Shown: one piece after another, positions 1-64,000 of the stretch
Layout: each line of letters opens with the position of its first letter
Position numbering within the stretch: position 1 is the first letter of the stretch
Position numbers and translations under genes: made by a program
The notes under the pieces: model-generated
What the model was told of the DNA's origin: nothing
Databases searched by the model: none
Seen by the model: only the letters and a program-made list of their open reading frames with translations
IMG/VR virus record: IMGVR_UViG_3300027770_001980
Coordinates: 62,001 to 126,000 of that record
Length of the DNA stretch: 64,000 bases
Reading direction: 5' to 3' (one strand)

Positions 1-1
1 G

Positions 2-586
2 CGTTTGGGTCTAAACTACAACAAAATTGATACTACTCTTACAGGGTCTGATAGCAAGACCAAACAAGATAAACAGGCAGTGGGTCTATACAGCATCTAC
101 AAAACTGACGGCGATATTGTAATGGTGAATAATTTTAACTATGGACAAAATGACATCAGCAATAGTCGTAGCGTAGGCGGATTGTTCAACAATGCCTATA
201 CAACAACGGGAAGTGATTTATGGGTTAACCACAGAGTTTATGCTCCTGAAATTGACAATGCAATTCGTCCTTTTGCTGGATATTCTGTAATACATTCAGA
301 AACAAATGGTTACAAAGAGTCCGGTAGTGTACAAAGTGCAAGAACAGTGGGCAGCACCAGCAGCGATACTGGATATGCAGAAGCAGGCGTTCGTGTTAGC
401 AAAAGAATCAACGATTTTGCTGTAACAGGCGAATTTGCTATGAATTCTGATACAAAAGTTACTGCTGAAGCAGGTATTACATATTCTCCATACAAAGATA
501 TGAGTGTTGGTTTATATGGAACTACCCAACAAGGGCTTGAAAATAAGACAGATACGTGGGCTTTAAAAGGTGTAATGAGATTTTAA
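2..586 (+). CDS. Autotransporter-like outer-membrane beta-barrel domain, C-terminal part (5' truncated by window edge)
   Basis: Frame is open back to position 2; alternating aromatic/hydrophobic beta-strand pattern; ends WALKGVMRF with the terminal Phe typical of outer-membrane barrels. Confidence 0.6.
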   Translation, partial: RLGLNYNKIDTTLTGSDSKTKQDKQAVGLYSIYKTDGDIVMVNNFNYGQNDISNSRSVGGLFNNAYTTTGSDLWVNHRVYAPEIDNAIRPFAGYSVIHSETNGYKESGSVQSARTVGSTSSDTGYAEAGVRVSKRINDFAVTGEFAMNSDTKVTAEAGITYSPYKDMSVGLYGTTQQGLENKTDTWALKGVMRF

Positions 587-597
587 TCCAAAAGATA

Positions 598-604
598 ATA
601 AATA
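598..604 (+). promoter_or_regulatory. Putative T4-like late promoter core (ATAAATA)
   Basis: ATAAATA about 25 nt upstream of the ATG at 630; same motif recurs before other late-type genes; T4 late consensus is TATAAATA. Confidence 0.45.
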
Positions 605-629
605 TCAGTACACTTAACTGGAGTACACT

Positions 630-1196
630 ATGGCCGACGAAGAAGTCAAAATGAGCGCAAGCGAGAAGAAAAAAGAAGATTGGATGAATTCAAAATGGCG
701 TCCAATGATGGGCTGGATGTACATGTCCGTATGTACTTTTGATTTTGTACTTGCACCTGTTATGTGGAGTCTATTACAAAGTCTAAGCCACGGATCTGTG
801 CAAACACAATGGCAACCATTGACGTTACAAGGTGCTGGTTTATTCCACATCGCAATGGGTGCTGTTCTTGGTATTGCTGCACACGGTCGTACACAGGAAA
901 AACTAAATGGTGCTAACAACGGTGGAATGCAACTCCCTTCTAATGCAGGAACTACATATGTTCCACCGGGAGCAACACCACAAGCAGGAGGTATGAACAA
1001 TGGCGGATTCAATGTACAAACAAGCAGTCCGTCAGCATTTGGCTCTCAGGCAGCAGGAGGAGTTAGCAACTCCGGTGGATTTGGCGCATCAGCACCAACA
1101 GGCTTTAATAGCAATCCAGGCTTTGGACCGCCTGCGGTTACTACAGGATTTGGAGGAAAACCAGCACCTGTACAACCACCACAACCTTTACTATAA
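630..1196 (+). CDS. Holin-like membrane protein (3TM/GTA-holin family-like) with Gly/Pro-rich low-complexity tail
   Basis: WRPMMGWMYMSVCTFDFVLAPV hydrophobic segment with WRP motif, second hydrophobic segment FHIAMGAVLGIAA; GGAG SD upstream. Confidence 0.6.
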   Translation: MADEEVKMSASEKKKEDWMNSKWRPMMGWMYMSVCTFDFVLAPVMWSLLQSLSHGSVQTQWQPLTLQGAGLFHIAMGAVLGIAAHGRTQEKLNGANNGGMQLPSNAGTTYVPPGATPQAGGMNNGGFNVQTSSPSAFGSQAAGGVSNSGGFGASAPTGFNSNPGFGPPAVTTGFGGKPAPVQPPQPLL

Positions 1197-1205
1197 GGAG
1201 TAGGT

Positions 1206-1328
1206 ATGTTAGAAACATTATTTTGGATCATCGTTGGAGCATTTATAGGATGGAATTTTCCACAACCTGCTTATGCTAAAATGCTACAAGAAAAATACTT
1301 ACAAAAGTATATAGATAAATTTAAATAG
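1206..1328 (+). CDS. Small membrane protein, 40 aa (not in ORF track)
   Basis: AAGGAG SD then ATG; translates MLETLFWIIVGAFIGWNFPQPAYAKMLQEKYLQKYIDKFK*; fills the gap between 1196 and 1337. Confidence 0.7.
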   Translation: MLETLFWIIVGAFIGWNFPQPAYAKMLQEKYLQKYIDKFK

Positions 1329-1336
1329 GAGTTGGT

Positions 1337-1546
1337 ATGAATAAACTATTAGAAATATTGTTATTAAGCATGGTAGTCAGCACAGCATATGCTGGTGGCG
1401 AGATGAAAGAAGTATGCCACGATAAAATGGACAAGGCCGGCAAGCCTGTAATGAAGAACGGTCAGCCCGTTCAAGAGTGTAAGAAAATCAAAGTGCATAA
1501 GAAATTAGAAGGCACCGCGGTTCCAGAGGATAAGAAAAAGAAATAA
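1337..1546 (+). CDS. Small secreted/periplasmic protein with signal peptide
   Basis: AGGAG SD; N-terminal MNKLLEILLLSMVVSTAYA signal-like sequence with AYA cleavage motif; two Cys; Lys-rich. Confidence 0.65.
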   Translation: MNKLLEILLLSMVVSTAYAGGEMKEVCHDKMDKAGKPVMKNGQPVQECKKIKVHKKLEGTAVPEDKKKK

Positions 1547-1552
1547 AAGTTC

Positions 1553-1581
1553 TTGACATCACTCGGAAGGTATAGTATAAT
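1553..1581 (+). promoter_or_regulatory. Consensus sigma70-type promoter for dnaJ-def-clpA
   Basis: TTGACA (1553-1558), 17-bp spacer, TATAAT (1576-1581). Confidence 0.85.
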
Positions 1582-1599
1582 TACTACTATACCTTTTTT
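1567..1599 (+). terminator. Hairpin plus T-run (intrinsic terminator or operator) overlapping the -10 box
   Basis: Perfect 11-bp inverted repeat AAGGTATAGTA (1567-1577) / TACTATACCTT (1585-1595), 7-nt loop, T-run to 1599. Confidence 0.55.
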
Positions 1600-1604
1600 C
1601 TATT

Positions 1605-2426
1605 ATGGATCATTATACAACTTTAGGCGTTGACAGAAACGCAGGACCAGAAGACATCAAGCAGGCCTATCGAAAATTGGCCATGAAACATCACCCTGAC
1701 CGAAATGGCGGAGATGATAGCAAATTCAAACAACTACAGGAAGCATACGATACCTTGAGTGATCCGGGCAAACGTCAACAATACGACAACCCAATGCCAC
1801 AAGGTTTCCACGGTGGACCTCCTCCGGGATTTGAAGACATGTTCTCACATATGTTTGGAGGAAATCATCCATTTGGCGACATATTTGGACGTAGGCCACA
1901 ACCTGTGAGAAACAGGAATTTGAATATGCAAACAGATATTACCTTTGAAGAGTCATTCTTTGGTAAGAATCTCATTGCCACTATCCAACTACCGTCGGGT
2001 AGAGATCAAGTATTAGAAGTCAAAATACCAGCAGGTGTTGCCGACGGAACTACTTTACGTTTAGCAGGTATGGGTGACGATAGCATAGGAAATATGCCAA
2101 GAGGTGACATTCATCTAACAGTACGTGTGGCTCCGCATCCTGAATATCAAAGACAAGGTGACGATCTGGTTCGATCACTATCTATCAATTGTTTAGATGC
2201 GATACTTGGTAAAACAGTAACATTCGAAACTATCGATCGTCGTAGATTAGAGATCAACATAACACCAGGTACGCAACATGGTCAAACATTAGCAGTACAA
2301 GGTTATGGTATGCCGAATATGTCTAACAGTTATATGAAAGGACGATTGCTATTAAATATCAATATCACCATTCCGACTAATTTAAATCAGAGACAAAAAG
2401 ATCTCATTAGACAGGCCTTAGTATGA
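1605..2426 (+). CDS. dnaJ: DnaJ-class J-domain co-chaperone (CbpA-like, no zinc finger)
   Basis: J domain with HPD (KHHPDRNGG), G/F-rich linker, C-terminal DnaJ_C domain (RLAGMG, GDIHLTV, GRLLLNI); no CxxCxGxG repeats. Confidence 0.92.
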   Translation: MDHYTTLGVDRNAGPEDIKQAYRKLAMKHHPDRNGGDDSKFKQLQEAYDTLSDPGKRQQYDNPMPQGFHGGPPPGFEDMFSHMFGGNHPFGDIFGRRPQPVRNRNLNMQTDITFEESFFGKNLIATIQLPSGRDQVLEVKIPAGVADGTTLRLAGMGDDSIGNMPRGDIHLTVRVAPHPEYQRQGDDLVRSLSINCLDAILGKTVTFETIDRRRLEINITPGTQHGQTLAVQGYGMPNMSNSYMKGRLLLNINITIPTNLNQRQKDLIRQALV

Positions 2427-2923
2427 AGATAGTTAAATTTCCCGACGCTATACTACGTAAGAGTATGCCAGCATTTGATTTCAATAATCCCGTCATGGAT
2501 CCAGTCAAACTTGAAACAGACATGATTGACGCTATGCTGGCATTAGATGGTATAGGTCTTGCTGCTAATCAAGTGGGTATTGAAACCCGTGTGTTTGTTA
2601 TGGGACACAGAGATAATCCAGACGCAGCACAGGCATTCTTCAATCCGGTTGTTACTGATAATACAGAAGATATTGCCGATATGGAGGAAGGCTGCTTGAG
2701 TTTTCCTGGAATCTATGTTAAAGTTAAGAGACCTACAAAAATCAAAGCACGTTGGCAGAACAGCCAGGGTGAATTTGAGGAAGGTGAGTTTGATGGATAT
2801 AACTGTAAGTGCTTCTTACACGAATACGACCATCTTGAAGGAATCGTGTTCCAAGATAGAGTTAGCACTCTGAAATGGGCCATGGCAGTAAAGAAAACTA
2901 AACAAAAGAGAAAACACAAATAA
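2423..2923 (+). CDS. def: Peptide deformylase
   Basis: All three PDF motifs: GIGLAANQ, EGCLS, HEYDH. Confidence 0.95.
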   Translation: MKIVKFPDAILRKSMPAFDFNNPVMDPVKLETDMIDAMLALDGIGLAANQVGIETRVFVMGHRDNPDAAQAFFNPVVTDNTEDIADMEEGCLSFPGIYVKVKRPTKIKARWQNSQGEFEEGEFDGYNCKCFLHEYDHLEGIVFQDRVSTLKWAMAVKKTKQKRKHK

Positions 2924-5205
2924 TGCTACAACCAAATAAAGACCTCGAAGATATTTTTGAATCAGCCGTTGGATATGCTAACGAGCATCGTCATGAATAC
3001 CTTACATTGGAACACTTCTTATATGGTATGGTGAAGAACGAACAGTTTGCAAAACTATTGACAAACTTTGGTGCTAAAGTAGATACGATAATCTCCGATC
3101 TTGAAACATTCATTAATGAAAATTTAAAAGAAATCGTCAACGATAGCGTAGATCGTCCTAAGAAAACTGCCACTGTTGATCGTATGCTACATCGTGCATA
3201 CAATACAGCATTATTCTCCGGAAGAAAAATAATTGAACCTGTGGACTGCTTTATCAGCATTTTCGCAGAGAAGAAAAGTCATGCATGTTACTTCGTAAGA
3301 AAAGCCAATATTGATAAAGACAAATTTATTAGTTATGTGCAGAAAGAGCAAGTAGAAGATGTTGAGGAAGAAGGTGAAAAACCGGTCAATCCTCAAGTTG
3401 AACGTATGCTTAATCAATTCTGTGTCAATCTATCTGCTCGTGCTAAAGGTAAGAAGATTGATCCTGTTATTGGGCGCGAGAAAGAACTCGAAGAAGTTGA
3501 ATTAGTATTGGCCCGTAGAAATAAATCTAACGTGATGCTGATTGGTGATCCGGGTGTGGGTAAGACTGCTATTGCTGAAGGACTTGCACGTAAGATACAC
3601 GAAGGTGCTGTTCCTAAATTCATCCAAGAACATACTGTTTACAGTCTCGATATTAGTGCATTGTTAGCAGGCAGCAAGTATCGTGGAGACTTTGAAGAAC
3701 GTCTTAAAATGGTAATTGGTGCTCTCGAGAAGAAAAAGAACTGTATCTTGTTCATTGATGAGGCACATATGATGAGTGGTGCTGGTGCCAGTAGTGGTGG
3801 CAGTAATGATATGGCCAATATGCTTAAACCAGCATTGAGCAAGGGCACTATCAAAGTGGTAGCCAGCACAACATGGGAAGAATATCGCAAGCACTTTGAA
3901 AAGGATCGTGCTCTAATGCGTAGATTCCAACGTGTTACTGTTGATGAGCCAAATGAAGCAACCTGTATTAAGATCCTTAAAGGACTTAAGAAGTATTACG
4001 AGAAACATCACGGTGTTAAGATCACCAACCAAGCAATCACCGATGCTGTAACTTACTCTGTCAAGTATATGACTGATAAGAAACTGCCGGACAAGGCCAT
4101 CGATCTTATCGATTGTGCCAGTGCTCGCTTCAAGATCAAAGATGAGGAAAACGGTGTAGTGGATCACGATGAGATCATGTTTGAAGTGGCTAAGATCGCT
4201 AATCTTCCACTGGAACAGATCAATGCCAAAGAAGGTAGCAATCTTGCAGGACTCGAAAAAGGCATGCGTGGTAAAGTGTTCGGACAAGAGAAAGCGATCG
4301 AAACATTGCTGGACAAGATCTTTATTGCACAGGCAGGACTAAAAGCATTCAATAAACCCGTTGGTAGTTTCTTGTTTGTTGGCCCAACTGGTGTAGGTAA
4401 GACAGAAGTTGCTAAACAACTGGCTTCTAACATGGGAATCAAACTAATACGCTTTGATATGAGTGAATTCCAAGAGAAACACAGCGTGGCCAAGTTCATC
4501 GGTGCACCTCCTGGATATGTAGGCTTTGAAGATAACGCAGGACAACTGATCACTAACCTACAAGAAACACCAAACTGTGTGCTATTGTTAGATGAAGTTG
4601 AAAAAGCACATCCTGATGTTCTAACAGTCATGCTACAGTTGATGGACAATGGCTTTATCACCGGCAGCAATGGCAAGAAAGCAGACGGACGCAACGCTAT
4701 TATCATCATGACCAGTAACTTGGGTGCTGCTGATGCTGAAAAGAACGGTGTTGGATTTGGTAGTTTAGATCGCGATAGTGATCCTAAGGATGCTGTCAAC
4801 AAGTTCTTTGCACCTGAATTCCGCAATCGTTTAGATGGTATCATCAAGTTTGGTAAGTTGGATCAAACCAGCATGACTAAAGTGGTTAAGAAGTTTGTTG
4901 ATGATCTGAACGCATTGATCAAAGATAAGAATGTCAGTATTAAACCCAATGCAGAGGCTATTGAGTATCTGATCAAGAAAGGATTTGATAGCAAGATGGG
5001 TGCAAGACCACTACAGCGTACCATTGATGAATACATCAAGAAGCCATTGAGCAAGGAAATCTTGTTTGGCAAGTTGACTAACGGTGGAGTAGTTGAGATA
5101 TCTGTTGAGAAAGATCAACTAAAACTCAATGTGATTGAAGTATTGCCAGTTGAACGAGTTAAGGTAGTGGACAAAGATGCAGATACAGAAACTATCGTCC
5201 AGTAA
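2923..5205 (+). CDS. clpA: ATP-dependent Clp protease ATP-binding subunit (ClpA-like, two AAA+ domains)
   Basis: Clp N-domain (HEYLTLEH); Walker A GDPGVGKT and GPTGVGKT; FIDEAH and LLDEVEKAH Walker B; no ClpB middle domain. Confidence 0.93.
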   Translation: MLQPNKDLEDIFESAVGYANEHRHEYLTLEHFLYGMVKNEQFAKLLTNFGAKVDTIISDLETFINENLKEIVNDSVDRPKKTATVDRMLHRAYNTALFSGRKIIEPVDCFISIFAEKKSHACYFVRKANIDKDKFISYVQKEQVEDVEEEGEKPVNPQVERMLNQFCVNLSARAKGKKIDPVIGREKELEEVELVLARRNKSNVMLIGDPGVGKTAIAEGLARKIHEGAVPKFIQEHTVYSLDISALLAGSKYRGDFEERLKMVIGALEKKKNCILFIDEAHMMSGAGASSGGSNDMANMLKPALSKGTIKVVASTTWEEYRKHFEKDRALMRRFQRVTVDEPNEATCIKILKGLKKYYEKHHGVKITNQAITDAVTYSVKYMTDKKLPDKAIDLIDCASARFKIKDEENGVVDHDEIMFEVAKIANLPLEQINAKEGSNLAGLEKGMRGKVFGQEKAIETLLDKIFIAQAGLKAFNKPVGSFLFVGPTGVGKTEVAKQLASNMGIKLIRFDMSEFQEKHSVAKFIGAPPGYVGFEDNAGQLITNLQETPNCVLLLDEVEKAHPDVLTVMLQLMDNGFITGSNGKKADGRNAIIIMTSNLGAADAEKNGVGFGSLDRDSDPKDAVNKFFAPEFRNRLDGIIKFGKLDQTSMTKVVKKFVDDLNALIKDKNVSIKPNAEAIEYLIKKGFDSKMGARPLQRTIDEYIKKPLSKEILFGKLTNGGVVEISVEKDQLKLNVIEVLPVERVKVVDKDADTETIVQ

Positions 5206-5869
5206 GTTATTCTATAACAAATGGCCCTATAAGATCGAATGCGTGGTCAAAGGAGCCAGTAGGATTAGCCTTACCGGCATAGAAGAAACCAGATCTCTCT
5301 GTCTCGGACTGCGCCAGAATGCGACTCCCTATTGGAGTCTCAGTGCCCTGAACAAAGAGGAAATGTCTGATCTATTGGCGTTTACTTACGCGGTGGAACC
5401 ATTTGTGGGTCTCAAAGATCAGTTACAGATCAGATGCGAAAATAGTCACTACAATATTTTTTGTAAAGATCTGGTATTTCTGGAAACCATCCATAACGCT
5501 TTAGAACCCTGGGTTTATCGAGTAGTAGGTCCTACCACAGAAGAAGAGCGTGAATTCATGTTAGACAATGGATATAAGAAGATCCTGCGTGATACATTGC
5601 CCTATGGTGATTATCAATACAAAGTCTATTTCGAACCACTGTGGAATACGGCTGATCGACGGGATTTTTTTAAATGGGCTACACAGCGTCCGGACCTTTT
5701 CATCATAAAAACCGGTACTGAAAAATGGTTGCAGGGTTCGAGATGGGTGCATGACCCACATATGTATGTAAAAGATGCAAAAACCATGACCATGTTAGGG
5801 TTGAAGATCAGCGGTTATGTTAGACGAGTAGACGAATTCATACTACGGGAGAACTTAATGACGGCATAA
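5177..5869 (+). CDS. Hypothetical phage protein
   Basis: 230-aa ORF overlapping the clpA end; no motif recognised. Confidence 0.7.
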   Translation: MQIQKLSSSKLFYNKWPYKIECVVKGASRISLTGIEETRSLCLGLRQNATPYWSLSALNKEEMSDLLAFTYAVEPFVGLKDQLQIRCENSHYNIFCKDLVFLETIHNALEPWVYRVVGPTTEEEREFMLDNGYKKILRDTLPYGDYQYKVYFEPLWNTADRRDFFKWATQRPDLFIIKTGTEKWLQGSRWVHDPHMYVKDAKTMTMLGLKISGYVRRVDEFILRENLMTA

Positions 5870-5872
5870 ATA
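5866..5872 (+). promoter_or_regulatory. Putative late promoter core (ATAAATA)
   Basis: ATAAATA 7 nt before the ATG at 5880, at the start of a virion-like gene block. Confidence 0.55.
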
Positions 5873-5879
5873 CTTTATT

Positions 5880-6320
5880 ATGCCAGCATTAAGTCAATCC
5901 CTAACATTTAAAATCAATAACAGTGACACCGTATCTGTAAGTTATCCGAATACGGGTACCACAGCACTAATTTACACCAGCGAACGCATCAAGGGGGATG
6001 GGTATTTCGGTGGTAGCGACGGTGTTCATACCGTATTCTGGAGCGTGGCCGAGTTTGTAGGTACCATTGAAATACAAGGTACCTTAGCATCCGAGCCGGG
6101 TGATTCTGACTGGACCAGTGTAAGACTCACCGAACCTGGCACTAAATTCTATATTGACACCACTGGGTTAGTTACAGATGCAGGTGTTGATAGCACTCGA
6201 TATGTGTTTGAGACCACCGCTAACAAATCTTATAATTTCACTGGAAATTTTGTCTGGCTACGCGGTCGTATCAGTGAATTTGAGCAAGGTGTGATGAATG
6301 GCATCAGTATAAACAGGTAA
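5880..6320 (+). CDS. Hypothetical virion-associated protein
   Basis: 146-aa beta-rich ORF downstream of the putative late promoter; KGDGYFG motif. Confidence 0.55.
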   Translation: MPALSQSLTFKINNSDTVSVSYPNTGTTALIYTSERIKGDGYFGGSDGVHTVFWSVAEFVGTIEIQGTLASEPGDSDWTSVRLTEPGTKFYIDTTGLVTDAGVDSTRYVFETTANKSYNFTGNFVWLRGRISEFEQGVMNGISINR

Positions 6321-6330
6321 TGGAATCACT

Positions 6331-7875
6331 ATGGCAAAACAAACAATAAATGTAGGAAGTGGAGAATATGCAGGTGATGGTGAAAGCCTGCGTTCAGCAT
6401 TGGTTAAGACCAATGAAAATTTCGACGAAGTTTACACAAATATTGATATTATCAATACTGCTGGTTATATAACTATTGATTCAGTACCAACCAATGTAGG
6501 TGATTTTAACAATGATGTTGGTTACCTAACCACAGAAACATTACCTGCATATCCTACAGTACCAACCAATGTAGGTGATTTTAACAATGATGTCGGTTAC
6601 CTAACCACAGACACATTACCTGCAACACCAACTGATCGATTAACAGCAGGGACAACTGCTACATTAGTATTGCTTGATGACGGAACACTCAAACTTACAC
6701 ATCCCACCGAATGGTGGAGTGGTGCTTATTCTTTAGAGATACAAAAAGACGCAGGTAACTATCATACTTTTAAGAGTTCCTATGGGTTAAGTCTACAGGC
6801 AACACCTGTTCCTAATGGCTATGGACTTAATACAAACACTAACTTTGTAGATATTTTCCACGATGGCGTCAGTGTTAATGTAAATGATAACACTTGGGGA
6901 TTTGGAACAGATGGTAGTTTAGCATTTCCAACAGCGGGGGCAGAATGGCCTATAACAGAATATTATGTTCCTACTCTTATCGGTAAAGATCAAATATCTT
7001 TTGCTACATATAATGCTGAAAATAGCACAAGTTCATATGCCGTATCAACTCAGGATAACAAAAGTTGGGAAGTATTTGCTGAAGATGATGTGGTCGGTTA
7101 TGGTTCTGGATGGGCATATCTAAGGGTAGAATTACCCACAATAGATACCCCTCAAGTTAATATTGAAACCAGGAAAGGTATTGATGGTGTTGACTATACT
7201 TGGACATTTGACGCAGATGGCAAATTAACCACACCTGGACATATTATCCCTAATGCTGATCTCGCATACGATTTAGGCAGCACCTCCAGTCAATGGAGAA
7301 ACCTATACGTTGGAACAGGTTTAGTATTTGTTGCTAACACACTGACCGATATCGGCATCACATTTGCCGATGGTTCTAGACTTACTTCAAGCAATGGTAT
7401 TGGAAGAACATCAATCGGTGATACCTATGTATCAGGTGCTTTCCAACAATTAACAATAGCAGATGATGAAGGAACATTGATTACAATTGCTGGAGGAAAC
7501 AGCCTCTTTAGATTACCACAACTAACCGCAGACATGTTAGGTGCTGAATTTGAATTTTATTTCTCTGATGTTGCTGGACAAGTTTATATACAGAGTTATT
7601 ATACAGGTGTTAGAGAAACCACCGATGTCTTTAGAGGTTCGATATATGTTGGAGTAGACAACGCAACTACTGGTAAGCTGCACACAGCCACTGCAACAAC
7701 TTCAACTGCCTGTGTTTTATTCCTTGGACAACATCATGCCAAGGAAGGCAGTTATATTAAAGTTAAAGCTATTGCGTTTGACACAGTAGGTACTTGGATG
7801 TTTCAAGGCATGTGCGTAGGTGATACCGGACAAACTCCTAATAGTTCAGACCATCCTTTCCAAGATTATAACTAA
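6331..7875 (+). CDS. Fibre/baseplate-like structural protein with T4 gp9/gp10-like N-terminus
   Basis: N-terminus MAKQTINVGSGEYAGDGESLRSALVKTNENFDEVY resembles the gp9/gp10 N-terminal motif; WxFxxDGxLxxP fibre-type repeats; Thr/Gly-rich. Confidence 0.6.
   Translation: MAKQTINVGSGEYAGDGESLRSALVKTNENFDEVYTNIDIINTAGYITIDSVPTNVGDFNNDVGYLTTETLPAYPTVPTNVGDFNNDVGYLTTDTLPATPTDRLTAGTTATLVLLDDGTLKLTHPTEWWSGAYSLEIQKDAGNYHTFKSSYGLSLQATPVPNGYGLNTNTNFVDIFHDGVSVNVNDNTWGFGTDGSLAFPTAGAEWPITEYYVPTLIGKDQISFATYNAENSTSSYAVSTQDNKSWEVFAEDDVVGYGSGWAYLRVELPTIDTPQVNIETRKGIDGVDYTWTFDADGKLTTPGHIIPNADLAYDLGSTSSQWRNLYVGTGLVFVANTLTDIGITFADGSRLTSSNGIGRTSIGDTYVSGAFQQLTIADDEGTLITIAGGNSLFRLPQLTADMLGAEFEFYFSDVAGQVYIQSYYTGVRETTDVFRGSIYVGVDNATTGKLHTATATTSTACVLFLGQHHAKEGSYIKVKAIAFDTVGTWMFQGMCVGDTGQTPNSSDHPFQDYN
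6482..6624 (+). repeat. In-frame tandem duplication, 75-bp period, 2 copies
   Basis: Copies start at 6482 and 6557 and encode VPTNVGDFNNDVGYLTT(E/D)TLPA. Confidence 0.9.
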
Positions 7876-7881
7876 AATATC

Positions 7882-8241
7882 ATGAAACTTACAGAATTCT
7901 TTAATCAGCCTATACAAATAAGCAAACGCGGTCAAGACACCGAGGATGACAAGCGTGCCGACGAACTCTTCTGGTACATCATCGACCACGATAAACTACA
8001 CAAAGATTACTTCCACTCTATCGCTCGCAAAGTAAAAAAGATGAAAGAATTCACTCCCGAGCAAGTGTCGGAAATGTATATGCCTATGGTGATCAAAGGT
8101 TGTAAAGAATACTATCACGAAAAAGAATTAAAAGGCAAGTTAGGTAAGGAATTTCCTCAAGAAATGAGAGATGACATGTGCCATAGACTGCATGATCACT
8201 ATCGCGAAGATATTGAAAAAGATATATACAAGTTAGGATAA
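7882..8241 (+). CDS. Hypothetical protein with CTS-like N-terminus (MKLTEF)
   Basis: 119-aa ORF; N-terminal motif shared with four neighbouring genes. Confidence 0.7.
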   Translation: MKLTEFFNQPIQISKRGQDTEDDKRADELFWYIIDHDKLHKDYFHSIARKVKKMKEFTPEQVSEMYMPMVIKGCKEYYHEKELKGKLGKEFPQEMRDDMCHRLHDHYREDIEKDIYKLG

Positions 8242-8245
8242 CGCT

Positions 8246-11200
8246 GTGAACTTAACCGAACTATTTAGAAATCCTAAATTAGCCATCAACGAAGGTGGCA
8301 ATGTATCTAATCAAAGTCCAGGGTGGCAAGGAGTTCCGGGAGATCATCAGGCACAGGAACTTGATCTGCATGTCCATGATCGCGCCTATGTGCAAGATGT
8401 AGTAAGCCAACTATTACATACTATTAACGATGTATATGCTCAACAGCATCAAGAACCATTATGGCATGAGAATTCCGTAAAAACTCAAAAGTTCTTGAGT
8501 GGTAGCACTTTACAATTCATGGATAAGAATATTCCAGATGAAGAATTCATTCGTGTTAAACCTAAAGTAGGCGATATTGATACACAGGCGTCTGACCAAC
8601 ATGCTGATACAATCAAACAGTTCTTACAAAGCAATACAGGCAAGGCGTTTGGCAATGCCGTATTGTTAGGATTCACCCCGGGTAATAGTCAATGGGTTAG
8701 TCTATGGGAGATCAAATTAAAAGATCTACCTGTCAAGATACAGATCGACTTTGAATATGGAGCACATGAGAAGGAAACAGGATTACCTACAGAGTGGCAA
8801 TCATATAGTCATAGTAGTGCATGGGATGATATATCTCAAAACATCAAAGGTGTATTCCACAAATATTTAGATCGTGCATTGCCATACGCACAGGCCAGTA
8901 CCAAGTATGTGGCCCGTGTATTAAAGAAAAGCACCAAGATCTCCGATGCACCTGTTACAGATAGTGATTATAGTTTCGCTGTCAGTGGACCAGGCGGCGG
9001 TGGTGTTAGTCAGAAGTATGTGCCTTACAATGATCCTGCCACTGGGCAACCTATGGAGAAAGATGGAATTCCTGTCATGCAATTACTGGAACCCAGTGCA
9101 AGACAGTATGTTCAAAATCTCTCCCAACAATTTGAAATCTTCTTTGGACGCAAACCCAAAGGTAATGACCAAGAACTTAAAAACAGTTTCATTGGAACCA
9201 TACAACTAATCGCAAAATATTTAGATGAACAGAAGAAAGAAGAAATAGCAAGACGCTTCTTCAGCATATGTTTTGAACCAGGTAGTCAAATGATTACTCG
9301 TGGTGATCCGGCAAGAGATCGTGATATAAAATTTGCGGCTATCGATTGGATGTTGGAAAATATGAAGTTGGCTAATGCTGCTGGTTTGAGAAAAGAAGCA
9401 ATCGATATGGCCACTGCTTATGCTGCCGCTTTCCAAAATAAGGCCGCTAAACCAGTTAATGAAGAAGCACAGGTAAAAGCACAATTCCGTAAAGGTATGC
9501 CACACTTGCACGATCTTAAGCCTGCTGACTTGTTAGATCTATTAGACGAAATTCATGACGGAAACGGCAGATTTAAACTACAAAACATTCCTTTAAACGT
9601 CAAAGTAGACGGATTTGGTGGCAGATTTGGTAAGAATTCCGACGGTAAGCCTTTCATGGGCACCAGTAGAACAGAACCCAGATATGAACCAGGCTTCGTA
9701 GCGTATCATCAAAAGAAAGGCACCGTTGATCCGGAAATTTTAAACCGTGCTCAATTGTTTGATGACCTATTTGAGGAAATGATGAACGCTGTCCAATTAG
9801 TTGATAGCAAGTTAGGACCTGGATTTTTGGTCAACAAACAAGTCACATGTGAAGTATTGTATCTACCATTTGCTACAGAAACTCCAGAAGGTAAACTAAA
9901 GTTTGTTGGTATACATTATGACAAATTACCATCAGGTGTCAATCTTGCATTAGTTCCATTCCGTATCACAGATGCTACCACAGGTGAAGATTTACCTAAC
10001 TCAAACAAAATCGTCCAAGAATTAACCAGCGTAGGGCAGTCAGGTAGTGTCATGTTTATTGACAACAGCCTAACACAGAATGAAGCATTAGATGTTACAG
10101 CATTAGTTCCACCATTGGAAAACATTGAACAACTCAAAGGCATGTTGGCCAGCAACAAGTTAGAAGCCCGACGTCAAGTCAAGGCAGCATTGGAGCCAGT
10201 GGCAGCGGCATTAGAGAAGGCCATCATCGAAGATCCTAACATCATCGGTAAAGATTTATTAGGACAAGACTATGAAGGTATCGTTATCAACAGCCGCCTT
10301 GGTCCTATCAAAGTAACCAGTCAAGAACAGCGTGATGTTATCACTGCTAAAAATGCTGCTAAGACTAATGCAAGAACAGAGCGTCCAAGAGGCGAGGCTA
10401 AAACCGCAGTAGTTGCCATTGGTAGTTTCGTTGGACACATCGGCCACGAACAACTTTGGGACTATACAACTAAGAAAGCAGCAGCAGTAGGAGGTGATCC
10501 ATATTTGTTTATTGGCAATGCACAGGGCAAGGATGATCCTATTCCACCATCAGTTAAAGTTCAAACATGGCACAAACTGTATCCAGAATATGCTAAAAAT
10601 ATATCCACGGTGAATCAAGATGGCGGATCACTGCTACAAAAGATCAAACACGAATTAATCAATCCACTACCAGGCAAGCCTCCACGCTATGATAATGTCA
10701 TCATCATGGTAGGTGAAGATCAAGCAGGTCTCACTATGCCTCAAGCATTGATGAAGGCTGTTAACAAGTTCCAGGGTTACGAACATGTAAAAGTTACATT
10801 AGAACCGACACCGCGTGGTACAGGCATGAGTTTCACTCGACTACGCAACATCTTAAAAGATCCCAAGGCAACTCCAGATCAACAATTTGCTGAATGGTCT
10901 AAAGGGTTTGATGTGAGCAAATTAGGTGCAGACTGGATCTTACACCTTATGGATATAACAAGGAAAGGTATGGGAATACAACAACCACAGGCACCTGTTC
11001 CGCAGGCACAACCTACACCGTTAGCAGAACGCAGAGTATTAAATGCTCTAATCGAAGGTACCAGTATTGACAGCACACTACGAGCCATCATCAATGATGT
11101 TGGTGAACCTATTACCAATGTCTATGGCACGATGAAATTCCAAGCCAAGAAGTATATGGAAAATCACGGCGAACTCGGCCGTGGCTTTAGAATGGTAGCA

Positions 11201-13219
11201 GCAGGTGTTGGTGGTCGTTGGGTTCAAAATATGTATGTAGGTAGACTACAGAATGAACTATACGATCTATGCAAATACAATACTCGTAGAACTGTAGATC
11301 TACAAGAATTCCTACGCGGAGTCGAAACTGACGGTGAGTTAGAAATGAAGAGATCATTTGGCAACATCGCTAATAATCTACCTCCAATATTGGCCAAGTT
11401 AGGCGAACAAATCAACGCACCACAACTAACAAGAAATGCTCAGCGTTGGATGCAGAACAAAGCAGAATACGAACGATATCTAATGGATCTGGAAGCAGCA
11501 GGCGATGAGCCGGATGATATTCCTGTTAGAAGCAAGCCTCCAAAGAGTAATGCTGTCGGGCAACAGAATGCACAGGTTGATTCAATCATCAACAATGTGT
11601 TAGGTAAAGTTCCTAAAAGTATAGCAGGTGATATCCGTAATGCTATCGCTCGTGCTCCAAACAAATTGGCAGCATTGAAAGCGGAGTTAGATCGTCACAA
11701 TATCAATATGGCAGAAGACAATGATGTTATGTCACGCATGGCTCGAGATCTAACTGGTCCAGGTGCTCCTGATGCGAAACGCAGAGCCCAACGCGATCAA
11801 CAGCGTCAGCAGGATCGTGCTCAAAGTGATGGCAGAGATCATGGCCCTAAATGGGATGTAGAGGAAGGCGAACAAGATCCACAGTCAGAATTAAAACTGA
11901 TTAACCAAAAACTCAAAGATGCGTATAAACAAGTTCGTAACAATTCTTCTGTGTCAATAGGTTGGTACATGTCAGAGGTAAAAGCATTAAAAGCACGCCG
12001 CGAAGAATTGATTAAACAATTAAGACAAGGTGTGGCGGAGGCCGGTAGTCCTGCTCAACAGGCAGCAATAGCCATTTCTATGAAGAAAGCAGGAAAGAAA
12101 CCAAAAAGTGAAGATATCTCATTAAACGAACTATCAGGATACGGCGGTGATAAAAAATATGAGCACTTAGGCACTCATAAAAGATATGAGGTTTATGTCA
12201 CTAAACAAAAATTTAATAATTTATACTTTATTGCAATTGCCGAGAATACAAGAACGTTAGAGTCAAAATTTAAAGCAAAAGGTAACACTCCACAAGAAGC
12301 AGTGAATAATTTAAAATTAGAAATTGATAAAGAAATCGATGTTGCTACCAAAGTCAGTGGACAGGCTATATTAGATTTTAATGTTGATTTTGTAAAAGAT
12401 ATATTAGAAATGAGTTCCGATACATTCTACGCTAAAATAGTAGCGGGGCCAAGATTAGTTATAGCAGGACCTGAAATGATGGAATATCCTGAAATAATGC
12501 GTGATGAAGGATTTAAGCCAAGTGCTATTAGAACATATAAGGGTGGCGAGGGGACTACAAAACTTCCAGGAGTTCCGCTAAGTTCTAAATCAGCAGCGTC
12601 CGCAAATCTTATTGCCAATGGTAGATATGTGTTAGGAAATGAAGAACTCGATAAAGACGGCAATAGAGTATTTGAGTTAAACTTTGATAGTGTGGTACAG
12701 GCGTCAAACGATAAAATGAGACTAAGGGCACCTGCTCTTACTGTAGGAACCAATAGATCTCAAGGTGTGTCAGAGGCTCCTAAAAGTGCTGCGGTTAGAT
12801 TAGGCAATGCTATCAAGCGTGTGCAAGGTACAACAGCAGCAAGCCAAGCAAGATCTGTTATCCCTTCAAGTATCCCTAAACCAGAACCCAAGAAGGATGA
12901 GAAAACTAATGAGAGAATGATGCCAGCCAGTATGTTCGCAGGCAGCAAAAAGAACAAACTCGGACCAGCAGGACAATGGAAGAACACCGGACCTAAAAAG
13001 AACAAACCAGCACAGGCCGGTGATTTAGTTGGCGGTATGGAGGAAAGTTTAAAAGATTCCAACCCTTGCTGGAAAGGCTATCACCCTGTGGGTACCAAGA
13101 AAAAGTCAGGTAAAACTGTTCCAAACTGTGTACCAGTGAGCGAGAATGTTGAAAACATTATGGATGCTCTGATTAACAAGATCGTAGTAAATGAAGCAAT
13201 TCAGAATAACCGTAAATGA
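8246..13219 (+). CDS. 1657-aa modular polyprotein: Pol-beta-like NTase, ligase-like KxDG domain, HIGH-motif nucleotidyltransferase and several small modules
   Basis: GTG start MNLTEL; SGS...GDID (8498-8581); NVKVDG (9602-9613) and later YEGIVI; HIGH (10436-10447) with GED and R..GMSFTRLR; C-terminal CWKGY...GKTVPNCVP module. Confidence 0.65.
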   Translation: MNLTELFRNPKLAINEGGNVSNQSPGWQGVPGDHQAQELDLHVHDRAYVQDVVSQLLHTINDVYAQQHQEPLWHENSVKTQKFLSGSTLQFMDKNIPDEEFIRVKPKVGDIDTQASDQHADTIKQFLQSNTGKAFGNAVLLGFTPGNSQWVSLWEIKLKDLPVKIQIDFEYGAHEKETGLPTEWQSYSHSSAWDDISQNIKGVFHKYLDRALPYAQASTKYVARVLKKSTKISDAPVTDSDYSFAVSGPGGGGVSQKYVPYNDPATGQPMEKDGIPVMQLLEPSARQYVQNLSQQFEIFFGRKPKGNDQELKNSFIGTIQLIAKYLDEQKKEEIARRFFSICFEPGSQMITRGDPARDRDIKFAAIDWMLENMKLANAAGLRKEAIDMATAYAAAFQNKAAKPVNEEAQVKAQFRKGMPHLHDLKPADLLDLLDEIHDGNGRFKLQNIPLNVKVDGFGGRFGKNSDGKPFMGTSRTEPRYEPGFVAYHQKKGTVDPEILNRAQLFDDLFEEMMNAVQLVDSKLGPGFLVNKQVTCEVLYLPFATETPEGKLKFVGIHYDKLPSGVNLALVPFRITDATTGEDLPNSNKIVQELTSVGQSGSVMFIDNSLTQNEALDVTALVPPLENIEQLKGMLASNKLEARRQVKAALEPVAAALEKAIIEDPNIIGKDLLGQDYEGIVINSRLGPIKVTSQEQRDVITAKNAAKTNARTERPRGEAKTAVVAIGSFVGHIGHEQLWDYTTKKAAAVGGDPYLFIGNAQGKDDPIPPSVKVQTWHKLYPEYAKNISTVNQDGGSLLQKIKHELINPLPGKPPRYDNVIIMVGEDQAGLTMPQALMKAVNKFQGYEHVKVTLEPTPRGTGMSFTRLRNILKDPKATPDQQFAEWSKGFDVSKLGADWILHLMDITRKGMGIQQPQAPVPQAQPTPLAERRVLNALIEGTSIDSTLRAIINDVGEPITNVYGTMKFQAKKYMENHGELGRGFRMVAAGVGGRWVQNMYVGRLQNELYDLCKYNTRRTVDLQEFLRGVETDGELEMKRSFGNIANNLPPILAKLGEQINAPQLTRNAQRWMQNKAEYERYLMDLEAAGDEPDDIPVRSKPPKSNAVGQQNAQVDSIINNVLGKVPKSIAGDIRNAIARAPNKLAALKAELDRHNINMAEDNDVMSRMARDLTGPGAPDAKRRAQRDQQRQQDRAQSDGRDHGPKWDVEEGEQDPQSELKLINQKLKDAYKQVRNNSSVSIGWYMSEVKALKARREELIKQLRQGVAEAGSPAQQAAIAISMKKAGKKPKSEDISLNELSGYGGDKKYEHLGTHKRYEVYVTKQKFNNLYFIAIAENTRTLESKFKAKGNTPQEAVNNLKLEIDKEIDVATKVSGQAILDFNVDFVKDILEMSSDTFYAKIVAGPRLVIAGPEMMEYPEIMRDEGFKPSAIRTYKGGEGTTKLPGVPLSSKSAASANLIANGRYVLGNEELDKDGNRVFELNFDSVVQASNDKMRLRAPALTVGTNRSQGVSEAPKSAAVRLGNAIKRVQGTTAASQARSVIPSSIPKPEPKKDEKTNERMMPASMFAGSKKNKLGPAGQWKNTGPKKNKPAQAGDLVGGMEESLKDSNPCWKGYHPVGTKKKSGKTVPNCVPVSENVENIMDALINKIVVNEAIQNNRK
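12026..12040 (+). repeat. Recurrent module-junction motif CAAGGTGTGGCGGAG (QGVAE)
   Basis: First 14 nt identical to 14839-14852; related copies at 12761-12775 (CAAGGTGTGTCAGAG) and 15148-15162 (AGAGGTGTGGAGGAA). Confidence 0.7.
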
Positions 13220-13451
13220 TATTCCGCAAAGTAGTGAAGATGACTGCTACTTGTCTCCAGAAGATCCTATACACGAACTAAAAGCCACATCTATCATGGG
13301 TGGATTGGGTGGGCAAGAACGGCTGGCAGCATACAAGGCCACATTGAGACAGCCTGTTGTAGGCAGCAATAAAGGGCAGATACAACGAGAGCAGAACATC
13401 AAACCCGGAACTGAGGAATGGTTCGAACTTTGGTTTGGTCGTAATAAATAA
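13191..13451 (+). CDS. Hypothetical protein
   Basis: 86-aa ORF overlapping the previous stop; ends IKPGTEEWFELWF. Confidence 0.65.
   Translation: MKQFRITVNDIPQSSEDDCYLSPEDPIHELKATSIMGGLGGQERLAAYKATLRQPVVGSNKGQIQREQNIKPGTEEWFELWFGRNK
13444..13450 (+). promoter_or_regulatory. Putative late promoter core (ATAAATA)
   Basis: ATAAATA 7 nt before the Dps ATG. Confidence 0.5.
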
Positions 13452-13457
13452 CATATC

Positions 13458-13898
13458 ATGGAACAATTAACACAAATCGCCAAGGTTGCTTTTGCCAGTG
13501 AATTCAGTTTCGCACTAAAAGCACAGAATTTCCACTGGAATGTAGAAGGTAGTGACTTCTTGGAATATCATCAATTGTTTGAAATGATATACAGCGAAGT
13601 ATACGGCAGCATTGATGACTTTGCTGAAAATCTACGCAAGTTAGGAACTTATGCTCCTGCCAGTTTATCACGATTCAACATGTTAACACAGGTTGGCGAT
13701 GAAACTGAAATACTACCATTAGAGGCCATGGTGAAAGAATTATTGATGGATAATGAGAAGATGATACTTATCCTGAAGAAAACATATGCTGCCAGTGAAG
13801 CAGCAGGTGAGCCTGGATTTAGTAACTTCTTGGCAGATCGCATTGATGGTCATCGCAAGCATGGTTGGATGTTGCGTGCCAGTAGCCGAGGTCAATAA
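13458..13898 (+). CDS. dps: Dps / ferritin-like DNA-protection protein
   Basis: FHWNVEGSDFLEYHQLFE, DDFAENLRKLG and HRKHGWML match Dps ferroxidase-centre motifs. Confidence 0.9.
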   Translation: MEQLTQIAKVAFASEFSFALKAQNFHWNVEGSDFLEYHQLFEMIYSEVYGSIDDFAENLRKLGTYAPASLSRFNMLTQVGDETEILPLEAMVKELLMDNEKMILILKKTYAASEAAGEPGFSNFLADRIDGHRKHGWMLRASSRGQ

Positions 13899-14263
13899 TG
13901 CGGGCACTTGAATTTATTACCGAAAAGAAAAATGGTAAACTTTCCAAGAGACAACAGCAACCCACAAGAGGTGCTAATGTCTACAGCGACGGTGAACAAG
14001 TAAGTGGTGATTATACCTCTTACAGGTTAGGTATGGCAGTAGCAGGGGCAGACGGCAAGACTCCGGTGAAAATAGATTCAAAAAGTTGGGTTGGCAAAAA
14101 GAAAACTACACATCCTTATTCAGAGGTAGAACAAGATATGTTAAAAGATGCCTACAAAGCAGTAGGTGCAAAATATACCGACCTTAACCACGGCGATATG
14201 ACCAGCAAAGAGTTAGAAGGAACAAACACAGTAAGTCCTGTAGCAAATTGGAATAAACAATGA
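13898..14263 (+). CDS. Hypothetical protein with CTS-like N-terminus (MRALEFITE)
   Basis: TAATG-coupled to dps; N-terminus resembles T4 internal-protein CTS MKTYQEFIAE. Confidence 0.7.
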   Translation: MRALEFITEKKNGKLSKRQQQPTRGANVYSDGEQVSGDYTSYRLGMAVAGADGKTPVKIDSKSWVGKKKTTHPYSEVEQDMLKDAYKAVGAKYTDLNHGDMTSKELEGTNTVSPVANWNKQ

Positions 14264-16017
14264 ACAACGAATTTAAACAAATATCAAAAGGCGATATAAC
14301 TCGTTATGTATTAGAAAGTGGCAGCAGCGGTGGCACCAGTTCGGGAAGTGTTGCCAGTGTCAGTATGCCCATAGGCGGTACACGCAAGCGAGGTGCTAAT
14401 CTAATCGCACAAGAAGCAGATAAGAAAACAGTTCCAGCAACTACTCCAAGAAACTTCGTTGCCAAAAATGCCAAATCAAGTGGTGCCGGTGCTCACAAAG
14501 ATAAAAAGAAAGCAGCCAAGCAAGGTCAAGAAAAACATAAGAAACCTTTTATGGAAGACCATAGTACCGCCTCAGGCGGATGGGGTAAAGGCAGCTACGA
14601 TACATATACCGCAGGCAATCATGGACGCGGAGTTGCTGAAGATGAAAGAGACCACCCTGATCATGAAATACAAATGGCCAGTAGTGAACTACTAAGTATT
14701 GCCAAGAATGCTGAAGAATTGTTAGGCTTAGTACGTCGCTATAGCGAACAGGAAGGGCTTGATGCTTGGCAACAAAGTAAAATTACCAAAGCAGCCGACT
14801 ATTTGAATAGTGTGCTACAAAGCGTCAACGGTGAACAGCAAGGTGTGGCGGAAGGCTCTGAAACATCACAACAGCAACAAGTTCGTGCTGCAATTACTAA
14901 AGGCATGGAAAAATGGGATAGTAATAATAAGTCTACATATCAGAGTCAACCAACTAAAACTAATTATATGCCACCCAGCGGTTACGCTAGCGATTCATTG
15001 ACAGGAGTAGATTCCATTGATCCTGATGGTACCGTGGTCATATCTCTTGGAAATACTGGTGCCGAAGCCACAATTAAAAAATTAGCAACATTAGGTGGTA
15101 TGCCCGGCATTAAAACTAGACAACTGCAATCACCAACCGTTTCATCTAGAGGTGTGGAGGAAGGTGAGGGAAAACGCTGTATGCAATGTGGCATGACTAA
15201 CTGTACATGCCCACCGGGTAAATGCAAATGCAAACCCGTTGCAGGATGGATCCCAAACAAGGGATTTAAGAAAGATGTAGACGAAAGTTGGGATGATATT
15301 AAAAAGTTTGGCAAGAAGGCCGCAGTTGCAGGTGCTATAGGACTCGGCATTGGTGCCGCACATGCCGGCGGATGGTCACCCTCCGATGTTCCAGCAGGCG
15401 GACATAATCAACTGCCGGACATCGTTGCCCATGTTAAGTTTAAAGTGGGTGACAAGGAAGTTAGCAAAGAGATCAATTTAGGATCACACTATCGCTCACC
15501 AGGTGAGGCAGGTAAAGAACTTGAGAACTTTTTAAAGTCTAAAGGGATAAAATTCTACGAATATAGTCTTGAAAGAGTTAAACCAAAGGACGACGATAAG
15601 ATGGATAGTTCCCCTGCTACCGGCGATATGAAAGGTAGCATGGATACTAAAGAACCTGCTGCTACTGGCCCATCTACAGACAACTATATGGCCAAAGATA
15701 ACGATCCAGAACACGGACCGTCAATGGGCGGAAAGTTTGTTAAAGAAGGTGCAAAGGTCGATCGTCAGGCCAAGCATATTACTGCCAGTATGATGAAGAA
15801 AGGCAAGAGCAAGAAAGATGCAGAATCTATTGCTTGGGCACATATCAAACATCCTAAGAACGAAAGCGCAGATCCATACTTTGAATCACTACAATCTATG
15901 GTTGAGAGACAACTGGAACCTAACATGGAATTAGATACATGGATTGATAATTTCCAACATGCTGATCCAAATAAGTATCACCAATTTAAAAATAAGACCC
16001 CAGAAAAAAAAAAGTAA
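14260..16017 (+). CDS. Modular low-complexity polyprotein with repeated Glu-terminated junctions (GVAE/GVEE/VDE/VKE)
   Basis: 585-aa ORF of short Lys/Gly-rich modules; contains a six-Cys module and an internal signal-peptide-like segment; possible -1 extension to 16070. Confidence 0.65.
   Translation: MNNEFKQISKGDITRYVLESGSSGGTSSGSVASVSMPIGGTRKRGANLIAQEADKKTVPATTPRNFVAKNAKSSGAGAHKDKKKAAKQGQEKHKKPFMEDHSTASGGWGKGSYDTYTAGNHGRGVAEDERDHPDHEIQMASSELLSIAKNAEELLGLVRRYSEQEGLDAWQQSKITKAADYLNSVLQSVNGEQQGVAEGSETSQQQQVRAAITKGMEKWDSNNKSTYQSQPTKTNYMPPSGYASDSLTGVDSIDPDGTVVISLGNTGAEATIKKLATLGGMPGIKTRQLQSPTVSSRGVEEGEGKRCMQCGMTNCTCPPGKCKCKPVAGWIPNKGFKKDVDESWDDIKKFGKKAAVAGAIGLGIGAAHAGGWSPSDVPAGGHNQLPDIVAHVKFKVGDKEVSKEINLGSHYRSPGEAGKELENFLKSKGIKFYEYSLERVKPKDDDKMDSSPATGDMKGSMDTKEPAATGPSTDNYMAKDNDPEHGPSMGGKFVKEGAKVDRQAKHITASMMKKGKSKKDAESIAWAHIKHPKNESADPYFESLQSMVERQLEPNMELDTWIDNFQHADPNKYHQFKNKTPEKKK
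14839..14853 (+). repeat. Recurrent module-junction motif CAAGGTGTGGCGGAA (QGVAE)
   Basis: 14-nt exact match to 12026-12039 in a different gene. Confidence 0.7.
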
Positions 16018-16066
16018 TGGCCACAGCGGCCTTGTATAAAGCAAGACAGCCCAAGGTGAAGAAACA

Positions 16067-16849
16067 ATGAGACTAGATGAGTTTGATCAAGAAGACTACG
16101 AGATACGCAATCTAAAGAAGTTAGATGGTATCTTGGTCACACTCTGCAAATTGGTCATTGAAGGCCAAAAGAGAGATAAAGAACGCTATGGTATGGTCGC
16201 TGCCGCTGTATTAGATCCTGACAATAATTTGGTCATGGGATTAAATTATATGCAAGGCGATTTACATGTCCACGCTGAAAAAGCGGCCATGGAAGCCTAC
16301 GATAGAAAATACGGAGATATTCCAGAAGGCAGTATTCTTCTTACTACATTGAGTCCTTGCAGTGAATTCAGTGACGAAACTGCACAAGAAAGACACGGGG
16401 ATAGTTGTACCGATCTAATTAATAATTCCATCATACGAAAAGTCTATTGCGGGTTTATGGATCCAAGCCAAGGTGATGACGAGCACGAAGAAAGAGAATT
16501 CACTCTACAAGAAACTAACAATACCAATATTAGAACATTATGTGAAAAGTTTGCTGATACATTCTTGGAAGATGAGTTGAATGAATCTGCTGCTTGGCAT
16601 CGTAAGGCAGGTAAGAATAAAACAGGTGGGCTCAATCGTAAAGGCGTTATGAGTTATCGTAGAGAGCACCCTGGCAGTAAACTACAAACCGCAGTAACCA
16701 CTAAACCCAGTAAATTGAAACCGGGTAGCAAGGCTGCTAAACGCCGTAAATCATTCTGTGCTAGAATGGGCGGCGTTGATGGTCCTATGAAAAAAGATAA
16801 CGGTGAGCCCACACGGAAAGCATTGGCACTAAGAAAGTGGAACTGCTAA
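16067..16849 (+). CDS. Zn-dependent cytidine/RibD-type deaminase domain fused to a basic C-terminal phage module
   Basis: MRLDEF N-terminus; HVHAE and TTLSPC...C deaminase motifs; after LNE a basic module (AAWHRKAGKN...RRKSFCARM...WNC) like DUF6321 of T4-like phages. Confidence 0.7.
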   Translation: MRLDEFDQEDYEIRNLKKLDGILVTLCKLVIEGQKRDKERYGMVAAAVLDPDNNLVMGLNYMQGDLHVHAEKAAMEAYDRKYGDIPEGSILLTTLSPCSEFSDETAQERHGDSCTDLINNSIIRKVYCGFMDPSQGDDEHEEREFTLQETNNTNIRTLCEKFADTFLEDELNESAAWHRKAGKNKTGGLNRKGVMSYRREHPGSKLQTAVTTKPSKLKPGSKAAKRRKSFCARMGGVDGPMKKDNGEPTRKALALRKWNC

Positions 16850-17457
16850 TGCGTATCAATGAACTACTTGAAAGTGCAGGTGATTTACCAAGCGATCCCG
16901 GTCCTAGAGAATTTATTAGTAATAAATTTCATGTTAAATTTACCAACGATGCTCTTTTAGTTTACGATGGCGGTGAACTTGTTTATAAAAGGCCAGGAAA
17001 TTTCTCAAACCCAACTAGGCAAAATGCGTCAAATGCAAAAGGTGTCACTAATACCCTGTGGAGGGCTAAACACGATCCAGCATATAAAAATCTAGCCAGT
17101 TCTCCTTACTTGGTTATAAAACCAAGTGACGTTCATAAAGCAGCCGACAAAAAAGGTATACCGTGGGATAAAGATAGGAAATTTTTTAATTTATCAAAAA
17201 AACTAACAGGTAAAGGTCATTTAGATAACATGACCCCAGAAGAACTTAGAATAATGTTTGATTACTTAACTAAGATAAAAGTTAGAGAAAACTTTGCTGA
17301 CGGTCGGCATCCTGAGGATAAGGGCGACTCAAAGCGTTATCATGTTCCTACCAAAGGTAGTGTCAGTAGTTTGAGAAAGTTTGCTAAAAATCATTCAGGT
17401 CGGGCAGCACAATTGGCACACTGGGCTGCCAATATGAAAGCAGGTAAAAAGAAATAA
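16849..17457 (+). CDS. Hypothetical modular protein with CTS-like N-terminus (MRINEL)
   Basis: Start refined to the ATG overlapping the previous TAA (TAATG at 16847-16851); C-terminal module begins VRE-NFADG. Confidence 0.65.
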   Translation: MRINELLESAGDLPSDPGPREFISNKFHVKFTNDALLVYDGGELVYKRPGNFSNPTRQNASNAKGVTNTLWRAKHDPAYKNLASSPYLVIKPSDVHKAADKKGIPWDKDRKFFNLSKKLTGKGHLDNMTPEELRIMFDYLTKIKVRENFADGRHPEDKGDSKRYHVPTKGSVSSLRKFAKNHSGRAAQLAHWAANMKAGKKK

Positions 17458-17999
17458 TGTTTAATTTTATAAAATATGTAGTTGAAGGCAAAGAGATCAA
17501 AACACTCGAACAAGTGAAGTTATCCTATGCCCGTGATGCTCTGGAACCTGTACTAAGTGAAGATGCTATAGATTATCATTATGGCAAACTATATAAAACT
17601 TATGTTAATCGCTACAACAATGGCGAAGGTGATCCAGACTTCAACGAAGCCGGTGCATTCTTACACAGTATGTATTTTCCACAATTACAAGTTCCAGACG
17701 AAACCAATGATCCATTCGGTGCATCTAAAGAGTTTATTGATCAACATTGGAAATCATTTGAAAACTTTAAAGAAGAATTTACCAAAGTTGCTATGGCCAT
17801 ACAAGGTAGCGGATGGGTCTATCTTGCTCGTAATGGTGAGATCAAAACCATTGTCAATCACCAAATCAAGAATGATATCATACTGCTGATAGATTGGTGG
17901 GAGCATGCCTTTAATATCGATTATCTTGCAGACAAGAAAGGTTATCTAACTAACCATTGGAAAATCATCAACTGGAATTTAATTAACGAGAGATTATAA
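17457..17999 (+). CDS. sod: Fe/Mn superoxide dismutase (compact)
   Basis: DALEP, YHYGKLYKTY, FLH, QGSGW and DWWEHA; the four metal ligands (H, H, D, H) are present. Confidence 0.88.
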   Translation: MFNFIKYVVEGKEIKTLEQVKLSYARDALEPVLSEDAIDYHYGKLYKTYVNRYNNGEGDPDFNEAGAFLHSMYFPQLQVPDETNDPFGASKEFIDQHWKSFENFKEEFTKVAMAIQGSGWVYLARNGEIKTIVNHQIKNDIILLIDWWEHAFNIDYLADKKGYLTNHWKIINWNLINERL

Positions 18000-18007
18000 A
18001 ATAACCA

Positions 18008-18036
18008 TTGACACCGCTCCTTGTTTAGTATATACT
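18008..18036 (+). promoter_or_regulatory. sigma70-type promoter upstream of the replication block
   Basis: TTGACA (18008-18013), 17 bp, TATACT (18031-18036). Confidence 0.75.
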
Positions 18037-18056
18037 TACTTACAAGGAGATTTTTT

Positions 18057-18329
18057 ATGGGCAAAGCATTTGGAGAGCCTGAACAGGCTAAAATTAAACA
18101 GATAGTAGCAGAAGGAATTACAGTTCTGCAGGAAATTCAGGATCTTACAGAAGGATTAAAGGAAACTATTGCCGCAGTAGCAGAGGAACTCGAGGTTAAG
18201 CCCAGTGTAATCAAAAAAGCAATACGCATTGCACAAAAAGATCAATGGGATCAAGTTTGGAAAGAGTTTGATGATTTAGAAACAATCGTGGATATCTCCG
18301 GACATTCACATCGCCGCACTGATGAATGA
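18057..18329 (+). CDS. Small coiled-coil DNA-binding protein (T4 DsbA/GapR-like)
   Basis: Start refined to ATG 18057 after AAGGAG; helical pattern EIQDLTEGLKETIAAVAEELEVKPSVIKKAIRIA. Confidence 0.5.
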   Translation: MGKAFGEPEQAKIKQIVAEGITVLQEIQDLTEGLKETIAAVAEELEVKPSVIKKAIRIAQKDQWDQVWKEFDDLETIVDISGHSHRRTDE

Positions 18330-18615
18330 GATCTTCAAAAATGTCGCTGAATGGATCAGGAAAGATTATAAAGTTTACCCTTTACGTTTTATCCTGGAGA
18401 CTACGGCTTGGGCGATTAGCATCGGATGTAGTGTTACTATGGCACTCACTGTACCTACACCGCCTCTTATTATCCTGTATCCTATTTTTATTAGCCAGTG
18501 CTGTATATACGCTTGGGCTGCTCACAGCCGTCGATCTTTTGGTATGCTGGCTAACTACGCATTGTTAGTCACTATCGATAGCGTGGGCTTGTTCAGGATG
18601 CTAAATAATTTATGA
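18322..18615 (+). CDS. Small multi-pass membrane protein
   Basis: 97 aa with three hydrophobic segments. Confidence 0.65.
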   Translation: MNEIFKNVAEWIRKDYKVYPLRFILETTAWAISIGCSVTMALTVPTPPLIILYPIFISQCCIYAWAAHSRRSFGMLANYALLVTIDSVGLFRMLNNL

Positions 18616-18624
18616 GTAAGGTCG

Positions 18625-18679
18625 GATCAGCCATAATTGATCACAAAGACGGTCAGTGAGCCATAAAATCACGAGGAGG
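18625..18679 (+). promoter_or_regulatory. Tandem hairpins with shared GCCATAA loop directly before the polymerase SD (putative translational operator)
   Basis: GATCA-GCCATAAT-TGATC (18625-18642) and GTGA-GCCATAAAA-TCAC (18656-18672), then GAGGAGG (18673-18679). Confidence 0.5.
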
Positions 18680-18686
18680 AAAATAT

Positions 18687-21356
18687 ATGTCATATGTTGA
18701 CGCAATGTGGGATCGCGACAAAGATGTCGTTAAAGTCGTTGAACGCGATCCAAAAAAAGGAAGAATATTTCAGGAATATCCTGCCAAATATATCTTTTAT
18801 TATCTTGACCCCAAGGGCAAGTATAAATCAATCCACGGTGAAAGTCTTAGTAAAGTCACTTGTAGAAATAACAAGGACTTCCAGAAAGAACTCCGTATCC
18901 ATGGCGATCGTAAACTTTACGAAAGCGATATCAAACCAGCATTCCGCTGTTTAGAAGATAACTATCTCGGTGCAGATGCACCCAAACTTCATGTGGCGTT
19001 TTTCGACATTGAGGTGGACTTTGATCCCGAGCGTGGCTATAGCACCCCAGAAGATGCTTTCATGCCAATCACTGCGATCGCTGTTCACCTACAATGGTTA
19101 GACACACTGGTATGTTTTGCTGTTCCACCGAAGACGCTGACAATGGAACAAGCCAAGGAACAAGTCAAAGACTTTCCTAATACTATATTGTTTGAAACAG
19201 AAGCGGAAATGTTAGATGCATTTCTAAATCTAATTGAAGATGCTGATGTATTAAGCGGATGGAATAGTGAAGGATTTGATATTCCTTACACAGTTAATCG
19301 TGTTACCAAAGTATTAAGCAAAGAAGATACACGCAGATTTTGCTTGTGGGATCAATTTCCAAAGAAGAGAGAATATGAGAAATATGGGAAACAGGCTATT
19401 ACTTATGATCTTATTGGTCGCGTTCATTTGGACAGTCTCGAACTGTACCGGAAATATACATACGAGGAACGCCACACCTATAGGCTCGATGCCATCGGAG
19501 AGATGGAGATAGGTGAGAGCAAGACTGTATACGAAGGCACACTTGATCAACTATACAACAAAGACTTCCGCAAGTTTATCGAATACAATAGGCAAGATAC
19601 TGCTCTATTGGACAAGTTAGATAAGAAACTAAAATTCCTGGATCTTGCCAACACACTGGCACATGAATGTACCGTGTTGCTACAGACTACAATGGGTGCT
19701 GTGGCCGTGACGGAACAGGCTATCGTTAATGAAGCACATCACCGTGGACTTATCGTTCCGAGCCGTTTAAAGCGTGATGAAAATGATAACAATCAAGCGG
19801 CAGGTGCTTATGTAGCATATCCTAAAAAAGGTCTACATGACTGGATTGGTAGTATAGATATTAACAGTCTATATCCCAGTGCTATTCGTGCGTTGAATAT
19901 GGGTCCGGAAACAATTGTCGGACAATTAAAACAAACCAACACCGATCAGTTTATCCATGAGCAAATGGTATTGCATAAGAAATCATTTGCGGCTGCGTGG
20001 GAGAACAAATTTGGTAGTGAAGAATACGAAGCAGTGATGCGACAGGATCGTGCTTATGAAGTCACAATTGATTGGGAAAACGGTGAACAGGATATCCTAA
20101 GTGCAGCGGAAGCATATAGACTAATTTATGAAAGTCATAAGCCCTGGATGTTGAGTGCTAATGGTACTATCTTTACACACGAAACAGAAGGTATTATTCC
20201 GGGTTTGCTGGCTCGCTGGTATAGTGAGCGTAAGGATATGCAGAAGAAACTTAAAGCGGCAATTGATGCTGGCAATAAGGTCGAAGAGGAATATTGGGAT
20301 AAACGACAACTGGTCAAGAAGATTAACTTGAACAGTCTGTATGGTGCTATCTTGAATCCGGGTTGCAGATTCTTTGACAAGCGTATCGGACAATCAACTA
20401 CATTAGTAGGTAGACAGATCGCCCGTCATATGGCAGGTAAAGTAAATGAGATCATCACAGGTGAGTTTGACCATGTTGGAAAAGCCATCATCTACGGTGA
20501 CACTGATAGTTGTTATTTTTCCGCATATAACTCTTTGAAGGTTGATATCCAAAAGAAACTTATTCCTTGGGATAAGGATGTGGTGATACAACTGTACGAT
20601 AACATTGCAGATACTGTCAATGATACTTTTCCACAGTTCATGTTAGATGCTTTCCACTGTCCAAAGAGTCGTGGTGCTGTTATCAAAGGTGGGCGTGAAA
20701 TTGTTGCCAGCAAAGGACTGTTCATTACCAAGAAGCGTTATGCTGTATTGTACTATGACAAGGATGGCAAGAGATACGATAGCGAAACTAAACCCGGTAA
20801 GATCAAGGCCATGGGCTTGGATTTGAAGCGTAGCGATACCCCGGAATTTATGCAGAACTTCTTGAGTGAGGTTTTGAATAAAGTGCTGAACGGTTCAGAG
20901 GAAGCAGAGATTTTAGATATGATCAATGAGTTCCGAATCGAATTCAAAGCAAGACCAGGGTGGGAGAAGGGTAGTCCAAAAAGAGCAAATAACATTGCCG
21001 AATACGACGCTGAAGAAAAGAAGAAAGGCAAAACTAATATGCCTGGACATGTCCGTGCCAGTATCAATTGGAATACTCTTAAACGCATGAACGGTGACAA
21101 ATACAGCACCAACATCGTTGATGGTATGAAAGTTATCGTATGTAAGATGAAGGAAAATCCACTTGGGTATACCAGCGTAGCGTATCCGGTCGATGAACTT
21201 CGTTTACCTAAGTGGTTCCAAGAACTACCATTTGATCATGCTGAAATGGAACATGTTATCATCAATAACAAACTGGATAACCTTATCGGTGTTCTGGAAT
21301 GGGATCTCGAATCCACTACACAAACAAATACATTTAATTCGTTATTCAGTTTTTGA
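18687..21356 (+). CDS. Family B DNA polymerase (T4 gp43-like) with 3'-5' exonuclease
   Basis: Exo motifs FFDIEV, GWNSEGFD, YNRQD; Pol motifs DINSLYPS, KINLNSLYG, YGDTDS, KKRY; C-terminal NSLFSF resembles a clamp-binding peptide; no intein-sized insertion. Confidence 0.97.
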   Translation: MSYVDAMWDRDKDVVKVVERDPKKGRIFQEYPAKYIFYYLDPKGKYKSIHGESLSKVTCRNNKDFQKELRIHGDRKLYESDIKPAFRCLEDNYLGADAPKLHVAFFDIEVDFDPERGYSTPEDAFMPITAIAVHLQWLDTLVCFAVPPKTLTMEQAKEQVKDFPNTILFETEAEMLDAFLNLIEDADVLSGWNSEGFDIPYTVNRVTKVLSKEDTRRFCLWDQFPKKREYEKYGKQAITYDLIGRVHLDSLELYRKYTYEERHTYRLDAIGEMEIGESKTVYEGTLDQLYNKDFRKFIEYNRQDTALLDKLDKKLKFLDLANTLAHECTVLLQTTMGAVAVTEQAIVNEAHHRGLIVPSRLKRDENDNNQAAGAYVAYPKKGLHDWIGSIDINSLYPSAIRALNMGPETIVGQLKQTNTDQFIHEQMVLHKKSFAAAWENKFGSEEYEAVMRQDRAYEVTIDWENGEQDILSAAEAYRLIYESHKPWMLSANGTIFTHETEGIIPGLLARWYSERKDMQKKLKAAIDAGNKVEEEYWDKRQLVKKINLNSLYGAILNPGCRFFDKRIGQSTTLVGRQIARHMAGKVNEIITGEFDHVGKAIIYGDTDSCYFSAYNSLKVDIQKKLIPWDKDVVIQLYDNIADTVNDTFPQFMLDAFHCPKSRGAVIKGGREIVASKGLFITKKRYAVLYYDKDGKRYDSETKPGKIKAMGLDLKRSDTPEFMQNFLSEVLNKVLNGSEEAEILDMINEFRIEFKARPGWEKGSPKRANNIAEYDAEEKKKGKTNMPGHVRASINWNTLKRMNGDKYSTNIVDGMKVIVCKMKENPLGYTSVAYPVDELRLPKWFQELPFDHAEMEHVIINNKLDNLIGVLEWDLESTTQTNTFNSLFSF

Positions 21357-21368
21357 ATAAAATATTTG

Positions 21369-21397
21369 TTGACTTTTTCTCTAAATCTAAATAAACT
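21369..21397 (+). promoter_or_regulatory. Putative sigma70-type promoter
   Basis: TTGACT (21369-21374), 17 bp, TAAACT (21392-21397). Confidence 0.5.
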
Positions 21398-21415
21398 AAC
21401 ACAAAGGAAATTATT

Positions 21416-22150
21416 ATGAAATCTATTCTACAAGACATCGTTGCACACACAAACAAATTGGGCTTTCTTAACATCGTTAAAGTCACAGGCACAGATGAAA
21501 AAACTCTAATCGACAGCATGGCAGATGACCGTAGCGTTATCATGTATGCAGAAACTGCTAACCCACACGCAGACATGATCGGTACATATGGCATGCCGCA
21601 ACTTGAAAAACTACGCTATCTTTTAGATGGTAAGGAATATCAAGATGGTGCTAAGATCGAAGTAGTCACTGCTGAACGCAATGGCGAAACTGTTCCAGTT
21701 GGTCTCCACTTTGAAAACAAAGACGGCGACTTCAAGAATGACTATCGCTTTATGAATCAAGACATTATCAATGAGAAATTGAAAACTGTCAAGTTCCGTG
21801 GCGTCAAGTGGGATGTTGAAGTTGAGCCCACAGTAAATGCTATCCAGCGTTTCCAATTCCAAGCAGGTGCCAACACTGAACATACAACTTTCTTAGCCAA
21901 GACAGATGGCGGCAATTTGAAGTTTACATTTGGCGATGTCAGCAGTCACGGTGGTGAATTTATTTTCTCAACTGGTGTCACAGGAAATCTAAATAAAGGA
22001 TGGACTTGGCCAGTAAACAATGTGTTGAGTATTTTGAAAATCGCAGATGCCAATAACGCAAAGATCAGTTTCAGCAACGAAGGTGCTATGCAGATCACTT
22101 TAGACAGCGGCATTGCCACTTACAAGTATATCATTCCAGCACAAGCATGA
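21416..22150 (+). CDS. Probable DNA polymerase sliding clamp (gp45-like)
   Basis: 244 aa directly after polB; beta-rich, size fits a clamp; C-terminal GAMQITLDSGIATYKYIIPA typical of clamp-fold ends; inferred mostly from context. Confidence 0.6.
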   Translation: MKSILQDIVAHTNKLGFLNIVKVTGTDEKTLIDSMADDRSVIMYAETANPHADMIGTYGMPQLEKLRYLLDGKEYQDGAKIEVVTAERNGETVPVGLHFENKDGDFKNDYRFMNQDIINEKLKTVKFRGVKWDVEVEPTVNAIQRFQFQAGANTEHTTFLAKTDGGNLKFTFGDVSSHGGEFIFSTGVTGNLNKGWTWPVNNVLSILKIADANNAKISFSNEGAMQITLDSGIATYKYIIPAQA

Positions 22151-22521
22151 TAAAGAATGTGTATAGTAGTGGACCATATTTGACGGCTCACAATAACAAT
22201 GCCAGCAACTATGTGAACAACTTTAGCGGAGCACAGGGGCTGGGTAACATGCGATTCAACACCACAACTCAAAGCATAGAAGTGTATGATGGACAGATGT
22301 GGCAACCTTTCCGAATGAGTGATATCGATGTGAGTCTAACACCAGATGCTGTAGATGCCATTGGTTGGGTAAATCAAAAGCGTGTAGAAGAACTTGCAAT
22401 GGAGGCATTAGCATCAACCAATACCGCCGTGAAAATCGCTTTGGACAATTTAAAGAAAGCAAAAGAACAATTAGATGTTACAATAATACTAAGCAAAGAA
22501 CACAATGAATCCACCAGTTAA
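22147..22521 (+). CDS. Hypothetical protein
   Basis: 124 aa, ATGA-coupled; C-terminal coiled coil. Confidence 0.65.
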   Translation: MIKNVYSSGPYLTAHNNNASNYVNNFSGAQGLGNMRFNTTTQSIEVYDGQMWQPFRMSDIDVSLTPDAVDAIGWVNQKRVEELAMEALASTNTAVKIALDNLKKAKEQLDVTIILSKEHNESTS

Positions 22522-24058
22522 CCTGTCACCATTTCAAAGAGACTATGCTGTCTATTTGCCAGCAATCAGCAGTTTCTACAGCACATACATCGCTAAACAA
22601 AGATTAGATGATTTCGTTCCTAAGGATCGTATCCCTAAAGGATTTGATCGTGGTATCGAAGGTATGAACTTCTTAAACGAAGAACAAGGATACTTTACCT
22701 ACAAGTATGGTCTATACTCTGCAGGTCATGCACAGTTAGATATCCAAAAGAGTCTGATACAGGAAAGTATGATACACGGTCGTGATCATGCCAACACTAT
22801 GATATTAGGTGATTCAGGTGGATACCAAATTGGTAAGGGTATTCTCAAATTTGATTGGTTAGACTTTGAAGGCAAGGCAGCAAACAAAACTCGTGATGAT
22901 ATTATCGCTTGGTTAGAACTAACTGCCGATTGGTCAATGATGTTGGATGTGCCTATCTGGGCCTGTGATAAGAACAATCAAGCAAGAACTGGTTTAACAA
23001 GCCCAGAAGATTGTTTACAGAAAACTCGTTTCAATAACGAATACTTCTTGAAGAATCGAATGGGTAAGACCAAGTGGTTGAATGTGTTACAAGGCAGTGA
23101 TTGGCATAGCGCACAGTCTTGGTATGAAGGTGTTAAAGAATTTAGTGACCCTGCTGTATGGGGAGATAAGGCAGCAGAGGGTTGGGCAATGGGTGGTGTT
23201 AATATGAGTAAGATGGACATCACTTTAAAGCGTTTGATGATCATGCGGGAGGAAGGCATGCTCACAGGCAAGAACTGGATCCACTTCTTGGGTACAGCAC
23301 AGTTAGATTGGGCTTGCTATCTAACTTCAATTCAACGACAAATCAGGAAACATATTAATGAAGAAATTACCATATCTTTTGACTGCGCCTCACCGTTTGT
23401 CGCAACAGCACACGGACTCGTTTACACAAACGCAATCCACACATCGAAAAAGTTCAGTGTTGTTATGGAAAAAGCCCCAGACAACAAAGCACTTGCAGGA
23501 AGCGACATCCCATTCCCATTCGAATCAGAAATTGGCCGCAGACTTGTAATGGGTGATATCTGTCACTATGCTCCAGGCATGTTGAACAAGATCAAGAAAG
23601 AAGGCAAGACATCGTGGGATAGTTTCGCCTACTCATTGTATATGGCACATAATGTCCAATGTCATATTGAAGCTGTACAGAGAGCCAATCACTATGCTGA
23701 CATTGAAAGCACACGATTCAAACCAGACTGGCGTTCGTGGAAGAAACTCAACGCTAAAGAACTATCAAGCGATCAGTTTAGCGAATGGGTTCCACGCAAT
23801 GTATTGTATTTCGATCGCTTTGTTGAAGAATTGTTCGATACTAAAACATTAACAGAAGCAATGGACATGTTAGAGCATCCGACTGCCAAAGCATTCTTGA
23901 TCAGTATCGCAGGTGCTCGTAATACAACCAATGGACAGAACGACAACATGTTTGGCGGGTTGTTTGATGTTGAAGAAGTTACACGAGCAGATGAAGTGGA
24001 TCTGTCCGATGCCAATGACTCTGCATTACAGAAATTAAGTGACGATCTTGGAGAGTAA
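22505..24058 (+). CDS. tRNA-guanine transglycosylase-fold protein, DpdA-like (7-deazaguanine insertion)
   Basis: TGT motifs in order: GDSGGYQ, MLDVP, VLQG, AMGG, HFLGT, SFDCASP; neighbours are QueD-like and QueE genes; canonical CxCxxC zinc cluster not seen. Confidence 0.8.
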   Translation: MNPPVNLSPFQRDYAVYLPAISSFYSTYIAKQRLDDFVPKDRIPKGFDRGIEGMNFLNEEQGYFTYKYGLYSAGHAQLDIQKSLIQESMIHGRDHANTMILGDSGGYQIGKGILKFDWLDFEGKAANKTRDDIIAWLELTADWSMMLDVPIWACDKNNQARTGLTSPEDCLQKTRFNNEYFLKNRMGKTKWLNVLQGSDWHSAQSWYEGVKEFSDPAVWGDKAAEGWAMGGVNMSKMDITLKRLMIMREEGMLTGKNWIHFLGTAQLDWACYLTSIQRQIRKHINEEITISFDCASPFVATAHGLVYTNAIHTSKKFSVVMEKAPDNKALAGSDIPFPFESEIGRRLVMGDICHYAPGMLNKIKKEGKTSWDSFAYSLYMAHNVQCHIEAVQRANHYADIESTRFKPDWRSWKKLNAKELSSDQFSEWVPRNVLYFDRFVEELFDTKTLTEAMDMLEHPTAKAFLISIAGARNTTNGQNDNMFGGLFDVEEVTRADEVDLSDANDSALQKLSDDLGE

Positions 24059-24059
24059 T

Positions 24060-24566
24060 ATGAATAGAGAAGGACACGAAAACGCAGAATTTTTCTACGG
24101 TACAGAAGTAGAACATACACCAGCATTTGGAATGCCCACATTGTTTGTGGTTGGCGTTCAAAAAGAAGAACGGATCGGGCATCGCATAAATGGACGGCGT
24201 CATATCTATTTTGGTGCCAATCAAAGTTTTCCCAATCCAAATATAAATGATGCTGAGGCATGGAAACCCTGGGAAGACATGATTCGATGCTTTCTCGATC
24301 GAGACTATCTATGTACCCTGGATATAGATGTCAAATGCGCTGAAGGATTGTTGGAAAGTGGACTTTGTGAATATCATAATTTCATTCCAATGATTTCGGT
24401 GAAATTGCCCTATTTACAACAGTTGGGATATAATGCTATAATTAAACTTGACGACAAAGACTTCAAGTCAACTAACCCCGGTGTGTGGTGTCACAACCTA
24501 CACAATTTATTAACTCGTGAGACCTTTACAGATTGGTCTAAATATACGAAAGATGAAGTATTATAA
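24060..24566 (+). CDS. Hypothetical protein linked to the DpdA-like gene
   Basis: Start refined to ATG 24060; motifs FFYGTEVEHTPA, HIYFGANQSF, NPGVWCH. Confidence 0.7.
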   Translation: MNREGHENAEFFYGTEVEHTPAFGMPTLFVVGVQKEERIGHRINGRRHIYFGANQSFPNPNINDAEAWKPWEDMIRCFLDRDYLCTLDIDVKCAEGLLESGLCEYHNFIPMISVKLPYLQQLGYNAIIKLDDKDFKSTNPGVWCHNLHNLLTRETFTDWSKYTKDEVL

Positions 24567-25120
24567 TGGTAAAAAGAATTTCAGTTGGAACACAGTTACC
24601 AGAAAAAAGACATGACAATGATCATGGATTTATAGTAGAAGATATAATGGAAGCTCTCGGTAACAAAGTCGATCGAGTTGGGACGGTGGATCTTCCAAAA
24701 TACGACAGAGATATAAAAACTCACGATATTTTTAGTGATGCATCTTGGACTGTAGGATCAATAACTATAGAAAATATGGATCGTCAAAAATGGAAAAATA
24801 CTTCTATATTTAAAAAAGTTCAGGTTCAAGAACAAGTTGAAATTAACACAGTTTTTAATCATGTACAAAAAGCCCGCAAAATAGATATGCGTGATGAAGA
24901 GGTACAAAGAAAATTTAAAGAAGATTATAAACATATTCGAAAAGAAATTCAGGACGGATCATCGTCTAAAAATATAACAGGACCAAACGGATACTTTGTA
25001 GGTGATAGATACGGACATGAAAATTCTGTTAAAATTAGAATACCACATTCTACAATGAAGAAAATTATTAGTATATCTAATACTAAAAAACAACGTAAAA
25101 AATTATTTGAAGAGGTATAA
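24566..25120 (+). CDS. Putative PD-(D/E)XK (MutH/Sau3AI-like) endonuclease, possibly a free-standing homing endonuclease
   Basis: GFIVE...VDLPKYDRDIKT fits E...D-x(n)-[D/E]xK; visibly AT- and Lys-richer than flanking genes. Confidence 0.45.
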   Translation: MVKRISVGTQLPEKRHDNDHGFIVEDIMEALGNKVDRVGTVDLPKYDRDIKTHDIFSDASWTVGSITIENMDRQKWKNTSIFKKVQVQEQVEINTVFNHVQKARKIDMRDEEVQRKFKEDYKHIRKEIQDGSSSKNITGPNGYFVGDRYGHENSVKIRIPHSTMKKIISISNTKKQRKKLFEEV

Positions 25121-25123
25121 CTA

Positions 25124-25510
25124 ATGAACAATGATTTATCAATGATATGGGTGAGATTTCAGAAGGAAGGAATCCATTGCTACCCTGCTGCCGCAACTGA
25201 TCCTATGTTAGCCACAGGCGACGAATATGATGTCAGTTTCCTCGCAACACCACATAGACACATTTTCCATTTTCAAGTCAATATTCAAGTATTTGATGAT
25301 GATCGTGACATTGAATTTATCCAGTTTAAGCGTTGGCTCGAAAAGTGCTATAGCAATGGTACTCTTGAACTCAACCATAAATCTTGTGAAATGATTGCTC
25401 GTGAACTTAATACGACAATCACTGCAAGGTATCCGGGTCGACAGACCCTTATCAGTGTAAGCGAAGACGACGAAAACGGCGCTTCAATTATATTCCGTAA
25501 TCAACCCTAA
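25124..25510 (+). CDS. queD: QueD-like 6-carboxy-tetrahydropterin synthase (T-fold)
   Basis: GIHCY, HRHIFHF, SCEMIA and C-terminal VSEDDENGA resemble the PTPS/QueD fold. Confidence 0.7.
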   Translation: MNNDLSMIWVRFQKEGIHCYPAAATDPMLATGDEYDVSFLATPHRHIFHFQVNIQVFDDDRDIEFIQFKRWLEKCYSNGTLELNHKSCEMIARELNTTITARYPGRQTLISVSEDDENGASIIFRNQP

Positions 25511-25526
25511 TATTAGGAAACACAAA

Positions 25527-25763
25527 ATGGCACAGCCAAACTATATTCAAAAAACCCTTAAAATGAAACCCGAGGTATCTAAGATCTTTGATGATCTTGA
25601 TGCTTGGATAGATCATTGCCGGTTTAATCTTCTTCCCTACAATGAGAAGGATCTTTATCGATCCAATGACTATCGTAGGTTCCAGCAAGAGCAAGAATAT
25701 CTACAACGCAAAGCTCGTCGTGAAGCATCGGGTAAACCCCAACGTGAATATCAGGACCAATAA
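25527..25763 (+). CDS. Hypothetical protein
   Basis: 78-aa ORF with AGGA SD. Confidence 0.65.
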   Translation: MAQPNYIQKTLKMKPEVSKIFDDLDAWIDHCRFNLLPYNEKDLYRSNDYRRFQQEQEYLQRKARREASGKPQREYQDQ

Positions 25764-26938
25764 TGCGTAAACTATATTACATGGGGCTTGAACCCTACAA
25801 AGCAAGGTACACTCTGCAATTGCAAGAGTGGAATACTAGTGTGTTTGATAAAAGAGGCATCGATTATGTTGTTGTGCCCGGGGAAACACTTAGTAATGAC
25901 CAAGCAATTGTAACAGGTCAAGTATTAGATGCACATGGTCGTACATACTACGGTATGAGCCAACTGATGAACTTGATCCGCATGATGAAAGCAGGAGAAC
26001 TAAACCATGAAGATGTTATCTATTTTGAGGACATGTTTCAGCCCGGCATCGAGAGCCTGCCTTATATTATGGATCAAATTGATCCTGGCCTTCGTCCCCG
26101 TATTTTTGTGCGGTGTCTTGCTCAGTCCATTGATCCTGATGATTTCGTTCATGTGTGGGGAATGGCGGGATGGATGGGACACTACGAGAAAATGGTGGAT
26201 AGCTTTGTTAGCGGTGTTTTGGCCACCAATGAGGAAATGGTAGCACACATGAAGATTGCAGGTTGGAAGGCTCCGATCTACAATATCTCAGGCTTGGCAT
26301 TTGGCAAAGCAGAAGTTCAGAGTCGTGTGGCCAGTATCCGACCATTCCATTCACGCAAACATCGTGTGGTGTTCTCGGCACGATGGGATCAGGAGAAACA
26401 ACCTGACTTCTACATGGACTTGATTGAAGCATGGAATGACCAACCAGGATTGGAACCGGTTGAGTTCTGTGTGTGCAGTGGTGGTAAACTAAAATCAAAT
26501 AGTGATAGCTATATGCAACGCACTCGTGACTTGGTTGCACGAGGATTGCTAACAATCTACGAGGATTTAGAAAAGAATGAATACTACAACATTGTTAATG
26601 ATAGTCGGGTTGTATTTAACTGTGCGTTACAAGATTGGGTTTCAAACACAGTCAGTGAGGCTGATGCACTCGGATGCAATGTGCTATACCCTGCTTATCG
26701 TAGCTTCCCTGAAACTTTTGCCAATGACCATACTCGTCTGTATGTGCCTTGGAGCATCGGCGATGCTATGGATAAGTTGGAATCGTTATTGGACACACCA
26801 CATCCAAACATGGGCGCAATCAGCGACTACAACGACGGAACAATCGACCGAATCATTGACATCTTGCAAGGCGACGGAGAAGACCTGTTGCGTATGAGCA
26901 CTGACTACAGAAAATACACCCGTGAATCAAAATACTAA
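25763..26938 (+). CDS. GT-B fold glycosyltransferase (GT4/phage glucosyltransferase-like)
   Basis: VVFSARWDQEKQPD, FNCALQDWVSNTVSEADALGCNVLYPAYRSFPE (GT4-like E-x7-E-type region). Confidence 0.75.
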   Translation: MRKLYYMGLEPYKARYTLQLQEWNTSVFDKRGIDYVVVPGETLSNDQAIVTGQVLDAHGRTYYGMSQLMNLIRMMKAGELNHEDVIYFEDMFQPGIESLPYIMDQIDPGLRPRIFVRCLAQSIDPDDFVHVWGMAGWMGHYEKMVDSFVSGVLATNEEMVAHMKIAGWKAPIYNISGLAFGKAEVQSRVASIRPFHSRKHRVVFSARWDQEKQPDFYMDLIEAWNDQPGLEPVEFCVCSGGKLKSNSDSYMQRTRDLVARGLLTIYEDLEKNEYYNIVNDSRVVFNCALQDWVSNTVSEADALGCNVLYPAYRSFPETFANDHTRLYVPWSIGDAMDKLESLLDTPHPNMGAISDYNDGTIDRIIDILQGDGEDLLRMSTDYRKYTRESKY

Positions 26939-27932
26939 ACGAGTAATCATAACAGGTGCGATGGGCTTTATCGGTAGTCATACCGCTAAGGCCTTTCAGC
27001 GAGCTGGCTATTATGTAATTGGCATTGACCGTGCATTGACTATTCCAGACGCCGCAAGATTTCTCAATGAAATGATCATAGATGATTTTGTTGACATTGC
27101 TGCAAAAGTTGCCAAAATAAACAACATCAACACTATCATACATATTGCAGGAACCAGTTTAGTTGGTCCCAGCATTGATAATCCTGGTGAATACTACAAT
27201 AATAATGTTGCCAAGACTAATCTTATGTTAGATGAACTGTCTCAACAGGGGTGGAAAGGCACTATTATATTCAGCAGCAGTGCAGCGACATATGGTAATG
27301 AATGTAGTGTTCCTATCGTTGAAGAGGCACAGGGTATTCCAGTCAGTCCATATGGGCACAGTAAGAAAATGTGTGAATATGTTATTGAAAGTCATTCACA
27401 TGCATACGGACACAAAGGCATCGCATTGAGATATTTCAATGCATGTGGATGTGACCCAGATAATGAACTTGGTAACAATTGGGATGATACACATTTAATT
27501 CCCAGAGTAGTTCAAAGTGCATTAGAGAGAACTACATTGACTATCAATGGTAATGATTTTCCAACCAATGATGGAACCTGTATAAGAGATTATCTACATG
27601 TATCAGACATAGCAGATGCTCATGTTAAGGCTGTAGAACTTGCTAATAAACTCGACAGTGGCATATTTAAAGCATATAATTTAGGAACAGGTGTAGGCAT
27701 AAGCAATCTTGAAATAGTACAGGCTGTATCTAATGCAGGACTTAAAGTTGATTATAAATTTGGTCCAAAGAGATTCGGTGATCCAGCTGAGTTGATTGCC
27801 AATCCAACACAGTTTATGTCTAATACAGGATGGGATCCTAAATATAGTAAATTAGAAACTATTGTATCCACTACTGTTAAATGGATGGAAAATTTAGATA
27901 TTCAAATTATAAAAGCAGAATTTATTGCTTAG
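26922..27932 (+). CDS. galE: UDP-glucose 4-epimerase / NDP-sugar epimerase
   Basis: TGAMGFIGSH Rossmann motif, FSSSAATYG, SPYGHSK (YxxxK), LRYFNACG, RDYLHVSDIADAH. Confidence 0.92.
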   Translation: MNQNTKRVIITGAMGFIGSHTAKAFQRAGYYVIGIDRALTIPDAARFLNEMIIDDFVDIAAKVAKINNINTIIHIAGTSLVGPSIDNPGEYYNNNVAKTNLMLDELSQQGWKGTIIFSSSAATYGNECSVPIVEEAQGIPVSPYGHSKKMCEYVIESHSHAYGHKGIALRYFNACGCDPDNELGNNWDDTHLIPRVVQSALERTTLTINGNDFPTNDGTCIRDYLHVSDIADAHVKAVELANKLDSGIFKAYNLGTGVGISNLEIVQAVSNAGLKVDYKFGPKRFGDPAELIANPTQFMSNTGWDPKYSKLETIVSTTVKWMENLDIQIIKAEFIA

Positions 27933-28827
27933 TGAATTTCATTATCTTTTGATCTCTTTTTGAAACACAGGATATCATTGTACATTGATCAGGTTCAGTT
28001 GGCAATTTCAATCTGTTAAGATTGCTTTGTTGTTTTTCAGCATCTGAAAATAATTCTTTGATATTTGTCCATATATTTCCCAAAGGTTTATTGTTACAAT
28101 CACTGCCTGATACCCAACCCAAGTGAGAAATATTTAAAGACTCAATTCCAGTATTGCATAAAATTCCTGTATAACTAGGATTTGAACTATAGGTATCTTT
28201 ATATCGTTGATCATGTGTTGTTGATTTAAAGTATTTTTGTTCACTAACTAACTCTTCTCCGCGAATTATTCTTAATTGTTTTTCTGTATAAGGAAACATT
28301 CCACCAACAGTCGATGCATGATTATACAAGATACATTTGCTCACAGATATTCCAAATTCATTTTCTACCTCTAATGCGCGAGCCATGTCATCATCAAAGA
28401 AATCAGGACGAATTGGAACCATAACATTTATTTCTTTTTCTTTTTTTTGAAATAATTGTATAATAAACCTGATAAGAGGGTATTGTTGCCAATAATGATA
28501 TGTTAAATGCAATACTGTTACTCGAGTTTCCATTGCCCACCAATCAACCCAAAGTTTTCCACCATTTGTGTGTAACTCGATTCTTCCATCATTTTCATTG
28601 CACACTCTGAGTAAGACAGGAAAATCAATGAGATCCAACGGTTCACCCCCGTTGAAAGTCCAATGTACTGTTCTCCCTAAAGACCGATAATGAGAAATAA
28701 TCTCCAAAGCAACTGCCGTGTATTCTCCAATGCTATGTTCTAAAAGCCCTCCTCTAATTTGCGAGGGACAATAGGAACATTCAGAAGTACAATGGTTGTG
28801 TAAATTCCATACTACATCGGTGATCAT
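27922..28827 (-). CDS. Radical SAM protein (antisense to surrounding genes)
   Basis: CTSECSYC (CxxxCxxC), FNGGEP, HTNG; C-terminal Cys (CNTG, GSDC, CTMISC) suggests a SPASM/twitch-like domain. Confidence 0.85.
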   Translation of the reverse strand: MITDVVWNLHNHCTSECSYCPSQIRGGLLEHSIGEYTAVALEIISHYRSLGRTVHWTFNGGEPLDLIDFPVLLRVCNENDGRIELHTNGGKLWVDWWAMETRVTVLHLTYHYWQQYPLIRFIIQLFQKKEKEINVMVPIRPDFFDDDMARALEVENEFGISVSKCILYNHASTVGGMFPYTEKQLRIIRGEELVSEQKYFKSTTHDQRYKDTYSSNPSYTGILCNTGIESLNISHLGWVSGSDCNNKPLGNIWTNIKELFSDAEKQQSNLNRLKLPTEPDQCTMISCVSKRDQKIMKFTKQ

Positions 28828-28842
28828 TTTTTCTAAATAGTG

Positions 28843-28870
28843 TTGACTTTTCTAAATACAAGTGTATAAT
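28843..28870 (+). promoter_or_regulatory. sigma70-type promoter for queE
   Basis: TTGACT (28843-28848), 16 bp, TATAAT (28865-28870). Confidence 0.65.
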
Positions 28871-28888
28871 TACTTATCGAGGATTAAT

Positions 28889-29734
28889 ATGTCAAAGATT
28901 AAGATAGCAGAACTTTTCTACTCTATACAGGGCGAGGGTAGATATATGGGGGTGCCCAGTGTGTTCCTTAGAACTTTTGGATGTAATTTCCGCTGTGCAG
29001 GCTTCGGTATGCCGCGGGGAGAACTAAGTGAAGAAGCCAATAATATCAATCCGATAGAATTTAAAACATATAACGAACTCCCGCTTGTTAGCACAGGATG
29101 TGATAGTTATGCCAGTTGGGATCCACGTTTTAAAGATCTCAGTCCACTACTTACTACAGATGCTATTGCCGACGCCATTGTGGATACACTACCGTACAAA
29201 GAATGGCGTGACGAACATCTTGTAATCACAGGTGGCGAGCCTTTGTTGGGTTGGCAACGTGCTTATCCAGATTTGCTCGATCATCCCAAGATGGCAGGAC
29301 TTAAAGAAATTACATTTGAAACAAATGGCACTCAGAAACTTGACCCCAGATTCTATGAGTTTCTAAAAGCATGGCGTAACGATTCTCCTATTGAAAGAGA
29401 AATCACATTCTCGGTAAGTGCTAAACTTCCTTGCTCAGGTGAGAAGTGGGATGAAGCAATCTTACCCAAGGTTGTTTGTGAATACGAAGAAGTTGGCACA
29501 GCATATCTAAAGTTTGTTATTGCTAACGAACAAGACTTTGCAGATGCAGAATGTGCTATTGCCGCGTATCGTCGTCCAGGATTTAAAGGACATGTTTATC
29601 TAATGCCAGTAGGCGGTGTGGAAAGTGTCTATACGATGAACAATCGTAATGTAGCATTGTTGGCAATGAAACACGGACTACGCTACAGTGATCGACTCCA
29701 AGTGCCACTGTTTAAGAACGAGTGGGGAACTTAA
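28889..29734 (+). CDS. queE: 7-carboxy-7-deazaguanine synthase (radical SAM)
   Basis: ELFYSIQGEGRYMGVPSVFLRTFGCNFRC...GCDS, VITGGEP, FETNG, SDRLQ; start refined to ATG 28889 after GAGG. Confidence 0.93.
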   Translation: MSKIKIAELFYSIQGEGRYMGVPSVFLRTFGCNFRCAGFGMPRGELSEEANNINPIEFKTYNELPLVSTGCDSYASWDPRFKDLSPLLTTDAIADAIVDTLPYKEWRDEHLVITGGEPLLGWQRAYPDLLDHPKMAGLKEITFETNGTQKLDPRFYEFLKAWRNDSPIEREITFSVSAKLPCSGEKWDEAILPKVVCEYEEVGTAYLKFVIANEQDFADAECAIAAYRRPGFKGHVYLMPVGGVESVYTMNNRNVALLAMKHGLRYSDRLQVPLFKNEWGT

Positions 29735-29737
29735 ATA

Positions 29738-29830
29738 ATGTTCTTCTGGGGATTTTTACTTGGATATATAACAGCAGTATTCTATATGGCACATCGCGCT
29801 AATGTAAATGCCAGAGTGGACAGAGAATAA
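29738..29830 (+). CDS. 30-aa single-pass membrane peptide (not in ORF track)
   Basis: MFFWGFLLGYITAVFYMAHRANVNARVDRE*; fills the gap between queE and the next ATG at 29832. Confidence 0.55.
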   Translation: MFFWGFLLGYITAVFYMAHRANVNARVDRE

Positions 29831-29831
29831 T

Positions 29832-30092
29832 ATGCCCATGGATGATTTAACAGATGTAGTATCGCAATCACATCGATCTACAGATTGGGGGATACATTTT
29901 GTTAATAATTGGCATCTACATTTCTGCTTATTGCCAAGAAGGTGCCTCTTTACTGACAAGACAATCTGGTTTGAGAAATGTTATAAAGGCAGTAGATCAA
30001 TTGAAGGGTTAGCCGGAGAGAAACCTCTCGTTGTAGAATACTACATAGACAAGTTTGAATTTATAAAATGGAATTTAAAGGGAAAACCATGA
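29832..30092 (+). CDS. Hypothetical protein
   Basis: Start refined to ATG 29832; FCLLPRRC...IWF pattern. Confidence 0.6.
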   Translation: MPMDDLTDVVSQSHRSTDWGIHFVNNWHLHFCLLPRRCLFTDKTIWFEKCYKGSRSIEGLAGEKPLVVEYYIDKFEFIKWNLKGKP

Positions 30093-30685
30093 ATATTACA
30101 CCGTTGTTTGCCATACCCGTTGGTATTTCTAATATCGGAAGAGCGTGGACTGAAGAAGAAATATCATTTTTTAAAAATTTAGAACTACATGGAAATGTAG
30201 GAAATAAGGTTTCTGTTAATAAAAAAGTATTAGAACACTTAGAAGATATAAAAGGTTTTATATTAAATTCCGTTAAGCGTTATGTAGAAACAACTGATCC
30301 ATTACCAGATGATATAGAAATATATATAACACAATCGTGGATAAATCTTACAGAGGAAAAAGAATATCATCACGCTCATACTCATCCTAACAGCATAATA
30401 AGTGGAGTACTTTATATAAACGCCGATAGAGAGGTTGATAAAATAGTGGTTCATAATGAAAGAAGAAAAAGAATTCTTAAATATAAACCAGTCAGTTGGA
30501 ATCCATTTAATAGTGAAGTATGGCGTTTTAATGTTGGTACTGGAGACCTAATAATGTTTCCTTCGGAACTTAAACATGAAGTTGAAAATAAAGTTGGAAG
30601 TAATTTCCGAGTGAGTTTATCCTTTAACACATTTTTAAAAGGTAAGATTGGAGATGAACACGAATTGACAGAATTAATATTATAA
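30089..30685 (+). CDS. 2OG-Fe(II) oxygenase (TIGR02466-like)
   Basis: SWIN...HHAHTHPNSIISGVLY, FPSELKHEV, RVSLSFN; ATGA-coupled start at 30089. Confidence 0.85.
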   Translation: MNITPLFAIPVGISNIGRAWTEEEISFFKNLELHGNVGNKVSVNKKVLEHLEDIKGFILNSVKRYVETTDPLPDDIEIYITQSWINLTEEKEYHHAHTHPNSIISGVLYINADREVDKIVVHNERRKRILKYKPVSWNPFNSEVWRFNVGTGDLIMFPSELKHEVENKVGSNFRVSLSFNTFLKGKIGDEHELTELIL

Positions 30686-30695
30686 AGAGAATACC

Positions 30696-31130
30696 ATGAT
30701 TGAATTTATTAAAAAAATGTTTAGTGGCAACAATAAAGAAGCAGTATTCGCGGCTCCCAAGTTGTCCGAACCAACGGTAAATCCGGAAATACCAAAAGAG
30801 AAGAAACCACGCAAACCAAAAAAAGTAGTCGAATTATCTCCAAAAGAAGCAGCAACCAAACGTGGTGAACCCTGGGTAGCGGTTTTGGATACTCATGTAA
30901 ACAAAGATAATATTCGTAATGGCTTCTTTGAACTTGACTGGAATGAGTTTTTTGTGCTACAATTACGAAGCAATGGGTTTCAAGGTGAAACCGAAGAAGC
31001 CGTTGTTGACCAATGGTTCCAGGAACTATGTAGAAATATCGGAAGTGAAGCGGATATTAATATGGACCGAAGAGGTAGCGGTTTTATTAATGTCAATAAT
31101 TTAGGTAATGGAAAATCGGAGATTTCATAA
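30696..31130 (+). CDS. Hypothetical protein
   Basis: 144 aa; EPWVAVL...GFFELDWNE...VDQWF. Confidence 0.7.
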   Translation: MIEFIKKMFSGNNKEAVFAAPKLSEPTVNPEIPKEKKPRKPKKVVELSPKEAATKRGEPWVAVLDTHVNKDNIRNGFFELDWNEFFVLQLRSNGFQGETEEAVVDQWFQELCRNIGSEADINMDRRGSGFINVNNLGNGKSEIS

Positions 31131-31741
31131 TGAATTTGTCAACTGATAGTTCTGATTATGATGTGTTATATCGTGCTGCGGCTTCTATTAAAGATATAGA
31201 TGGCGCTATTTGCGAGATTGGTACACGCCTCGGTGGGAGTTTGCAATATATTGTTGAAGGTCTATTGGCAGCAAATGATCTAAATCGCAATGTTGTTTGT
31301 TTAGATCCATATGGAAATATTGATTTCTACGATAGCGAATATAGTAAATCCAAATCTGATTACACTAATGATATGCGTAATACTGCGATGGCAAATATTT
31401 ACGAATATCTAAAAGATAAACCCGTTAATGTAGTATTATTGTGTTTAGAAGATAAGGAATACTTTAATAGATTCCAAGACGGATTTCCTTTCTATCAAGA
31501 GCATAAACAAATCGTCAATCAATATAGTCTTGTTTTCTTCGACGGCCCCCACGTGAGTAATTCAGTTCTTGAAGAAATTCAATTTTTCTATCCAAGATCT
31601 GTAGTAGGTACAAAATTTGTATTTGACGATATCAACAAATATAATCATCAACCCATACACGACAATTTAATCAGTAATGATTTCCAACTTATCAATTTTG
31701 GTAACAATCAAGTCAAATCCTGCTATATTAAAATCAAATGA
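31130..31741 (+). CDS. Class I SAM-dependent methyltransferase (Methyltransf_24/TylF-like)
   Basis: CEIGTRLGGS motif I, VFFDGPH, FVFDD. Confidence 0.8.
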   Translation: MNLSTDSSDYDVLYRAAASIKDIDGAICEIGTRLGGSLQYIVEGLLAANDLNRNVVCLDPYGNIDFYDSEYSKSKSDYTNDMRNTAMANIYEYLKDKPVNVVLLCLEDKEYFNRFQDGFPFYQEHKQIVNQYSLVFFDGPHVSNSVLEEIQFFYPRSVVGTKFVFDDINKYNHQPIHDNLISNDFQLINFGNNQVKSCYIKIK

Positions 31742-32730
31742 ACAAAACATATATTCTCGTAGATACAGCAAATACTTTCTTCCGTGCGAGACACGCTACT
31801 CGCGGGGATCTCAATGATAAGATTGGAATGAGCCTTGCGACTGTATTAGGTAGTGTTCGCAAGGCATGGCGTGACTTTAAAGGTGATCACGTTATCTTCT
31901 TTTTAGAAGGTCGCAGTTGGCGAAAGGATGTATATGCTCCTTATAAACGTCAACGAACTGAAGCCCGTGCTGCTCAAAGCCCGCGTGAAGCTGAAGAAGA
32001 CCGTGTATTTTGGGAAACATTTGATCAGTTTAAAGATTACATTACTAACAAGACTAATTGCACAGTACTGCAACATGAACGTTTAGAAGCAGATGATTTA
32101 ATCGCAGGATGGATTCAAGGTCACCCAACTGATAACCATATTATTATTTCAACAGATGGCGACTTTGCACAATTGATCGCACCCAACGTCAAGCAATATA
32201 ATGGTGTCATGCAGATCACAACCACACATCTTGGATACTTCGATGAAAAAGGTAAGTATGTCATTGATAAAAAGACTAAACTGCCAAAAGGCATCCCGGA
32301 TCCAGAATGGCTACTATTCGAGAAATGTATGCGTGGCGACACCTCCGACAACATCTTTAGTGCTTATCCGGGAGTACGTGAGAAGGGGACAAAGAATAAG
32401 GTTGGTCTCCGTGAGGCCTTTGCCGATCGAGCAAGCCGCGGATATAATTGGAACAACATGATGTTGCAGCGTTGGACCGACCACGAAGGTGTTGAACATC
32501 GTGTGTTAGACGACTATCAACGTAATGTTGTTCTTTGCGATTTGACAGCACAGCCTGAAGATGTTAAAGTTATTATGAAAGAAACAATCGAAACTGCTAC
32601 TCGAGCAGAAAAGAGTATTCCACAAGTTGGAGTAAGATTGCTCAAATTATGCTCCGAATATGATCTAAACAAGATCAGCGAACAGGTTCAAAGTTATGCA
32701 GAACCATTAAATGCAAGGTATATAGCATGA
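31738..32730 (+). CDS. rnh: 5'-3' exonuclease / RNase H (T4 Rnh, FEN-like)
   Basis: LVDTAN, EADDLIA, STDGDFAQL, GDTSDNI. Confidence 0.92.
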   Translation: MNKTYILVDTANTFFRARHATRGDLNDKIGMSLATVLGSVRKAWRDFKGDHVIFFLEGRSWRKDVYAPYKRQRTEARAAQSPREAEEDRVFWETFDQFKDYITNKTNCTVLQHERLEADDLIAGWIQGHPTDNHIIISTDGDFAQLIAPNVKQYNGVMQITTTHLGYFDEKGKYVIDKKTKLPKGIPDPEWLLFEKCMRGDTSDNIFSAYPGVREKGTKNKVGLREAFADRASRGYNWNNMMLQRWTDHEGVEHRVLDDYQRNVVLCDLTAQPEDVKVIMKETIETATRAEKSIPQVGVRLLKLCSEYDLNKISEQVQSYAEPLNARYIA

Positions 32731-33209
32731 ATGCAACAATTTCAAAAGTATTGATTCCTAATAAAGAATGGATCATTGAGAATTCAGGTAAGAAGATCGG
32801 ATCTATTGCTAAGAATAAGAAAGGGTATGTATTCTTACGTAACGGAAAAATGGCAGAACTCAAGAGTTACAAGGATGTAGTCGATACTTTGGCCACTGTT
32901 GATAAGAAGAAGTTCCAAACATTTGAAATTGAACCACTTACCCATACAATCTATAACTATCCATGTAGATGCAAACCATATAATCCTTTGTATGATGTTA
33001 AGAATAAGTTGCCCTTATATACAAAGAACTTGAAAAGCAAGAGTAGATACTGTGCAGGTTACTATGTTATACAGTTTCAGAAGGGTTGGCTACGTAGTTT
33101 CTGCCCTAAATTGATCACACTTGAACGCAATCCGTATCAAGGTCCGTTTAAAACTTCACAGGAAATGAAGAATGTATTAAACACGTTAAATAAAACATGC
33201 GACAATTAA
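32727..33209 (+). CDS. Hypothetical protein
   Basis: 160 aa; KSRYCAGYY...CPKLITL. Confidence 0.7.
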   Translation: MNATISKVLIPNKEWIIENSGKKIGSIAKNKKGYVFLRNGKMAELKSYKDVVDTLATVDKKKFQTFEIEPLTHTIYNYPCRCKPYNPLYDVKNKLPLYTKNLKSKSRYCAGYYVIQFQKGWLRSFCPKLITLERNPYQGPFKTSQEMKNVLNTLNKTCDN

Positions 33210-33403
33210 ACACAATTCCTATAGAAGATTTTCTTGATAAGGCAAGAATAGCCATCAAAACCAATCAAAAATCATTGAATTTAACCATAAAAGAAGTAAC
33301 TGATCTACAGAATAGTTTATCAGTAGTAATGACAAGGTTAGCAGGCAAGGTAGATCAGTCTGTTTCCAGTGTTGAAGTTAAAATGGACGGTGGTAGGTTT
33401 TAG
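33197..33403 (+). CDS. Hypothetical protein
   Basis: 68-aa ORF ending MDGGRF. Confidence 0.6.
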   Translation: MRQLNTIPIEDFLDKARIAIKTNQKSLNLTIKEVTDLQNSLSVVMTRLAGKVDQSVSSVEVKMDGGRF

Positions 33404-33412
33404 GTAAATCCG

Positions 33413-33419
33413 ATAAATA
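33413..33419 (+). promoter_or_regulatory. Putative late promoter core (ATAAATA)
   Basis: Intergenic ATAAATA upstream of GGAG SD and the start at 33447. Confidence 0.45.
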
Positions 33420-33446
33420 TATACGCATATTTGGAGTGTATATATC

Positions 33447-33746
33447 GTGAGCAGACCTAAACCTAATGTATTATTGGAAATAACAAATAAGAAGTCATAC
33501 AAGACCGATCAGGTATTAGAGTCTGATGCTGTTTGGTCTGTATTCTATCAAGATAAACCAATCAATCTAAAGACCAGTAGCGTAGTAGCACAAGAAATGG
33601 GACCAAAGTATAAGAAAGTATCATTTGCCAATAGTGGACACGCATTTAATCTTGCGGAAAAACTAAACAAAATGTTTACCACAACTGAATTTTCCGTCTA
33701 CAAACTAACAACTGGTGAGAAAATCACCGATGAACCAAAAACTTAA
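33447..33746 (+). CDS. Hypothetical protein
   Basis: 99 aa; MSRPKP...GPKYKKVSFANSGHAFNLA. Confidence 0.7.
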   Translation: MSRPKPNVLLEITNKKSYKTDQVLESDAVWSVFYQDKPINLKTSSVVAQEMGPKYKKVSFANSGHAFNLAEKLNKMFTTTEFSVYKLTTGEKITDEPKT

Positions 33747-34110
33747 AATCACCAAAATAGTAGCAGAACAATTAGCACTGCCTACTGACGATGAATATTT
33801 GGATAGGCTTCGCCATGTATTTTGGACAAACCCCAGACTCAAGAAAAAAGGCGGTCTCGGCCTAACCGAACAGGGGTTTGAAAGCCTACAGAAAGCCGAT
33901 ATTAAATCACATAGAGTGGTATTTGAAGAAACAATGTTTCTTACAAACTCTTTGTTGATATGGATGGACAACAACATCGACTGTCCGTTTTACTTGACCC
34001 ACAAAGAGATCTATCTTTTTGGAGAAAGGATGGCTATACAACTTATACTGTTCTCCGGAAATCTCCAAAAACTACAAAGAGCACAGAAAAGATACGCTGA
34101 AATCACTTGA
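33730..34110 (+). CDS. Hypothetical protein
   Basis: Start probably the ATG of MNQKLKIT; LGLTEQG, IDCPFYL. Confidence 0.6.
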   Translation: MNQKLKITKIVAEQLALPTDDEYLDRLRHVFWTNPRLKKKGGLGLTEQGFESLQKADIKSHRVVFEETMFLTNSLLIWMDNNIDCPFYLTHKEIYLFGERMAIQLILFSGNLQKLQRAQKRYAEIT

Positions 34111-34135
34111 CAGCGACCGTAGATCTGTGTATAAT
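34107..34135 (+). promoter_or_regulatory. Consensus sigma70-type promoter for the MoxR-like ATPase
   Basis: TTGACA (34107-34112), 17 bp, TATAAT (34130-34135). Confidence 0.88.
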
Positions 34136-34197
34136 TAACGTATTGAAGCAAACAAGACCGCTACAATATCTAATTAACTTTTTAGAAAGACTACACT

Positions 34198-35280
34198 ATG
34201 GCAGAAGCAATCAGCACTAACCGTACAGTTACTCCTAACCAAGCAAAACGAAGTATCCGCAAGTGCGTTAAAATCCAACGTCCTGTGTTCATGTGGGGCC
34301 CTCCCGGTATTGGCAAATCCGATATCGTTAAACAAATTGGCGACGAGCAAGGCCGCGATGTTATTGACGTTCGTTTGAGCCTGTGGGAACCCACTGACAT
34401 CAAAGGTATCCCGTATTACAACAGTACCGAAAACACCATGACTTGGGCACCCCCTGCAGAACTGCCCACTGATCCCGAGTCTACTGCTATCCTGTTCTTG
34501 GATGAGTTGAATTCTGCTGCTCCTGCAACCCAAGCGGCTGCATTCCAATTGGTGCTGAACCGCCGCGTTGGTACTTATGTGCTACCTAAAGGTGTTAGCA
34601 TTGTGGCTGCTGGTAACCGCGAGGGCGATAAAGGTGTTACTTACCGCATGCCTGCTCCGTTGGCGAACCGTTTCGTTCACGTTGAACTCAAGTCCGACTA
34701 CGAAGATTGGCAAGAATGGGCTGTTAAGAACAAGATTCACGAGCAAGTTGTTGGTTATGTTGGCTTTGCTAAACAAGACTTGTATGACTTTGATCCAAAG
34801 TCCGCAAGCCGTGCGTTCGCTACTCCACGTTCGTGGTCTTTTGTTAGCGAATTGCTACACGATGACGACTTGGATGACAGCACTTTGACCGATTTGGTTG
34901 CAGGTGCAATTGGTGAAGGATTGGCAATTAAGTTTATGGCACACCGTCGTGTTGCTAAACAGATGCCTAACCCAACACATATTTTGAACGGTACTGTTAC
35001 TACTTGCAAGATCAAAGAAATCTCTGCGATGTATTCTTTGAGCATTAGCCTGTGCTATGAATTGCAGGATGCATATGAGAAGAAAGCCAAAGATTGGGAT
35101 GCCCAGGCAGATCGTTTCTTTGCGTTCATTATGGATAACTTCCCAACTGAACTGACTGTTATGGCATCTAAAGTGGCATTGACTACTTACAAACTGCCGT
35201 TTGATGCATCCAAGTTGAAACACTTCGATCGCTTCCATGACAAATACGGCAAGTATATTTTGGTCGCAATGGAAAGTTAA
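34198..35280 (+). CDS. MoxR/dynein-like AAA+ ATPase
   Basis: WGPPGIGKS Walker A, LFLDELN Walker B, AAGNR, LANRF, ATPRSW. Confidence 0.9.
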   Translation: MAEAISTNRTVTPNQAKRSIRKCVKIQRPVFMWGPPGIGKSDIVKQIGDEQGRDVIDVRLSLWEPTDIKGIPYYNSTENTMTWAPPAELPTDPESTAILFLDELNSAAPATQAAAFQLVLNRRVGTYVLPKGVSIVAAGNREGDKGVTYRMPAPLANRFVHVELKSDYEDWQEWAVKNKIHEQVVGYVGFAKQDLYDFDPKSASRAFATPRSWSFVSELLHDDDLDDSTLTDLVAGAIGEGLAIKFMAHRRVAKQMPNPTHILNGTVTTCKIKEISAMYSLSISLCYELQDAYEKKAKDWDAQADRFFAFIMDNFPTELTVMASKVALTTYKLPFDASKLKHFDRFHDKYGKYILVAMES

Positions 35281-35302
35281 AAAAGGCCCGCAAGGGCCTT
35301 TT
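35281..35302. terminator. Intrinsic (bidirectional) terminator
   Basis: AAAAGGCCC-GCAA-GGGCCTTTT: 9-bp stem with GNRA tetraloop, immediately after the ATPase stop. Confidence 0.9.
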
Positions 35303-35306
35303 CTAC

Positions 35307-35335
35307 TTGCTCTTTTGATAAATTTAGTGTATAAT
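35307..35335 (+). promoter_or_regulatory. sigma70-type promoter for the VWA gene
   Basis: TTGCTC (35307-35312), 17 bp, TATAAT (35330-35335). Confidence 0.7.
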
Positions 35336-35361
35336 ATACACTTACACTGAAAGGATATGCT

Positions 35362-36627
35362 ATGTCTAAAGTAATGAAACAAGAACGCACTAAGAAAGAT
35401 TGGACTGATCGCCAATTTACTGAATCTGAAAAAAATAAAATTATTGAAAAACTGATCACCGCCCGTGTGGGCTTGCTGTTGAAGCATCCGTTCTTTGGTA
35501 ATCTTGCTACACGCATGAAGTTGGTTGATGCCAGCGATTGGTGTAGCACATTGGCTACAGATGGCCGCACCTTCTATTACAATAACGGCTTCGTGCATAA
35601 GTTGACTCCTAAAGAAGCAGAGTTTGGCTTTGCTCACGAAGTATTGCACAATGTATTTGATCACATGGGTCGTCGTGATCATCGTGATCCCCAACTGTCA
35701 AACATTGCCGCAGACTATGCTGCTAACCAAATTCTTAAAGACGAACATATTGGTATGGTGCCTAACTTCATTAAAATCTTCCAAGATGACAAATATCGTG
35801 GTTTGAGTTATGAAGAAATCTATGCCCTGCTTGAAGAAAAAGCCATCAAGATTGACTTAAGCCAACTTGGTGAACTATTGGACGATCACTTAGATGGCGA
35901 CGACGAAGGCGAAGGCGGTGGTGACAAGGATGGGGAAGATGTTGACGGAAGTGGTAAAGGTCGTCCTCGTCTAACCGCAGAAGAAAAGCGTCAGATCCGT
36001 GAGGAAATGAAAGAGGCTGTATTAGCGGCTGCACAATCTGCAGGTGCTGGACGAGTGCCAGCAGGTATCCGTCGTATGATCAGTGACTTCACTGAGCCTA
36101 AAATGGACTGGCGTCAAATCCTGCGTATGAATATCCAAAGTATCTTCAAGAGCAATTTTAGTTTCGCTCGACCTAATCGTAAGAGCCAACATTGCGGTGC
36201 TATACTGCCCGGAATGATGAATGAAGAAACTATCGATGTGTCAGTTGCTATTGACATGAGTGGTAGTATTTCAGATGCTATGGCTAAAGACTTCATCAGC
36301 GAAGTCAAAGGCATCATGGACGAATACAAGGACTTCCGTTTGGATCTGTGGTGCTTTGATACCCAAGTTTACAACTATGCTCGATTCACACCGGATGCTG
36401 CTGATGACATTTTGAGTTACGAAGTCAAAGGTGGTGGCGGTACTGACTTTGATGTTAACTTTGAATTCATGAAGAACGAAGATATCGTTCCTAAGAAGTT
36501 CATCATGTTTACAGATGGATATCCTTGCGGTAGTTGGGGTGACGAGGATTACTGTGATTCATTGTTTGTTATTCACGGTAATGAATCCATAATTTCACCC
36601 TTCGGCCAGACTGCTTATTATAAATAA
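35362..36627 (+). CDS. Metallopeptidase (HExxH) plus VWA domain protein (DUF2201-like)
   Basis: TLATDG, AHEVLH, acidic Gly linker, VAIDMSGS MIDAS, GGGGTDF, FTDG. Confidence 0.9.
   Translation: MSKVMKQERTKKDWTDRQFTESEKNKIIEKLITARVGLLLKHPFFGNLATRMKLVDASDWCSTLATDGRTFYYNNGFVHKLTPKEAEFGFAHEVLHNVFDHMGRRDHRDPQLSNIAADYAANQILKDEHIGMVPNFIKIFQDDKYRGLSYEEIYALLEEKAIKIDLSQLGELLDDHLDGDDEGEGGGDKDGEDVDGSGKGRPRLTAEEKRQIREEMKEAVLAAAQSAGAGRVPAGIRRMISDFTEPKMDWRQILRMNIQSIFKSNFSFARPNRKSQHCGAILPGMMNEETIDVSVAIDMSGSISDAMAKDFISEVKGIMDEYKDFRLDLWCFDTQVYNYARFTPDAADDILSYEVKGGGGTDFDVNFEFMKNEDIVPKKFIMFTDGYPCGSWGDEDYCDSLFVIHGNESIISPFGQTAYYK
36619..36626 (+). promoter_or_regulatory. T4 late promoter consensus TATAAATA
   Basis: Exact TATAAATA overlapping the VWA stop, 13 nt before the ATG at 36640. 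Confidence 0.55.
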
Positions 36628-36639
36628 AGTAGGTAGATA

Positions 36640-36930
36640 ATGTCTCTAAGTAGAGGAACGGTAAATGCTTTGTCGGTATTAGGATTAAGGAAACTATCCT
36701 TCATACCCGAGCATTTTACCAAACTTAAAATAGAACACCGATTTGATGTTAAAGACATTGAGCATTGGATCGAATACCACTTGGATGGTAGATATGCTAT
36801 CCGAGACAGTTATGGGTTGGACGATAACAGGAAACTCGTTACTATTACAGAAATAGGAATGGAAGACCCGAAAGAACTAACCATGCTGGCATTAGGATGT
36901 CAATTTTTAATTAAAAATAAGGAATTTTAA
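36640..36930 (+). CDS. Hypothetical protein
   Basis: 96 aa; IEHWIEYHLDGRY...IGMEDPKE. Confidence 0.65.
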   Translation: MSLSRGTVNALSVLGLRKLSFIPEHFTKLKIEHRFDVKDIEHWIEYHLDGRYAIRDSYGLDDNRKLVTITEIGMEDPKELTMLALGCQFLIKNKEF

Positions 36931-36931
36931 A

Positions 36932-37168
36932 ATGGAAGAACAAACACAAGTAGGCGCACAAGATGGCGCACCCGTTGCTCCAACTCCACCGGAACTAACT
37001 CTCACTGATCTCGCAAATCTGCGTTCAGTTGTTGAAGTAGCAGTTCGCCGTGGTGCATTCGCAGCAAATGAAGTATCAGCAGTTGGTGCAACATATGACA
37101 AAATCAATGCATTCTTAAATGCAGCGATGCCTCCGAAAACTGAAGAACAACCTGCAGCCACAGAATAA
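36932..37168 (+). CDS. Hypothetical protein
   Basis: 78 aa; LTLTDL...RGAFAANE..VG..YDKI..FL. Confidence 0.7.
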   Translation: MEEQTQVGAQDGAPVAPTPPELTLTDLANLRSVVEVAVRRGAFAANEVSAVGATYDKINAFLNAAMPPKTEEQPAATE

Positions 37169-37181
37169 AAAGGAGATTAGC

Positions 37182-37838
37182 ATGGCAAGAGAAATAAAGC
37201 ATATAGGGAAGATGAAAAACAATTCTGCAAGGGTTGCAGTTGTTTATAGAACTCTACCCGACGAGCATACTAATGCATTGGTTATAGGAACAAACGGTCT
37301 TACCGATTCCTATCATGATGCATTTATGAGTTTGCTCGAAAGTGATTCGGGACAACAAGCCAACGAATTAGCTGATGTATTAGCAGTACGCCGATTCCCC
37401 GATGGAACCGCCATGCTACAATATTTGCATGTCAATGGTCACTTGAAAAAAGTTCCAACCGATATGGTAATCATGACGCCCAACACACAGGCATCTATTC
37501 CTTTAGATAAACTCAATCAGATGATTGCTGATCAGAAGGGTGTAAGTATCGAAGATCTTGCAGTATCTGATGAATCGTCGAAAAAAGATAAGAAGACTAA
37601 GCCTATTAAAGAGGAAATCATTGTACCGGACGAAGTAATTATTCAGGATACAAAGAAATCTGTAATAGTTGAATCCTCTGATGAGATTTCCGATCCAGAA
37701 GTCATTGCTAAACAGTATCGTGCCAAGGCTGACAAGTTAGCCAAGGATGCTGCTAATTTCCGTAGAATGGCAGATGCGATTGATCCACCTAAGGTTAAAG
37801 CACCGGCTAAGTCCAAGAAAGCAGTTGAAACTGTCTAA
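37182..37838 (+). CDS. Hypothetical protein
   Basis: Start refined to ATG 37182 after AAGGAG. Confidence 0.7.
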   Translation: MAREIKHIGKMKNNSARVAVVYRTLPDEHTNALVIGTNGLTDSYHDAFMSLLESDSGQQANELADVLAVRRFPDGTAMLQYLHVNGHLKKVPTDMVIMTPNTQASIPLDKLNQMIADQKGVSIEDLAVSDESSKKDKKTKPIKEEIIVPDEVIIQDTKKSVIVESSDEISDPEVIAKQYRAKADKLAKDAANFRRMADAIDPPKVKAPAKSKKAVETV

Positions 37839-38716
37839 TGACAAATCCAGAAACTGCTTATCTCAATGCTCTACAAGACATATTAGAGACAGGTGAACAT
37901 CGTCCCGATCGCACAGGCGTAGGGACCATCAGTAAGTTTGGACTACAGTTAAAGTTTGATCTACAACAAGGATTTCCAGCCATTACCACAAAACGGTTGG
38001 CTTGGAAATCTGTTGTTAGTGAATTACTTTGGTTTATAGAAGGCAGCGGTGATGAGAATCGTCTAAAAGAAATTCTACACGGTAGCCGCAATACTAAAGA
38101 AAACACGATCTGGACAGGTAATGCCAATGCAGACTATTGGCAACCGAAGGCTCGATTCAAAGGTGACCTTGGTAGAGTATATGGAGTGCAATGGCGTTCA
38201 TGGCGTGCTCCAGTGTTTGGTGCCAATCGTATGGGTGTCAAACATATCGATCAACTACAACAGTTGATAAACGGTATCAATAAAGATCCATATGGACGCA
38301 GACATATCATCAGTGCATGGAACCCAGGTGAATTAGATCTAATGGCATTACCACCATGTCACATGATGGCCCAATTCTATGTCAGCAATGGCCGATTGAG
38401 TTGCCACATGTATCAGCGTAGTGCAGATTTTGGATTAGGTGTGCCGTTTAACATTGCGAGTTATGCATTGTTTACGCATATGATTGCACAGAATTGTAAT
38501 TTAAGAGTAGGTGAACTTATTATTTCGTTTGGAGATGCTCATATCTATGAGAATCATATTGACCAGGTAAAAGAGCAACTAACTAGAGTACCGTTGTTAT
38601 TTCCGACTCTCAAACTAAATCCAGCAATTGATCATATTACAAAGTTCACAATGAATGATATTGAACTTCTTAACTATCAGTGTCATTCAACTATAAAAAT
38701 GCCAATGGCAGTTTAA
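37838..38716 (+). CDS. thyA: Thymidylate synthase
   Basis: RPDRTGVGT, VYGVQWR, ALPPCH, YQRSAD, VPFNIASY, GDAHIYENH. Confidence 0.97.
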   Translation: MTNPETAYLNALQDILETGEHRPDRTGVGTISKFGLQLKFDLQQGFPAITTKRLAWKSVVSELLWFIEGSGDENRLKEILHGSRNTKENTIWTGNANADYWQPKARFKGDLGRVYGVQWRSWRAPVFGANRMGVKHIDQLQQLINGINKDPYGRRHIISAWNPGELDLMALPPCHMMAQFYVSNGRLSCHMYQRSADFGLGVPFNIASYALFTHMIAQNCNLRVGELIISFGDAHIYENHIDQVKEQLTRVPLLFPTLKLNPAIDHITKFTMNDIELLNYQCHSTIKMPMAV

Positions 38717-38758
38717 TATATTAAAAGGTACTCCTAGTATGCGTATGCTAAATAATAT

Positions 38759-39334
38759 GTGGACAATAAAACAATATATCATATACATCATATAATTCCA
38801 AAACATATGGGCGGCACAGATGAGCCGTCTAATTTAATACGGCTCACTATAGAAGAGCATGCCGAGGCGCATCGATTACTGTTCGAGCAATATAAAAGCA
38901 AATTTGATTATATTGCCTATATGGTATTATCTAAACAAATCGGGCACGAGGAAGCAAACTATATAAAACTATTAGGTCCAAAAAACTGGACCAAAGAAGG
39001 TAAACAAAAACTTTCCGATATAGGAAAAACTCGAATAGGAGAGAAAAATGCGTTCTATGGTAAACGGCACACAGAAGAGACAAAGCAGCGACAACGAGAA
39101 AACTGCAATAAGTGGATTAAAGGAATAGATCCAGTATTACTTCCTTATACGAAACACTATCAAATAATCTATCCAAATGGTACAATTAAACAAGTTGCAG
39201 GATTAAAAATTATTTCAGAAGAGTTTAACGTTAGTATTCCTAACATTTATGCCACTATAAAAAGAATTGCAAAAGGAAAAATACCAAATAAAGGTGTATT
39301 TTCCGGAATCGTAATTCAAGAAATAGTAGTTTAA
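38759..39334 (+). CDS. HNH homing endonuclease with NUMOD3-like DNA-binding motif
   Basis: HHIIPKHMGGTDEPSNLIRLTIEEHAEAH (HNH); FYGKRHTEETKQ (NUMOD3-like); free-standing after thyA. Confidence 0.85.
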   Translation: MDNKTIYHIHHIIPKHMGGTDEPSNLIRLTIEEHAEAHRLLFEQYKSKFDYIAYMVLSKQIGHEEANYIKLLGPKNWTKEGKQKLSDIGKTRIGEKNAFYGKRHTEETKQRQRENCNKWIKGIDPVLLPYTKHYQIIYPNGTIKQVAGLKIISEEFNVSIPNIYATIKRIAKGKIPNKGVFSGIVIQEIVV

Positions 39335-40614
39335 ACTACTAATACTTCAATAACCGCAAAGCCTTCGAAGTTATCTTCGAGGGCTTTTGCTATTACAGCA
39401 TTTGGACTATCGCCTTCCTTGAATGCCTCAGCGTGACCACACCGTGTGCTACTAACTAACAAATCACCCTTTAGTATAGTGCCCACAACCTGGCAAGGAA
39501 CGCGGCCTTTTAAGGCAATATAGGGGTGAGTTTCGTCGGATCCTGCCTCGGAATTCATCATATAACCTGGGTTTTTAGACACAATTCCTGCCACTGCGGT
39601 GTTAGCACGAGTTTCAGTAACTGTAACTTCTTTATCGCCACCTATTACTAAAACGGTTCCGGGTGAATATATATCATCTGCCGCATATCTTTCAGCAAGA
39701 TCTGCATATAACGCACTGGTAGCGACACCCTCGAATCTGGTTGCCTTGACAAAGTTGGTAGAAGGATTATATGTAAATCCATAATCAACACTTACCGTTG
39801 CATTAGAGTTGGAAGTAGTATTTAGGAATGCCACTGGTTTATATAAATTAGCAGAAGAAACTGAATAATCCAATGTGCCAGACTTAGTTGCAAAGTTTGC
39901 ATTTATAGAATGGGCGGCTGTTCCCCACATTATTATTCCATCGGAATACGCATTAGATCCATCTACTGTAGCAGAAACCCCAGTAGTAGGATGAGCCCCA
40001 ATTAGATTAATACCTTTGTATAATTTAAGAGCAGGAGATTGAGCAACATAGATAGGATAAGTACCTGATGCATCTGCATATACTTCATATTCTTGATTAG
40101 AGACAACCGATACCACATCGGCGCCTATAACAGCCTTGATATTGTAAATAGGAGTTGATGGATCAGCAACATCTTTTTCAAAATCTCCTCTCCATCCTGC
40201 TTGCTTATCTGCACCAGTAGGTGGTCCGATTAAAACATAGTCAGTACCATTATATGCAAATAGTTGTTCGCCGGCGGTATAGTACCATAGATCCCCCAAT
40301 GAAGGTGTTTTTCCACCATCTAAATACGGGTTCACCTCGGTGATTTCTAAGTTAGCAATACCTTTCCAGTTTGACGAATTATAAACATTCAATTTTTTAT
40401 TAGCGGAATCATACCAAATTTGACCTTCAATTGGTTTAGATGGTTCTGTTGTATTAGCAAAGTTTTCTAATAATCTTATAAAATTCTCATTTTGAAACTC
40501 GCCGTATCCAGCATAGTTACGACCTAAAAACTTTAAATCTGTGGTTTGATCTATAGAGGCATCTTGTACTGTTACCAATATAGATCCGTTAGTTTTGTTT
40601 AAAATATATGCCAT
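39331..40614 (-). CDS. Tail fibre-like protein with C-terminal chaperone-like domain
   Basis: N-terminal GRNYAGYGE...LLENFA...P..PIEGQIWYD; C-terminal ADLAERY...PGTVLVIGG...IALKGRVPCQV. Confidence 0.75.
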   Translation of the reverse strand: MAYILNKTNGSILVTVQDASIDQTTDLKFLGRNYAGYGEFQNENFIRLLENFANTTEPSKPIEGQIWYDSANKKLNVYNSSNWKGIANLEITEVNPYLDGGKTPSLGDLWYYTAGEQLFAYNGTDYVLIGPPTGADKQAGWRGDFEKDVADPSTPIYNIKAVIGADVVSVVSNQEYEVYADASGTYPIYVAQSPALKLYKGINLIGAHPTTGVSATVDGSNAYSDGIIMWGTAAHSINANFATKSGTLDYSVSSANLYKPVAFLNTTSNSNATVSVDYGFTYNPSTNFVKATRFEGVATSALYADLAERYAADDIYSPGTVLVIGGDKEVTVTETRANTAVAGIVSKNPGYMMNSEAGSDETHPYIALKGRVPCQVVGTILKGDLLVSSTRCGHAEAFKEGDSPNAVIAKALEDNFEGFAVIEVLVV

Positions 40615-40625
40615 TTAAATTTACC

Positions 40626-41606
40626 TTAAATTTTTACAACATTGGTATATTCACCAATACCAGAATCATAATATAAATCATATGATTTCCAAGCATTCAT
40701 AGTTGGATGTATAGGATCTACTATAAGATGAAATCTTCTTACCGTGATAGCATAACCAGTATGATAACATGTAACTTTTGCATCGGATCCAATTGGATAT
40801 CCTACCTCGTCGGTTAATGCATTAGTGGATGTACTAAAAACCTTAGCAAGAAAACTACCAATAGCAACATTTGCGGTTGTAATGTTTCCAGGTAAGGCCG
40901 GGTTACCATAAGAAGTTATATCATAAAATGCCGTCAATGTTTGAACAGGAGGTAATTGCCTAACACCATTAATATAAAGATCGCCTTTAACATCAAAATC
41001 ATTAATGACAGTAACACCCGATACTACAGTAGTAGTAGATGCCACATTAAAATAAGTATCAGAGTCTGATGATTTCATTGTAAACGGAGAAGTGGTTATC
41101 AACCCTACAGCATTACCATATGAATACAGTACCCCAACTGTTTGTGGATAATTTGTATCATCCTCTCTAATAGTTGAGCTCGGTGGTTCTACTCCAAACT
41201 TTCCAGATAATCCTGATACAGCAGGACCGACTAATTTGTAATCATTATCATAATAAACATTCAATTGACTGTTTATTGTATCATACCATAAATCACCTTC
41301 TGCAGATACTGTTGGAATTGTTCCACTTACTTCTACACCATAAGGTGAACTAAAATATTCACCATTATAAACTTTTAATTGGCCTGTATCAGAATTGTAC
41401 CAAAGTTGTCCAGCTTGCGGACTTCTCGGTTCTTCATTGTATGAAAAATTTGTTAAGAGTCTAACGAAGTTTTGAGATACATATTGCCCGTAGTCATTGA
41501 CATTTTTTCCAATCAGATCTAAACTGGTTGTACTACTATCAACATCGCCTGTGGCTATTGTTGTTAATATAGTTGTACCGTCGTTATTATATATAATGTA
41601 TGCCAT
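40626..41606 (-). CDS. Tail/baseplate fibre-like protein (paralogous N-terminus)
   Basis: GKNVNDYGQ...LLTNFS...P.SPQAGQLWYN. Confidence 0.7.
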   Translation of the reverse strand: MAYIIYNNDGTTILTTIATGDVDSSTTSLDLIGKNVNDYGQYVSQNFVRLLTNFSYNEEPRSPQAGQLWYNSDTGQLKVYNGEYFSSPYGVEVSGTIPTVSAEGDLWYDTINSQLNVYYDNDYKLVGPAVSGLSGKFGVEPPSSTIREDDTNYPQTVGVLYSYGNAVGLITTSPFTMKSSDSDTYFNVASTTTVVSGVTVINDFDVKGDLYINGVRQLPPVQTLTAFYDITSYGNPALPGNITTANVAIGSFLAKVFSTSTNALTDEVGYPIGSDAKVTCYHTGYAITVRRFHLIVDPIHPTMNAWKSYDLYYDSGIGEYTNVVKI

Positions 41607-41610
41607 GATT

Positions 41611-42588
41611 TTATGTCTTTATGATATATGTTAAATAGATGCTCGATGTAATCCTTGTAGATGTTGTCATATCTGGAGTTTTAAAAGTTCCAGAGCCGGC
41701 AGTACCATATGTAGTTCCTATCACATTATAAAGATCAGGATATGCTGTTGTCGAGACAGTACTATGATCGCACCTTAAATATCCAGACGGAATTGAAGAT
41801 GAATTTCCATAACCAATAATCATTCCAGTTACAACTAAATTTGGAGATATGTCTGTAGAAACTTTAGTAGTGGTAATAACATCAGATGCTTGTATAAGAA
41901 CACCCGGAGATAATTCTAAAGCAGATGCTTTTTCTGCTAATCCATTATATTTTGAAACTACTTTATTTGTTAGATTTGTGCCAATTTTTATTGTCGCAAA
42001 TCCATCAATTACAGTTCTTGGAGTAAATGCATTATAGGAAATAATTTCAACAACACTACCATTAGCCCAATTTTTAATAATAGGATAACTAACGCCGGTG
42101 GTACTGGTAGCAGAAGTTACTTCACTACCGGTTTTATTGATCCCACTTAAAAAATGAGGGCCAACAATAGTCCAACTATTATTATTTCTAATTTTTAATT
42201 GATTACTGGCGGTATCAACCCATATATCGCCATTTGAAATATCAGAATTTTCATTATTCAAAGTCGGGTCGTCGCTTTGTTTATATATTCCGCTTGTTGA
42301 TGGCCATATATTGGCCTTTCCGTTATAAACTCTTAAAACAGGTTTTGTTACATCACTTGTATCATACCATAATTGCCCTTTAACCGGGTTTGAAGGTTTG
42401 GATGCACCTGAAAAATTTTCTAATAGTTTTAAAAAATTTTGTGCTATAGGACGTCCAAAATTTTTATAACCGGCTCCTACTAATTCTAAACTGGTTGAAT
42501 AATTATTAAGTCCAGTGCCCTCAGCCGTTGAATAAACTATTACCTTAGAGCTGGTACTTGTATCTGAAAAGTTTAATGTATATGACAT
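41611..42588 (-). CDS. Tail fibre-like protein with C-terminal phage tail-collar domain
   Basis: GAGYKNFG...LLENFS...PVKGQLWYD; collar motif GMIIGY...PSGYLRCD...YPDLYNVIGTTYG...FKTPDM. Confidence 0.8.
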   Translation of the reverse strand: MSYTLNFSDTSTSSKVIVYSTAEGTGLNNYSTSLELVGAGYKNFGRPIAQNFLKLLENFSGASKPSNPVKGQLWYDTSDVTKPVLRVYNGKANIWPSTSGIYKQSDDPTLNNENSDISNGDIWVDTASNQLKIRNNNSWTIVGPHFLSGINKTGSEVTSATSTTGVSYPIIKNWANGSVVEIISYNAFTPRTVIDGFATIKIGTNLTNKVVSKYNGLAEKASALELSPGVLIQASDVITTTKVSTDISPNLVVTGMIIGYGNSSSIPSGYLRCDHSTVSTTAYPDLYNVIGTTYGTAGSGTFKTPDMTTSTRITSSIYLTYIIKT

Positions 42589-42590
42589 GA

Positions 42591-43235
42591 TTAAATTCCA
42601 GTACTAATACTTTGTATTCTTATAGTATAATCAATTTGAATCATCCTGTTCAAGGATTTCTGAACAGGGTGAAATATAACATGAGTCAATAAAATACCCA
42701 TATTTGGACCATCTACCGAATAGGATCTTAATCCTAATTCATCAAATATATAATCTGTGGTACTTGATGTACCTGTGTCAAACGCCGATTGATCATTTGG
42801 CTCACCAAAATCTAATAAACAACTTACAAGAACATCGGTGTAGGCGGTTCCCGTAAGATGTCTTGTTTCCATAAAATTTCTGGCAGGATCTATAGAAGAA
42901 TTTCTTTTAGAATCAACTGTTTTGTAATAAGTTTGATTATATAAAGCTGCATCACTACCTACTGTATTAGGGGTAAGATATGTGATAATTCCTGTGGGGT
43001 CAACACGAGAGCCTCCGTTACCAAACATCATTTCAGCAATCGGTCCATTATCTTGATTTGAAATACTTTGTGCTAATGCTATTGAAAAGTTTTCATAATG
43101 AATAGCATTTCTCTTGTCAACAAATACTTCTTTTGTGGTAGGATCAAATATTTTGATGTGTCCTTGAACACTGACTCCACCTTTTTCAGTAGGCTTTATA
43201 TCTTTAGGTATATTATTCATGTTTTTATTATCCAT
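42591..43235 (-). CDS. Baseplate/tail structural protein
   Basis: Start refined to ATG 43235, just downstream of a minus-strand ATAAATA; NAIHYEN, FDELGL, FHPVQKSLNR. Confidence 0.65.
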   Translation of the reverse strand: MDNKNMNNIPKDIKPTEKGGVSVQGHIKIFDPTTKEVFVDKRNAIHYENFSIALAQSISNQDNGPIAEMMFGNGGSRVDPTGIITYLTPNTVGSDAALYNQTYYKTVDSKRNSSIDPARNFMETRHLTGTAYTDVLVSCLLDFGEPNDQSAFDTGTSSTTDYIFDELGLRSYSVDGPNMGILLTHVIFHPVQKSLNRMIQIDYTIRIQSISTGI

Positions 43236-43240
43236 AACGG

Positions 43241-43247
43241 TATTTAT
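43241..43247 (-). promoter_or_regulatory. Putative late promoter core (ATAAATA, minus strand)
   Basis: TATTTAT on + strand, 5 nt before the refined start. Confidence 0.5.
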
Positions 43248-43266
43248 CTTTGTATCTTCTGGCAAC

Positions 43267-46200
43267 TTATCCACCATAATAGTATCTATCAGGTAGTACA
43301 GCTTCTTTTTCACGCATAAAGATTGCCTGTGTAGCAGTACTATTAATTAGTGAAACTTGCTTGGTGCCTGACCAAATTGAACCTTTTTTCTGTACAATAG
43401 TAATATCTGTATTAATTCCATTGGTGTCTGAAATATTTAACACTAATGTTCTCGTAGAGGTATTAATTGTAAATTCAGGTGGTAATGTTACTAAACTGGT
43501 ATCAGAAGGATCATAAGAGATAGATGTATCATGATATACCAATGAGCTCTTACGCAATTGTCTTCCTCCATAATATACAGTGACTTGATCAACTGCATTA
43601 ATTCCGCTGGTAAGAACAATACCGTCTCCAATAATGCTATTGGTCACAGTGCTAATAATATATGTTGTAGCTGTTGTAGAAGTAGTTTGTACTAATGTTG
43701 TTTCAGAAGAATACGGTAATATCTGTAATCTACTTTGATCAATTACCTTTGTTCCTACATCGGAGTAAGATGTAGCTCCAGTACCCATTGTACTTCTTCT
43801 TAGTTGACGTAGAACATTTCCATCTTTACGGAAATATTCAATACGCTCTCCATCAATTAACACTACTCCAGGATCATTTGTTAACGGATCCGGCGAATAT
43901 AAACCTGTAGGGTCAACAACATGTATTTCTGTAGATGTATCATCAAATGATTCTGATAAAGTAGTTGAATAAAATTCAGATAGTCTATGGAAATCCAGTG
44001 TACCTGACATATCTTCGAACATTCTGAATCCAAGTATCTGAGATCCATAATTCAAAGGATTAATAGTTGTGATAATTACTGTATCTCCAGTACCAACAGA
44101 AATATCGTTGCTAATTTTTATAGTTTTAGAATCTTCCAATATTTCATAGTCAAATCTTGCTGTTAAAGGAACACCATTAACATATACCCAAACATAATTG
44201 TCATTTAATGCCGGTAGAGACAATGTAAATCTTCTAAGTGGAGTTCCATCAAACTCTTCGGTTCGTATCATCATGTTATCGTGATCTGTAAAAGATAGAA
44301 CACGTATGTTATTATTCTCAATAGCATTTGCAAATATTAATGTATCTCCTTCAATGGTAAAATCATATTCGCCATCAATTAATCCTACTATTGCAACTAC
44401 ATCACCGTTTCTTAATAATCCATCTACAATTGTTATTGTGTTATTAGCTGAATTGAAAGAATACTCAAATCCAGAACGCAACATCACACCGTTGGCATAT
44501 ACAAATACAGTATCAGTGATATAACTATCAGGATCTCTGTTATGTTTGTTATCAATCTTGAATGTGCGTTGATTTCTTTGTATCTGATAATAACTGGTAG
44601 AAGGAGGTCTTAATCTTGTTACAGTAGTTGTACCTAATTCAACAATCACTTGTTCGCTAACAGGTTCCGCGGTTCCGGGTGCAATAGACATTGTAAATAC
44701 CGATTGTGGTGCTGGTAGATAAAATGTGATGTATTCCACAACATTGAAGTATAAAGCAGGATCCGACGGATATATGACTATCCATGGAGAATATGTTACT
44801 GTATCTATAGATTCAATTGAGTAATAGTTTCCATTTTTATAGATTTTCCAATCAGTTGTTAAATCAAAATCCAGATAATTATTTCCATTAATGATAAGAA
44901 CGTTCCATGGACTGTTTCCAAATCCTAAAGATGAAGCAATCAGTGGATTTGATATTTGCGCCAAATAATTCTCACCATTCCCAGGCGTGAACACTTCTTC
45001 ATGTATTCTATTAAACTTTGTATATTCAGATTCAAAGAACCATGCTTGGATGGTATGAGAATAACCAGTATCTGGTAAAAGATATACTTTCACACAGGCT
45101 CGTTTATTAGTAGGACTAACTTGTTCTATCATATAACCATATTGAGAAGATGTAGCGACTTCACTAATTTCTTGTCCATCTACCAATACATATGCACTAC
45201 GGACATCATTTATGCTGGCTAAACTTTCTACGGTTGCCGACGGCCCGGTTGCTGTAACCATCTTATGATCAAGAACAGAATAGTCGCCTCCTACTGTTAT
45301 TATTGTATATCCTGCTCTTCCTGTTACAGATTGGATGTTACAATAAATGGTGTTTCCTTCCATATAGTATTGATTAAGGCCGGTGAAAGAATTTCCATCA
45401 GCGACACGATCAAATATACTTCCATTAAAATGTACAGTTACGAATGCAGATCCATCAATTGGCATAGTTAATGTATAATAATTATAGGAAACAGTATTTG
45501 ATATTGGGAATGATCCAGAATACACCATAGCATAAGAGTTTGATGCTTTAGTGTAAACATTAATTCCCAATGTATCCAATACAGTTCCTGCTACACATTC
45601 CTCTGGTGCATAACCGTTTTGGATATTCAAGAATGCATCTCCATCTATAGTGTAATCGACTGGATTTACTTCAAATGTGCTTGAAATTTCTCGACTGGTG
45701 GCATCTGTGTAAAATACAGTAGGCAAATAATCTGTTTTCCAGAATTCAACTATTGGATCAGAATATAGCTTGATATCCATATAATAACTTGGATCAGTTA
45801 AATTATAAAATTCAATAATAATATTACCATTGACATTCTCCATCGGCCACCAGTACTCCTGTGCAGGAATAGGTCCATTAACAGGATCGCCTATTGGCAT
45901 AAACGTGCCTTCGTTATTTTTACGAATTTCGATTTTACTCACTTCTTTAAATAGAATTAAAATTTCAAAGAAATAAGTAGATGTGTCTGTTACAAAAGTT
46001 TCTTTTATATTATCTAATAAACTTGTTCCTGTTGTTACATTTTTTAATACCGAAGAAATAATCAACGTGGCGGTTGACGAAGGATACGAAGTTACTGTAG
46101 AAAGAACTGTAGTTGCAGTTACAATAAATTTGTCTGTATCAATTACTGACCTAACTGTGTATATTCCATTAAATCCAGCATCATCTATACCACTTATCGT

Positions 46201-49200
46201 GATCCTATCTCCTATCACAATTGCACCATTGAATTCTTCTCTGGTTTTAAAAGTGATATTCGTTCCTGTATTAGTAGATGTTGATTTCGCGTATCCAATA
46301 TCGTATGTTGGTTTACTTATTGTTACAGATTTTTCTATTTCATCTATAGAAACTACTACAGTTGTATCTCTAATACGTTTATCTGATGAATTTAGAATAG
46401 TAATTTCACTACCGGTAACAATTCCATCAACTGTATCTAAATATAAAACAGATGAGTCAGGAGTTATTGATCTAATTAGTTTAGTAGCGACATAGTCGCC
46501 AATTATATCACTCCACGCAGTATCTGTATCATATTGCCCATATCCACTAACTGTATCCCAAGCTGGAGAATAGTTAAAAGGAAGACCTTGTACAACAGAT
46601 CCAGGATATTCAATACCGGACATTAAAGACGATAGAGCAAATGTTCCAGTATGGAACTTTTCAATCATATCAACTGCATTATATAAATTAAAACTCTTAT
46701 TGTATGTGATCTTAAATTCTTGATCACGGTTAGGAACATAATTTAAAAATACAAATCTGGAATACTTTTTAGTGTATCCGCTGTCTGTTATAGCATAATA
46801 CTCAATAGTATAATCAGATGAAAGTACTAATCTTCCATCTAAAAGAGGAATAATATTTAACTTATCAGTATCTGCCAACCAAGACAACACATACTTATTT
46901 TCATTACCCGAACATATAAATGTATCAGAAACAGTTTCTACTATCATAGATGGTAAAGAAGTAGTTCTGTTAAATCGTAACCCAATCTTATTTTTTCTAA
47001 TAGGAGACTCATCAAATACCGCAACCGCAGTAGCGGAAGTAGTAACATTTGGGCCGCCGCCTGAGATAGTTATAGTTGGAGTTGAAGTATAACCACTACC
47101 TGGATCTGTTACCAATATTTGATATATAGACCCTGCTCGTATATATGCCTCAGCAGTAGCACCCGACCCATTGCCGCCGTTAATAGTTACTGTTGGACGT
47201 TGTGTATATCCGACACCTTTATTACCCACACGTACGGATCCAATAATATATTGGTAATTATCTTTCCAATATTTCCATGGAGTTTCATTTATCTTATCAT
47301 TGTCTACAGTAACTATTTCATAACTTTGTGTTAATGTATTATAAAAGGAAGGCATATCAAAATCTATAGAAGAAGCAGTAAACTGATCATCAAGATAGGT
47401 ATATCTTGATTTATAACTTCTTATATGCGAATGATATGGTTTAACTTCTTTAACATATTCTTCAAAGTAGTTTTCATTATCCAATTTGTAAACAGGTCGT
47501 TGATCTAACGATCCTATGGTATTAGTGATATCAATGAATGACGTTTTAAATGTCCAATCAAGCAATTTTTGTTCGGTTAATGCATATCTAACCGCAGTGA
47601 AGAATAATAGATTCCAATTAACTTTTAAATCATTTATAAAGATATCTTTTTTCAATGCTGTTAATATGTAAAAAACTTCAAGGTCAGGAATTTGATCATA
47701 TAGTGTTTCATCTAATGTTGCAACATCGTATGAGTATCGTGAATCTTTATAATTCCATAGACTTTCAGAAATCTGAATGGTTCCATTTTCTCTATATACT
47801 ATATCAAACTCCGGAGCAAAATTGCCCACCTTATCCGAAGATATTTTTTCAAGTATTGCATAATATCCATCGCCGATATTATTAATCTTAACATAATCGC
47901 CAACATTAGCTTCGTACAACAATGACAACGAAGATGCAGATGCAATAACATAACTATAATCTTTAAACTTATTAAATGTGTCACTTGCCCAATCTGCTTT
48001 ATTCCAGTATAAAGGAGTATTGTAAGTTTGATTCTTGATTCTGGTCCAGTTATTATCAACATCGTTATTATAATTGAACGCATGTTTTGTCCAACGTCCA
48101 CCATAATCCGCGTTATAGGAAACAATAACAGTATGAGGTCTTACTACCAATACCGGCGCTGATGTGAACCCTGACCCTGGATTTTCAATTGATACATCTA
48201 CAACTTTACCATCGCTGTTAATTGTGGTTACTAATTTAGCACCAGATTGATCAGCAAGAACAGTTACTGATGGGGCTAACATATATGCAAATCCACCATT
48301 CAATATACTAACAGAAACTATTTTTCCATTTTCAATATTACATTCTAAAAATGCACGCTGTAATAGATTTGTATCCACAGAATCGAGAGAATTTATATCA
48401 GAAACGATTTCGTCGTACTCACCATCTAATATATTAGGTATAGGTTCTTTTTCATTTAAATTATCAAAACTAAAGTATTTTTCAAGTATTAAATTTTTTA
48501 TCAATACAGAATTTGCAAAATCTACTATGTTTCTTAAAGCAATCAATCTGTCTTTAAATAAAGTTTGTTGTGGACGTATTCCAATACCATATCTATTTCT
48601 TGATGTTAAAGATAAGTCAGGAACATTGTTTCCTAAGAAATCATGTCCAAGCAAACTATCAAATAACTTTTTCTCTAAGAACGGTGTAGGCGATGCTTTA
48701 TCATCTCCCTCGGCAATTAATAACCATTCTGTGTGTCTTGGTATATCGTTGTCAATACGATCAATTGCTATATTAACACTAATGCGCTCTCCAACTAATG
48801 AAGGCTGGATATTAGCAAATGCTACGCTATCTGCGGATAGTATTTCTGCAAACTTTAACCCATTAGATAATGGATCTGCAATTAGCCTCGATACCTGATA
48901 GCTGCTTATTCTTCTATTTTTAACGGAAGGTACAGTTACCTTATTTTTTACCCAGAAATAATAAACATTTTCAAAAGAATTAGTGACTTTATTAAACACC
49001 TGTTTTACAGAAATACTGCTATTAGCAGGATATTTAGGTTGCCCACTTATTCCCTTAGTTAATCCATCGTTACTATCTGCCTTTGCAGCCCATTCGCTTG
49101 GCATAAGATCAGATTTTACCCATTCATATACATCGATAGTGGATCCAGGAAATGTTCGACTCCAATTATTTTTTCTGAATAAATCATCTCCCTGCTCATA

Positions 49201-52200
49201 CCACATATATTTTACTGTACTGAGATCCCACCAAAGTTCTCCAACATGATCATCAATCCAACTGGTTGTAGAATCAACAATATTGTTCGCAAGTCCAATT
49301 GAATAAACCGCAGGATCAAATGCCGATCTATATTTTAATTCTTGCTCTGCTATACCTGCTATTTTTCCCTTTACTGGGTCTATGATTTCGAGATAATCAA
49401 TTACTTCTTCTGTCTGAAGATCTATCGTAGATATTTTCTTGATTGTAGATATATCTACTAAATCTTCTTGTTCTCTTGATAAATTCCAACTGTTAATTGT
49501 CTTGTCAATTTTATCAAATTGATACACTGTGGAATCGTCGTCGCCCGATATTGCAGTCGAAGGTGCTCCGATTAATATTCTATCATTTGTAACAGCAATA
49601 GAGGATCCGTATTTACTACTGGTTAAAATTGACGAATCACTTAACTCATCTGCAGGAATAAAATAACCTTCAAGATTATTATAAATGTATACCACTCCAG
49701 AATCTGGTATTGTATCAATAAACTGTGTCGTACCACCATCAAAGGTAGTCTCACCAGATTTCTGATCAAAATCAAATCTTGAGATATTGGCATTATTAAT
49801 ACCCAAGGAACTTATGGCCAATATTTTATTATCTTCACTAATTGAAATTGTAAAACCAAATTTTAAATTATAACTATTCACTGGATTACCAATGATCTGA
49901 TACAATGTAGCAATCGTGCCATTAAATTTATAAACAGCAACCTTACCATAGGACTCATCCGGTGATTTAGAATTTACTGAAGATATAAAAATAAATGTTC
50001 CATCTGGAGAAACTGTAACCTCTTCGCCGAACACAGCACTTGTTCCAAACGGTGATGATATAGTCTGTATCCAATCCAAGTCTTTATTAAATAATTGTAC
50101 AACACCAATAGTAGATGTATTAATCACGTGGTAAGGAGCACTTACGGCAAAAATATTACCTACTTTATCACCTGATATTTTGTATCCAAATTGACTTCCG
50201 TTGCTAAGTGATCCATGAGGAGAAAGAGTAATACCATGTGAATGTGCTGAGATACTTATTGATAAATTATTATCGATAAAATATGCATAAACCTTACCAG
50301 TAGTATTAGATGGTCCTGGGGTTCCAACTAATAGAACAGTTGAAGTTGATGCTTTTGATGCCACATAGACAGAATGTCCAAATCTACTATTATTAGTTGG
50401 GTATGGATTTAATAGTACTGCTTCGGTAGAAGCCTGACTAAGGATTACTTTATTTGTACCTGTTCCTACTGTTCTTCTACTACCTATCTTAACTAATCCC
50501 TCAGATGTATATCCTCTTACATTGCCTGTACCCGAACTGGTGGTTACTACTCCTGTTGGAGAATTAGGACCACGTACACTGCTGGCAGCAGGTGCTCCTG
50601 TAATATAAAATCCTTTGTTATAATCATATGTTAAAGAATACCCGAACTCGCAAGACGTATCCATAGTACAATAAGTATGGATAGAATCATTTAAGGTATA
50701 TTCGAATTGTTTAGAAAGAATACCTGTGATATTGTTTTTTGTGAATACCCAAGTTGAAGTGGTTCCGGGAGAAGATATAAGAACAGTATTATCATCATCA
50801 GATGCATAAATTGCTGTTCCTAATTTTTGTCCCAATGGTTGTTTCACCGTATCAAAAGAATTTGCTACCTTCTGATAATTGTTTAATTTTTCATAAACTT
50901 TCCATTTTCCATCTTCGCCGCTGTCTATCCAAATTTTTTCATCATACCGAACTCTTAGTACATCTCTAATACCGGCCAATTTTGCCGAGTTAGAATATCT
51001 TGCTTCTTCAAATTTAAATAGAGCACCATAACTTAATAAAGCAGCATCTGTTATTGTTGTTAATACAGATGCTACAGTAATCTGATCCAATCTTGGAATA
51101 TCTTTTACTATATATATTCCATCTACCTGAACATTAAATCTTACAATAGAAATTATATCGCCTATTGATAGATTATGATTGATATCAGTAGTGAAAGTAA
51201 TATCTGCGCCTGGTGAACTTACATATACACCTGCTACCTTGGCAGGTTGTTTGGAATATCTATAAACAGTCCATCCACCATTTTCTAAAAATCCTAACCA
51301 TACCGTGTTACCTTCTTGAATTAAAGAATTATTAGCAATATCTAATAAACTATTTTTGTTATATGCGGTAACGGTAACATCATCCTGCCTTACATAACCT
51401 GCAATCGGTAACTCCATATTAGTATCAGAGTATGTACCATTATACAAATTAAAAGTTGATGTAGTAATATAATTAGAAGGTTTTAATAATAAAGATGACG
51501 ATAGTACATAATTAATTAAAGGATTTGAACTTGAGGGAATAGTATCTATTAGTTTAGTTACATATGGATTTTCTGTAGAAATACCTTCTACCAATACAAA
51601 TTCAATTTCATTATAAGAACTGAATCCACCGTATTCTCCCACCCTAAATGCCCAGTCTTCCTTAAAGGAGATTTCGCCATTGCGAGTAAATTTACCGGCT
51701 TTTGATAATTTATCTATAGCGTTCTTGGTTCCTTTTTCCTTGATAAACCCTTGATAGAATTTATATTGGCTAACAGGATTTGTAAAAATATTATTCAAAT
51801 AAGTACGCGGGGTGTATCCTATTAGGTGTTGAGCCAACTGCTGTTGTGTGGAATCAAAATTATCAATGTCTAAACTGTAGAAATCTTCAAATTGATTAAT
51901 AGTATAGTCAAAATTAGGAAGTAAATTAGATTCAGGCTTGCTATTTAATTTGTCCCATTTAGCAAAATCAAATGTGGCATCATTACGAATTTTCTGATTA
52001 GACTCGTAATATGCACTATTGTATCTTACTAAATCGCCTGGCAAATAAGTGTGATAGGATTTCCAGTCAGTAATAGAAACCTTATCATAAACAAAACCAG
52101 GACTTGACAAATCGCCATTCCACCCTTTAGTTCTAAACCCAGAGATTTTCATCCTACGTTGCTTATATCCTGTTTCTATATCATATATAGTATCATTAAA

Positions 52201-55200
52201 AATAGTGTGATTATTAAACACCATTCCGTGTTCTTTTTGTACTGAATTTAATTTGGCAAAAAATATACCTTCGTAGGTATCAATTGTGCTAATGATACAA
52301 ACACCGTCTTCTCGAGATAATCTAAATTTATCAGATGGAAAAGATTTTCCATCTGCTTTTAATAAACTATACTCATATTTTCCGTTAGAAATATCATCTA
52401 CAACAGAATCAGGGAATGAATATTTTAAATAATCAGCAAATGGACTCAATGTAATAAGATGTCCGTCTGCCCAATTTTGAGTGCTCCAATATAAGAATTC
52501 TTTGGCGGTATATCTCCAATCCATTATTTCATTTAATTCAGGATTGAATTCATCAAATATAAAACCTTGTTGTTCAAGTCGAGCACCATACCCCACTAAT
52601 ACATCATACACTTCTTGTACAGTAGAATAACTGCTACCATATGGAACCCTGGTAACTGTTGATTCAAATCTCGAAGATAATTCTACGGTTGCTCCTCCCT
52701 TTGATGGCAAGGAAGGTAATTGATAAAATAAAGTAGTATCAAATGTTGATTGTGCTGTGTGTCCAACCTTTACTCGATAAAATCTTCCATTGTATCTTAA
52801 GAGTTGTCCTTGCTTATAATATCTCGAGTTATTAGATTCTGTAGAAGTGAGAGCATCCTCCAATAATCCATTATTTGAATTATTAACTGTATTATTCCAT
52901 TCAGTAAATGTTTCAGACTTTCCACCCACTGTTAATGCACCCGAAGTTCCTTGAAGAATGGGTTTTAGTATTTCAAAATAAGAGTTGAATTTATCGTAAC
53001 CCTTGATTATAAATTTGCCTTCGTATTTCTGTAATATAACGCCGGATATGCTGGCAGATACAATTGGATTGCTAACATTTAATAACAATGTATAATCTTC
53101 AGGCGGAAGCAATGCACCTTGTGCTTGTGATAACGGATCAACAGAATCTATTAATATCTGTAATTTATCTTTACTGGCAAACCCGCCGAGTTTATGGAAT
53201 AGATTAAAATTCAAATATGTTAAATCTTCTTTCAAGGAATTTATGTAATTAGAATCTTTCTGTAATCCTTTTTCAACAACATACACTCCAAATCCTGAAG
53301 TTTGTACATCACCTTCGACTAATAATTTTTTAGGACTTAGATATAAATCATCTTGTAAATAGGTCAATTGTTTTAAAATATTCAATTGAGTTCTACTGGT
53401 GTCATACATAGACGTTGTATACTCAGTTGGATTTAATAATGCTGCAAGAGCATTTAAAGCAAATGGCCAATAACTACTTCTGCGCCATGCGGTTTCCGCA
53501 GGACTGTAATCACCAAACTTCCAATTAGATTGCTTATCTAAATCTCCCAATAGAGTATCAAGTGTTGGAGTTAATAAATTTCCATAACGATCAACTGGAA
53601 TATAAGATGAGAAGGATGGGCGGGCATGGTCAATATCTACAACAGGATCAAGATATGGTTCGTTGGTATATCCATTGATAATAGCCGATATTAATGCAGC
53701 TCTCTTATCGAGATCAATCCAACTATAATAATCATCCCACCATAATGGCTTAACTGAATATCCTAATATCTCCCAAGGATGTGTGTGAGGGCGATCGGTG
53801 TCGTAGAAATATTTGTATATTCCTCTCCAATAACCGGTAACATATTCACCTGATAATTTAACAGGTGCTGTACCAAATGGTATATTATCCAATGATATAA
53901 CAGGATTTCCAATTGGTGTAACCGTATGTGAATATATAGAGTTATCTACCAATGTTCGATCTTGTAATACTAAAAGTACAGTTGCATAAGGATCATTAAT
54001 AGCCGCAGATGGAAAACCATTTTCATTTTCAGCCTGTACTGCTGTAAACTTATATTTAGGTGGGGTAAAATCTTGTGTGTATACTGCGATGCCTTTTACC
54101 ACACGTAGATTGCTCATGTATCCCCAGAAATTTCCAAAACCGGCGCTGGTCGATTCTACAAGACTTCCAATAATGGCCTTAGAACCGTTGGCACACAATG
54201 ACATAGACTCTGGTTTATTTGCTGTGGCAACTAATGTTCCATCCATGAATAATCCAATAATAGAACCACTACGGACCATCGCTGCATGGTACCATGTTTC
54301 ATTTTGAATATCTACATCAACATGCCATATAACATTACTTGGATCAATAAATTCTTCTTCTGCTCCGTTATAGTAACCTAACCCAAATTCCAATCCTCCG
54401 GTATTAAACACCGATCCAATAATAACTCTAACTCCTGGAATTTCTGCAGTATATATGTACACCCATGCTTCTATCGTGAAATCACCTGTACCAAAATTTA
54501 AAGCTGATGTAGAAGGAATAGTTAGATATGAAGATCCATCTAAGTATATACTTGAATTTCTATCATCGCCTTCTGGTGATACAAAAGGAGATATATAACC
54601 GCCTAAAGGATAAGGAAAAACAATATGATCGTAATCTGAATTATCTACAAATTGATTATCTTGTAATGTTAAAAGAACTGTATTAGCAGCATTAGTAATT
54701 GCTGCCGATGGAAAACCATTCTCGTTAGATTTTTGTGTAATTGCTAATGGATTAGTTGGTACTGAAAAATCGTCAATGTATAATGCTATACCCTTAACGA
54801 CACGGACATCTTTTATCCTGCCCCAGAAGTTGGCACCCCATGCAGTATCGCCTATCCATGTTTGATCATTATCTCCACTTAGACTTAAAGAAGAATCATC
54901 AATCGAATATCCAACAAGAATACCGTCTAAGAAAATCTGAACCATGGATCCATGACGTGATAATGCAACATGATACCATTTATTATCTTGTATAGCGGTT
55001 TCATTAGTAGTGTGTACTGTCAATCCATTTACATAAAACAAAGTGTTTCCTGTTGCGCCACCAATTCCAAATACTAATCCGTCAAATACCGGAGAACCTA
55101 TAATGCATCGATATCCTGGTATATTCGAAGTGTATACATAAATCTTTGCTTCTATAGTAAAATCTCCTGTACCAAAATTTAATTCAGTAGAGGAGGTGGT

Positions 55201-58176
55201 GGCGGTTGGAATTAATACAAGTGATTCACCATACCCGCCACTAAACAATATAGATGATTCGCTGGCAGGAATATCAATATCCATTTCTCCTTTATAATTC
55301 CAAGTAAATGGATTTCCTTCGTTAAATGTATTATTGGTTACAGCATCAATACTGTATGCGCCTGTCCAATTAATAAAATCTTTATTCAACAAATCTATCG
55401 CATCGGAAGGAAGATATTTGTCAGTTCTAAATGCTCCAGGGACAACATGCGTTACATCAAATACCGATGAATCATATTTGACCTTGATATTGTTATAAAT
55501 TCTTTTCTCATATTCAAGAATAATAGCATCTCTAAAATCACCATACGATTTTATCACACTGCCGTCATGACCAACAATAAATGTTACAGGATCTCCTACA
55601 TAAGAAGTATCACTATACATCATTGGCTCATATGCAGGATATAATCCTAATTTAGTCGGTGTTGCTGGTATGAAACATCCAAGTGTGTTATGATAGTAAT
55701 GTATTGCAATAGTATCGCCTGTAGTAAGTGGTACATCTGGGTCAATTAATATGCGCTGATCTATCGAATTGATATAATAATCTTTATCTAATAGTAATTG
55801 TACATTATTATGATAGACCAGAATAGATTGAAAACTTAACTTGGTTATATCAAACTCTGTGCCTATAGGAAATATATCATATACATTTGTGATTGTGTAT
55901 TCTCTTATGATCCTATCGTATCCATAACCTAACATATCAGATCTATAATAAGGGGATCTAGAATCCTTACTGACATTCATTTCAATCAAGGCCATGTCAA
56001 GTGCATCTACAGCAGGTATACTACCATCAATATTAGAGATAACCCTAATAAGATTCATTTTAAATTGATTGTATTGATCAGATGCTAACCGTATAGCATC
56101 AACTACATTATGTTCTTTCTTTCCAAGGAATGTTTGAGCAAATGCAATAGGATTTCGATTAATAATTAATCTGGTTCCATACTTGGTGTAATCATCCAAA
56201 TCTCTTAAATTGCCGGTTCCTGGAAAATTTCCAACAAAATTGGAATTCTTTTCAACCATAGACTTTAAATGATCTTCAAGTTCACTTAGGGTCATATGTG
56301 TTATAGGACCGTTTAATGGATTGTTGGTAAGGCTTAATGGTGTTTTATAAAACCCATTGCTATTAGGCTTGGTATCAGATGTTATTTCTAATGTAACAGT
56401 ATCATTAACCGTTAATGGTTGGTTAAAATTCACAGTTAATGTAGATGTATTAACTGTTGATATCCTAAATTTATCATTAACAAGTGCTGTAACTGATATA
56501 GTATTTGCTCGGTTAAATGATCTAATTGTTAATGTAGATGTACTCTCATTAACCGTTTGAATTTCAACCACAGGTATTTTATAATCCTCAGCAGTTGTCC
56601 ATAAATTGACTGGAACACTACCCGTTTCATCATTTATCTTGATATATGTAATTCCGGTAGTACTGGTAGTAGTTACATTATTAGAATTAGTAGTTGCTAA
56701 AATGTCTGTCATGAAATAGTTTTTAAAGACAAAACTTCCAATGCCAACACTATTTTGATACTTTACAGAAAATCCTAAAACATTATCATATACTGTACCA
56801 ATTTCATATCCAAATATCTTAGAGCCGATAAGATCGGTATTATAATAATTTTTATCACTATAGCTGTTCAGATCTTCGTCAAACAAATCAAACAGAGGTG
56901 CTTGATTTAGAGTAGTATGCTGCTGAGACTTTTCCCATTTATAAGTAAGGTCGCTCTGAACTTTATAGTTCCAGCTGGTACCGGAATTATTATTTCCAAA
57001 ATTAACCTCAACTGATTCAAACTCTGAAGAGGTGTGTACTAATTCTAAATGAAGAGTTGGGCTATTGGTTGTGGTATCAAAATATACACTATATACATTT
57101 CCTCTAACAGAAAGATCTTGAGCAGCATTAAATACTACCCGTTGACCTTTCTCCAGCAATACTCCATCAATATAATAACCGACTGTTCCATCAACTTCGA
57201 CTAATGGATTTGTTGTAACTGTATCCAGAAGATCGATGTTTTTAATTCCAGTAACACCAAAGTTATATAATTGTAAATTAGGTTTAAATTCTACAATTGG
57301 TCGTTTGGCTCGTGAATCTAACGGATATATTACCGATGCTTCATTATTAATTTCAGCGGCGAGACGAATTATCTCTCCGTGAAACCATCTGTTATATCTT
57401 GTCCAAGGATTTAAATCACGGCTTGAACGATTGATTGTTACATACTCCGGAGTTACTGGTAATCTACCATTGCCATCAAATGGATACGCATCAAATAAAT
57501 CGCCATCAAATGTTTCATTATATACTAATGCCACTGATTCGTTTACAACTAAATTATCCGCAAGAATTAGATATATACTTTTTCCAACACCTTCAACATA
57601 ATATTCTTTATCTTGATATGTAGTATCAGTGACTTGTAGAGAAAATTTAATTTTCATGCCGTTGGATAAATCGTACCCATTAGGCATATTATATGATGCC
57701 ATACCAATAATTTCATTTTCTACATCAACTGCGGCATCGATGATAACAGTATCAGGTCCGTTGGGTAACCAATAATATTGTGTATAGTTTATTAGTTTAT
57801 CCCAATCTATATATGGATCATAGGAATAGAATTTTGTTCTGAAAAGTCTGTCAATGTCACCAACTTTACCACCTTGTATACTAATCTCATTAATGATATC
57901 ATCAAATGCTACAACATCTGTGATGCTTCCTGCAGAATCTTTAAAGACTAATGCAGGGTCTAAAGAATAATTTGTTCTTAGAGATGAGTCTTCTGGAAGA
58001 TAATAATCTTTAGTAGAATCATAATTAGGAGTTGTTTTTGAACCTATGAACCCGTCAATGCGTTCAATCTCTGGTGTTTGGATTAATGGATCAAACGTTG
58101 ATGATAGAAATTTTGAATTTTTATCTGACTGAAGGTTATCCGGTAGAAATTTAACTGATTTTTTATTTGATGCCAT
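43267..58176 (-). CDS. Giant (4969 aa) baseplate wedge-like structural protein with two internal LamG domains
   Basis: Uninterrupted 14.9-kb ORF directly downstream of the gp6-like gene; GxGYTxxPTVTIxGG repeats; WWDLS, YEWVKS, YFWVK motifs; beta-rich. Confidence 0.8.
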   Translation of the reverse strand: MASNKKSVKFLPDNLQSDKNSKFLSSTFDPLIQTPEIERIDGFIGSKTTPNYDSTKDYYLPEDSSLRTNYSLDPALVFKDSAGSITDVVAFDDIINEISIQGGKVGDIDRLFRTKFYSYDPYIDWDKLINYTQYYWLPNGPDTVIIDAAVDVENEIIGMASYNMPNGYDLSNGMKIKFSLQVTDTTYQDKEYYVEGVGKSIYLILADNLVVNESVALVYNETFDGDLFDAYPFDGNGRLPVTPEYVTINRSSRDLNPWTRYNRWFHGEIIRLAAEINNEASVIYPLDSRAKRPIVEFKPNLQLYNFGVTGIKNIDLLDTVTTNPLVEVDGTVGYYIDGVLLEKGQRVVFNAAQDLSVRGNVYSVYFDTTTNSPTLHLELVHTSSEFESVEVNFGNNNSGTSWNYKVQSDLTYKWEKSQQHTTLNQAPLFDLFDEDLNSYSDKNYYNTDLIGSKIFGYEIGTVYDNVLGFSVKYQNSVGIGSFVFKNYFMTDILATTNSNNVTTTSTTGITYIKINDETGSVPVNLWTTAEDYKIPVVEIQTVNESTSTLTIRSFNRANTISVTALVNDKFRISTVNTSTLTVNFNQPLTVNDTVTLEITSDTKPNSNGFYKTPLSLTNNPLNGPITHMTLSELEDHLKSMVEKNSNFVGNFPGTGNLRDLDDYTKYGTRLIINRNPIAFAQTFLGKKEHNVVDAIRLASDQYNQFKMNLIRVISNIDGSIPAVDALDMALIEMNVSKDSRSPYYRSDMLGYGYDRIIREYTITNVYDIFPIGTEFDITKLSFQSILVYHNNVQLLLDKDYYINSIDQRILIDPDVPLTTGDTIAIHYYHNTLGCFIPATPTKLGLYPAYEPMMYSDTSYVGDPVTFIVGHDGSVIKSYGDFRDAIILEYEKRIYNNIKVKYDSSVFDVTHVVPGAFRTDKYLPSDAIDLLNKDFINWTGAYSIDAVTNNTFNEGNPFTWNYKGEMDIDIPASESSILFSGGYGESLVLIPTATTSSTELNFGTGDFTIEAKIYVYTSNIPGYRCIIGSPVFDGLVFGIGGATGNTLFYVNGLTVHTTNETAIQDNKWYHVALSRHGSMVQIFLDGILVGYSIDDSSLSLSGDNDQTWIGDTAWGANFWGRIKDVRVVKGIALYIDDFSVPTNPLAITQKSNENGFPSAAITNAANTVLLTLQDNQFVDNSDYDHIVFPYPLGGYISPFVSPEGDDRNSSIYLDGSSYLTIPSTSALNFGTGDFTIEAWVYIYTAEIPGVRVIIGSVFNTGGLEFGLGYYNGAEEEFIDPSNVIWHVDVDIQNETWYHAAMVRSGSIIGLFMDGTLVATANKPESMSLCANGSKAIIGSLVESTSAGFGNFWGYMSNLRVVKGIAVYTQDFTPPKYKFTAVQAENENGFPSAAINDPYATVLLVLQDRTLVDNSIYSHTVTPIGNPVISLDNIPFGTAPVKLSGEYVTGYWRGIYKYFYDTDRPHTHPWEILGYSVKPLWWDDYYSWIDLDKRAALISAIINGYTNEPYLDPVVDIDHARPSFSSYIPVDRYGNLLTPTLDTLLGDLDKQSNWKFGDYSPAETAWRRSSYWPFALNALAALLNPTEYTTSMYDTSRTQLNILKQLTYLQDDLYLSPKKLLVEGDVQTSGFGVYVVEKGLQKDSNYINSLKEDLTYLNFNLFHKLGGFASKDKLQILIDSVDPLSQAQGALLPPEDYTLLLNVSNPIVSASISGVILQKYEGKFIIKGYDKFNSYFEILKPILQGTSGALTVGGKSETFTEWNNTVNNSNNGLLEDALTSTESNNSRYYKQGQLLRYNGRFYRVKVGHTAQSTFDTTLFYQLPSLPSKGGATVELSSRFESTVTRVPYGSSYSTVQEVYDVLVGYGARLEQQGFIFDEFNPELNEIMDWRYTAKEFLYWSTQNWADGHLITLSPFADYLKYSFPDSVVDDISNGKYEYSLLKADGKSFPSDKFRLSREDGVCIISTIDTYEGIFFAKLNSVQKEHGMVFNNHTIFNDTIYDIETGYKQRRMKISGFRTKGWNGDLSSPGFVYDKVSITDWKSYHTYLPGDLVRYNSAYYESNQKIRNDATFDFAKWDKLNSKPESNLLPNFDYTINQFEDFYSLDIDNFDSTQQQLAQHLIGYTPRTYLNNIFTNPVSQYKFYQGFIKEKGTKNAIDKLSKAGKFTRNGEISFKEDWAFRVGEYGGFSSYNEIEFVLVEGISTENPYVTKLIDTIPSSSNPLINYVLSSSLLLKPSNYITTSTFNLYNGTYSDTNMELPIAGYVRQDDVTVTAYNKNSLLDIANNSLIQEGNTVWLGFLENGGWTVYRYSKQPAKVAGVYVSSPGADITFTTDINHNLSIGDIISIVRFNVQVDGIYIVKDIPRLDQITVASVLTTITDAALLSYGALFKFEEARYSNSAKLAGIRDVLRVRYDEKIWIDSGEDGKWKVYEKLNNYQKVANSFDTVKQPLGQKLGTAIYASDDDNTVLISSPGTTSTWVFTKNNITGILSKQFEYTLNDSIHTYCTMDTSCEFGYSLTYDYNKGFYITGAPAASSVRGPNSPTGVVTTSSGTGNVRGYTSEGLVKIGSRRTVGTGTNKVILSQASTEAVLLNPYPTNNSRFGHSVYVASKASTSTVLLVGTPGPSNTTGKVYAYFIDNNLSISISAHSHGITLSPHGSLSNGSQFGYKISGDKVGNIFAVSAPYHVINTSTIGVVQLFNKDLDWIQTISSPFGTSAVFGEEVTVSPDGTFIFISSVNSKSPDESYGKVAVYKFNGTIATLYQIIGNPVNSYNLKFGFTISISEDNKILAISSLGINNANISRFDFDQKSGETTFDGGTTQFIDTIPDSGVVYIYNNLEGYFIPADELSDSSILTSSKYGSSIAVTNDRILIGAPSTAISGDDDSTVYQFDKIDKTINSWNLSREQEDLVDISTIKKISTIDLQTEEVIDYLEIIDPVKGKIAGIAEQELKYRSAFDPAVYSIGLANNIVDSTTSWIDDHVGELWWDLSTVKYMWYEQGDDLFRKNNWSRTFPGSTIDVYEWVKSDLMPSEWAAKADSNDGLTKGISGQPKYPANSSISVKQVFNKVTNSFENVYYFWVKNKVTVPSVKNRRISSYQVSRLIADPLSNGLKFAEILSADSVAFANIQPSLVGERISVNIAIDRIDNDIPRHTEWLLIAEGDDKASPTPFLEKKLFDSLLGHDFLGNNVPDLSLTSRNRYGIGIRPQQTLFKDRLIALRNIVDFANSVLIKNLILEKYFSFDNLNEKEPIPNILDGEYDEIVSDINSLDSVDTNLLQRAFLECNIENGKIVSVSILNGGFAYMLAPSVTVLADQSGAKLVTTINSDGKVVDVSIENPGSGFTSAPVLVVRPHTVIVSYNADYGGRWTKHAFNYNNDVDNNWTRIKNQTYNTPLYWNKADWASDTFNKFKDYSYVIASASSLSLLYEANVGDYVKINNIGDGYYAILEKISSDKVGNFAPEFDIVYRENGTIQISESLWNYKDSRYSYDVATLDETLYDQIPDLEVFYILTALKKDIFINDLKVNWNLLFFTAVRYALTEQKLLDWTFKTSFIDITNTIGSLDQRPVYKLDNENYFEEYVKEVKPYHSHIRSYKSRYTYLDDQFTASSIDFDMPSFYNTLTQSYEIVTVDNDKINETPWKYWKDNYQYIIGSVRVGNKGVGYTQRPTVTINGGNGSGATAEAYIRAGSIYQILVTDPGSGYTSTPTITISGGGPNVTTSATAVAVFDESPIRKNKIGLRFNRTTSLPSMIVETVSDTFICSGNENKYVLSWLADTDKLNIIPLLDGRLVLSSDYTIEYYAITDSGYTKKYSRFVFLNYVPNRDQEFKITYNKSFNLYNAVDMIEKFHTGTFALSSLMSGIEYPGSVVQGLPFNYSPAWDTVSGYGQYDTDTAWSDIIGDYVATKLIRSITPDSSVLYLDTVDGIVTGSEITILNSSDKRIRDTTVVVSIDEIEKSVTISKPTYDIGYAKSTSTNTGTNITFKTREEFNGAIVIGDRITISGIDDAGFNGIYTVRSVIDTDKFIVTATTVLSTVTSYPSSTATLIISSVLKNVTTGTSLLDNIKETFVTDTSTYFFEILILFKEVSKIEIRKNNEGTFMPIGDPVNGPIPAQEYWWPMENVNGNIIIEFYNLTDPSYYMDIKLYSDPIVEFWKTDYLPTVFYTDATSREISSTFEVNPVDYTIDGDAFLNIQNGYAPEECVAGTVLDTLGINVYTKASNSYAMVYSGSFPISNTVSYNYYTLTMPIDGSAFVTVHFNGSIFDRVADGNSFTGLNQYYMEGNTIYCNIQSVTGRAGYTIITVGGDYSVLDHKMVTATGPSATVESLASINDVRSAYVLVDGQEISEVATSSQYGYMIEQVSPTNKRACVKVYLLPDTGYSHTIQAWFFESEYTKFNRIHEEVFTPGNGENYLAQISNPLIASSLGFGNSPWNVLIINGNNYLDFDLTTDWKIYKNGNYYSIESIDTVTYSPWIVIYPSDPALYFNVVEYITFYLPAPQSVFTMSIAPGTAEPVSEQVIVELGTTTVTRLRPPSTSYYQIQRNQRTFKIDNKHNRDPDSYITDTVFVYANGVMLRSGFEYSFNSANNTITIVDGLLRNGDVVAIVGLIDGEYDFTIEGDTLIFANAIENNNIRVLSFTDHDNMMIRTEEFDGTPLRRFTLSLPALNDNYVWVYVNGVPLTARFDYEILEDSKTIKISNDISVGTGDTVIITTINPLNYGSQILGFRMFEDMSGTLDFHRLSEFYSTTLSESFDDTSTEIHVVDPTGLYSPDPLTNDPGVVLIDGERIEYFRKDGNVLRQLRRSTMGTGATSYSDVGTKVIDQSRLQILPYSSETTLVQTTSTTATTYIISTVTNSIIGDGIVLTSGINAVDQVTVYYGGRQLRKSSLVYHDTSISYDPSDTSLVTLPPEFTINTSTRTLVLNISDTNGINTDITIVQKKGSIWSGTKQVSLINSTATQAIFMREKEAVLPDRYYYGG
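53880..55260 (-). repeat. Tandem pair of LamG/concanavalin-A-like domains (about 680-700 bp period; boundaries approximate)
   Basis: LNFGTGDFTIEA, WYH(V/A)A and NENGFPSAAI each occur twice; DNA similarity e.g. CCTGTACCAAAATTTAA near 54485 and 55166. Confidence 0.8.
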
Positions 58177-58177
58177 G

Positions 58178-61100
58178 TTAATTTCCGGTGGTTGTTATAA
58201 TTGAGGATGAAGATTTCAATTGCGATGCGGTGATAGAATCAATAATTTCAATATCAGATATCTTCGCACCACTGATAAACAATTCATTTGAAAGACATGC
58301 TACCTCATATAGACTTCCAAATCCATTATTGGCCACTGGAACAATAATTAAATTCAATATATAAGGTGTAAGATTATTCATAATATAAGTTGACAATTCA
58401 CTAAAGTGAAAACTCTGGCCAAACTCCCAATTTTCTAATGCAAAAAACTCATTAATGGACTGTAGTATTTGTGTTTTCAAATCGTTATCTGTGGTAATCT
58501 TTTCTGGATTTTTAACTGCTTTAAACTTAGCCTGAAGATTAACATCGGCACCTGAACCAAATAATAATTTATATGCTACTGGATGAAAAACTATTTCATC
58601 ACTGATAGATTTTATATTGTTTAGATTAGGAAGATAGTTTTGTCCTAACCCTTGACTTGTTGGTAACAATGGCTCCTTAGAACCGTTACCGCTCAACCAA
58701 CTTCTATAATCGTTGTCATATGAATTAGTTAAAACATATATATCAATAATATTTGACTTACCCGGGTCTAATCTTCTTTCATGCCCACTATTATGTTGGT
58801 ATTGGAATTTTATATTTGACCGACCGGATCTTCCAAAATATTGATCTGTATAAACTAATGAAGAAGTAAGTGAAGACCAATACTTGACAATATTTAACAA
58901 TGGATCATAGAAATAAAATAAATCGCCATTATTAACTGTATTACTATCTTTATATACCAAGAAGTCGGCTTCGGTTTGTAAAGGAATTATTTCAGTATAA
59001 GTTAATGAATAACTTGCTTTGTCAGAAGATTTTTCAAAATATACAAATTGAGATTCTGCAATAGCATTAAATGCATCCGGGTCAGATATTTGTCCGGTGT
59101 TGGTAGCATCGTAGAAACTAACCTTGATTTTTTTAGGCTCAACATATCCATCATATTCAATCACAGGACCATCAATTTGCCAAAGATAATCGTGTCCTAA
59201 ACCAACAACACTATTAGTAGATGTAGAATTTACAGAAAGAACAGTAATCTTATCTTTAATGACAGAGTTGGTGGTGAAGTCAAAATTTATAGTTGATTCA
59301 TCATTAAAGAATGCTGTCTGTTCTTCGCTTTCAAAGAAGTAATATAATGTTCTATATCGAACTTCATAATTTTTACCTGTCCATACAAATGCAACTAACC
59401 AGCTGGAATCCTTTCCTTGATCGATTGCATTAAATTGATTGGTTAGACTAAATGGATCCAATAAATTTAAATTCGAATTTAATATAAATTGCCAATCTCT
59501 GGTGACTTTATCAATAGTCAATCCAAAATTCCTTCTGTTCATACAGATATTGGTTATCTCGTTTTCAATTGAATAACTTAAGATACTATTATATTTGTAA
59601 ATAACTTCACTTGGTATTGCGCCTTGTGGTACCACTATTGAAAAAATCACAGGACCTGTACCGTCTGAAAGATTACCAACACCGTAATTAGATCCATCTC
59701 CGATTATTTGTTTAATTGTAGCCCATATATATGGACGGCCACCTGTTGGAATAACTCCAGAGTTTGGTAGTGTTTTTAATTTATTTTTCTGATCAAAGTA
59801 TTTTCCAGATGGTGGTAAAAACTTTATAATAGATCCGTTTACCAAATACATCAATACAGATTGAGAATATGTTCCTATTGGAAGAGGAATACCCAACTGA
59901 CTGAAGTATCCTCTACTTTCTTCAGAAATAACATTTGTTTGATTCCATGACAATCCAAAAGAAGATAAAGATATTCTAGGATAGTTTTCAAGATAGAAAG
60001 ATCTCAACGCAGTTAAAGAGATAATAGGGTCTAATTGATTTTTAATAACTGCAAGGACTTGATTCCTACTTGAGAATTCAAATTCAAATTTGCTGATATT
60101 TTCTTCTTTGTACAATATCCCATCATCTGCAAATATGTTTGTCTTGCTGTATTGTCCGCTGATATCGCTTAAATCAAAATACTTACTAAGTCCGCTGGTT
60201 ACCCTGGCGATGCTTTTTATCTTCAATATATCGGCACCGGCATTCAAAGGTGCGATATTATAATCTTCACCTGTAACCATTCTATTTTGTGTGTAATAGG
60301 TTTGAGGTGCTTTGGTCTGTATACTAAGATTAGATTCAGGGCCTGCACTATTGTTAACAGTATATTCAAGACTTAATGTAAGTTTCAATACATGATTTTG
60401 CCCTGAGGAATTTAGATAAGGAATATTAACTTGTATTCCACTCATTTGCTCGGGTTTGATAACGTAATTCAAACCATTACTTTGTCTGTAGAAAAATCTA
60501 AAATCACCTTTTGGAAGATCTCCAAACACACCGTCGGCAAAATTTAAATCAATTTGATCTTGATCACGTGTACTGACAGAATATAATGATCTTATGTTTT
60601 GATTGATACTATTGTATATAACATTATTTCCTACCAATGATGCTACCTGTGTCCATAGGGTTGAAAAATTACCATTCTTGTCTAATTGCCATAACCATAC
60701 ATCTGTATCATTGATGTTAGGTGTATTGACTCCTATTATTTCATTAGGAACTGGAGTGTCTACACTAAATCTGGAGACCGATAAAGTTCCTTGTTTAAAG
60801 TGTGCAAAAAATCCGGTATTAGCACTGCCGCTTCCTTGATTATCATTTTTATACATTAAACTGAAGAAATTTCCAGGACTTGGGGCCTCTTCGTATATAA
60901 CAGTGTTTCCTGCAAATGTTGAAGGTACTATTTCAAAACTCATCGGTGTACCATTGATATTTTTACTAAAATTAAAAATAGGAACATCAGCATTAGAACT
61001 ATGTATTCTATATTGTTCTGTAATGATAGAATCAATACTATCACGAGACTCAGGATTACCAAAATTAGTAATCATGGCAGAATTCATTATATTAATAAAT

Positions 61101-61561
61101 TGCTGATACCAATCTGTATTTGTTGGATCATTCCATCCTATTACAGTATTTGAAAGATTAGTACCATTGGAATCAAAAACGCTATCGGAAGTTGCAACTG
61201 CTGTGAGCTTTAGAAACCCATTGGCAGGAACATTTCTTTTTGGATTGTAACTGATTAATTGTGCAAGTCTTAATATACTATCCCGACGTTGTGCAGTTTC
61301 TAAAAAGTTTTCACGTGCATTTAAATCTATACGGAAACTTAGATTTTGACCCAAGTATGCGATAACATCAATTAAGGCAATGAATTCACTGCTATCAATA
61401 TAATCGTTAAATTCTTCAGGGTATTTTTCCCTAATGTAGGTAATCATTGTACGACGAAGAGTTTCAAAGTCGTAGCTCTTGAAGTCGGCATTCTTAAAAG
61501 ATTGATATACTTTTTTCCAATCTTCGCCAACCAGTAATTTTGTGTTTGTTGATGGTATCAT
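58178..61561 (-). CDS. Baseplate wedge protein, T4 gp6-like
   Basis: SYDFETLRRTMITYIR...NDYIDSSEFIALIDVIAYLGQNLSFRIDLNARENFLETAQRRDSILRLAQLISYNPKR; YTQNRMVTGEDY. Confidence 0.88.
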   Translation of the reverse strand: MIPSTNTKLLVGEDWKKVYQSFKNADFKSYDFETLRRTMITYIREKYPEEFNDYIDSSEFIALIDVIAYLGQNLSFRIDLNARENFLETAQRRDSILRLAQLISYNPKRNVPANGFLKLTAVATSDSVFDSNGTNLSNTVIGWNDPTNTDWYQQFINIMNSAMITNFGNPESRDSIDSIITEQYRIHSSNADVPIFNFSKNINGTPMSFEIVPSTFAGNTVIYEEAPSPGNFFSLMYKNDNQGSGSANTGFFAHFKQGTLSVSRFSVDTPVPNEIIGVNTPNINDTDVWLWQLDKNGNFSTLWTQVASLVGNNVIYNSINQNIRSLYSVSTRDQDQIDLNFADGVFGDLPKGDFRFFYRQSNGLNYVIKPEQMSGIQVNIPYLNSSGQNHVLKLTLSLEYTVNNSAGPESNLSIQTKAPQTYYTQNRMVTGEDYNIAPLNAGADILKIKSIARVTSGLSKYFDLSDISGQYSKTNIFADDGILYKEENISKFEFEFSSRNQVLAVIKNQLDPIISLTALRSFYLENYPRISLSSFGLSWNQTNVISEESRGYFSQLGIPLPIGTYSQSVLMYLVNGSIIKFLPPSGKYFDQKNKLKTLPNSGVIPTGGRPYIWATIKQIIGDGSNYGVGNLSDGTGPVIFSIVVPQGAIPSEVIYKYNSILSYSIENEITNICMNRRNFGLTIDKVTRDWQFILNSNLNLLDPFSLTNQFNAIDQGKDSSWLVAFVWTGKNYEVRYRTLYYFFESEEQTAFFNDESTINFDFTTNSVIKDKITVLSVNSTSTNSVVGLGHDYLWQIDGPVIEYDGYVEPKKIKVSFYDATNTGQISDPDAFNAIAESQFVYFEKSSDKASYSLTYTEIIPLQTEADFLVYKDSNTVNNGDLFYFYDPLLNIVKYWSSLTSSLVYTDQYFGRSGRSNIKFQYQHNSGHERRLDPGKSNIIDIYVLTNSYDNDYRSWLSGNGSKEPLLPTSQGLGQNYLPNLNNIKSISDEIVFHPVAYKLLFGSGADVNLQAKFKAVKNPEKITTDNDLKTQILQSINEFFALENWEFGQSFHFSELSTYIMNNLTPYILNLIIVPVANNGFGSLYEVACLSNELFISGAKISDIEIIDSITASQLKSSSSIITTTGN

Positions 61562-61575
61562 AATATTCTATACCG

Positions 61576-61582
61576 TATTTAT
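61576..61582 (-). promoter_or_regulatory. Putative late promoter core (ATAAATA, minus strand)
   Basis: TATTTAT 14 nt upstream of the gp6-like start. Confidence 0.5.
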
Positions 61583-61603
61583 TGTGCAGATTAAGTAGGT
61601 ATA

Positions 61604-62041
61604 TTATTGTACACTCAATCCAATTTCTTGATTAAATGATAATCTAAGTTGAGAAGTTTGATTAGTATTTTTCATTGCCAACGTAATTTCAATTAAGTAT
61701 CCTTGGGGATATTCATTGATTAAAATCTGTAATGGATGAACCCTGGGGTCTGACTTACATATAGCTGTTATATCTTTTGAAATAATTTCTCTCACCTTAG
61801 GTGTTAATGGTTCCATTAATAGATCCCATATAACACATCCAAATGAAGGATTCATCACACGCTGGCCCTTACGAGTATTAAAATGATTAATAATGTCTTG
61901 TTTAACCAAATCAAAATCATATAGTTTAGATGATCTATTAGCAGGATTCAAGGTACTGAAACCTTTATAATATTGGAATAAAGTATCAGGATGTTGTTCG
62001 CTATAGCTAACAGGATTTAGTTCGATGTTTTTGTAAGGCAT
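61604..62041 (-). CDS. Baseplate wedge protein, T4 gp25-like
   Basis: YKGFST...DFDLVKQDIINHFNTRKGQRVMNPSFGCVIWDLLMEP...DPRV. Confidence 0.9.
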   Translation of the reverse strand: MPYKNIELNPVSYSEQHPDTLFQYYKGFSTLNPANRSSKLYDFDLVKQDIINHFNTRKGQRVMNPSFGCVIWDLLMEPLTPKVREIISKDITAICKSDPRVHPLQILINEYPQGYLIEITLAMKNTNQTSQLRLSFNQEIGLSVQ

Positions 62042-62043
62042 AT

Positions 62044-62050
62044 TATATTT
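62044..62050 (-). promoter_or_regulatory. Putative late promoter core (ATAAATA, minus strand)
   Basis: TATTTAT 2 nt upstream of the gp25-like ATG. Confidence 0.45.
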
Positions 62051-62071
62051 ATTAGAGTAAAAAATGTCTAA

Positions 62072-64000
62072 TTAATCAATCGCAGGTTTACGTTTTCCAG
62101 GATTGTCTCCTCCTGTTTTAATAGGGTTACCATCTCGATCGGTAATGATACCACCGTTCCTATCTTTCCATACATTATCCGGCACAGGCTTGGCCGGGGT
62201 AGGGCCGTTGAGTTGCCCTAAGAAGCATTCGTAATATCCACGTTTCTTACGATGTATATCTTCGGTACAAAATCCCACTGCTTTATATCCTTCTTCAAAA
62301 TAATCCGATCCCGGATTAGTATTAAGTTTCTGTAAACGTGGATGAGATGTAAAATATAATACCGCAATTATTCCTGCATATTTAGGATCATTAACTGAAG
62401 TTGGATTATCAAGCAATTCTGTATCAACTGTTGAGTGTCCTCCCATATATAATAATTTACTAAATTTAGCGTAGTTACCCCTACCGGTCAATTGAATATA
62501 TCCACGCCCTATATATTTTCCACCATCTCCTGGTTGTGTATTTCCTAATCCTGCACCTTTCTTGGTATTATATCCATACAAAATTTCAGGTAGGCTATTA
62601 TTAGGATTTCCTGCATACTGTTGTGCCAATGCCTGATCACCTTTGAATACACTTGGGAATACAGCTAACAATCTATCTGCCTTATAACTAAATCCTTCAG
62701 TTACTGTTTTCCATCCGCTCTCTCCGCCGGCGATGGCTAATATAGTCGCCACCATATAAGGACTGGTTATGTTTAATTTTTTACAGGCTGCTTTGATATC
62801 GGCAATACCATCTTGTGAGGATTTAGCATTGATATCTTTACCATAAACAATATCACAGGTATTAGGAAGCACATCGGGCTTATTAGCAGGCTCCCCTGTC
62901 TGAGAAGCGGCAGAGGCTTCCGAAGGTGATACCCCAGCAGCAACACGGGGACTTGCAGGTACTTCCGGTGTAGCTGATTGTGCAGGTTGTGCAGGCACAG
63001 GTGGTGGACCCGGTTGTGCAGGTATTACCGGCCGAGCTGGTTTAGCTGGAATTGCTGGTGTATCTGCCGCAGTGACATCTGTAGCTGCTGGTGTAAATTG
63101 ATTAGGATTTATATTTTCATGCTGTGGCCAAGGTTCATGAGTTGGTACACGTTGCATAATGGATTTAATATCATCTGCTTTATAGAATACACCATTAGAC
63201 CATCCTTTACTAACCTGTCTGTTTGGTAGATTGAATATAGTTAACGGTGGTGGAATTTCAGCATTGTCAGCTACAGCTGGTGTACCTGCGATAGGTCCAT
63301 TTAGATGTATATTCGCACCTGTCGCTACAATATTTCCTGTTGCAGACAAATTGAGTTGAGAATTGGTACCAAGATTAACATTTTTTACTGCTGCAATATT
63401 TGTCGAGCCTTCTGAAGATAGTTTAGTATCTCTGTTGACATTTAAATTGTAATCGTTAGAAACTGATATCTTTACAGTATCACCTATTGTTTCATCGTGA
63501 GAACCCTTAACAACAATTTTTTGCTCTTTATCTACCAGCAAGAAATTATAGCCGTTTATGTTGGTTTCCATATTTTCGCCTGCCTTGACATGTATATGTC
63601 GACCTGCTTCAAAATTAATATCTCTATCAGCACGGAAATTAAAATCATTTTCAGAATGTATGCTGATACTATCTTTAGCATAGATATCAATTTTACCATT
63701 AGATGTTAGTTCTATCCATGCGGTGCCTTTACTATTTGCAATATATATTAAATCCTGACTATTGTGCATTAATATCTGATGACCTGTTCTGGTACGTATC
63801 CTAACCAATTCGTTCTGTCCATTAACATCTCCGTCATCCATGACAAATGTAGTTCCTCCCAATCTACTCACAGGGGCACTGGTTTTTCCTGGACTATCTT
63901 GATTACCTTCATTTGAGCTATATCCTATTTGACCACGTTTTGCACCAGAGCTGGTATCTAATGGGCCTGGTGTAGATATTCCAAATACCCCACTTGGAAC
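62072..64000 (-). CDS. Baseplate hub/puncturing protein, T4 gp5-like, with C-terminal GH19 (chitinase-like) muramidase; 5' truncated
   Basis: Frame is open to 64000 (VPSGVFGISTPGP...); MDDGD...RIRTRTGHQILMH; beta-helix repeats; Pro/Ala linker; GES...E and YIGRGYIQLTGRGNY GH19 motifs. Confidence 0.85.
   Translation of the reverse strand, partial: VPSGVFGISTPGPLDTSSGAKRGQIGYSSNEGNQDSPGKTSAPVSRLGGTTFVMDDGDVNGQNELVRIRTRTGHQILMHNSQDLIYIANSKGTAWIELTSNGKIDIYAKDSISIHSENDFNFRADRDINFEAGRHIHVKAGENMETNINGYNFLLVDKEQKIVVKGSHDETIGDTVKISVSNDYNLNVNRDTKLSSEGSTNIAAVKNVNLGTNSQLNLSATGNIVATGANIHLNGPIAGTPAVADNAEIPPPLTIFNLPNRQVSKGWSNGVFYKADDIKSIMQRVPTHEPWPQHENINPNQFTPAATDVTAADTPAIPAKPARPVIPAQPGPPPVPAQPAQSATPEVPASPRVAAGVSPSEASAASQTGEPANKPDVLPNTCDIVYGKDINAKSSQDGIADIKAACKKLNITSPYMVATILAIAGGESGWKTVTEGFSYKADRLLAVFPSVFKGDQALAQQYAGNPNNSLPEILYGYNTKKGAGLGNTQPGDGGKYIGRGYIQLTGRGNYAKFSKLLYMGGHSTVDTELLDNPTSVNDPKYAGIIAVLYFTSHPRLQKLNTNPGSDYFEEGYKAVGFCTEDIHRKKRGYYECFLGQLNGPTPAKPVPDNVWKDRNGGIITDRDGNPIKTGGDNPGKRKPAID

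What the first reader, a model, noticed from the sequence alone, without database searches (positions are those of the whole stretch)
7882..17999. Cluster of proteins sharing a T4 capsid-targeting-like N-terminal tag: candidate packaged 'cargo' system
Seen: five genes in one block begin M-(K/N/R)-x-x-E-(F/L): MKLTEF (7882), MNLTEL (8246), MRALEFITE (13898), MRLDEF (16067), MRINELLE (16849). No gene outside this block in the window starts this way. Established: T4 internal proteins enter the prohead through an N-terminal CTS (MKTYQEFIAE), are cleaved after Glu by gp21 and are injected with the DNA. Inference: this is a large family of head-packaged, co-injected proteins carrying enzymes (three nucleotidyltransferase-type domains, a deaminase) rather than tiny T4-style IPs.
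Basis: partly seen in the sequence, partly recalled or inferred. Interest (0 to 1): 0.85.

Follow-up and report, generated by a model that had tools for sequence, protein, structure and literature searches.

The report
T4-like capsid-targeting leaders on phage cargo
A block of genes in an uncultured T4-related giant phage carries a short N-terminal tag almost identical to the T4 signal that loads proteins into the phage head, so the tag could be used to predict from sequence which proteins, large enzymes included, such phages package and probably inject.

Summary
Five gene starts (7882, 8246 with GTG, 13898, 16067, 16849) match M-[KRN]-x-x-E-[FL]. Only two other start-codon positions of 5064 in the window match, and neither is a gene start (P about 1e-9 to 1e-11).

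Relatives show a fuller consensus, M-[RK]-A-x-E-F-[ILV]-x-E. This is the T4 IPII/IPIII capsid targeting sequence minus one residue. It sits on at least 16 unrelated cargo families, is conserved as a peptide and not as DNA, and is common in IMG/VR (at least 120 loci against 8 for a permuted control).

In the family of the 1657-aa protein's first domain, 59 of 59 leader-bearing homologues have L/I-x-E directly before an invariant GGN. Four homologues start at M-GGN. This is the T4 gp21 cleavage rule.

The same contig encodes a gp21-type protease (PF03420), a T4 portal and gp23.

A leader-bearing homologue, Campylobacter phage IBB_35 gene 1-56, was found in purified virions by mass spectrometry.

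Best reading: these are head-packaged, protease-trimmed and probably injected proteins. It is a new variant of a known system. Packaging, cleavage and injection are untested for this phage.

The parts
7882..8241 (+). Gene for a 119-aa protein with leader MKLTEFF. The only conserved L-x-E is at residues 3-5. Nine orthologues keep MKLxEFF[NG]KP.
   Evidence: no Pfam/PHROG/NCBIfam hit; no cultured-phage homologue
8246..13219 (+). Gene for a 1657-aa multi-domain 'polyprotein' cargo with a GTG start.
8246..8293 (+). 16-residue leader of the 1657-aa protein (MNLTELF...AINE). Cleavage is predicted after E16, before the invariant G17-G18-N19.
   Evidence: 59/59 homologues have P1=E and P3=L/I before GGN, and 4 start at M-GGN. 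AF2 gives pLDDT <50 for residues 1-17 and 93 overall. BUDD and Va1 homologues start at MGGN.
8294..9400 (+). Domain 1: a new, well-folded domain with invariant G-S, D-x-D and D-x-E, candidate pol-beta-type nucleotidyltransferase. It is homologous to CP220 gp100 and to IBB_35 gene 1-56, which is a virion protein.
   Evidence: (Foldseek weak only: pol beta/mu, SAS; E >= 0.076)
9539..10315 (+). Domain 2: invariant K-x-D-G (K453) and EG[IV]V (E677), a ligase/capping-like motif pattern. Assigned by motif only.
   Evidence: (phrog_12709); hhalign vs T4 Rnl2 negative
10334..10993 (+). Domain 3: cytidylyltransferase-like (HxGH at aa 730-734) nucleotidyltransferase.
   Evidence: phrog_3041 E 9e-11; weak FAD_syn hit; the BUDD and Va1 counterparts are annotated or hit as CTP_transf_like
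12947..13180 (+). C-terminal Cys-containing short module (NPCWKGY...PNCVP) shared with many phage proteins.
   Evidence: phrog_9737/4359/727 hits; 63% tblastn match in a cyanophage
13898..14263 (+). Gene for a 121-aa basic (pI 9.2) protein with the canonical 9-residue leader MRALEFITE. It belongs to a large family of ~120-135-aa leader-bearing paralogues that often lie next to gp17/gp4.
   Evidence: AF2 model is extended with 2 helices, pTM 0.39
14260..16017 (+). Gene for a 585-aa protein with a degenerate leader (MNNEF; the orthologue has MKNNEF).
16067..16849 (+). Gene for a 260-aa protein: leader MRLDEF, a zinc deaminase domain, and a basic C-terminal DUF6321. An L-N-E junction (E173|S174) lies directly before DUF6321.
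   Evidence: Pfam PF00383 4e-9 and PF19846 5.7e-21; junction analysis
16849..17457 (+). Gene for a 202-aa basic (pI 9.9) protein with leader MRINELLE. It has a C-terminal basic module (from aa 147, ENFADG...AHWAANMKAGKKK) shared with other leader-bearing proteins.
13458..13898 (+). Dps/ferritin-like gene inside the block, without the leader.
   Evidence: PF00210 4.7e-17
17457..17999 (+). Fe/Mn superoxide dismutase gene at the end of the block. It has no canonical leader, but has a roughly 15-residue N-terminal extension containing V-V-E10.
   Evidence: PF02777 and PF00081
5880..7875 (+). Two upstream genes (146 and 514 aa, acidic, unannotated) that open the tightly packed array 5880-17999 (gaps -4 to +10 nt). 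ATAAATA lies 14 nt upstream of 5880.

Best explanation
The shared N-termini are capsid-targeting and processing leaders of the T4 type. Late in infection the proteins of the tightly packed array are made. Their first 5-16 residues bind the scaffolding core while the prohead assembles on the portal. The consensus is M-[RK]-x-x-E-[FL]-[ILVF]-x-E, and the F and the preceding residues correspond to the T4 targeting positions. The phage's gp21-type serine protease, which acts inside the prohead, then cuts after the Glu of an [L/I]-x-E motif, removes the leader and leaves the mature protein inside the head. Predicted cut sites are E16|GGN in the 1657-aa protein and E9 in the 121-aa protein. The cargo is packed with the DNA and most likely enters the next host cell with it. 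Many cargo proteins carry basic C-terminal modules such as DUF6321, which may keep them on the DNA. Cargo ranges from small basic IP-like proteins to a deaminase and a 1657-aa multi-enzyme polyprotein.

Shown: the motif, its enrichment and its peptide-level conservation; its portability onto unrelated domains; its near-identity to the T4 CTS; the L/I-x-E junction rule; the protease, portal and capsid genes on the same contig; and the virion presence of one homologue in a cultured phage.

Inferred: binding to the core, cleavage, packaging in this phage, ejection, and what the enzymes do in the host.
For: 1. Enrichment: 5 gene starts against about 0.02-0.06 expected.
2. Relatives fetched through other proteins carry many more leaders. 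At L009:10495-16614 there are nine leader-bearing genes in about 6 kb, eight of them back to back.
3. Codons vary synonymously (R = AGA/CGA/CGT/CGG; A = all four GCN codons; I = ATA/ATC/ATT) and the upstream DNA is unrelated, so selection acts on the peptide.
4. Cargo falls into at least 16 sequence clusters with different Pfam domains: DUF6321, deaminase, GNAT, HAD-like, M48-like, LysM, DUF6267.
A permuted-codon control gives 8 stretches. In bacterial and archaeal genomes only 11 of 74 hits are at ORF starts.
6. T4 control: only ipII and ipIII (MKTYQEFIAE) and ipI match in 50 kb. T4 gp24 (MAKINELLRE) and gp22 (MLKEQLIAE) start similarly. T4 Alt loses 6 residues at ITE-6 (PMC5694885). In IPIII, residues 4 and 7 target and residues 8 and 10 govern processing (PMC9026906).
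7. Junction rule: 59 of 59 leaders (5-24 aa long) end in L/I-x-E before an invariant GGN, and 4 homologues start at M-GGN. Some leaders are nearly the T4 sequence, e.g. P0026 ...KTYQQFIAE|GGN. The leader is disordered in a pLDDT-93 model.
8. Every DUF6321 domain found (13 of 13 by my reading of the alignment; its automatic tally scored 9) is preceded by [LIV]-x-E, both after a leader and at internal positions.
9. The same contig encodes, in the T4 order gp20-67-68-21-22-23: Portal_T4 (2.7e-109), Peptidase_S77 (2.1e-25) and Gp23 (7.2e-98). An 81-aa protein in the gp67 position starts MLLNEFI.
10. 33 of the 120 pattern loci have T4 gp17, gp4, gp25 or gp13 (31 of them gp17 or gp4) within a few kb.
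11. Experiment from the literature: IBB_35 gene 1-56 (MKLSELMFILE|GGN; BLASTP 5e-34 to the window protein) was detected in purified virions at 17% coverage (PMC3322345 supplement).
Against: - There is no proteomics or expression data for this uncultured phage.
- In the 7882 and 16067 families only an L-x-E at residues 3-5 is conserved, so any propeptide would be just 5 residues. T4 Alt, with 6 residues, is the nearest precedent.
- Two relatives have a Tat signal directly after the leader (L010:13737, L039:2992), which points to a periplasmic destination and fits 'injected cytoplasmic effector' poorly.
- The conserved Glu before GGN or before DUF6321 could be part of the domain rather than a cut site. 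The M-GGN homologues argue against this.
- The small ~125-aa family is predicted to be extended, and could be prohead core or scaffold material that is degraded rather than delivered.
- Leader conservation in alignment A3 is partly by construction, because many members were found through the leader pattern.
- The MS detection in IBB_35 does not show where in the virion the protein sits or whether it is trimmed.
Confidence: 0.8

Rival explanations
1. The leaders are propeptides of prohead core or scaffold components. The proteins enter the prohead and are trimmed or degraded by the protease, but they serve assembly (like T4 gp67, gp68 and gp22) and are not delivered as effectors. This may apply to the small families (7882, 13898) even if the enzymes are true cargo.
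For: - An 81-aa protein in the gp67 position of the head module has a leader-like start, MLLNEFI.
- The 13898 family is predicted to be extended with two helices, pTM 0.39.
- That family occurs as tandem paralogues next to gp17/gp4.
- T4 core proteins start with similar L/I-x-E motifs.
Against: - Enzymatic domains (deaminase, nucleotidyltransferase-like, GNAT, peptidase) have no obvious scaffolding role.
- The domain-1 homologue is still present in mature IBB_35 virions.
- The basic pI of the 13898 and 16849 proteins resembles the T4 internal proteins.
Confidence: 0.12
2. The tag is a recognition or degradation signal for the phage's own ClpA/DnaJ proteostasis genes just upstream, for example an N-degron exposed after cleavage, and not a capsid signal.
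For: - ClpA (TIGR02639, 1e-266), DnaJ and peptide deformylase lie at 1605-5205, directly upstream on the same strand.
- Cutting after E5 would expose F or L, which are N-end-rule residues. This last point is an inference.
Against: - The leader is widespread in loci that show no ClpA nearby.
- It matches the T4 CTS and the gp21 cleavage rule.
- A homologue is a virion protein.
- ClpA may instead help handle unfolded proteins during virion assembly, as suggested for jumbo phages (PMC7824862).
Confidence: 0.04
3. The shared start is an mRNA or translation-initiation element, or simply a remnant of gene duplication (paralogy), with no targeting role.
For: The genes are adjacent and some share modules. 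N-terminal codons are known to affect expression (general knowledge).
Against: - Synonymous codons vary freely and the upstream sequences differ.
- The cargo domains are unrelated, and the same domains occur without a leader in other phages.
- Leader length varies from 5 to 24 aa while the L/I-x-E junction stays fixed.
Confidence: 0.02
4. The tag is an export or membrane-targeting signal.
For: Two relatives have Tat motifs after the leader (L039).
Against: The leader is short, acidic and hydrophilic, with no hydrophobic core. Most cargo has no signal peptide. The Tat motif follows the leader rather than being the leader.
Confidence: 0.02

Closest known systems
T4 internal proteins IPI/IPII/IPIII and their capsid targeting sequence (Mullaney & Black 1996; reviews PMC3012670, PMC9026906)
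   Same: - An N-terminal propeptide of about 10 residues on otherwise unrelated proteins.
- M-basic-...-E-F-I-x-E, with the aromatic residue and the I-x-E at equivalent positions.
- A gp21-type protease in the genome.
- Some small basic cargo.
- Hypervariable cargo behind a constant leader.
   Different: - The consensus is one residue shorter (MRAxEFIxE), and leader length varies from 5 to 24 aa.
- The host phage is a distant, uncultured relative with a contig of at least 221 kb.
- Cargo includes large enzymes and a 1657-aa polyprotein.
- Cargo often carries C-terminal basic modules (DUF6321 and others) that T4 IPs lack.
- No sequence homology of the mature parts to T4 IPs was seen.
T4 Alt (packaged, injected ADP-ribosyltransferase)
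   Same: An enzyme cargo with a very short N-terminal propeptide ending in I-T-E (ITE-6), plus a second internal or C-terminal L-T-E site (PMC5694885). Compare L-T-E5 in the 7882 protein and L-N-E173 before DUF6321 in the 16067 protein.
   Different: No homology. The enzymatic activities differ.
phiKZ/SPN3US-type giant-phage ejection proteins processed by gp175/gp245
   Same: Many head-internal proteins, including enzymes, are loaded through N-terminal propeptides and cut after Glu by a gp21-related protease.
   Different: Those propeptides are mostly more than 100 residues long and the motif is S/A/G-x-E. Here the leaders are short and of the T4 type, and the head module is canonical T4 (PF07230, PF03420, PF07068).
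Polyvalent proteins of phages and conjugative elements (Iyer et al. 2017, PMC5512222)
   Same: One polypeptide carries several enzymatic domains and is proposed to travel with the DNA into the host.
   Different: That class was defined by other domain sets and contexts, and the jumbo-phage review consulted (PMC7824862) mentions no N-terminal CTS-like tag; the 2017 paper itself was not read. Here the same enzymes occur as separate, leaderless genes in Xanthomonas phage BUDD and Vibrio phage Va1.
Campylobacter phage CP220 gp100 / vB_CcoM-IBB_35 gene 1-56
   Same: A full-length homologue of domain 1 (27% identity, E 5e-34) with leader MKLSELMFILE|GGN, from a T4-like phage. It was detected in virions by MS.
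   Different: It is a stand-alone 388-aa protein, not fused to the other domains. Its function is unknown.

Membership tests
T4-type CTS / internal-protein packaging system | A short (about 10-20 aa) propeptide at the extreme N-terminus of otherwise unrelated proteins | tested here: met
   Leaders start at Met1 of 5 (+1) window genes and of at least 16 cargo clusters in relatives.
T4-type CTS / internal-protein packaging system | Sequence resemblance to the T4 CTS at the targeting (aromatic) and processing (I/L at P3, E at P1) positions | tested here: met
   MRAxEFIxE compared with T4 ipII/ipIII MKTYQEFIAE read from NC_000866. The roles of the positions come from PMC9026906. The 7882 and 16067 leaders match only the first half.
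T4-type CTS / internal-protein packaging system | A gp21-type prohead serine protease in the same genome | tested here: met
   PF03420 Peptidase_S77, E 2.1e-25, on the same contig (L168:3404-4030), flanked by Portal_T4 and Gp23.
T4-type CTS / internal-protein packaging system | Cleavage after Glu in L/I-x-E, releasing the mature protein | tested here: inconclusive
   The evidence is comparative only: 59/59 junctions are L/I-x-E|GGN, there are leaderless M-GGN homologues, and the leader is disordered in the model. No protein-level data.
T4-type CTS / internal-protein packaging system | The protein is present inside the virion head | not testable with these tools
   Indirect: homologue IBB_35 gene 1-56 is in the virion MS list at 17% coverage (PMC3322345). 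Its location within the virion is unknown.
T4-type CTS / internal-protein packaging system | The protein is ejected into the host with the DNA | not testable with these tools
   Inference from T4 only.
T4-type CTS / internal-protein packaging system | A gp22-type scaffolding core to which the CTS binds | tested here: inconclusive
   A 360-aa helical protein and a 338-aa acidic protein occupy the gp22 and gp68 positions, but they have no Pfam hit.
Polyvalent proteins (Iyer et al. 2017) | Two or more effector or enzymatic domains in one phage polypeptide | tested here: met
   The 1657-aa protein has three domains that are separate genes in BUDD and Va1, plus C-terminal modules.
Polyvalent proteins (Iyer et al. 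2017) | The characteristic domain repertoire and head-morphogenesis linkage (e.g. MuF-type) described for the class | not tested
   No such domains were detected by Pfam or PHROG, and no dedicated comparison was run.
Pol-beta-superfamily nucleotidyltransferase (domain 1) | The G-[GS] ... D-x-[DE] ... [DE] catalytic pattern on the pol-beta fold | tested here: inconclusive
   G86-S87, D110-x-D112 and D168-x-E170 are invariant. Foldseek gives only weak pol beta/mu and SAS matches (E >= 0.076, TM <= 0.27). No Pfam or PDB sequence hit.
ATP-dependent ligase / capping-enzyme superfamily (domain 2) | Motif I K-x-D-G plus motifs IV and V, with profile similarity to known ligases | tested here: not met
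   KxDG and EG[IV]V are invariant, but hhalign against T4 Rnl2 gives probability 0.1 and there is no Pfam hit. The resemblance rests on motifs only.

The most novel reading that the evidence does not exclude
A nine-residue leader (M-R-A-x-E-F-I-x-E and its variants) is a general 'load into the head' address label in a large, mostly uncultured branch of T4-related phages. It would mark hundreds of unrelated proteins: multi-enzyme polyproteins, deaminases, acetyltransferases, peptidases, and even proteins with a Tat signal that would be re-exported to the periplasm after injection. If so, the injected effector repertoire of these phages can be read directly from genome sequence. The leader together with basic C-terminal modules such as DUF6321 would form a two-part packaging and ejection system.
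Probability: 0.45. Interest if true: 0.85.

Novelty: new variant of a known kind. Interest (0 to 1): 0.72.

Why it matters
Which proteins a phage injects with its DNA decides the first minutes of infection, including anti-restriction, anti-signalling and host takeover. For almost all phages these proteins are unknown, because finding them needs virion proteomics of cultured isolates.

A sequence tag that is recognisable in metagenomes would make the packaged proteome predictable for uncultured T4-related and jumbo phages. It would point to new candidate counter-defence enzymes. It would give function-agnostic families such as DUF6321 a context. It would also offer alternative short leaders for the established T4 protein-packaging technology.

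It also shows that the T4 CTS is not a T-even peculiarity but an old, widely kept mechanism.

Tried and rejected
- Megablast of the block against cultured phages found no match.
- tblastn of the 7882 and 13898 proteins and of a 128-aa leader family against cultured phages found no match. No cultured carrier of those families exists in that collection.
- Pfam, NCBIfam and PDB sequence searches of the 1657-aa protein and its pieces gave nothing significant.
- Foldseek of the high-confidence domain-1 model against the PDB gave no significant match.
- hhalign of domain 2 against T4 Rnl2 was negative.
- phmmer with single T4 head proteins did not find the head genes in the fetched loci. They were found only by walking along the contig, using the precomputed Pfam hits and a direct hmmscan. 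One look-up was wasted on an off-by-one coordinate.
- Looking for head genes next to gp17 in a relative (L166) failed, because the gene order there is not T4-like.
- The CP21 proteome paper gave no usable gene list.
- Literature searches for DUF6321 and for the leader strings found nothing relevant. One query was swamped by the word 'prefixed'.
- The AF2 model of the 13898 family has low pTM (0.39), so no fold search was run on it.
- The T4 late-promoter motif TATAAATA is nearly absent from the window. Only the shorter ATAAATA sits before a few genes, which is too weak to call.

Full report
**Observation.**
The JGI gene calls on the source contig give the same 119-aa and 1657-aa products. The two extra matches are not gene starts. 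Five or more hits among about 56 genes has P = 4e-11 from the empirical rate, or 7e-9 from amino-acid composition. A sixth gene, 14260 (MNNEF), is a decayed copy, because its orthologue starts MKNNEF.

**Context.**
- The window is positions 62001-126000 of a 221,356-bp JGI/IMG-VR contig.
- The DNA polymerase is closest to those of the T4-core jumbo phages Phosso (51%) and Atu_ph07 (45%).
- The block lies in one tightly packed same-strand array, 5880-17999, with gaps of -4 to +10 nt.
- Upstream are DnaJ, peptide deformylase and a ClpA homologue. Downstream is the polymerase.
- Within the block, 13458 is Dps/ferritin-like, 16067 is a zinc deaminase plus DUF6321, and 17457 is an Fe/Mn superoxide dismutase.

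**The tag is a portable peptide.**
- Relatives were fetched through homology to two block proteins, not through the tag. They carry many more tagged genes and show the full consensus M-[RK]-[AS]-x-E-F-[ILV]-x-E. One locus has nine tagged genes in about 6 kb, eight of them back to back.
- Codons at the conserved positions vary synonymously and the upstream DNA is unrelated, so selection acts on the peptide.
- Behind the tag sit at least 16 unrelated sequence clusters. Their Pfam domains include DUF6321 alone, deaminase, GNAT, HAD-like, M48-like peptidase, LysM and DUF6267.
- A domain that is fused in one phage gains its own tag when it is a separate gene in another. The 16849 domain is fused behind DUF6321 in L005 but stands alone with MRINELLE in the window.
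Of its 147 hits, 121 lie at the start of an ORF of 50 aa or more.
- The same codons in permuted order find 8 stretches.
- In bacterial and archaeal genomes only 11 of 74 hits lie at ORF starts, and several of those look like phage DNA binned into MAGs.
- 33 of the 120 viral loci contain T4 gp17, gp4, gp25 or gp13 (31 of them gp17 or gp4) within a few kb.

**Relation to T4.**
In 50 kb of T4 fetched from GenBank, the same regex with a 2-3 residue spacer picks only ipII and ipIII (MKTYQEFIAE) as full matches, and ipI as a partial match, among 4749 start positions. The tag here is therefore the T4 CTS minus one residue. T4 gp24 (MAKINELLRE) and gp22 (MLKEQLIAE) start in the same style.

Published work supplies the following:
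- The first 10 residues of IPIII suffice for packaging. Residues 4 and 7 target, and residues 8 and 10 govern processing (PMC9026906).
- T-even internal proteins are diverse behind a constant CTS (PMC9026906; PMC3012670).
- T4 Alt loses only six residues, at ITE-6, and is also cut at LTE-619 (PMC5694885).

**Evidence for cleavage.**
- Residues 1-385 of the 1657-aa protein have 66 homologues in the large protein database. Of the 63 with GGN near the start, 59 carry a leader of 5-24 residues. All 59 have Glu at P1 and Leu (43) or Ile (16) at P3 directly before the invariant GGN. Four start at M-GGN.
- Some of these leaders are almost the T4 sequence, for example ...KTYQQFIAE|GGN and MRAREFITE|GGN.
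- Homologues in Xanthomonas phage BUDD and Vibrio phage Va1 also start at MGGN.
- An AlphaFold model of this domain is confident (pLDDT 93.2, pTM 0.88) except for residues 1-17, the leader, which are disordered.
- Every DUF6321 domain found (13 of 13 by my reading of the alignment; its automatic tally scored 9) is preceded by [LIV]-x-E. This holds both directly after a leader and internally, as in L-N-E173|S174 of the 16067 protein.

**The protease is there.**
Walking along the contig reached a head module at about 141.6-150.4 kb. In the T4 order it contains Portal_T4 (E 2.7e-109), an 81-aa protein, a 338-aa acidic protein, Peptidase_S77 (the gp21 family, E 2.1e-25), a 360-aa helical protein and Gp23 (E 7.2e-98). 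The 81-aa protein in the gp67 position starts MLLNEFI, the same leader style seen on many GGN-family members.

**Experimental anchor.**
Campylobacter phage vB_CcoM-IBB_35 gene 1-56 is a full-length homologue of domain 1 (BLASTP 5e-34) and starts MKLSELMFILE|GGN. It is listed among the 38 proteins identified by ESI-MS/MS in purified virions, at 17.0% coverage. The portal protein in the same list has 2.5% (PMC3322345 supplement).

**The cargo.**
- The 1657-aa protein joins three domains that are separate neighbouring genes in BUDD, and two genes in Va1.
  - Domain 1 has invariant G-S, D-x-D and D-x-E. Its fold matches pol beta/mu and small alarmone synthetases only weakly.
  - Domain 2 has invariant K-x-D-G and EG[IV]V. 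Profile comparison with T4 Rnl2 is negative.
  - Domain 3 is HxGH cytidylyltransferase-like (phrog_3041, 9e-11).
  - Its function is therefore open. Nucleotide or RNA-end chemistry is the best guess.
- The 13898 protein belongs to a large family of ~120-135-aa basic proteins, with 108 distinct members in the fetched loci. They often occur as tandem paralogues. The leader is the best-conserved segment, with the caveat that many members were found through the leader. The model is extended.
- Several cargo proteins end in basic modules: DUF6321, or an ENFADG...AHWxANMKAGKKK module. I suggest, without a test, that these hold cargo on the DNA.

**Mechanism and rivals.**
The best explanation is T4-style targeting to the prohead core, trimming after Glu by the gp21-type protease, and carriage, probably ejection, with the DNA (confidence 0.8).
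- The main rival is that some small members are assembly-core components rather than delivered effectors (0.12).
- A ClpA-related degron (0.04), an RNA-level or paralogy artefact (0.02) and an export signal (0.02) fit the data poorly.
- One point remains unexplained: two relatives have a Tat signal directly after the leader (L039).

**Novelty.**
The principle is textbook T4, and reviews already suggest that the CTS lets T4-like phages load varied proteins. I found no paper describing this leader outside the T-evens, describing its spread in metagenomes, or describing DUF6321. A broad jumbo-phage survey mentions no CTS or propeptide. I rate it a new variant of a known kind.

Noticed in passing
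window 1605-5205 (+): The phage encodes DnaJ (PF00226/PF01556), peptide deformylase and a full-length ClpA homologue (TIGR02639, E 1e-266) directly upstream of the cargo array. These might handle unfolded proteins during head loading or after ejection. A jumbo-phage review suggests a similar role for ClpA/ClpX.
   Followed up: partly
L010:13737-14312 and L039:2992-3612 (relatives): A twin-arginine (Tat) signal follows directly after the 9-residue leader (MRAQEFVNE|DLTRRGFLRGLG...). If the leader is removed in the head, the mature N-terminus would be a Tat signal, suggesting re-export to the periplasm after injection. Alternatively these proteins are not packaged at all.
   Followed up: no
window 13458-13898 and 17457-17999 (+): A Dps/ferritin-like protein and an Fe/Mn superoxide dismutase sit inside the tagged block without the tag. 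The SOD has a roughly 15-residue N-terminal extension containing V-V-E10.
   Followed up: partly
window 17287-17454; L017:14955-16046; L006:7711-8874; L005:534-1535: A basic C-terminal module (ENFADG...SVSSLR...AHWxANMKAGKKK) recurs at the ends of several unrelated leader-bearing proteins, much as DUF6321 (ending ...RKWNC) does. There is also a short PAQQAAIAI...KK module at window 12050.
   Followed up: partly
P0026, P0037, P0038, P0049, P0051, P0056 (homologues of window 8246-9400): Six homologues begin MGGN or MSGGN, then a T4-like leader, then a second GGN (e.g. MGGNLILKTYQQFIAE|GGN). This could be a miscalled start, a duplication or a double site. It is unexplained.
   Followed up: no
window 43267-58176 (-): A 4969-aa protein (Laminin_G_3 hit) lies in the baseplate/fibre cluster, next to a 1127-aa DUF8360 protein and gp25.
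   Followed up: no
window 5-586 (+), continuing upstream as L156:6952-8982: A 676-aa phage protein with a Pfam Autotransporter (PF03797) beta-domain hit, followed by a GTA_holin_3TM-like protein.
   Followed up: no
window 598, 5866, 13444, 33413 (+); 61582, 62052 (-): The heptamer ATAAATA (T4 late-promoter core minus the first T) is rare in the window: 8 sites, against about 28 by my own rough composition estimate (no tool run). Six of them lie 11-34 nt upstream of gene starts, including gp25, the 1127-aa baseplate gene and the first gene of the cargo array.
   Followed up: partly
L167:13128-13753 (contig about 135.9-136.5 kb): A histone-H1-like Hc1 protein (PF07432) and a SegE-type GIY-YIG endonuclease lie next to gp46/gp47.
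   Followed up: no
L003:4500-5597 (Prochlorococcus phage P-RSM4, between g16 and g17): The cyanophage DUF6321 protein starts MATNEIIE, which resembles MRINELLE and T4 gp24 MAKINELLRE. Cyanomyovirus DUF6321 proteins may use the same route. tblastn found the DUF6321 region in 522 phage records, mostly cyanophages and pelagiphages.
   Followed up: no
window 13191-13451 (+): An 86-aa ORF overlaps the end of the 1657-aa gene by 29 nt. It has no family hit, and whether it is a real gene is unclear.
   Followed up: no

Follow-up and report, generated by a model that had tools for sequence, protein, structure and literature searches.

The gene analysed here lies in a 64,000-nucleotide stretch (the window) of IMG/VR record IMGVR_UViG_3300027770_001980, and its source is a large T4-like phage. 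A single ORF of 1657 residues, beginning with GTG 4 nt downstream of the stop codon of the preceding ORF, holds all of the motifs quoted in the initial annotation in one reading frame and encodes a polyprotein with three nucleotidyl-transfer enzymes (Table 1). The region had initially been delimited as 8290-10980, which cuts the ORF short: the third domain (D3) ends near nt 11029, and 729 more residues follow it. The three domains, D1, D2 and D3, occur in the same order in 155 of 268 collected relatives. Searches of Pfam, NCBIfam and PDB sequences with the window protein returned nothing significant, profiles of D1 or D2 found no solved relatives by sequence, and megablast against phage records gave no match. 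A promoter/terminator scan gave background levels only, and no tRNA genes are present within the window.

Table 1. Positions of the polyprotein gene, its parts and motifs, and neighbouring ORFs with leader-like starts. Nucleotide positions are those of the window.
Feature	Residues	Nucleotides	Strand
Whole ORF: leader, D1, D2, D3, variable C-terminal part	1657 aa	8246..13219	+
N-terminal leader ending in I-N-E; candidate capsid-targeting propeptide with the first predicted protease site	1-16	8246..8293	+
D1, Pol-beta-fold nucleotidyltransferase (modelled fold); ends at conserved V-N-E site (E406)	17-406	8294..9463	+
D2, ligase-type adenylyltransferase domain (modelled fold), no OB domain	407-705	9464..10360	+
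D3, HIGH-motif Rossmann nucleotidyltransferase (assigned from sequence); ends at L-A-E site (E928)	706-928	10361..11029	+
C-terminal part	929-1657	11030..13219	+
SGS	85-87	8498-8506	
GDID	109-112	8570-8581	
QIDF	166-169	8741-8752	
PVNE	403-406	9452-9463	
NVKVDG	451-456	9596-9613	
YEGIVI	676-681	10271-10288	
GHIGHEQ	730-736	10433-10453	
(V)GED	822-825		
RGTGMSFTRLR	857-867	10814-10846	
Upstream ORF, leader MKLTEFF	119 aa	7882..8241	+
Neighbouring ORF, leader MRALEFITE	121 aa	13898..14263	+
Neighbouring ORF, leader-like start MRINELLE	202 aa	16849..17457	+

Three nucleotidyl-transfer domains

The motifs named in the initial annotation are real, as the residues concerned are invariant across 32-53 homologues at 26-77% identity. 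Its reading of the protein as three unrelated nucleotidyl-transfer folds fused in tandem is borne out by structure models for D1 and D2, which returned the expected folds, and by sequence and profile comparisons for D3. Catalytic residues are invariant in all three domain alignments, and we regard the identities of the three domains as very secure.

Within D1, residues G86, S87, D110, D112, Q166 and D168 are invariant (alignment A1, 53 sequences), and they include the complete superfamily signature: G86-S87, the D110-x-D112 metal-binding pair and the third carboxylate, D168. GS and DxD are separated by 22 residues in D1; the classic Pol-beta spacing is 9-13 residues. When the D1 model (pLDDT 93.8) was compared with 48,161 PDB chains in an unbiased search, Pol-beta-superfamily nucleotidyltransferases made up 47 of the best 50 matches at Z 5.2-8.1, which are modest scores, those of 7-8 lying within what the tool calls common. 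A cluster in AFDB named "Polymerase nucleotidyl transferase domain" also matches D1 (E 5.8e-7). The best structural neighbours are TUT7, TUT1, Trf4, TdT and Pol mu/lambda, all of which act on polynucleotide 3'-OH ends, and RNA terminal transferases head the list in the unbiased search. Beyond the core, D1 has a beta-rich insert and, at its C-terminal end, a helical subdomain. We conclude from the model that D1 is a Pol-beta-fold nucleotidyltransferase, and it is one without a Pfam family: none of the 53 members matched PF10127 (RlaP) or another Pfam nucleotidyltransferase family at E ≤ 1. Assignment to RlaP was rejected for want of an HMM match, and assignment to the CD-NTases (cGAS/DncV-like), which the motif spacing had raised, was set aside as the best reading at Z 5.4-6.5 and rmsd 7-9 Å.

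D2 contains the motifs of lysine-adenylylating ligases. Motif I (K453-V-D455-G456, KxDG), motif III (E536), motif IIIa (F553/Y558) and motif IV (E677-G678) are invariant in all 36 sequences of alignment A2, in which the invariant residues are K453, D455, G456, E536, F553, Y558, E677, G678 and K689. Motif V has one invariant lysine, K689, followed at the +2 position by an invariant Thr, where two lysines (K-x-K) are usual. With the D2 model (pLDDT 94.0), the best 50 Foldseek matches were all RNA or DNA ligases (probability 0.57-1.0, and 1.0 for the top 17), and VIA returned 106 chains at Z ≥ 8 with a maximum of 11.2. The VIA scores were 11.2 for the Naegleria RNA ligase, 9.9 for REL1, 9.7 for T4 Rnl2 and 9.2 for T4 Rnl1, compared with at most 9.1 for DNA ligases. 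The model has no OB domain, D3 following directly. D2 likewise is without a Pfam family: it does not match the DNA ligase family PF01068, and Pfam RNA_ligase was not found in the window protein and in only one of the 36 members (0.08). Judged by its model, D2 is a predicted lysine-adenylylating ligase domain whose closest likeness is to RNA ligases. Membership in DUF6267, which carries ligase motifs, was considered and set aside on a local hhalign match to motif I only (E 2.5e-4, probability 43%); the two are treated as analogous, and the DUF6267 profile searched against the PDB found no ligase.

The folds of D1 and D2 would also suit an injected DNA end-repair kit, in which a PolX-like gap-filling enzyme or terminal transferase (D1) and a DNA ligase (D2) mend nicks, gaps and restriction breaks in the incoming genome. 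ASFV PolX with its ligase and bacterial LigD are precedents for such DNA end repair. D1 aligns through palm and thumb (~180 residues) with Pol mu, Pol lambda, TdT, Pol beta and ASFV PolX at Z 6.7-8.3, and D2 scores Z 8.6-9.1 against DNA ligases. Foldseek and VIA nevertheless both rank RNA ligases above DNA ligases as matches to D2, and the top D1 matches of the unbiased search act on RNA; moreover, D1 lacks an 8-kDa/lyase or fingers domain and D2 lacks an OB or DNA-binding domain. No canonical RNA or DNA ligase was found in the 221 kb examined; the lack of a PF01068 DNA ligase would favour DNA repair, but with the contig ~62% complete a missing second ligase means little. We consider DNA repair decidedly unlikely.

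In D3, residues G726, G730, H731, G733, H734, D764, P765, K771, G823, D825 and R867 are invariant (alignment A3, 32 sequences). The (H/T)xGH motif is present as G-S-F-V-G-H731-I-G-H734, with invariant G and H residues, and the second, ISxTxxR-type motif as S-F-T864-x-L-R867, in which the R is invariant and the T nearly so. D3 aligns to the HxGH region of RibF (E 3e-4) and is matched by PHROG 3041 "cytidyltransferase" (9e-11); its Pfam match to FAD_syn is sub-threshold (13.4 bits against a cut-off of 27), and 31 of the 32 members match this family weakly (best 2.3e-5). The D3 profile matches cyanophage "cytidylyltransferase" proteins at 8e-20 and 2.8e-13. These sequence criteria place D3 among the HIGH-motif nucleotidyltransferases, in the T4-like cyanophage "cytidylyltransferase" family, which gives a lead on this long-unexplained protein. 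Comparison with the 162-aa cytidyltransferase of Xanthomonas phage BUDD was not significant; the two belong to separate branches of one superfamily.

The small-molecule character of D3's nearest sequence matches (RibF FMNAT, FAD_syn and ATP-sulfurylase), together with a PPAT match of the analogous domain in Vibrio phage Va1 and the presence of CD-NTases and OAS among the weaker D1 matches, raises the alternative of a nucleotide-metabolite or signalling kit. D3 would then be an NMN-, FMN- or phosphopantetheine-type adenylyltransferase, acting for example to remake NAD+ lost to NADase defences, D1 a maker or capper of a nucleotide signal, and the substrates would not be nucleic acids. This reading is improbable in view of the constant pairing of D3 with a ligase-type domain that has no role in NAD+ routes, the invariance of the catalytic lysine and ligase motifs of D2, the poor quality of the CD-NTase matches (rmsd ~9 Å at the Z of 5.4-6.5), and the lack, next to the gene, of any partner enzyme of known NAD+ salvage or reconstitution routes.

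Leader, border sites and probable packaging

The 16-residue leader resembles the propeptide of T4 Alt and not the canonical capsid-targeting sequence (CTS) of 10 residues, a point against packaging. Its LTELF motif is close to the ITELF at the Alt N-terminus, TELF being common to both. The T4 CTS is MKTYQEFIAE (PMC8442874), in which residues 4 and 7 function in targeting and residues 8 and 10 in processing (PMC9026906). As in Alt and the internal proteins IPI-III, an N-terminal leader ending in L/I-x-E precedes the cargo, and leaders of relatives fit the CTS pattern M-x-T/S-F/Y-K/Q-x-F/Y-L/I-x-E (PMC8442874; PMC9026906). The genome also encodes a gp21-type prohead protease (Peptidase_S77, G000 147577-148005, 89 bits, above the cut-off), and the cargo, like that of Alt, is enzymatic. 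It differs in consisting of three nucleotidyltransferases rather than an ADP-ribosyltransferase or nuclease inhibitor, and in being a polyprotein with internal sites at domain borders; packaging is here predicted from sequence, and similarity to the T4 proteins does not extend beyond the leader.

Among 204 D1-bearing relatives, 176 have [LIV]-x-E directly before an invariant GGN and 23 start at M-GGN, so that forms without a leader start precisely where the cut is predicted. The D1 relatives of L016, Va1 and BUDD are likewise leaderless. PVNE, initially taken for a linker, does lie between domains, and it is a conserved [LIV]-x-E site exactly at the D1/D2 border; E406 is conserved in 84% of 155 proteins. 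Among 57 cluster representatives, [LIV]-x-E was present at the leader/D1 border in 53 (19.7 expected from composition-matched shuffles), at the D1/D2 border in 54 (21.9 expected) and at the D3/C-terminal border in 54 (30.4 expected), whereas the D2/D3 linker had it in none (10.7 expected). E|A is found at 44 of the 54 D1/D2 sites, and the cut in gp22 is likewise glutamyl-alanyl (PMC9026906). The leader is also common to unrelated neighbouring ORFs, being present at 5 of 262 gene starts compared with 1 of 1291 internal Met positions. A D3-family member, S-SZBM1_140, which starts with the CTS-like MRFRQFIIE, and its neighbour S-SZBM1_139 were both detected by mass spectrometry in CsCl-purified virions of cyanophage S-SZBM1 (PMC9146016).

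Because a capsid-targeting leader is combined with head-protease sites at domain borders, we think it probable that the protein is packed into the head, cut and injected; packaging and proteolytic processing are favoured with some confidence. The leader would direct the protein into the assembling T4-type prohead, where the gp21-type (S77) protease would cut after E16, E406 and E928. The products would be D1, D2-D3 still in one piece and the C-terminal part, all of which would pass out of the head together with the DNA when the phage infects. In T4, a Glu-to-Asp exchange at such a site prevents processing but leaves targeting intact. Support for the initial description of the protein as injected is thus indirect, coming from the leader, the border sites, the S77 gene, the relatives with separate leaders (see below) and the virion-located D3-family enzyme. 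The pattern of sites at domain borders with none in the D2/D3 linker may serve as a testable rule for predicting head cargo in T4-like genomes.

The protein could instead be an ordinary cytoplasmic multi-enzyme, synthesised once infection is under way and subject to neither packaging nor cleavage, its leader being a conserved N-terminal helix and [LIV]-x-E a feature of flexible linkers. The motif is short (25 copies in the window protein), 23 relatives lack the leader, and the virion evidence covers the D3 family and the C-terminal module, not the D1 or D2 families. The gene is situated among early/middle-type genes (peptide deformylase, ClpB-like, Dps-like, DNA polymerase), its surroundings containing replication and metabolic genes and not head genes; T4 alt has surroundings of the same kind. 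We judge a cytoplasmic enzyme somewhat unlikely, since it leaves without explanation the enrichment of the site at three borders and its depletion at the fourth, the start of leaderless forms at the predicted cut, the same leader on unrelated neighbouring ORFs, the S77 protease gene and the D3-family relative in virions (PMC9146016). A further alternative is a component of the head core or scaffold that is broken down as the head matures and does nothing after injection; in T4, core proteins too are cleaved at L/I-x-E and yield many fragments (PMC9026906). Such a fate is highly improbable for a protein in which the catalytic residues of three folds are invariant over wide divergence and the conserved sites are confined to borders, apart from two intradomain sites, E435 and E824, that lie in folded or conserved core segments.

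Relatives, neighbouring genes and the C-terminal part

In some relatives in which the enzymes are encoded by separate genes, each has a T4-CTS-like leader of its own, 10-12 residues long. In L017, a D1-like gene, D2 and the CTase are three consecutive genes, each with its own CTS-pattern leader, and in L016 the break between two genes falls precisely at the D1/D2 border. Campylobacter phage CP21, a cultured relative, has a leader on its protein gp014. The gene order in BUDD is D1, an unrelated gene, D2 and CTase; the 333-aa gene between its D1 and D2 homologues was considered as a related part and dismissed, as it showed no similarity and no Pfam match. In Va1 the D1 homologue lies 1.3 kb from a separate fusion of ligase-like and CTP_transf_like domains, the N-terminal domain of this fusion (Va1_166) being called ligase-like from motifs alone. 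Proteins in AFDB also combine a ligase-like domain with a cytidyltransferase or citrate-lyase-ligase domain. The arrangements in BUDD, Va1 and AFDB support a functional link between the three parts. In cyanophages S-H9-1 and S-SZBM1 (S-SZBM1_140/141), the "cytidylyltransferase" follows a KxDG-bearing protein (DUF6267) in the same order as D2-D3, but as separate genes, and DUF6267 is barely alignable to D2, in motif I only. No D1 was found in S-H9-1, the sole cyanophage genome of these that was searched, and its 547-aa protein, a candidate D1 relative, proved to have no relation. If the proposed function is correct, the ligase/HIGH pairing seen in cyanophages and in Vibrio and Xanthomonas phages would represent an unrecognised general phage system.

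The 119-aa ORF upstream of the gene is probably an accessory partner. In P0125 and P0146 its homologue forms an in-frame N-terminal extension of D1 that still closes with [LM]-x-E immediately ahead of GGN, and L016 has a 123-aa ORF with a similar leader at the equivalent position. L016 also has a 126-aa ORF with the leader MRAKEFITE at the same relative position as the downstream 121-aa ORF.

The C-terminal part gives PHROG matches. It includes a module common to ~23 relatives (aa 929-1165), a rare globular segment (aa ~1300-1470) and, at the end, a module with CWKGY...PNC that many relatives share (aa 1556-1645). The terminal module matches the virion-detected S-SZBM1_139 (38% over 58 aa, E 2e-6). 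Instead of the C-terminal part, relatives carry lysozyme, LysM, PG_binding_1, sigma70_r4, DUF6321 or amidoligase domains.

Possible RNA repair after injection

By analogy with their structural neighbours, D1 may extend damaged RNA 3' ends in the host by one or a few nucleotides, after which D2 may seal the break. Between them they would mend tRNA or other RNA that host ribotoxins had cut, ahead of any phage protein synthesis. D3, which would still be joined to D2, probably serves to make or regenerate a nucleotide-linked compound required by D2; its physical link to D2 and the recurrence of its pairing with ligase-like domains among unrelated phages suggest this role. Taken as a whole, the best explanation that we can offer is an injected polyprotein serving as an RNA-end repair kit, and we advance it tentatively; RNA repair as the function, argued by analogy, is put forward with as much reserve or slightly more. 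Of the counter-defence kit envisaged in the initial annotation, RNA repair best fits the structural neighbours of D1 and D2, while NAD+ restoration and signal interference found no specific support; that the enzymes act as a kit at all is something we infer.

Enzymes of known function offer partial parallels. RlaP Pol-beta nucleotidyltransferases extend RNA 3' ends by 1-2 nucleotides in cooperation with RNA ligases (PMC12776372), providing an example of a Pol-beta nucleotidyltransferase genetically coupled to an RNA-ligase-type enzyme. D1 differs in its lack of a PF10127 match, its size (~390 aa) and its extra beta-rich insert, and the parts are here fused, phage-borne and accompanied by a HIGH nucleotidyltransferase. 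The best structural neighbours of D2, Naegleria gruberi Rnl5, T. brucei REL1, T4 Rnl2 and T4 Rnl1 (175-199 residues aligned), share motifs I, III, IIIa and IV with it, but identities are 8-15%, D2 has a single conserved motif V lysine and long helical inserts, and it is without the N- or C-terminal specificity modules of Rnl1-5. Repair of tRNA by T4 Pnkp and Rnl1, like the function proposed here, sets a phage RNA ligase against anticodon nucleases. The T4 enzymes are made after infection, include an end-healing kinase-phosphatase and have no nucleotidyltransferase or HIGH-motif enzyme, whereas the 1657-aa protein contains neither a kinase nor a phosphatase for end healing. This absence counts against RNA repair, and the single motif V lysine, the missing RlaP match and the modest Z-scores of D1 also weigh against the overall reading.

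Ribotoxin defences halt translation, and newly made phage enzymes therefore provide no answer to them; injected phage proteins work ahead of phage gene expression. A pre-packed RNA-repair kit, if it exists, would solve this translation-arrest problem. To our knowledge few injected enzymes have been described, T4 Alt, N4 vRNAP and P1 Dar being examples. The fuller proposal, that a head-packed, protease-programmed polyprotein of a widespread T4-like lineage performs translation-independent RNA repair, with D1 representing a new family of RNA 3'-end nucleotidyltransferases and D2-D3 a new two-enzyme ligase unit with D3 supplying or recycling the nucleotide donor of D2, is speculative and rather unlikely to hold in all of its parts.

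The protein also resembles the polyvalent proteins of Iyer et al. 2017 (PMC5512222), which combine several disparate catalytic domains in one polypeptide and are predicted to enter the host with the DNA. The swapping of lysozyme, LysM, sigma-70 r4, amidoligase and a second nucleotidyltransferase in the C-terminal part of relatives is a further likeness. It differs in that MPTase, ArdC-N and MuF hub domains are absent from the window protein and six relatives in Pfam and PHROG searches. Pol-beta nucleotidyltransferases do occur among polyvalent proteins, as minimal, firmicute, ArdC-linked forms; the D1-D2-D3 triad and protease-site borders are not in that survey (PMC5512222). Members of the D1, D2 and DUF6267-type families occur in metagenomic phages that number in the hundreds, as well as in cultured cyanophages and cultured phages of Campylobacter, Vibrio and Xanthomonas.

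Domain composition and conservation of the main protein

All motif strings quoted in the initial annotation, which had proposed three fused nucleotidyl-transfer folds, lie in a single frame wholly within a 1657-residue ORF. The source is a viral contig from IMG/VR (221 kb; CheckV completeness 62%), and the window covers its bases 62001–126000. Direct sequence searches of Pfam, NCBIfam and the PDB with this protein returned nothing significant, so the motif-based reading was not decidable by routine annotation. A word-indexed search for relatives gave 596 matches, the best 120 of which show 59–100% identity across the first 925 residues but C-terminal parts that differ greatly in length; 848 came from an exhaustive search of the 50% clusters. 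The motif residues are invariant in per-domain alignments of homologues at 26–77% identity: G86, S87, D110, D112, Q166 and D168 in D1 (aa 17–406), K453, D455, G456, E536, F553, Y558, E677, G678 and K689 in D2 (aa 407–705), and G726, G730, H731, G733, H734, D764, P765, K771, G823, D825 and R867 in D3 (aa 706–928).

Structural models return the folds claimed for D1 and D2. The D1 model (aa 1–405, pLDDT 93.8) gave only weak Foldseek matches in the PDB, enriched in SpoT, Pol lambda/beta, JHP933, MenT/TglT and cGAS, and matched an AFDB cluster named polymerase nucleotidyltransferase domain (E 5.8e-7). In a Foldseek-independent search of 48,161 chains, 47 of the 50 best matches were Pol-beta-superfamily enzymes; the top neighbours, with middling Z values, were TUT7 (Z 8.1), TUT1, Trf4, OAS2, TdT, GLD-2 and Pol lambda/beta. 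Pfam families, including RlaP (PF10127), matched none of 53 D1 members. On model and alignment, assignment of D1 to the Pol-beta nucleotidyltransferase superfamily is safe, because the neighbour list is consistent and the GS/DxD/D triad is invariant. For D2 (model aa 401–710, pLDDT 94.0), all 50 best Foldseek matches were ligases, and VIA returned 106 chains at Z ≥ 8, RNA ligases first (Naegleria Rnl5 11.2, REL1 9.9, T4 Rnl2 9.7; Pnkp ligase, Rnl1 and Rnl3 at 9.2). DNA ligases scored lower (8.6–9.1), and a kit for DNA repair, with PolX and ligase activities, is improbable, though the Pol lambda/beta neighbours of D1 would agree with it. The D2 model contains no OB domain, and its motif V keeps one lysine where two are usual.

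D3 matched the PHROG family "cytidyltransferase" (9e-11), the RibF HxGH region (profile, 3e-4) and, over its full length, a T4-like cyanophage "cytitidyltransferase" (8e-20); 31 of 32 members have a weak FAD_syn match, and Atlas neighbours carry PF01467, which is a lead only. These matches point to a HIGH-motif nucleotidyltransferase of the cyanophage "cytidylyltransferase" family. A kit for nucleotide or NAD+ metabolites might be read from the RibF and FAD_syn matches; set beside the constant pairing of D3 with ligase-type domains, it seems to us quite unlikely.

The three domains are a conserved module rather than an accident of one assembly. Among 268 relatives collected, some of whose shorter forms are fragments, 155 are D1-D2-D3, 53 D1 alone, eight D1-D2, eight D2-D3, five D2 alone and eight D3 alone. 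In Xanthomonas phage BUDD, homologues of D1 (E 7e-21) and D2 (profile E 5e-27) flank an unrelated 333-aa gene, and a PF01467 cytidyltransferase comes next after D2. The relative contig L016, which has DnaJ/Pdf/ClpB synteny as in the window, is split exactly at the D1/D2 border into 394-aa and 514-aa genes, and a second, L017, has consecutive genes for a short D1-like protein, D2 and a cytidyltransferase. Vibrio phage Va1 carries a D1 homologue (profile E 1e-85) and, 1.3 kb downstream and ~5 kb from a tRNA nucleotidyltransferase gene, the hypothetical protein Va1_166, whose N-terminal half has HKTDG, EEGVIL and LLKW at the positions of ligase motifs I, IV and V and whose C-terminal half matches CTP_transf_like above the Pfam cut-off and PPAT. 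Because the D2 and D3 profiles fail to detect it, Va1_166 appears to represent an independent fusion of the ligase and HIGH types. Fusions of a ligase-like domain to a cytidyltransferase-like or citrate-lyase-ligase domain occur in AFDB too. D3 is constantly paired with ligase-type domains and no protease motif separates it from D2, which suggests that the two may catalyze a coupled reaction.

The C-terminal part (aa 929–1657) is modular and poorly conserved, and in relatives is replaced by lysozyme, LysM, PG_binding_1, sigma-70 region 4, DUF6321, amidoligase or a second nucleotidyltransferase. Such swapping recalls the "polyvalent proteins" described by Iyer et al. (PMC5512222), but the hub domains of that paper were not found here and its nucleotidyltransferases are of a different kind.

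A leader and predicted protease sites at the domain borders

The main new result is a leader combined with conserved protease motifs at the domain borders. D1 homologues either start M-GGN or carry, ahead of the invariant G17-G18-N19, a stretch that closes with [LIV]-x-E immediately before GGN: 154 of 204 D1-bearing relatives have a short leader (5–27 aa) with this ending, 22 a long extension with the same ending, 23 start M-GGN and five have any other N-terminus. The T4 prohead protease gp21 cleaves after L/I-x-E (PMC9026906), and the T4 capsid-targeting sequence is MKTYQEFIAE (PMC8442874), which leaders of relatives (MKKFKQFLKE, MLTFKTFLGE, MNSFKQYLQE) fit position by position. The main protein's own leader, MNLTELF...INE, is akin to the N-terminus of T4 Alt (MELITELFDE), annotated as a packaged, injected ADP-ribosyltransferase.

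Across the 155 three-domain proteins, [LIV]-x-E reaches 50% conservation or more at just five positions: E16 (96%), E406 (84%, PVNE) and E928 (64%) at the leader/D1, D1/D2 and D3/C borders, and E435 (86%) and E824 (76%) within folded segments. For 57 representatives of 50%-identity clusters, each linker was compared with its own composition-matched shuffles. Sites were present at the leader/D1 border in 53 (19.7 expected), D1/D2 in 54 (21.9 expected), D3/C in 54 (30.4 expected) and D2/D3 in none (10.7 expected). Ala comes directly after the D1/D2 site in 44 cases, and a glutamyl-alanyl bond is the cut first described for gp21 (PMC9026906). Since it is retained in a linker of 14 to 193 residues that is otherwise unalignable, the D1/D2 site is under selection. 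Cleavage would release D1 (17–406), an uncut D2-D3 (407–928) and the C-terminal part, predicted products that agree with natural gene splits in relatives such as L016, L017 and BUDD.

A similar leader occurs at 5 of 262 gene starts versus 1 of 1291 internal Met positions. The otherwise unrelated ORFs that bear it (see table), with counterparts in matching positions on L016, may be further capsid-targeted cargo. We consider packaging and processing of the main protein probable; that it is an unpackaged cytoplasmic enzyme, a reading that the leaderless M-GGN forms favour, is rather unlikely beside the border sites.

Virion data and likely function

In cyanophages S-H9-1 and S-SZBM1 a D3-family enzyme directly follows DUF6267. 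The DUF6267 invariants KWDG, QGD, EGYVA and KLVDR are spaced as ligase motifs I, III, IV and V; the family has 6057 matches (marine metagenome proteins) and aligns only locally with D2 by hhalign (E 2.5e-4). DUF6267 may be a covalent nucleotidyltransferase that has gone unrecognised. LC-MS of CsCl-purified S-SZBM1 virions detected "one enzyme (cytidylyltransferase)", gp140, plus its neighbour gp139 (PMC9146016). gp140 matches the D3 profile (E 2.8e-13) and begins with the same kind of leader (MRFRQFIIE); gp139 and the conserved C-terminus of the main protein have a CWKGY...P-N/D-C module in common (38% over 58 aa, E 2e-6). Two pieces fused in the main protein are thus physically present in virions of a cultured relative. 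Injection, as initially proposed, gains indirect support from the leader, the border sites, the S77 protease gene and these virion proteins, but the virion data bear on the D3 family and the C-terminal module, not on D1, D2 or the source phage.

The nearest structural kin of D1 are enzymes that extend polynucleotide 3'-OH ends, and those of D2 are RNA ligases. To our knowledge, RlaP with an RNA ligase is the only characterised pairing of this kind. Ribotoxin defences block the translation that a phage needs to make its own enzymes, so ready-made delivery of repair enzymes would make sense. When "smart" ribotoxins such as RloC have damaged RNA, RlaP extends it by one or two nucleotides, so that ligation yields a functional tRNA again (PMC12776372). 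On these grounds we tentatively favour an injected RNA-end repair kit; its counter-defence role is a reasoned hypothesis. The weak points of RNA repair are plain: the incomplete D2 motif V, a D3 without an assigned role, and missing end healing, no kinase or phosphatase being present in the main protein and one small AAA_33 kinase ORF lying elsewhere in the genome. The literature yielded no description of the D1-D2-D3 triad, the D1 family or DUF6267 as ligase-like; the known kinds nearest to the protein are T4-type injected head proteins and nucleotidyltransferase-plus-ligase RNA repair.

Genome setting

Around the main ORF lie genes for a peptide deformylase, ClpB-like ATPase, Dps-like protein, family-B DNA polymerase and QueE-like enzyme. 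Given this setting and a T4 gp21-type prohead protease, the source is a large T4-like phage, known from metagenomes only; megablast of phage records found no match.

Features of the window, source contig and related loci
Feature	Position	Strand	Remarks
Peptide deformylase, 760-aa ClpB-like ATPase	1605-5205	+	upstream of main gene
Same gene order, L016	194-3807		DnaJ gene first; one relative contig examined
Main ORF, 1657 aa	8246-13219	+	GTG start 4 nt past stop of upstream ORF
Dps/ferritin-like "DNA binding protein"	13458-13898	+	directly 3' of main ORF; phrog_3636, 8e-26
ORFs with M-[KR]-x-x-E-[FL]-[FIL] then [LIV]-x-E	7882-8241, 13898-14263, 16849-17457; contig 8883-9626, 25768-26019		
dCMP/cytidine deaminase domain, C-terminal DUF6321, 260 aa	16067-16849	+	PF00383 4e-9; DUF6321 5.7e-21
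Nucleotide-sugar epimerase-like	26922-27932	+	
QueE-like radical-SAM	28862-29734	+	
4969-aa ORF	43267-58176	-	followed by 1127-aa ORF
1127-aa ORF	58178-61561	-	next to 4969-aa ORF
T4 gp21-type prohead protease	contig 147577-148005		beyond window; Peptidase_S77, 89 bits
Va1_166, 484 aa	L007 (Vibrio phage Va1) 7472-8926		
DUF6267 gene	L008 (Synechococcus phage S-H9-1) 2775-4007		

The deaminase/DUF6321 protein begins MRLDEF, akin to leaders of the capsid-targeted type, and DUF6321 also ends some main-protein relatives. Judging by the epimerase-like and QueE-like genes, the source phage may modify DNA or nucleotides. The block of two very long ORFs has a GC content of ~0.33 versus 0.40 in the plus-strand block; comparably huge T4-like cyanophage proteins, of 6619 and 2073 aa in S-SZBM1, are labelled "baseplate wedge initiator" or "structural protein" (PMC9146016).

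What the first reader, a model, noticed from the sequence alone, without database searches (positions are those of the whole stretch)
8246..16017. Polyproteins built of modules separated by Glu-terminated, protease-like sites
Seen: both long ORFs break into unrelated segments at hydrophobic-x-E sites: AINE-GGN, PVNE-EAQ, PLAE-RR, LIE-GT, MAE-DN, VEE-GE, GVAE-AG, LNE-LS, GVSE-AP, TNE-RM, MEE-SL, VSE-NV in the 1657-aa protein, and VLE-SG, FME-DH, GVAE-DE, GVAE-GS, GVEE-GE, VDE-SW, VKE-GA, KNE-SA in the 585-aa protein. Domain boundaries of the enzymatic modules fall at such sites. Established: T4 gp21 cleaves after Glu in L/I-x-E-type sites. Inference: a viral polyprotein strategy in which one capsid-targeted precursor is cut into many independent effectors during head maturation.
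Basis: partly seen in the sequence, partly recalled or inferred. Interest (0 to 1): 0.8.

Follow-up and report, generated by a model that had tools for sequence, protein, structure and literature searches.

The report
Phage cargo polyproteins with swappable cassettes
Two long genes of an uncultured 221-kb T4-like lake phage are strings of interchangeable protein cassettes joined at glutamate-ending sites that fit the phage's own head-maturation protease, and the commonest joint is also a conserved 15-base DNA word, so one short sequence may serve as both cutting site and cassette-swapping site.

Summary
Modules are inserted, lost and reordered exactly there. Contigs from four other lakes also break there.

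The plain [LIVM]-x-E count is not enriched. The real signal is Glu at every junction, with the canonical form QGVAE|G/A (400 seen, 6 expected).

The capsid and protease reading is supported only indirectly:
- The genome encodes a gp21-family (S77) prohead protease, a scaffold packed with [LIV]-x-E sites, and a major capsid protein (MCP) with ...SLSE|SATAGS.
- ORF B's N-terminus aligns with the MCP across that site.
- Six ORFs at 7.9-17.5 kb, and no other window ORF, start with a leader resembling the T4 capsid-targeting sequence (CTS).

Cleavage and packaging themselves were not tested.

One result is new. QGVAE is nearly always encoded as CAAGGTGTGGCGGAR, using rare codons. It occurs in more than 120 IMG/VR stretches and reads in frame in 170 of 174 matches. 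This points to a DNA-level role, most simply an in-frame recombination linker.

No description was found in the literature searched. I rate it a new variant of known kinds (T4 internal proteins, polyvalent proteins).

The parts
8246..13219 (+). ORF A, a 1657-aa polyprotein. It has a conserved N-terminal core (~1-940) followed by a variable cassette array.
8246..8293 (+). ORF A leader, residues 1-16 (VNLTELFRNPKLAINE|GGN). The M-x-L-x-E-[LF]-F start and the x-x-E|GGN end are conserved. Some homologues carry a ~190-aa HExxH module inserted before E|GGN.
   Evidence: The own 81-aa head-core-position protein starts MLLNEFIYF.
8294..9463 (+). Residues 17-406: Pol-beta-like nucleotidyltransferase domain (G86-S87 ... 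D110-I-D112). It is a free-standing gene in Campylobacter and Vibrio T4-like phages. It ends at PVNE406.
   Evidence: The fold assignment is a lead only.
9464..11029 (+). Residues 407-928: RNA-ligase-like domain (KVDG motif, ~418-700) plus a HIGH-motif nucleotidyltransferase (715-910, GHIGH). It ends at PLAE928.
   Evidence: phrog_3041, E 9e-11; Foldseek: FAD synthetase, PPAT, NMNAT; E~1e-3
11030..11056 (+). Nine-residue spacer RRVLNALIE937, bounded by two sites. It is the strongest breakpoint cluster in ORF A.
   Evidence: low pLDDT
11057..11716 (+). Residues 938-1157: helical module. Residues 939-1086 fold with pLDDT 80-90. In other homologues the same module follows a GVAE site. It ends at MAE1157.
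   Evidence: (M17)
11717..12040 (+). Residues 1158-1265: two short helical or basic segments split at DVEE1207, which aligns with GPKWGVAE| in homologues. They end at the canonical site QGVAE1265.
12026..12041 (+). Canonical DNA linker CAAGGTGTGGCGGAGG, encoding QGVAE|A. Contigs from other lakes diverge exactly here (12039).
12041..12130 (+). Residues 1266-1295: recurring peptide AGSPAQQAAIAISMKKAGKKPKSE1289, then DISLNE1295.
   Evidence: low-pLDDT linker 1282-1301
12131..12775 (+). Residues 1296-1510: most of cassette M2 (220-358 aa in 10 homologues, where it sits in different neighbourhoods). Run X4 has no depth over 12197-12709. It ends at QGVSE1510.
12761..12776 (+). Variant DNA linker CAAGGTGTGTCAGAGG, encoding QGVSE|A.
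12776..13216 (+). Residues 1511-1657: three recurring small peptides, APKSAAVRL...TNE1556 | RMMPASMFAGSKK...MEE1600 | SLKDSNPCWKGY...PNCVP. Two other lake populations carry a 315-nt insertion at E1556.
14260..16017 (+). ORF B, a 585-aa polyprotein. Residues 1-198 and roughly 494-585 are conserved across the family; the middle is variable.
14260..14556 (+). ORF B residues 1-99. Leader MNNEFKQISKGDITRYVLE19, then an MCP N-arm look-alike (SGSSGGTSSGSVASVSMPIGGTRKRGANLIAQE), then a DUF7230-like basic peptide ending FME99.
14557..14853 (+). ORF B residues 100-198: two modules ending at RGVAE127 and QQGVAE198. The canonical DNA linker lies at 14839-14854. Residues 100-129 are deleted in two other lake populations.
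14854..15747 (+). ORF B residues 199-496: variable modules bounded by RGVEE301, VDE342 and VKE496.
15748..16014 (+). ORF B residues 497-585: a 39-aa basic peptide (497-535), deleted between E496 and E535 in another population, then the conserved C-terminal module.
   Evidence: joint 15746->15870, side 232
7882..8241 (+). 119-aa ORF directly upstream of ORF A with the same leader type (MKLTEFF...).
13898..14263 (+). 121-aa ORF starting MRALEFITE|KK, the closest match in the window to the T4 CTS MKTYQEFIAE.
16067..17457 (+). Two further leader-bearing ORFs. The first is a deaminase-fold protein plus DUF6321 (MRLDEFDQE..., junction ...ELNE|SAAW). The second is a 202-aa ORF starting MRINELLE|S at 16849.

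Best explanation
ORF A and ORF B are cargo polyproteins of a T4-like jumbo phage.

Proposed mechanism. Each starts with a short leader resembling a T4 capsid-targeting sequence; ORF B's leader also imitates the MCP's own propeptide junction. The leader would take the precursor into the scaffolding core of the prohead. There the phage's gp21-family (S77) protease would cut after Glu at [V/I/L/M]-x-E sites. This would release the nucleotidyltransferase and ligase-type enzymes and many small basic peptides, which stay in the head and would enter the host with the DNA.

Second function of the joint. The commonest joint, QGVAE|G/A, is also a conserved 15-nt DNA word, CAAGGTGTGGCGGAR. Recombination between copies would keep the reading frame and regenerate a cleavable junction, so cassettes can be gained, lost and reordered freely.

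Shown: the mosaic structure, Glu at the junctions, the DNA-level conservation, the presence of the protease, and the similarities of the leaders and of ORF B to the MCP.

Inferred: packaging, cleavage, injection, and recombination at the word.
For: Breakpoints sit at the sites.
- 45% and 58% of homology breakpoints lie at the listed sites.
- HSP ends pile up on GVxE about 5-fold over null.
- Cassettes of identical length appear in different orders: P0009 is M3|M9, P0056 is M9|M3; M5, M6, M8 and M13 keep their lengths.
- Whole modules are inserted at E16, E406 and E937 in homologues.

Glu is the constant.
- Four recurrent peptides are nearly always preceded by Glu one to three residues upstream, usually with V/I/L/M at P3. 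The sequence further upstream is unrelated.
- GVAE occurs 400 times against 6.3 expected. GVAD occurs only twice.

The genome has the protease and typical substrates.
- Peptidase_S77, 209 aa, is 33% identical to T4 gp21 (pairwise E 8e-20), with GEVDHP and GVSSRG conserved.
- The scaffold has 28 [LIVMF]xE sites in 360 aa. The MCP has RRSLSE41|SATAGS.
- gp21 cuts after L/I-x-E (PMC9026906).

Targeting.
- ORF B residues 15-52 align with the MCP N-terminus: E 7e-5 for the L132 MCP, 1e-3 for the phage's own MCP, 2e-6 for homologue P0144.
- T4 IPII and IPIII start MKTYQEFIAE.
- Six of 49 window ORFs start M-x2-3-E-[FL], and all six lie in 7882-17457.
- MRAxEFITE-type leaders occur on well over 100 ORFs in related loci.

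Links to head genes and virions.
- QGVAE polyprotein genes lie just downstream of the MCP gene, next to a gp21 homologue, in loci L107 and L132; L165 shows the MCP only.
- Cytidylyltransferases are repeatedly detected in cyanophage virions (PMC10665884). ORF A 697-916 matches that family, phrog_3041.

Structure.
- E406, E928/E937, E1207 and E1289/E1295 lie in low-pLDDT linkers.

DNA level.
- 39 of 49 unique QGVAE sites read CAAGGTGTGGCGGA[AG].
- GTG rises from 15% to 84% and GCG from 9% to 90% relative to the same ORFs.
- The GTGGCG pair is found in 12% of other VAE sites in these ORFs and 0% of VAE sites elsewhere.
- More than 120 IMG/VR stretches carry the word, and 170 of 174 matches read in frame.
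- Contigs from other lakes break at 12039, 14837/14856, 14556, 15746/15870 and 12903-12916.
Against: - There are no protein-level data: no virion proteome, no N-termini, no protease assay.
- The genes sit among replication and proteostasis genes (DnaJ, Pdf, ClpB-like, Dps, polB). They are about 70 kb from the head module.
- A neighbour with the same leader looks like a dCMP/cytidine deaminase, an unexpected capsid cargo.
- P3 is not always hydrophobic (KSE|A, KVE|A, TNE|R).
- The phage's own MCP, scaffold and other head proteins contain no canonical QGVAE, so the canonical form is not simply the protease's best site.
- The C-terminal model is poor (mean pLDDT 49.5), so most linker calls there are uninformative.
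- The DNA-level conservation could by itself explain why breakpoints fall on QGVAE, without any cleavage.
- The T4 late promoter TATAAATA is absent from the locus, so late timing cannot be read from sequence.
Confidence: 0.6

Rival explanations
1. These are uncleaved multidomain (polyvalent-type) proteins. The Glu-ending joints are flexible linkers, and QGVAE is conserved only because its DNA word serves as an in-frame recombination site. There is no proteolysis.
For: Synonymous positions of the word are strongly conserved. Population breakpoints fall on it. No protease domain is found in ORF A or B. Some polyvalent proteins, such as the N4 virion RNA polymerase, are packaged unprocessed (PMC5512222).
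Against: Junctions without the DNA word still nearly all have Glu just upstream of the recurring peptide, mostly with V/I/L/M at P3 and with varied codons. The GA of the Glu codon never varies among near-matches to the word, while other positions do. D and Q almost never replace E. The rule matches the specificity of a protease this genome encodes.
Confidence: 0.2
2. The precursors are cut at these sites in the cytoplasm by another Glu-specific protease, either from the host or a phage enzyme encoded elsewhere, such as the HExxH module some homologues carry. The products act inside the infected cell and are not packaged.
For: The locus sits among non-structural genes next to DnaJ, Pdf and a ClpB-like gene. 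Nucleotide-metabolism-type domains are fused to such sites. Three homologues have an N-terminal HExxH module.
Against: ORF A and ORF B have no HExxH or other protease module. The leaders resemble the T4 CTS and the MCP propeptide junction. Related polyprotein genes abut the MCP and protease genes. Related cytidylyltransferases are found in virions (PMC10665884).
Confidence: 0.12
3. The conserved word acts on the mRNA or on translation, for example an AGGUG Shine-Dalgarno-like pause or rare-codon pause that separates the folding of successive modules. The peptide it encodes would be incidental.
For: The word uses rare GTG and GCG codons and contains AGGTG. It always sits between modules.
Against: This does not explain the invariant Glu at junctions that lack the word. 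It does not explain the leaders or the MCP similarity.
Confidence: 0.05
4. The listed sites are chance occurrences of a common tripeptide.
For: The [LIVM]-x-E density in ORF A and B is ordinary.
Against: Permutation tests give p<5e-5 and p=0.003. GVAE is enriched 63-fold. Independent population breakpoints fall on the sites.
Confidence: 0.01

Closest known systems
T4 internal proteins IPI-III and Alt: CTS-bearing head cargo processed by gp21
   Same: The phage is T4-like and has an S77 protease. The N-terminal leaders resemble the CTS (MRALEFITE, MNNEF..., xNLTELF versus MKTYQEFIAE). Sites end in Glu with an aliphatic P3. The leader-bearing genes form a variable, clustered locus away from the head genes, as the IP genes do in T4.
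   Different: T4 IPs and Alt lose only a short propeptide. Here up to about 12 internal sites would release many unrelated modules from one chain. The main site is a fixed pentapeptide, QGVAE, encoded by a fixed DNA word. The cargo includes ~400-500-aa enzymes.
Polyvalent proteins of phages and conjugative elements (Iyer et al. 2017, PMC5512222)
   Same: Large phage proteins made of many unrelated, rapidly shuffled domains. They are predicted to be packaged and delivered with the DNA, and predicted to be processed into active pieces. Some homologues carry lysozyme, LysM, HD or HExxH modules.
   Different: The hallmark domains of that collection were not found in ORF A or B. Processing there is ascribed to built-in MPTase domains, whereas here it is ascribed to the head protease. 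No conserved inter-domain cleavage or recombination word is described in the passages retrieved from that paper.
Head and inner-body proteins of phiKZ-like giant phages, processed by a gp21-like protease at S/A-x-E (PMC9026906)
   Same: Many head proteins are cut after Glu at a minimal motif. Sites are multiple and redundant. The cargo is ejected into the host.
   Different: Those cleavages mostly remove propeptides. The phage lineage is different. Cassette mosaicism and DNA-level linker conservation have not been reported there.
Cyanophage and T4-like 'cytidyltransferase' multi-module proteins (phrog_3041; e.g. Melnitz gp18, Sf-CH8 gp135)
   Same: ORF A 697-916 matches this family (E 9e-11). 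These proteins also string a HIGH nucleotidyltransferase with CW(KGY/DTH)...PNCVP and other small modules, with joints such as PGVEE|A. They are reported in virion proteomes (PMC10665884).
   Different: They are shorter and have fewer modules. The canonical QGVAE word was not seen in the two sequences examined, and their processing has not been studied.
Polyproteins of eukaryotic RNA viruses (3C-like Q/E|G sites)
   Same: One ORF would yield many products, with short conserved P1 Glu/Gln and P1' Gly/Ala sites.
   Different: ORF A and B contain no protease. This is a dsDNA phage. The cutting would take place in the prohead. The cassettes are optional rather than a fixed replication set.
PeSL-type mobile regulatory cassettes that mediate modular shuffling in T4-type genomes (Arbiol et al. 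2010; cited from memory)
   Same: Short conserved DNA sequences flank variable units and would act as recombination points in T4-type phages.
   Different: PeSLs are intergenic promoter and terminator elements that shuffle whole genes. Here the element is coding, in frame, and shuffles protein modules within one ORF.

Membership tests
Substrates of a T4 gp21-family (Peptidase S77) prohead protease | The same genome encodes an S77 prohead protease | tested here: met
   L290 is contig positions 130,650-151,537 of the window's own 221-kb contig. It holds a 209-aa gene with PF03420 that is 33% identical to T4 gp21 (E 8e-20), flanked by portal, scaffold and Gp23 genes.
Substrates of a T4 gp21-family (Peptidase S77) prohead protease | Sites of the form aliphatic-x-Glu, with the cut after Glu | tested here: met
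   Glu precedes nearly every recurrent module junction. P3 is V/I/L/M in most, for example 11 of 16 contexts of the MMPASMFAGS peptide. The canonical form is V-A-E. The phage's own scaffold has 28 such sites and its MCP has SLSE|. This is a sequence-level match only.
Substrates of a T4 gp21-family (Peptidase S77) prohead protease | Cleaved in vivo; fragments present in mature heads | not testable with these tools
   Needs virion proteomics or N-terminomics.
T4-type CTS-bearing internal proteins | A ~10-residue N-terminal targeting peptide ending in Glu and resembling MKTYQEFIAE | tested here: inconclusive
   The T4 IPII and IPIII N-termini were read from the record. Window leaders are MRALEFITE, MRINELLE, MRLDEFDQE, MKLTEFF, VNLTELF...INE and MNNEF...YVLE. 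Six of 49 ORFs have this start and all are clustered. The resemblance is clear but too short for statistics, and the targeting function is untested.
Polyvalent proteins (Iyer et al. 2017) | Between 2 and 15 unrelated domains in one phage polypeptide, with extensive mosaicism | tested here: met
Polyvalent proteins (Iyer et al. 2017) | Contains the collection's hallmark conflict domains (MPTase, ART, methylases, helicases and others) | tested here: not met
   Pfam and PHROG searches find none in ORF A or B. An HExxH module occurs only in homologues P0036, P0051 and P0067.
Self-processing viral polyprotein | A protease domain within the polyprotein | tested here: not met
   No protease family or fold is detected in ORF A or B.
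phrog_3041 cyanophage-type cytidyltransferase proteins | A HIGH-motif nucleotidyltransferase domain matching the family profile | tested here: met
   ORF A 697-916 matches phrog_3041 at E 9e-11. The GHIGH motif is invariant. Foldseek hits FAD synthetase, PPAT and NMNAT with probability 1.0.

The most novel reading that the evidence does not exclude
The 15-nt word CAAGGTGTGGCGGAR is a dedicated dual-purpose element. As protein (QGVAE|G) it is the head protease's cutting site. As DNA it is the crossover point of an in-frame cassette-exchange system shared by a large community of freshwater T4-like phages. This would let them trade injected effector modules much as integrons trade gene cassettes, but inside a single reading frame.
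Probability: 0.35. Interest if true: 0.9.

Novelty: new variant of a known kind. Interest (0 to 1): 0.8.

Why it matters
If cleavage is confirmed, this would be a bacteriophage counterpart of the eukaryotic-virus polyprotein strategy. It would be coupled to head maturation and used to load a changeable set of enzymes and small peptides into the capsid for delivery with the DNA.

The cargo includes a nucleotidyltransferase, an RNA-ligase-like domain and a HIGH-nucleotidyltransferase trio. That combination is what one would expect of an RNA-repair or counter-defence kit, though this is only a suggestion. It also includes dozens of uncharacterised peptide families (DUF6321, DUF7230, CWKGY, DUF3008-like) that currently clutter phage annotations.

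A junction that works both as a cleavage site and as a conserved DNA word gives a concrete, testable mechanism for how phages shuffle protein modules without breaking frames. Practically, the leader plus QGVAE joints could be a natural design for packaging and releasing several foreign proteins from T4-type heads.

Tried and rejected
- Counting generic [LIVM]-x-E shows no enrichment in ORF A or B. It was dropped as a test.
- Raw BLAST HSP-end residue profiles were too blurred, because the shared motif is included in the HSPs. They were replaced by offset histograms and segment clustering.
- Cultured phages: megablast finds nothing. tblastn of ORF B finds nothing. ORF A hits only separate-gene homologues of its domains.
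- Sequence searches give the core no identity beyond the HxGH motif. A PDB profile search gives E~0.1. Pfam on ten inter-site segments gives nothing above threshold.
- The T4 late promoter TATAAATA occurs once in 64 kb against 9 expected, and not at this locus. It gives no timing information.
- T4 head genes were not found within +-10 kb of 80 ORF A-homologous loci. They were also absent from contig positions 43-144 kb. They were found only after walking to 141-150 kb.
- Scanning IMG/VR with the L132 MCP did not return the window's contig among the best 80.
- The first two encoding-contig look-ups failed because I cut the minus-strand coordinates wrongly.
- The first MAFFT alignment for the C-terminal fold misplaced fragments and was rebuilt. 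The resulting model is still poor beyond residue ~1300.
- Literature searches for QGVAE return only alpha-synuclein papers, a coincidence. Searches for GVAE plus prohead, and for polyprotein plus jumbo phage, return nothing relevant.
- The homologous-protein search left over and the search of protein representatives were not used.

Full report
WHAT THE WINDOW IS. The window lies at about 62.0-126.0 kb of a 221,356-bp uncultured freshwater viral contig (JGI 3300027770 Ga0209086_10000006, also IMGVR_UViG_3300027770_001980). It has no nucleotide relative among cultured phages. It is a T4-like myovirus. It carries gp5-, gp25- and gp6-type baseplate genes at 58-64 kb on the minus strand. It has a T4-family DNA polymerase, closest at 45-51% identity to the jumbo phages Phosso and Atu_ph07, and gp46/47 homologues. 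The two ORFs of the finding are real: ORF A is 8246-13219 (1657 aa) and ORF B is 14260-16017 (585 aa).

CHECK OF THE OBSERVATION. The tripeptide [LIVM]-x-E is no more frequent in ORF A or B than in other ORFs of the window, so a simple count gives no support. A more specific motif stands out, however. [QR]-G-V-[A/S/E]-E occurs five times in A and B and nowhere else in the window.

Each ORF has a large metagenomic family (682 and 819 proteins with E<=1e-3; the best 120 of each were analysed). ORF A homologues are 949-1989 aa long. They share the first ~930 residues and differ after that. ORF B homologues share residues 1-198 and roughly 494-585.

In the 240 proteins GVAE occurs 400 times against 6.3 expected from composition. 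GVA is followed by E in 400 of 452 cases and by D in only 2. The consensus is [Q>R,K,E]-G-V-A-E-[G>A,E,D]. In ORF A homologues every GVxE lies beyond residue 950, in the variable part.

MODULES BREAK EXACTLY AT THE SITES. Five lines of evidence agree.
- HSP starts and ends pile up on GVxE about five-fold over a random-position null.
- Cutting the proteins at GVxE gives cassettes that recur with identical lengths in different neighbourhoods and orders. P0009 is M3|M9|M1 while P0056 is M9|M3|M1. M5 is 71/71 aa, M6 101/101, M8 106/106 and M13 103/103.
- Four recurrent peptides (..MMPASMFAGS....RMSAAVKL....GSPAQQAAI....KQRLDPKCWKGY..) are nearly always preceded by Glu one to three residues upstream, mostly with V/I/L/M two residues before that Glu. 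Everything further upstream is unrelated.
The sites cover 9% and 18% of the sequence. This gives p<5e-5 and p=0.003 against random sets of Glu. Listed sites average 19.5 breaks in ORF A; the other [LIVMF]xE sites average 1.6.
- The core alignment shows whole modules inserted at three sites: before E16|GGN (a ~190-aa HExxH module in P0036, P0051 and P0067), after E406 (65-200-aa modules in P0037, P0041, P0059 and P0120), and around E928/E937 (a LysM-lysozyme block in P0022).

INDEPENDENT POPULATION EVIDENCE. Logan contigs of four other lake or aquatic metagenomes were laid on 11000-16100. They are 90-99% identical in stretches and break at the sites.
- Loose ends occur at 12039 (the end of the QGVAE1265 word) and at 14837/14856 (the QGVAE198 word).
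- Residues 100-129 of ORF B are deleted in two runs (14556->14647).
- A clean deletion lies between E496 and E535 (15746->15870, 232 nt of flank).
- A 315-nt insertion sits at E1556 in two runs.
- Run X4 has high depth on both sides of the module at 12197-12709 and none over it.

STRUCTURE. The core model covers residues 1-945 (mean pLDDT 77.8). It has three folded parts joined by low-confidence linkers at 1-12, 400-417 (holding E406) and 913-945 (holding E928 and E937).
- Residues 715-910 form a HIGH-motif nucleotidyltransferase. Foldseek hits FAD synthetase, PPAT and NMNAT at E~1e-3 with probability 1.0. The GHIGH motif is invariant and the segment matches phrog_3041 at E 9e-11.
- Residues 17-400 carry G-S...D-I-D. 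Their nearest neighbours in the ESM Atlas are free-standing viral proteins, some with the NTP_transf_2, pol X or CCA-adding folds. This is a lead only.
- Residues 418-700 carry K-V-D-G and resemble RNA ligases at TM~0.45-0.5. This too is a lead only.

Domains 1 and 2 are separate genes in Campylobacter, Vibrio and Xanthomonas phages, consistent with a junction at E406.

The model of residues 900-1657 is poor (mean pLDDT 49.5). Where it is informative, 939-1086 is a confident helical domain, and E928/E937, E1207 and E1289/E1295 lie in low-confidence segments. E1265 ends a helix. The remaining sites cannot be judged.

IS THERE A MATCHING PROTEASE? The head genes are not in the window. Walking along the contig with exact-protein look-ups reached the head module at about 141-150 kb. 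It holds, in order:
- a portal (573 aa);
- an 81-aa protein starting MLLNEFIYF;
- a 338-aa acidic protein;
- a 209-aa Peptidase_S77, 33% identical to T4 gp21 (E 8e-20), with GEVDHP and GVSSRG conserved;
- a 360-aa scaffold with 28 [LIVMF]-x-E sites, often [LIV]-A-E;
- a 393-aa Gp23-type MCP with ...ENTRRSLSE41|SATAGSTSAGNIATLNRVILPV.

T4 gp21 cuts after L/I-x-E, shreds the core proteins, and removes the 10-residue CTS of the internal proteins (PMC9026906).

TARGETING SIGNALS. ORF B residues 15-52 (RYVLE|SGSSGGTSSGSVASVSMPIGGTRKRGANLIAQE) align with the MCP N-terminus across the predicted maturation site. The pairwise E-values are 7e-5 against the MCP of a related phage (L132), 1e-3 against the phage's own MCP, and 2e-6 for homologue P0144. 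In the same register E19 falls on T4 gp23 LTE65|A, although that alignment is not significant on its own.

T4 IPII and IPIII begin MKTYQEFIAE. In the window exactly six of 49 ORFs begin M-x2-3-E-[F/L], and all six lie between 7882 and 17457:
- MKLTEFF (7882);
- VNLTELF (ORF A);
- MRALEFITE (13898);
- MNNEFK (ORF B);
- MRLDEFDQE (16067);
- MRINELLE (16849).

In related loci well over 100 different ORFs begin MRAxEFI[TV]E, MKTYQFITE and the like. Some consist of just a leader plus one of the recurring peptides: MRINELFE|NFADG... (65 aa), MKINEIISE|QKATKTRLDPKCW... and MRFTEIISE|DANPKRQAAIAIAMKK.... ORF A-family leaders (MILNELF, MLLNEFF) match the N-termini of the small gene that sits just after the portal gene in this phage and in L132.

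The 7.9-17.5 kb block therefore looks like an internal-protein (cargo) locus, as in T-even phages. In L107 and L132 a QGVAE polyprotein gene lies immediately downstream of the MCP gene and next to a gp21 homologue; in L165 it follows the MCP gene, and no gp21 homologue was detected in that 4-kb locus. The literature reports cytidylyltransferases repeatedly in cyanophage virion proteomes (PMC10665884). ORF A domain 3 belongs to that family, and Melnitz gp18 and Sf-CH8 gp135 are smaller strings of the same kind.

AN UNEXPECTED DNA-LEVEL SIGNAL. The analysis used 80 loci found through the protein core, so they are unbiased with respect to DNA. In them 39 of 49 unique QGVAE sites are encoded CAAGGTGTGGCGGA[AG]. 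Relative to the same ORFs, GTG rises from 15% to 84%, GCG from 9% to 90% and GGT from 44% to 96%. The flanks are not conserved.

The GTGGCG pair is found at 82% of QGVAE sites and 70% of other xGVAE sites. It is found at only 12% of non-G VAE sites in the same ORFs and at 0% of VAE sites in other ORFs. Among in-frame near-matches to the word, the GA of the Glu codon never varies, while the first base (Q to K or E) and the wobble positions do.

Many hold 2-5 copies spaced 50-250 codons apart, and 170 of 174 matches read as QGVAE in the longest frame.

So the canonical joint is under nucleotide-level constraint, or is continually homogenised. Given the mosaicism and the population breakpoints on the word, the simplest reading is that it serves as a short-homology, frame-preserving recombination point. 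Other DNA or RNA roles (translational pausing, a nuclease site) are not excluded.

SYNTHESIS. Shown:
- the ORFs are mosaics of cassettes;
- junctions end in Glu, usually with an aliphatic P3;
- the canonical junction is a conserved DNA word;
- the genome has a gp21-type protease, a scaffold and an MCP with matching sites;
- ORF B mimics the MCP junction;
- the ORFs sit in a cluster of genes with CTS-like leaders.

Inferred:
- the precursors enter the prohead core through their leaders;
- they are cut at the joints by the S77 protease;
- the pieces are delivered with the DNA;
- recombination at the word shuffles the cassettes.

The main weaknesses are these. There are no protein-level data. The neighbourhood is non-structural (DnaJ, Pdf, ClpB-like, Dps, polB). 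One leader-bearing gene looks like a nucleotide deaminase. Some P3 residues are not aliphatic. The DNA word alone could account for breakpoints at QGVAE sites, though not at the many non-canonical Glu junctions.

COMPARISON AND NOVELTY. The system works like T4 internal proteins and Alt (CTS plus gp21 trimming) and like the heavily processed head cargo of phiKZ-like phages. In architecture it resembles the polyvalent proteins of Iyer et al. (PMC5512222). It differs from all of these in three ways: one chain would be cut at many internal joints into unrelated products, the main site is a fixed pentapeptide, and that site is also a conserved coding DNA word associated with cassette exchange. Full-text searches found no description of it. 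I rate it a new variant of known kinds, with high interest because both halves of the model are directly testable.

Noticed in passing
window 43267-58176 (-): A 4969-aa ORF lies directly after the gp6-type baseplate gene. It has a Laminin_G_3 hit and is followed by four fibre-like ORFs (240-427 aa) that share an N-terminal MAYI/MSYT motif. It is probably a giant baseplate or fibre protein.
   Followed up: partly
window 1605-5205 (+), plus contig upstream (L084): A proteostasis cluster sits just upstream of the cargo locus: a DnaJ-like protein (273 aa), peptide deformylase (166 aa) and a ClpA/ClpB-like double-AAA chaperone (760 aa). A Cpn10-like gene lies further upstream (L288). It might help handle very long or disordered precursors.
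   Followed up: no
window 16067-16849 (+): A deaminase-fold protein (dCMP_cyt_deam_1, E 4e-9) has a CTS-like start (MRLDEFDQE) and a C-terminal DUF6321 module joined at ...ELNE|SAAW. It may be a packaged deaminase rather than a housekeeping dCMP deaminase.
   Followed up: partly
window 13458-13898 (+): A Dps/ferritin-like gene (PF00210, E 5e-17) lies between the two polyprotein genes and has no leader. Contigs from other lakes break inside it (13515-13550), so it is itself mosaic.
   Followed up: no
whole window: The T4 late-promoter octamer TATAAATA occurs once, against 8.9 +- 2.9 expected. Every one of 100 shuffles had at least one match. The phage probably uses a different late promoter, or the word is avoided.
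   Followed up: no
window ~40000: G+C drops from ~0.40 (plus-strand block, 1-40 kb) to ~0.33 (minus-strand baseplate and fibre block, 40-62 kb), and the GC skew changes sign.
   Followed up: no
window 26922-30685: A nucleotide-sugar epimerase, a QueE-like radical-SAM enzyme and a 2OG-Fe(II) oxygenase lie near each other. HNH and homing endonucleases flank thymidylate synthase at 35362-39334. This may be DNA-hypermodification machinery.
   Followed up: no
homologues P0036, P0051 and P0067 (N-terminal ~190 aa): An HExxH (zincin-like) module is inserted between the leader start and the E|GGN junction of the ORF A family. It could be a built-in peptidase in some lineages.
   Followed up: partly
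L290 5214-5459 (-) and L132 3672-3890 (+): The small gene just after the portal gene starts MLLNEFIYF or MILNELYQR. This is the same heptad as ORF A-family leaders, hinting at a shared core-binding N-terminus.
   Followed up: partly
L101 and L120 (IMG/VR): Some contigs hold 4-5 copies of the DNA word at regular spacing. L101 has four copies 162-165 nt apart, an array of ~54-aa peptides.
   Followed up: no
window 6331-7875 (+): The 514-aa ORF two genes upstream of ORF A has weak Atlas similarity (0.88-0.90) to T4 gp9/gp10-N-type baseplate or fibre proteins. If real, ORF A is co-oriented with a structural gene and separated from it only by the 119-aa ORF at 7882-8241, with 4-6-nt gaps.
   Followed up: partly
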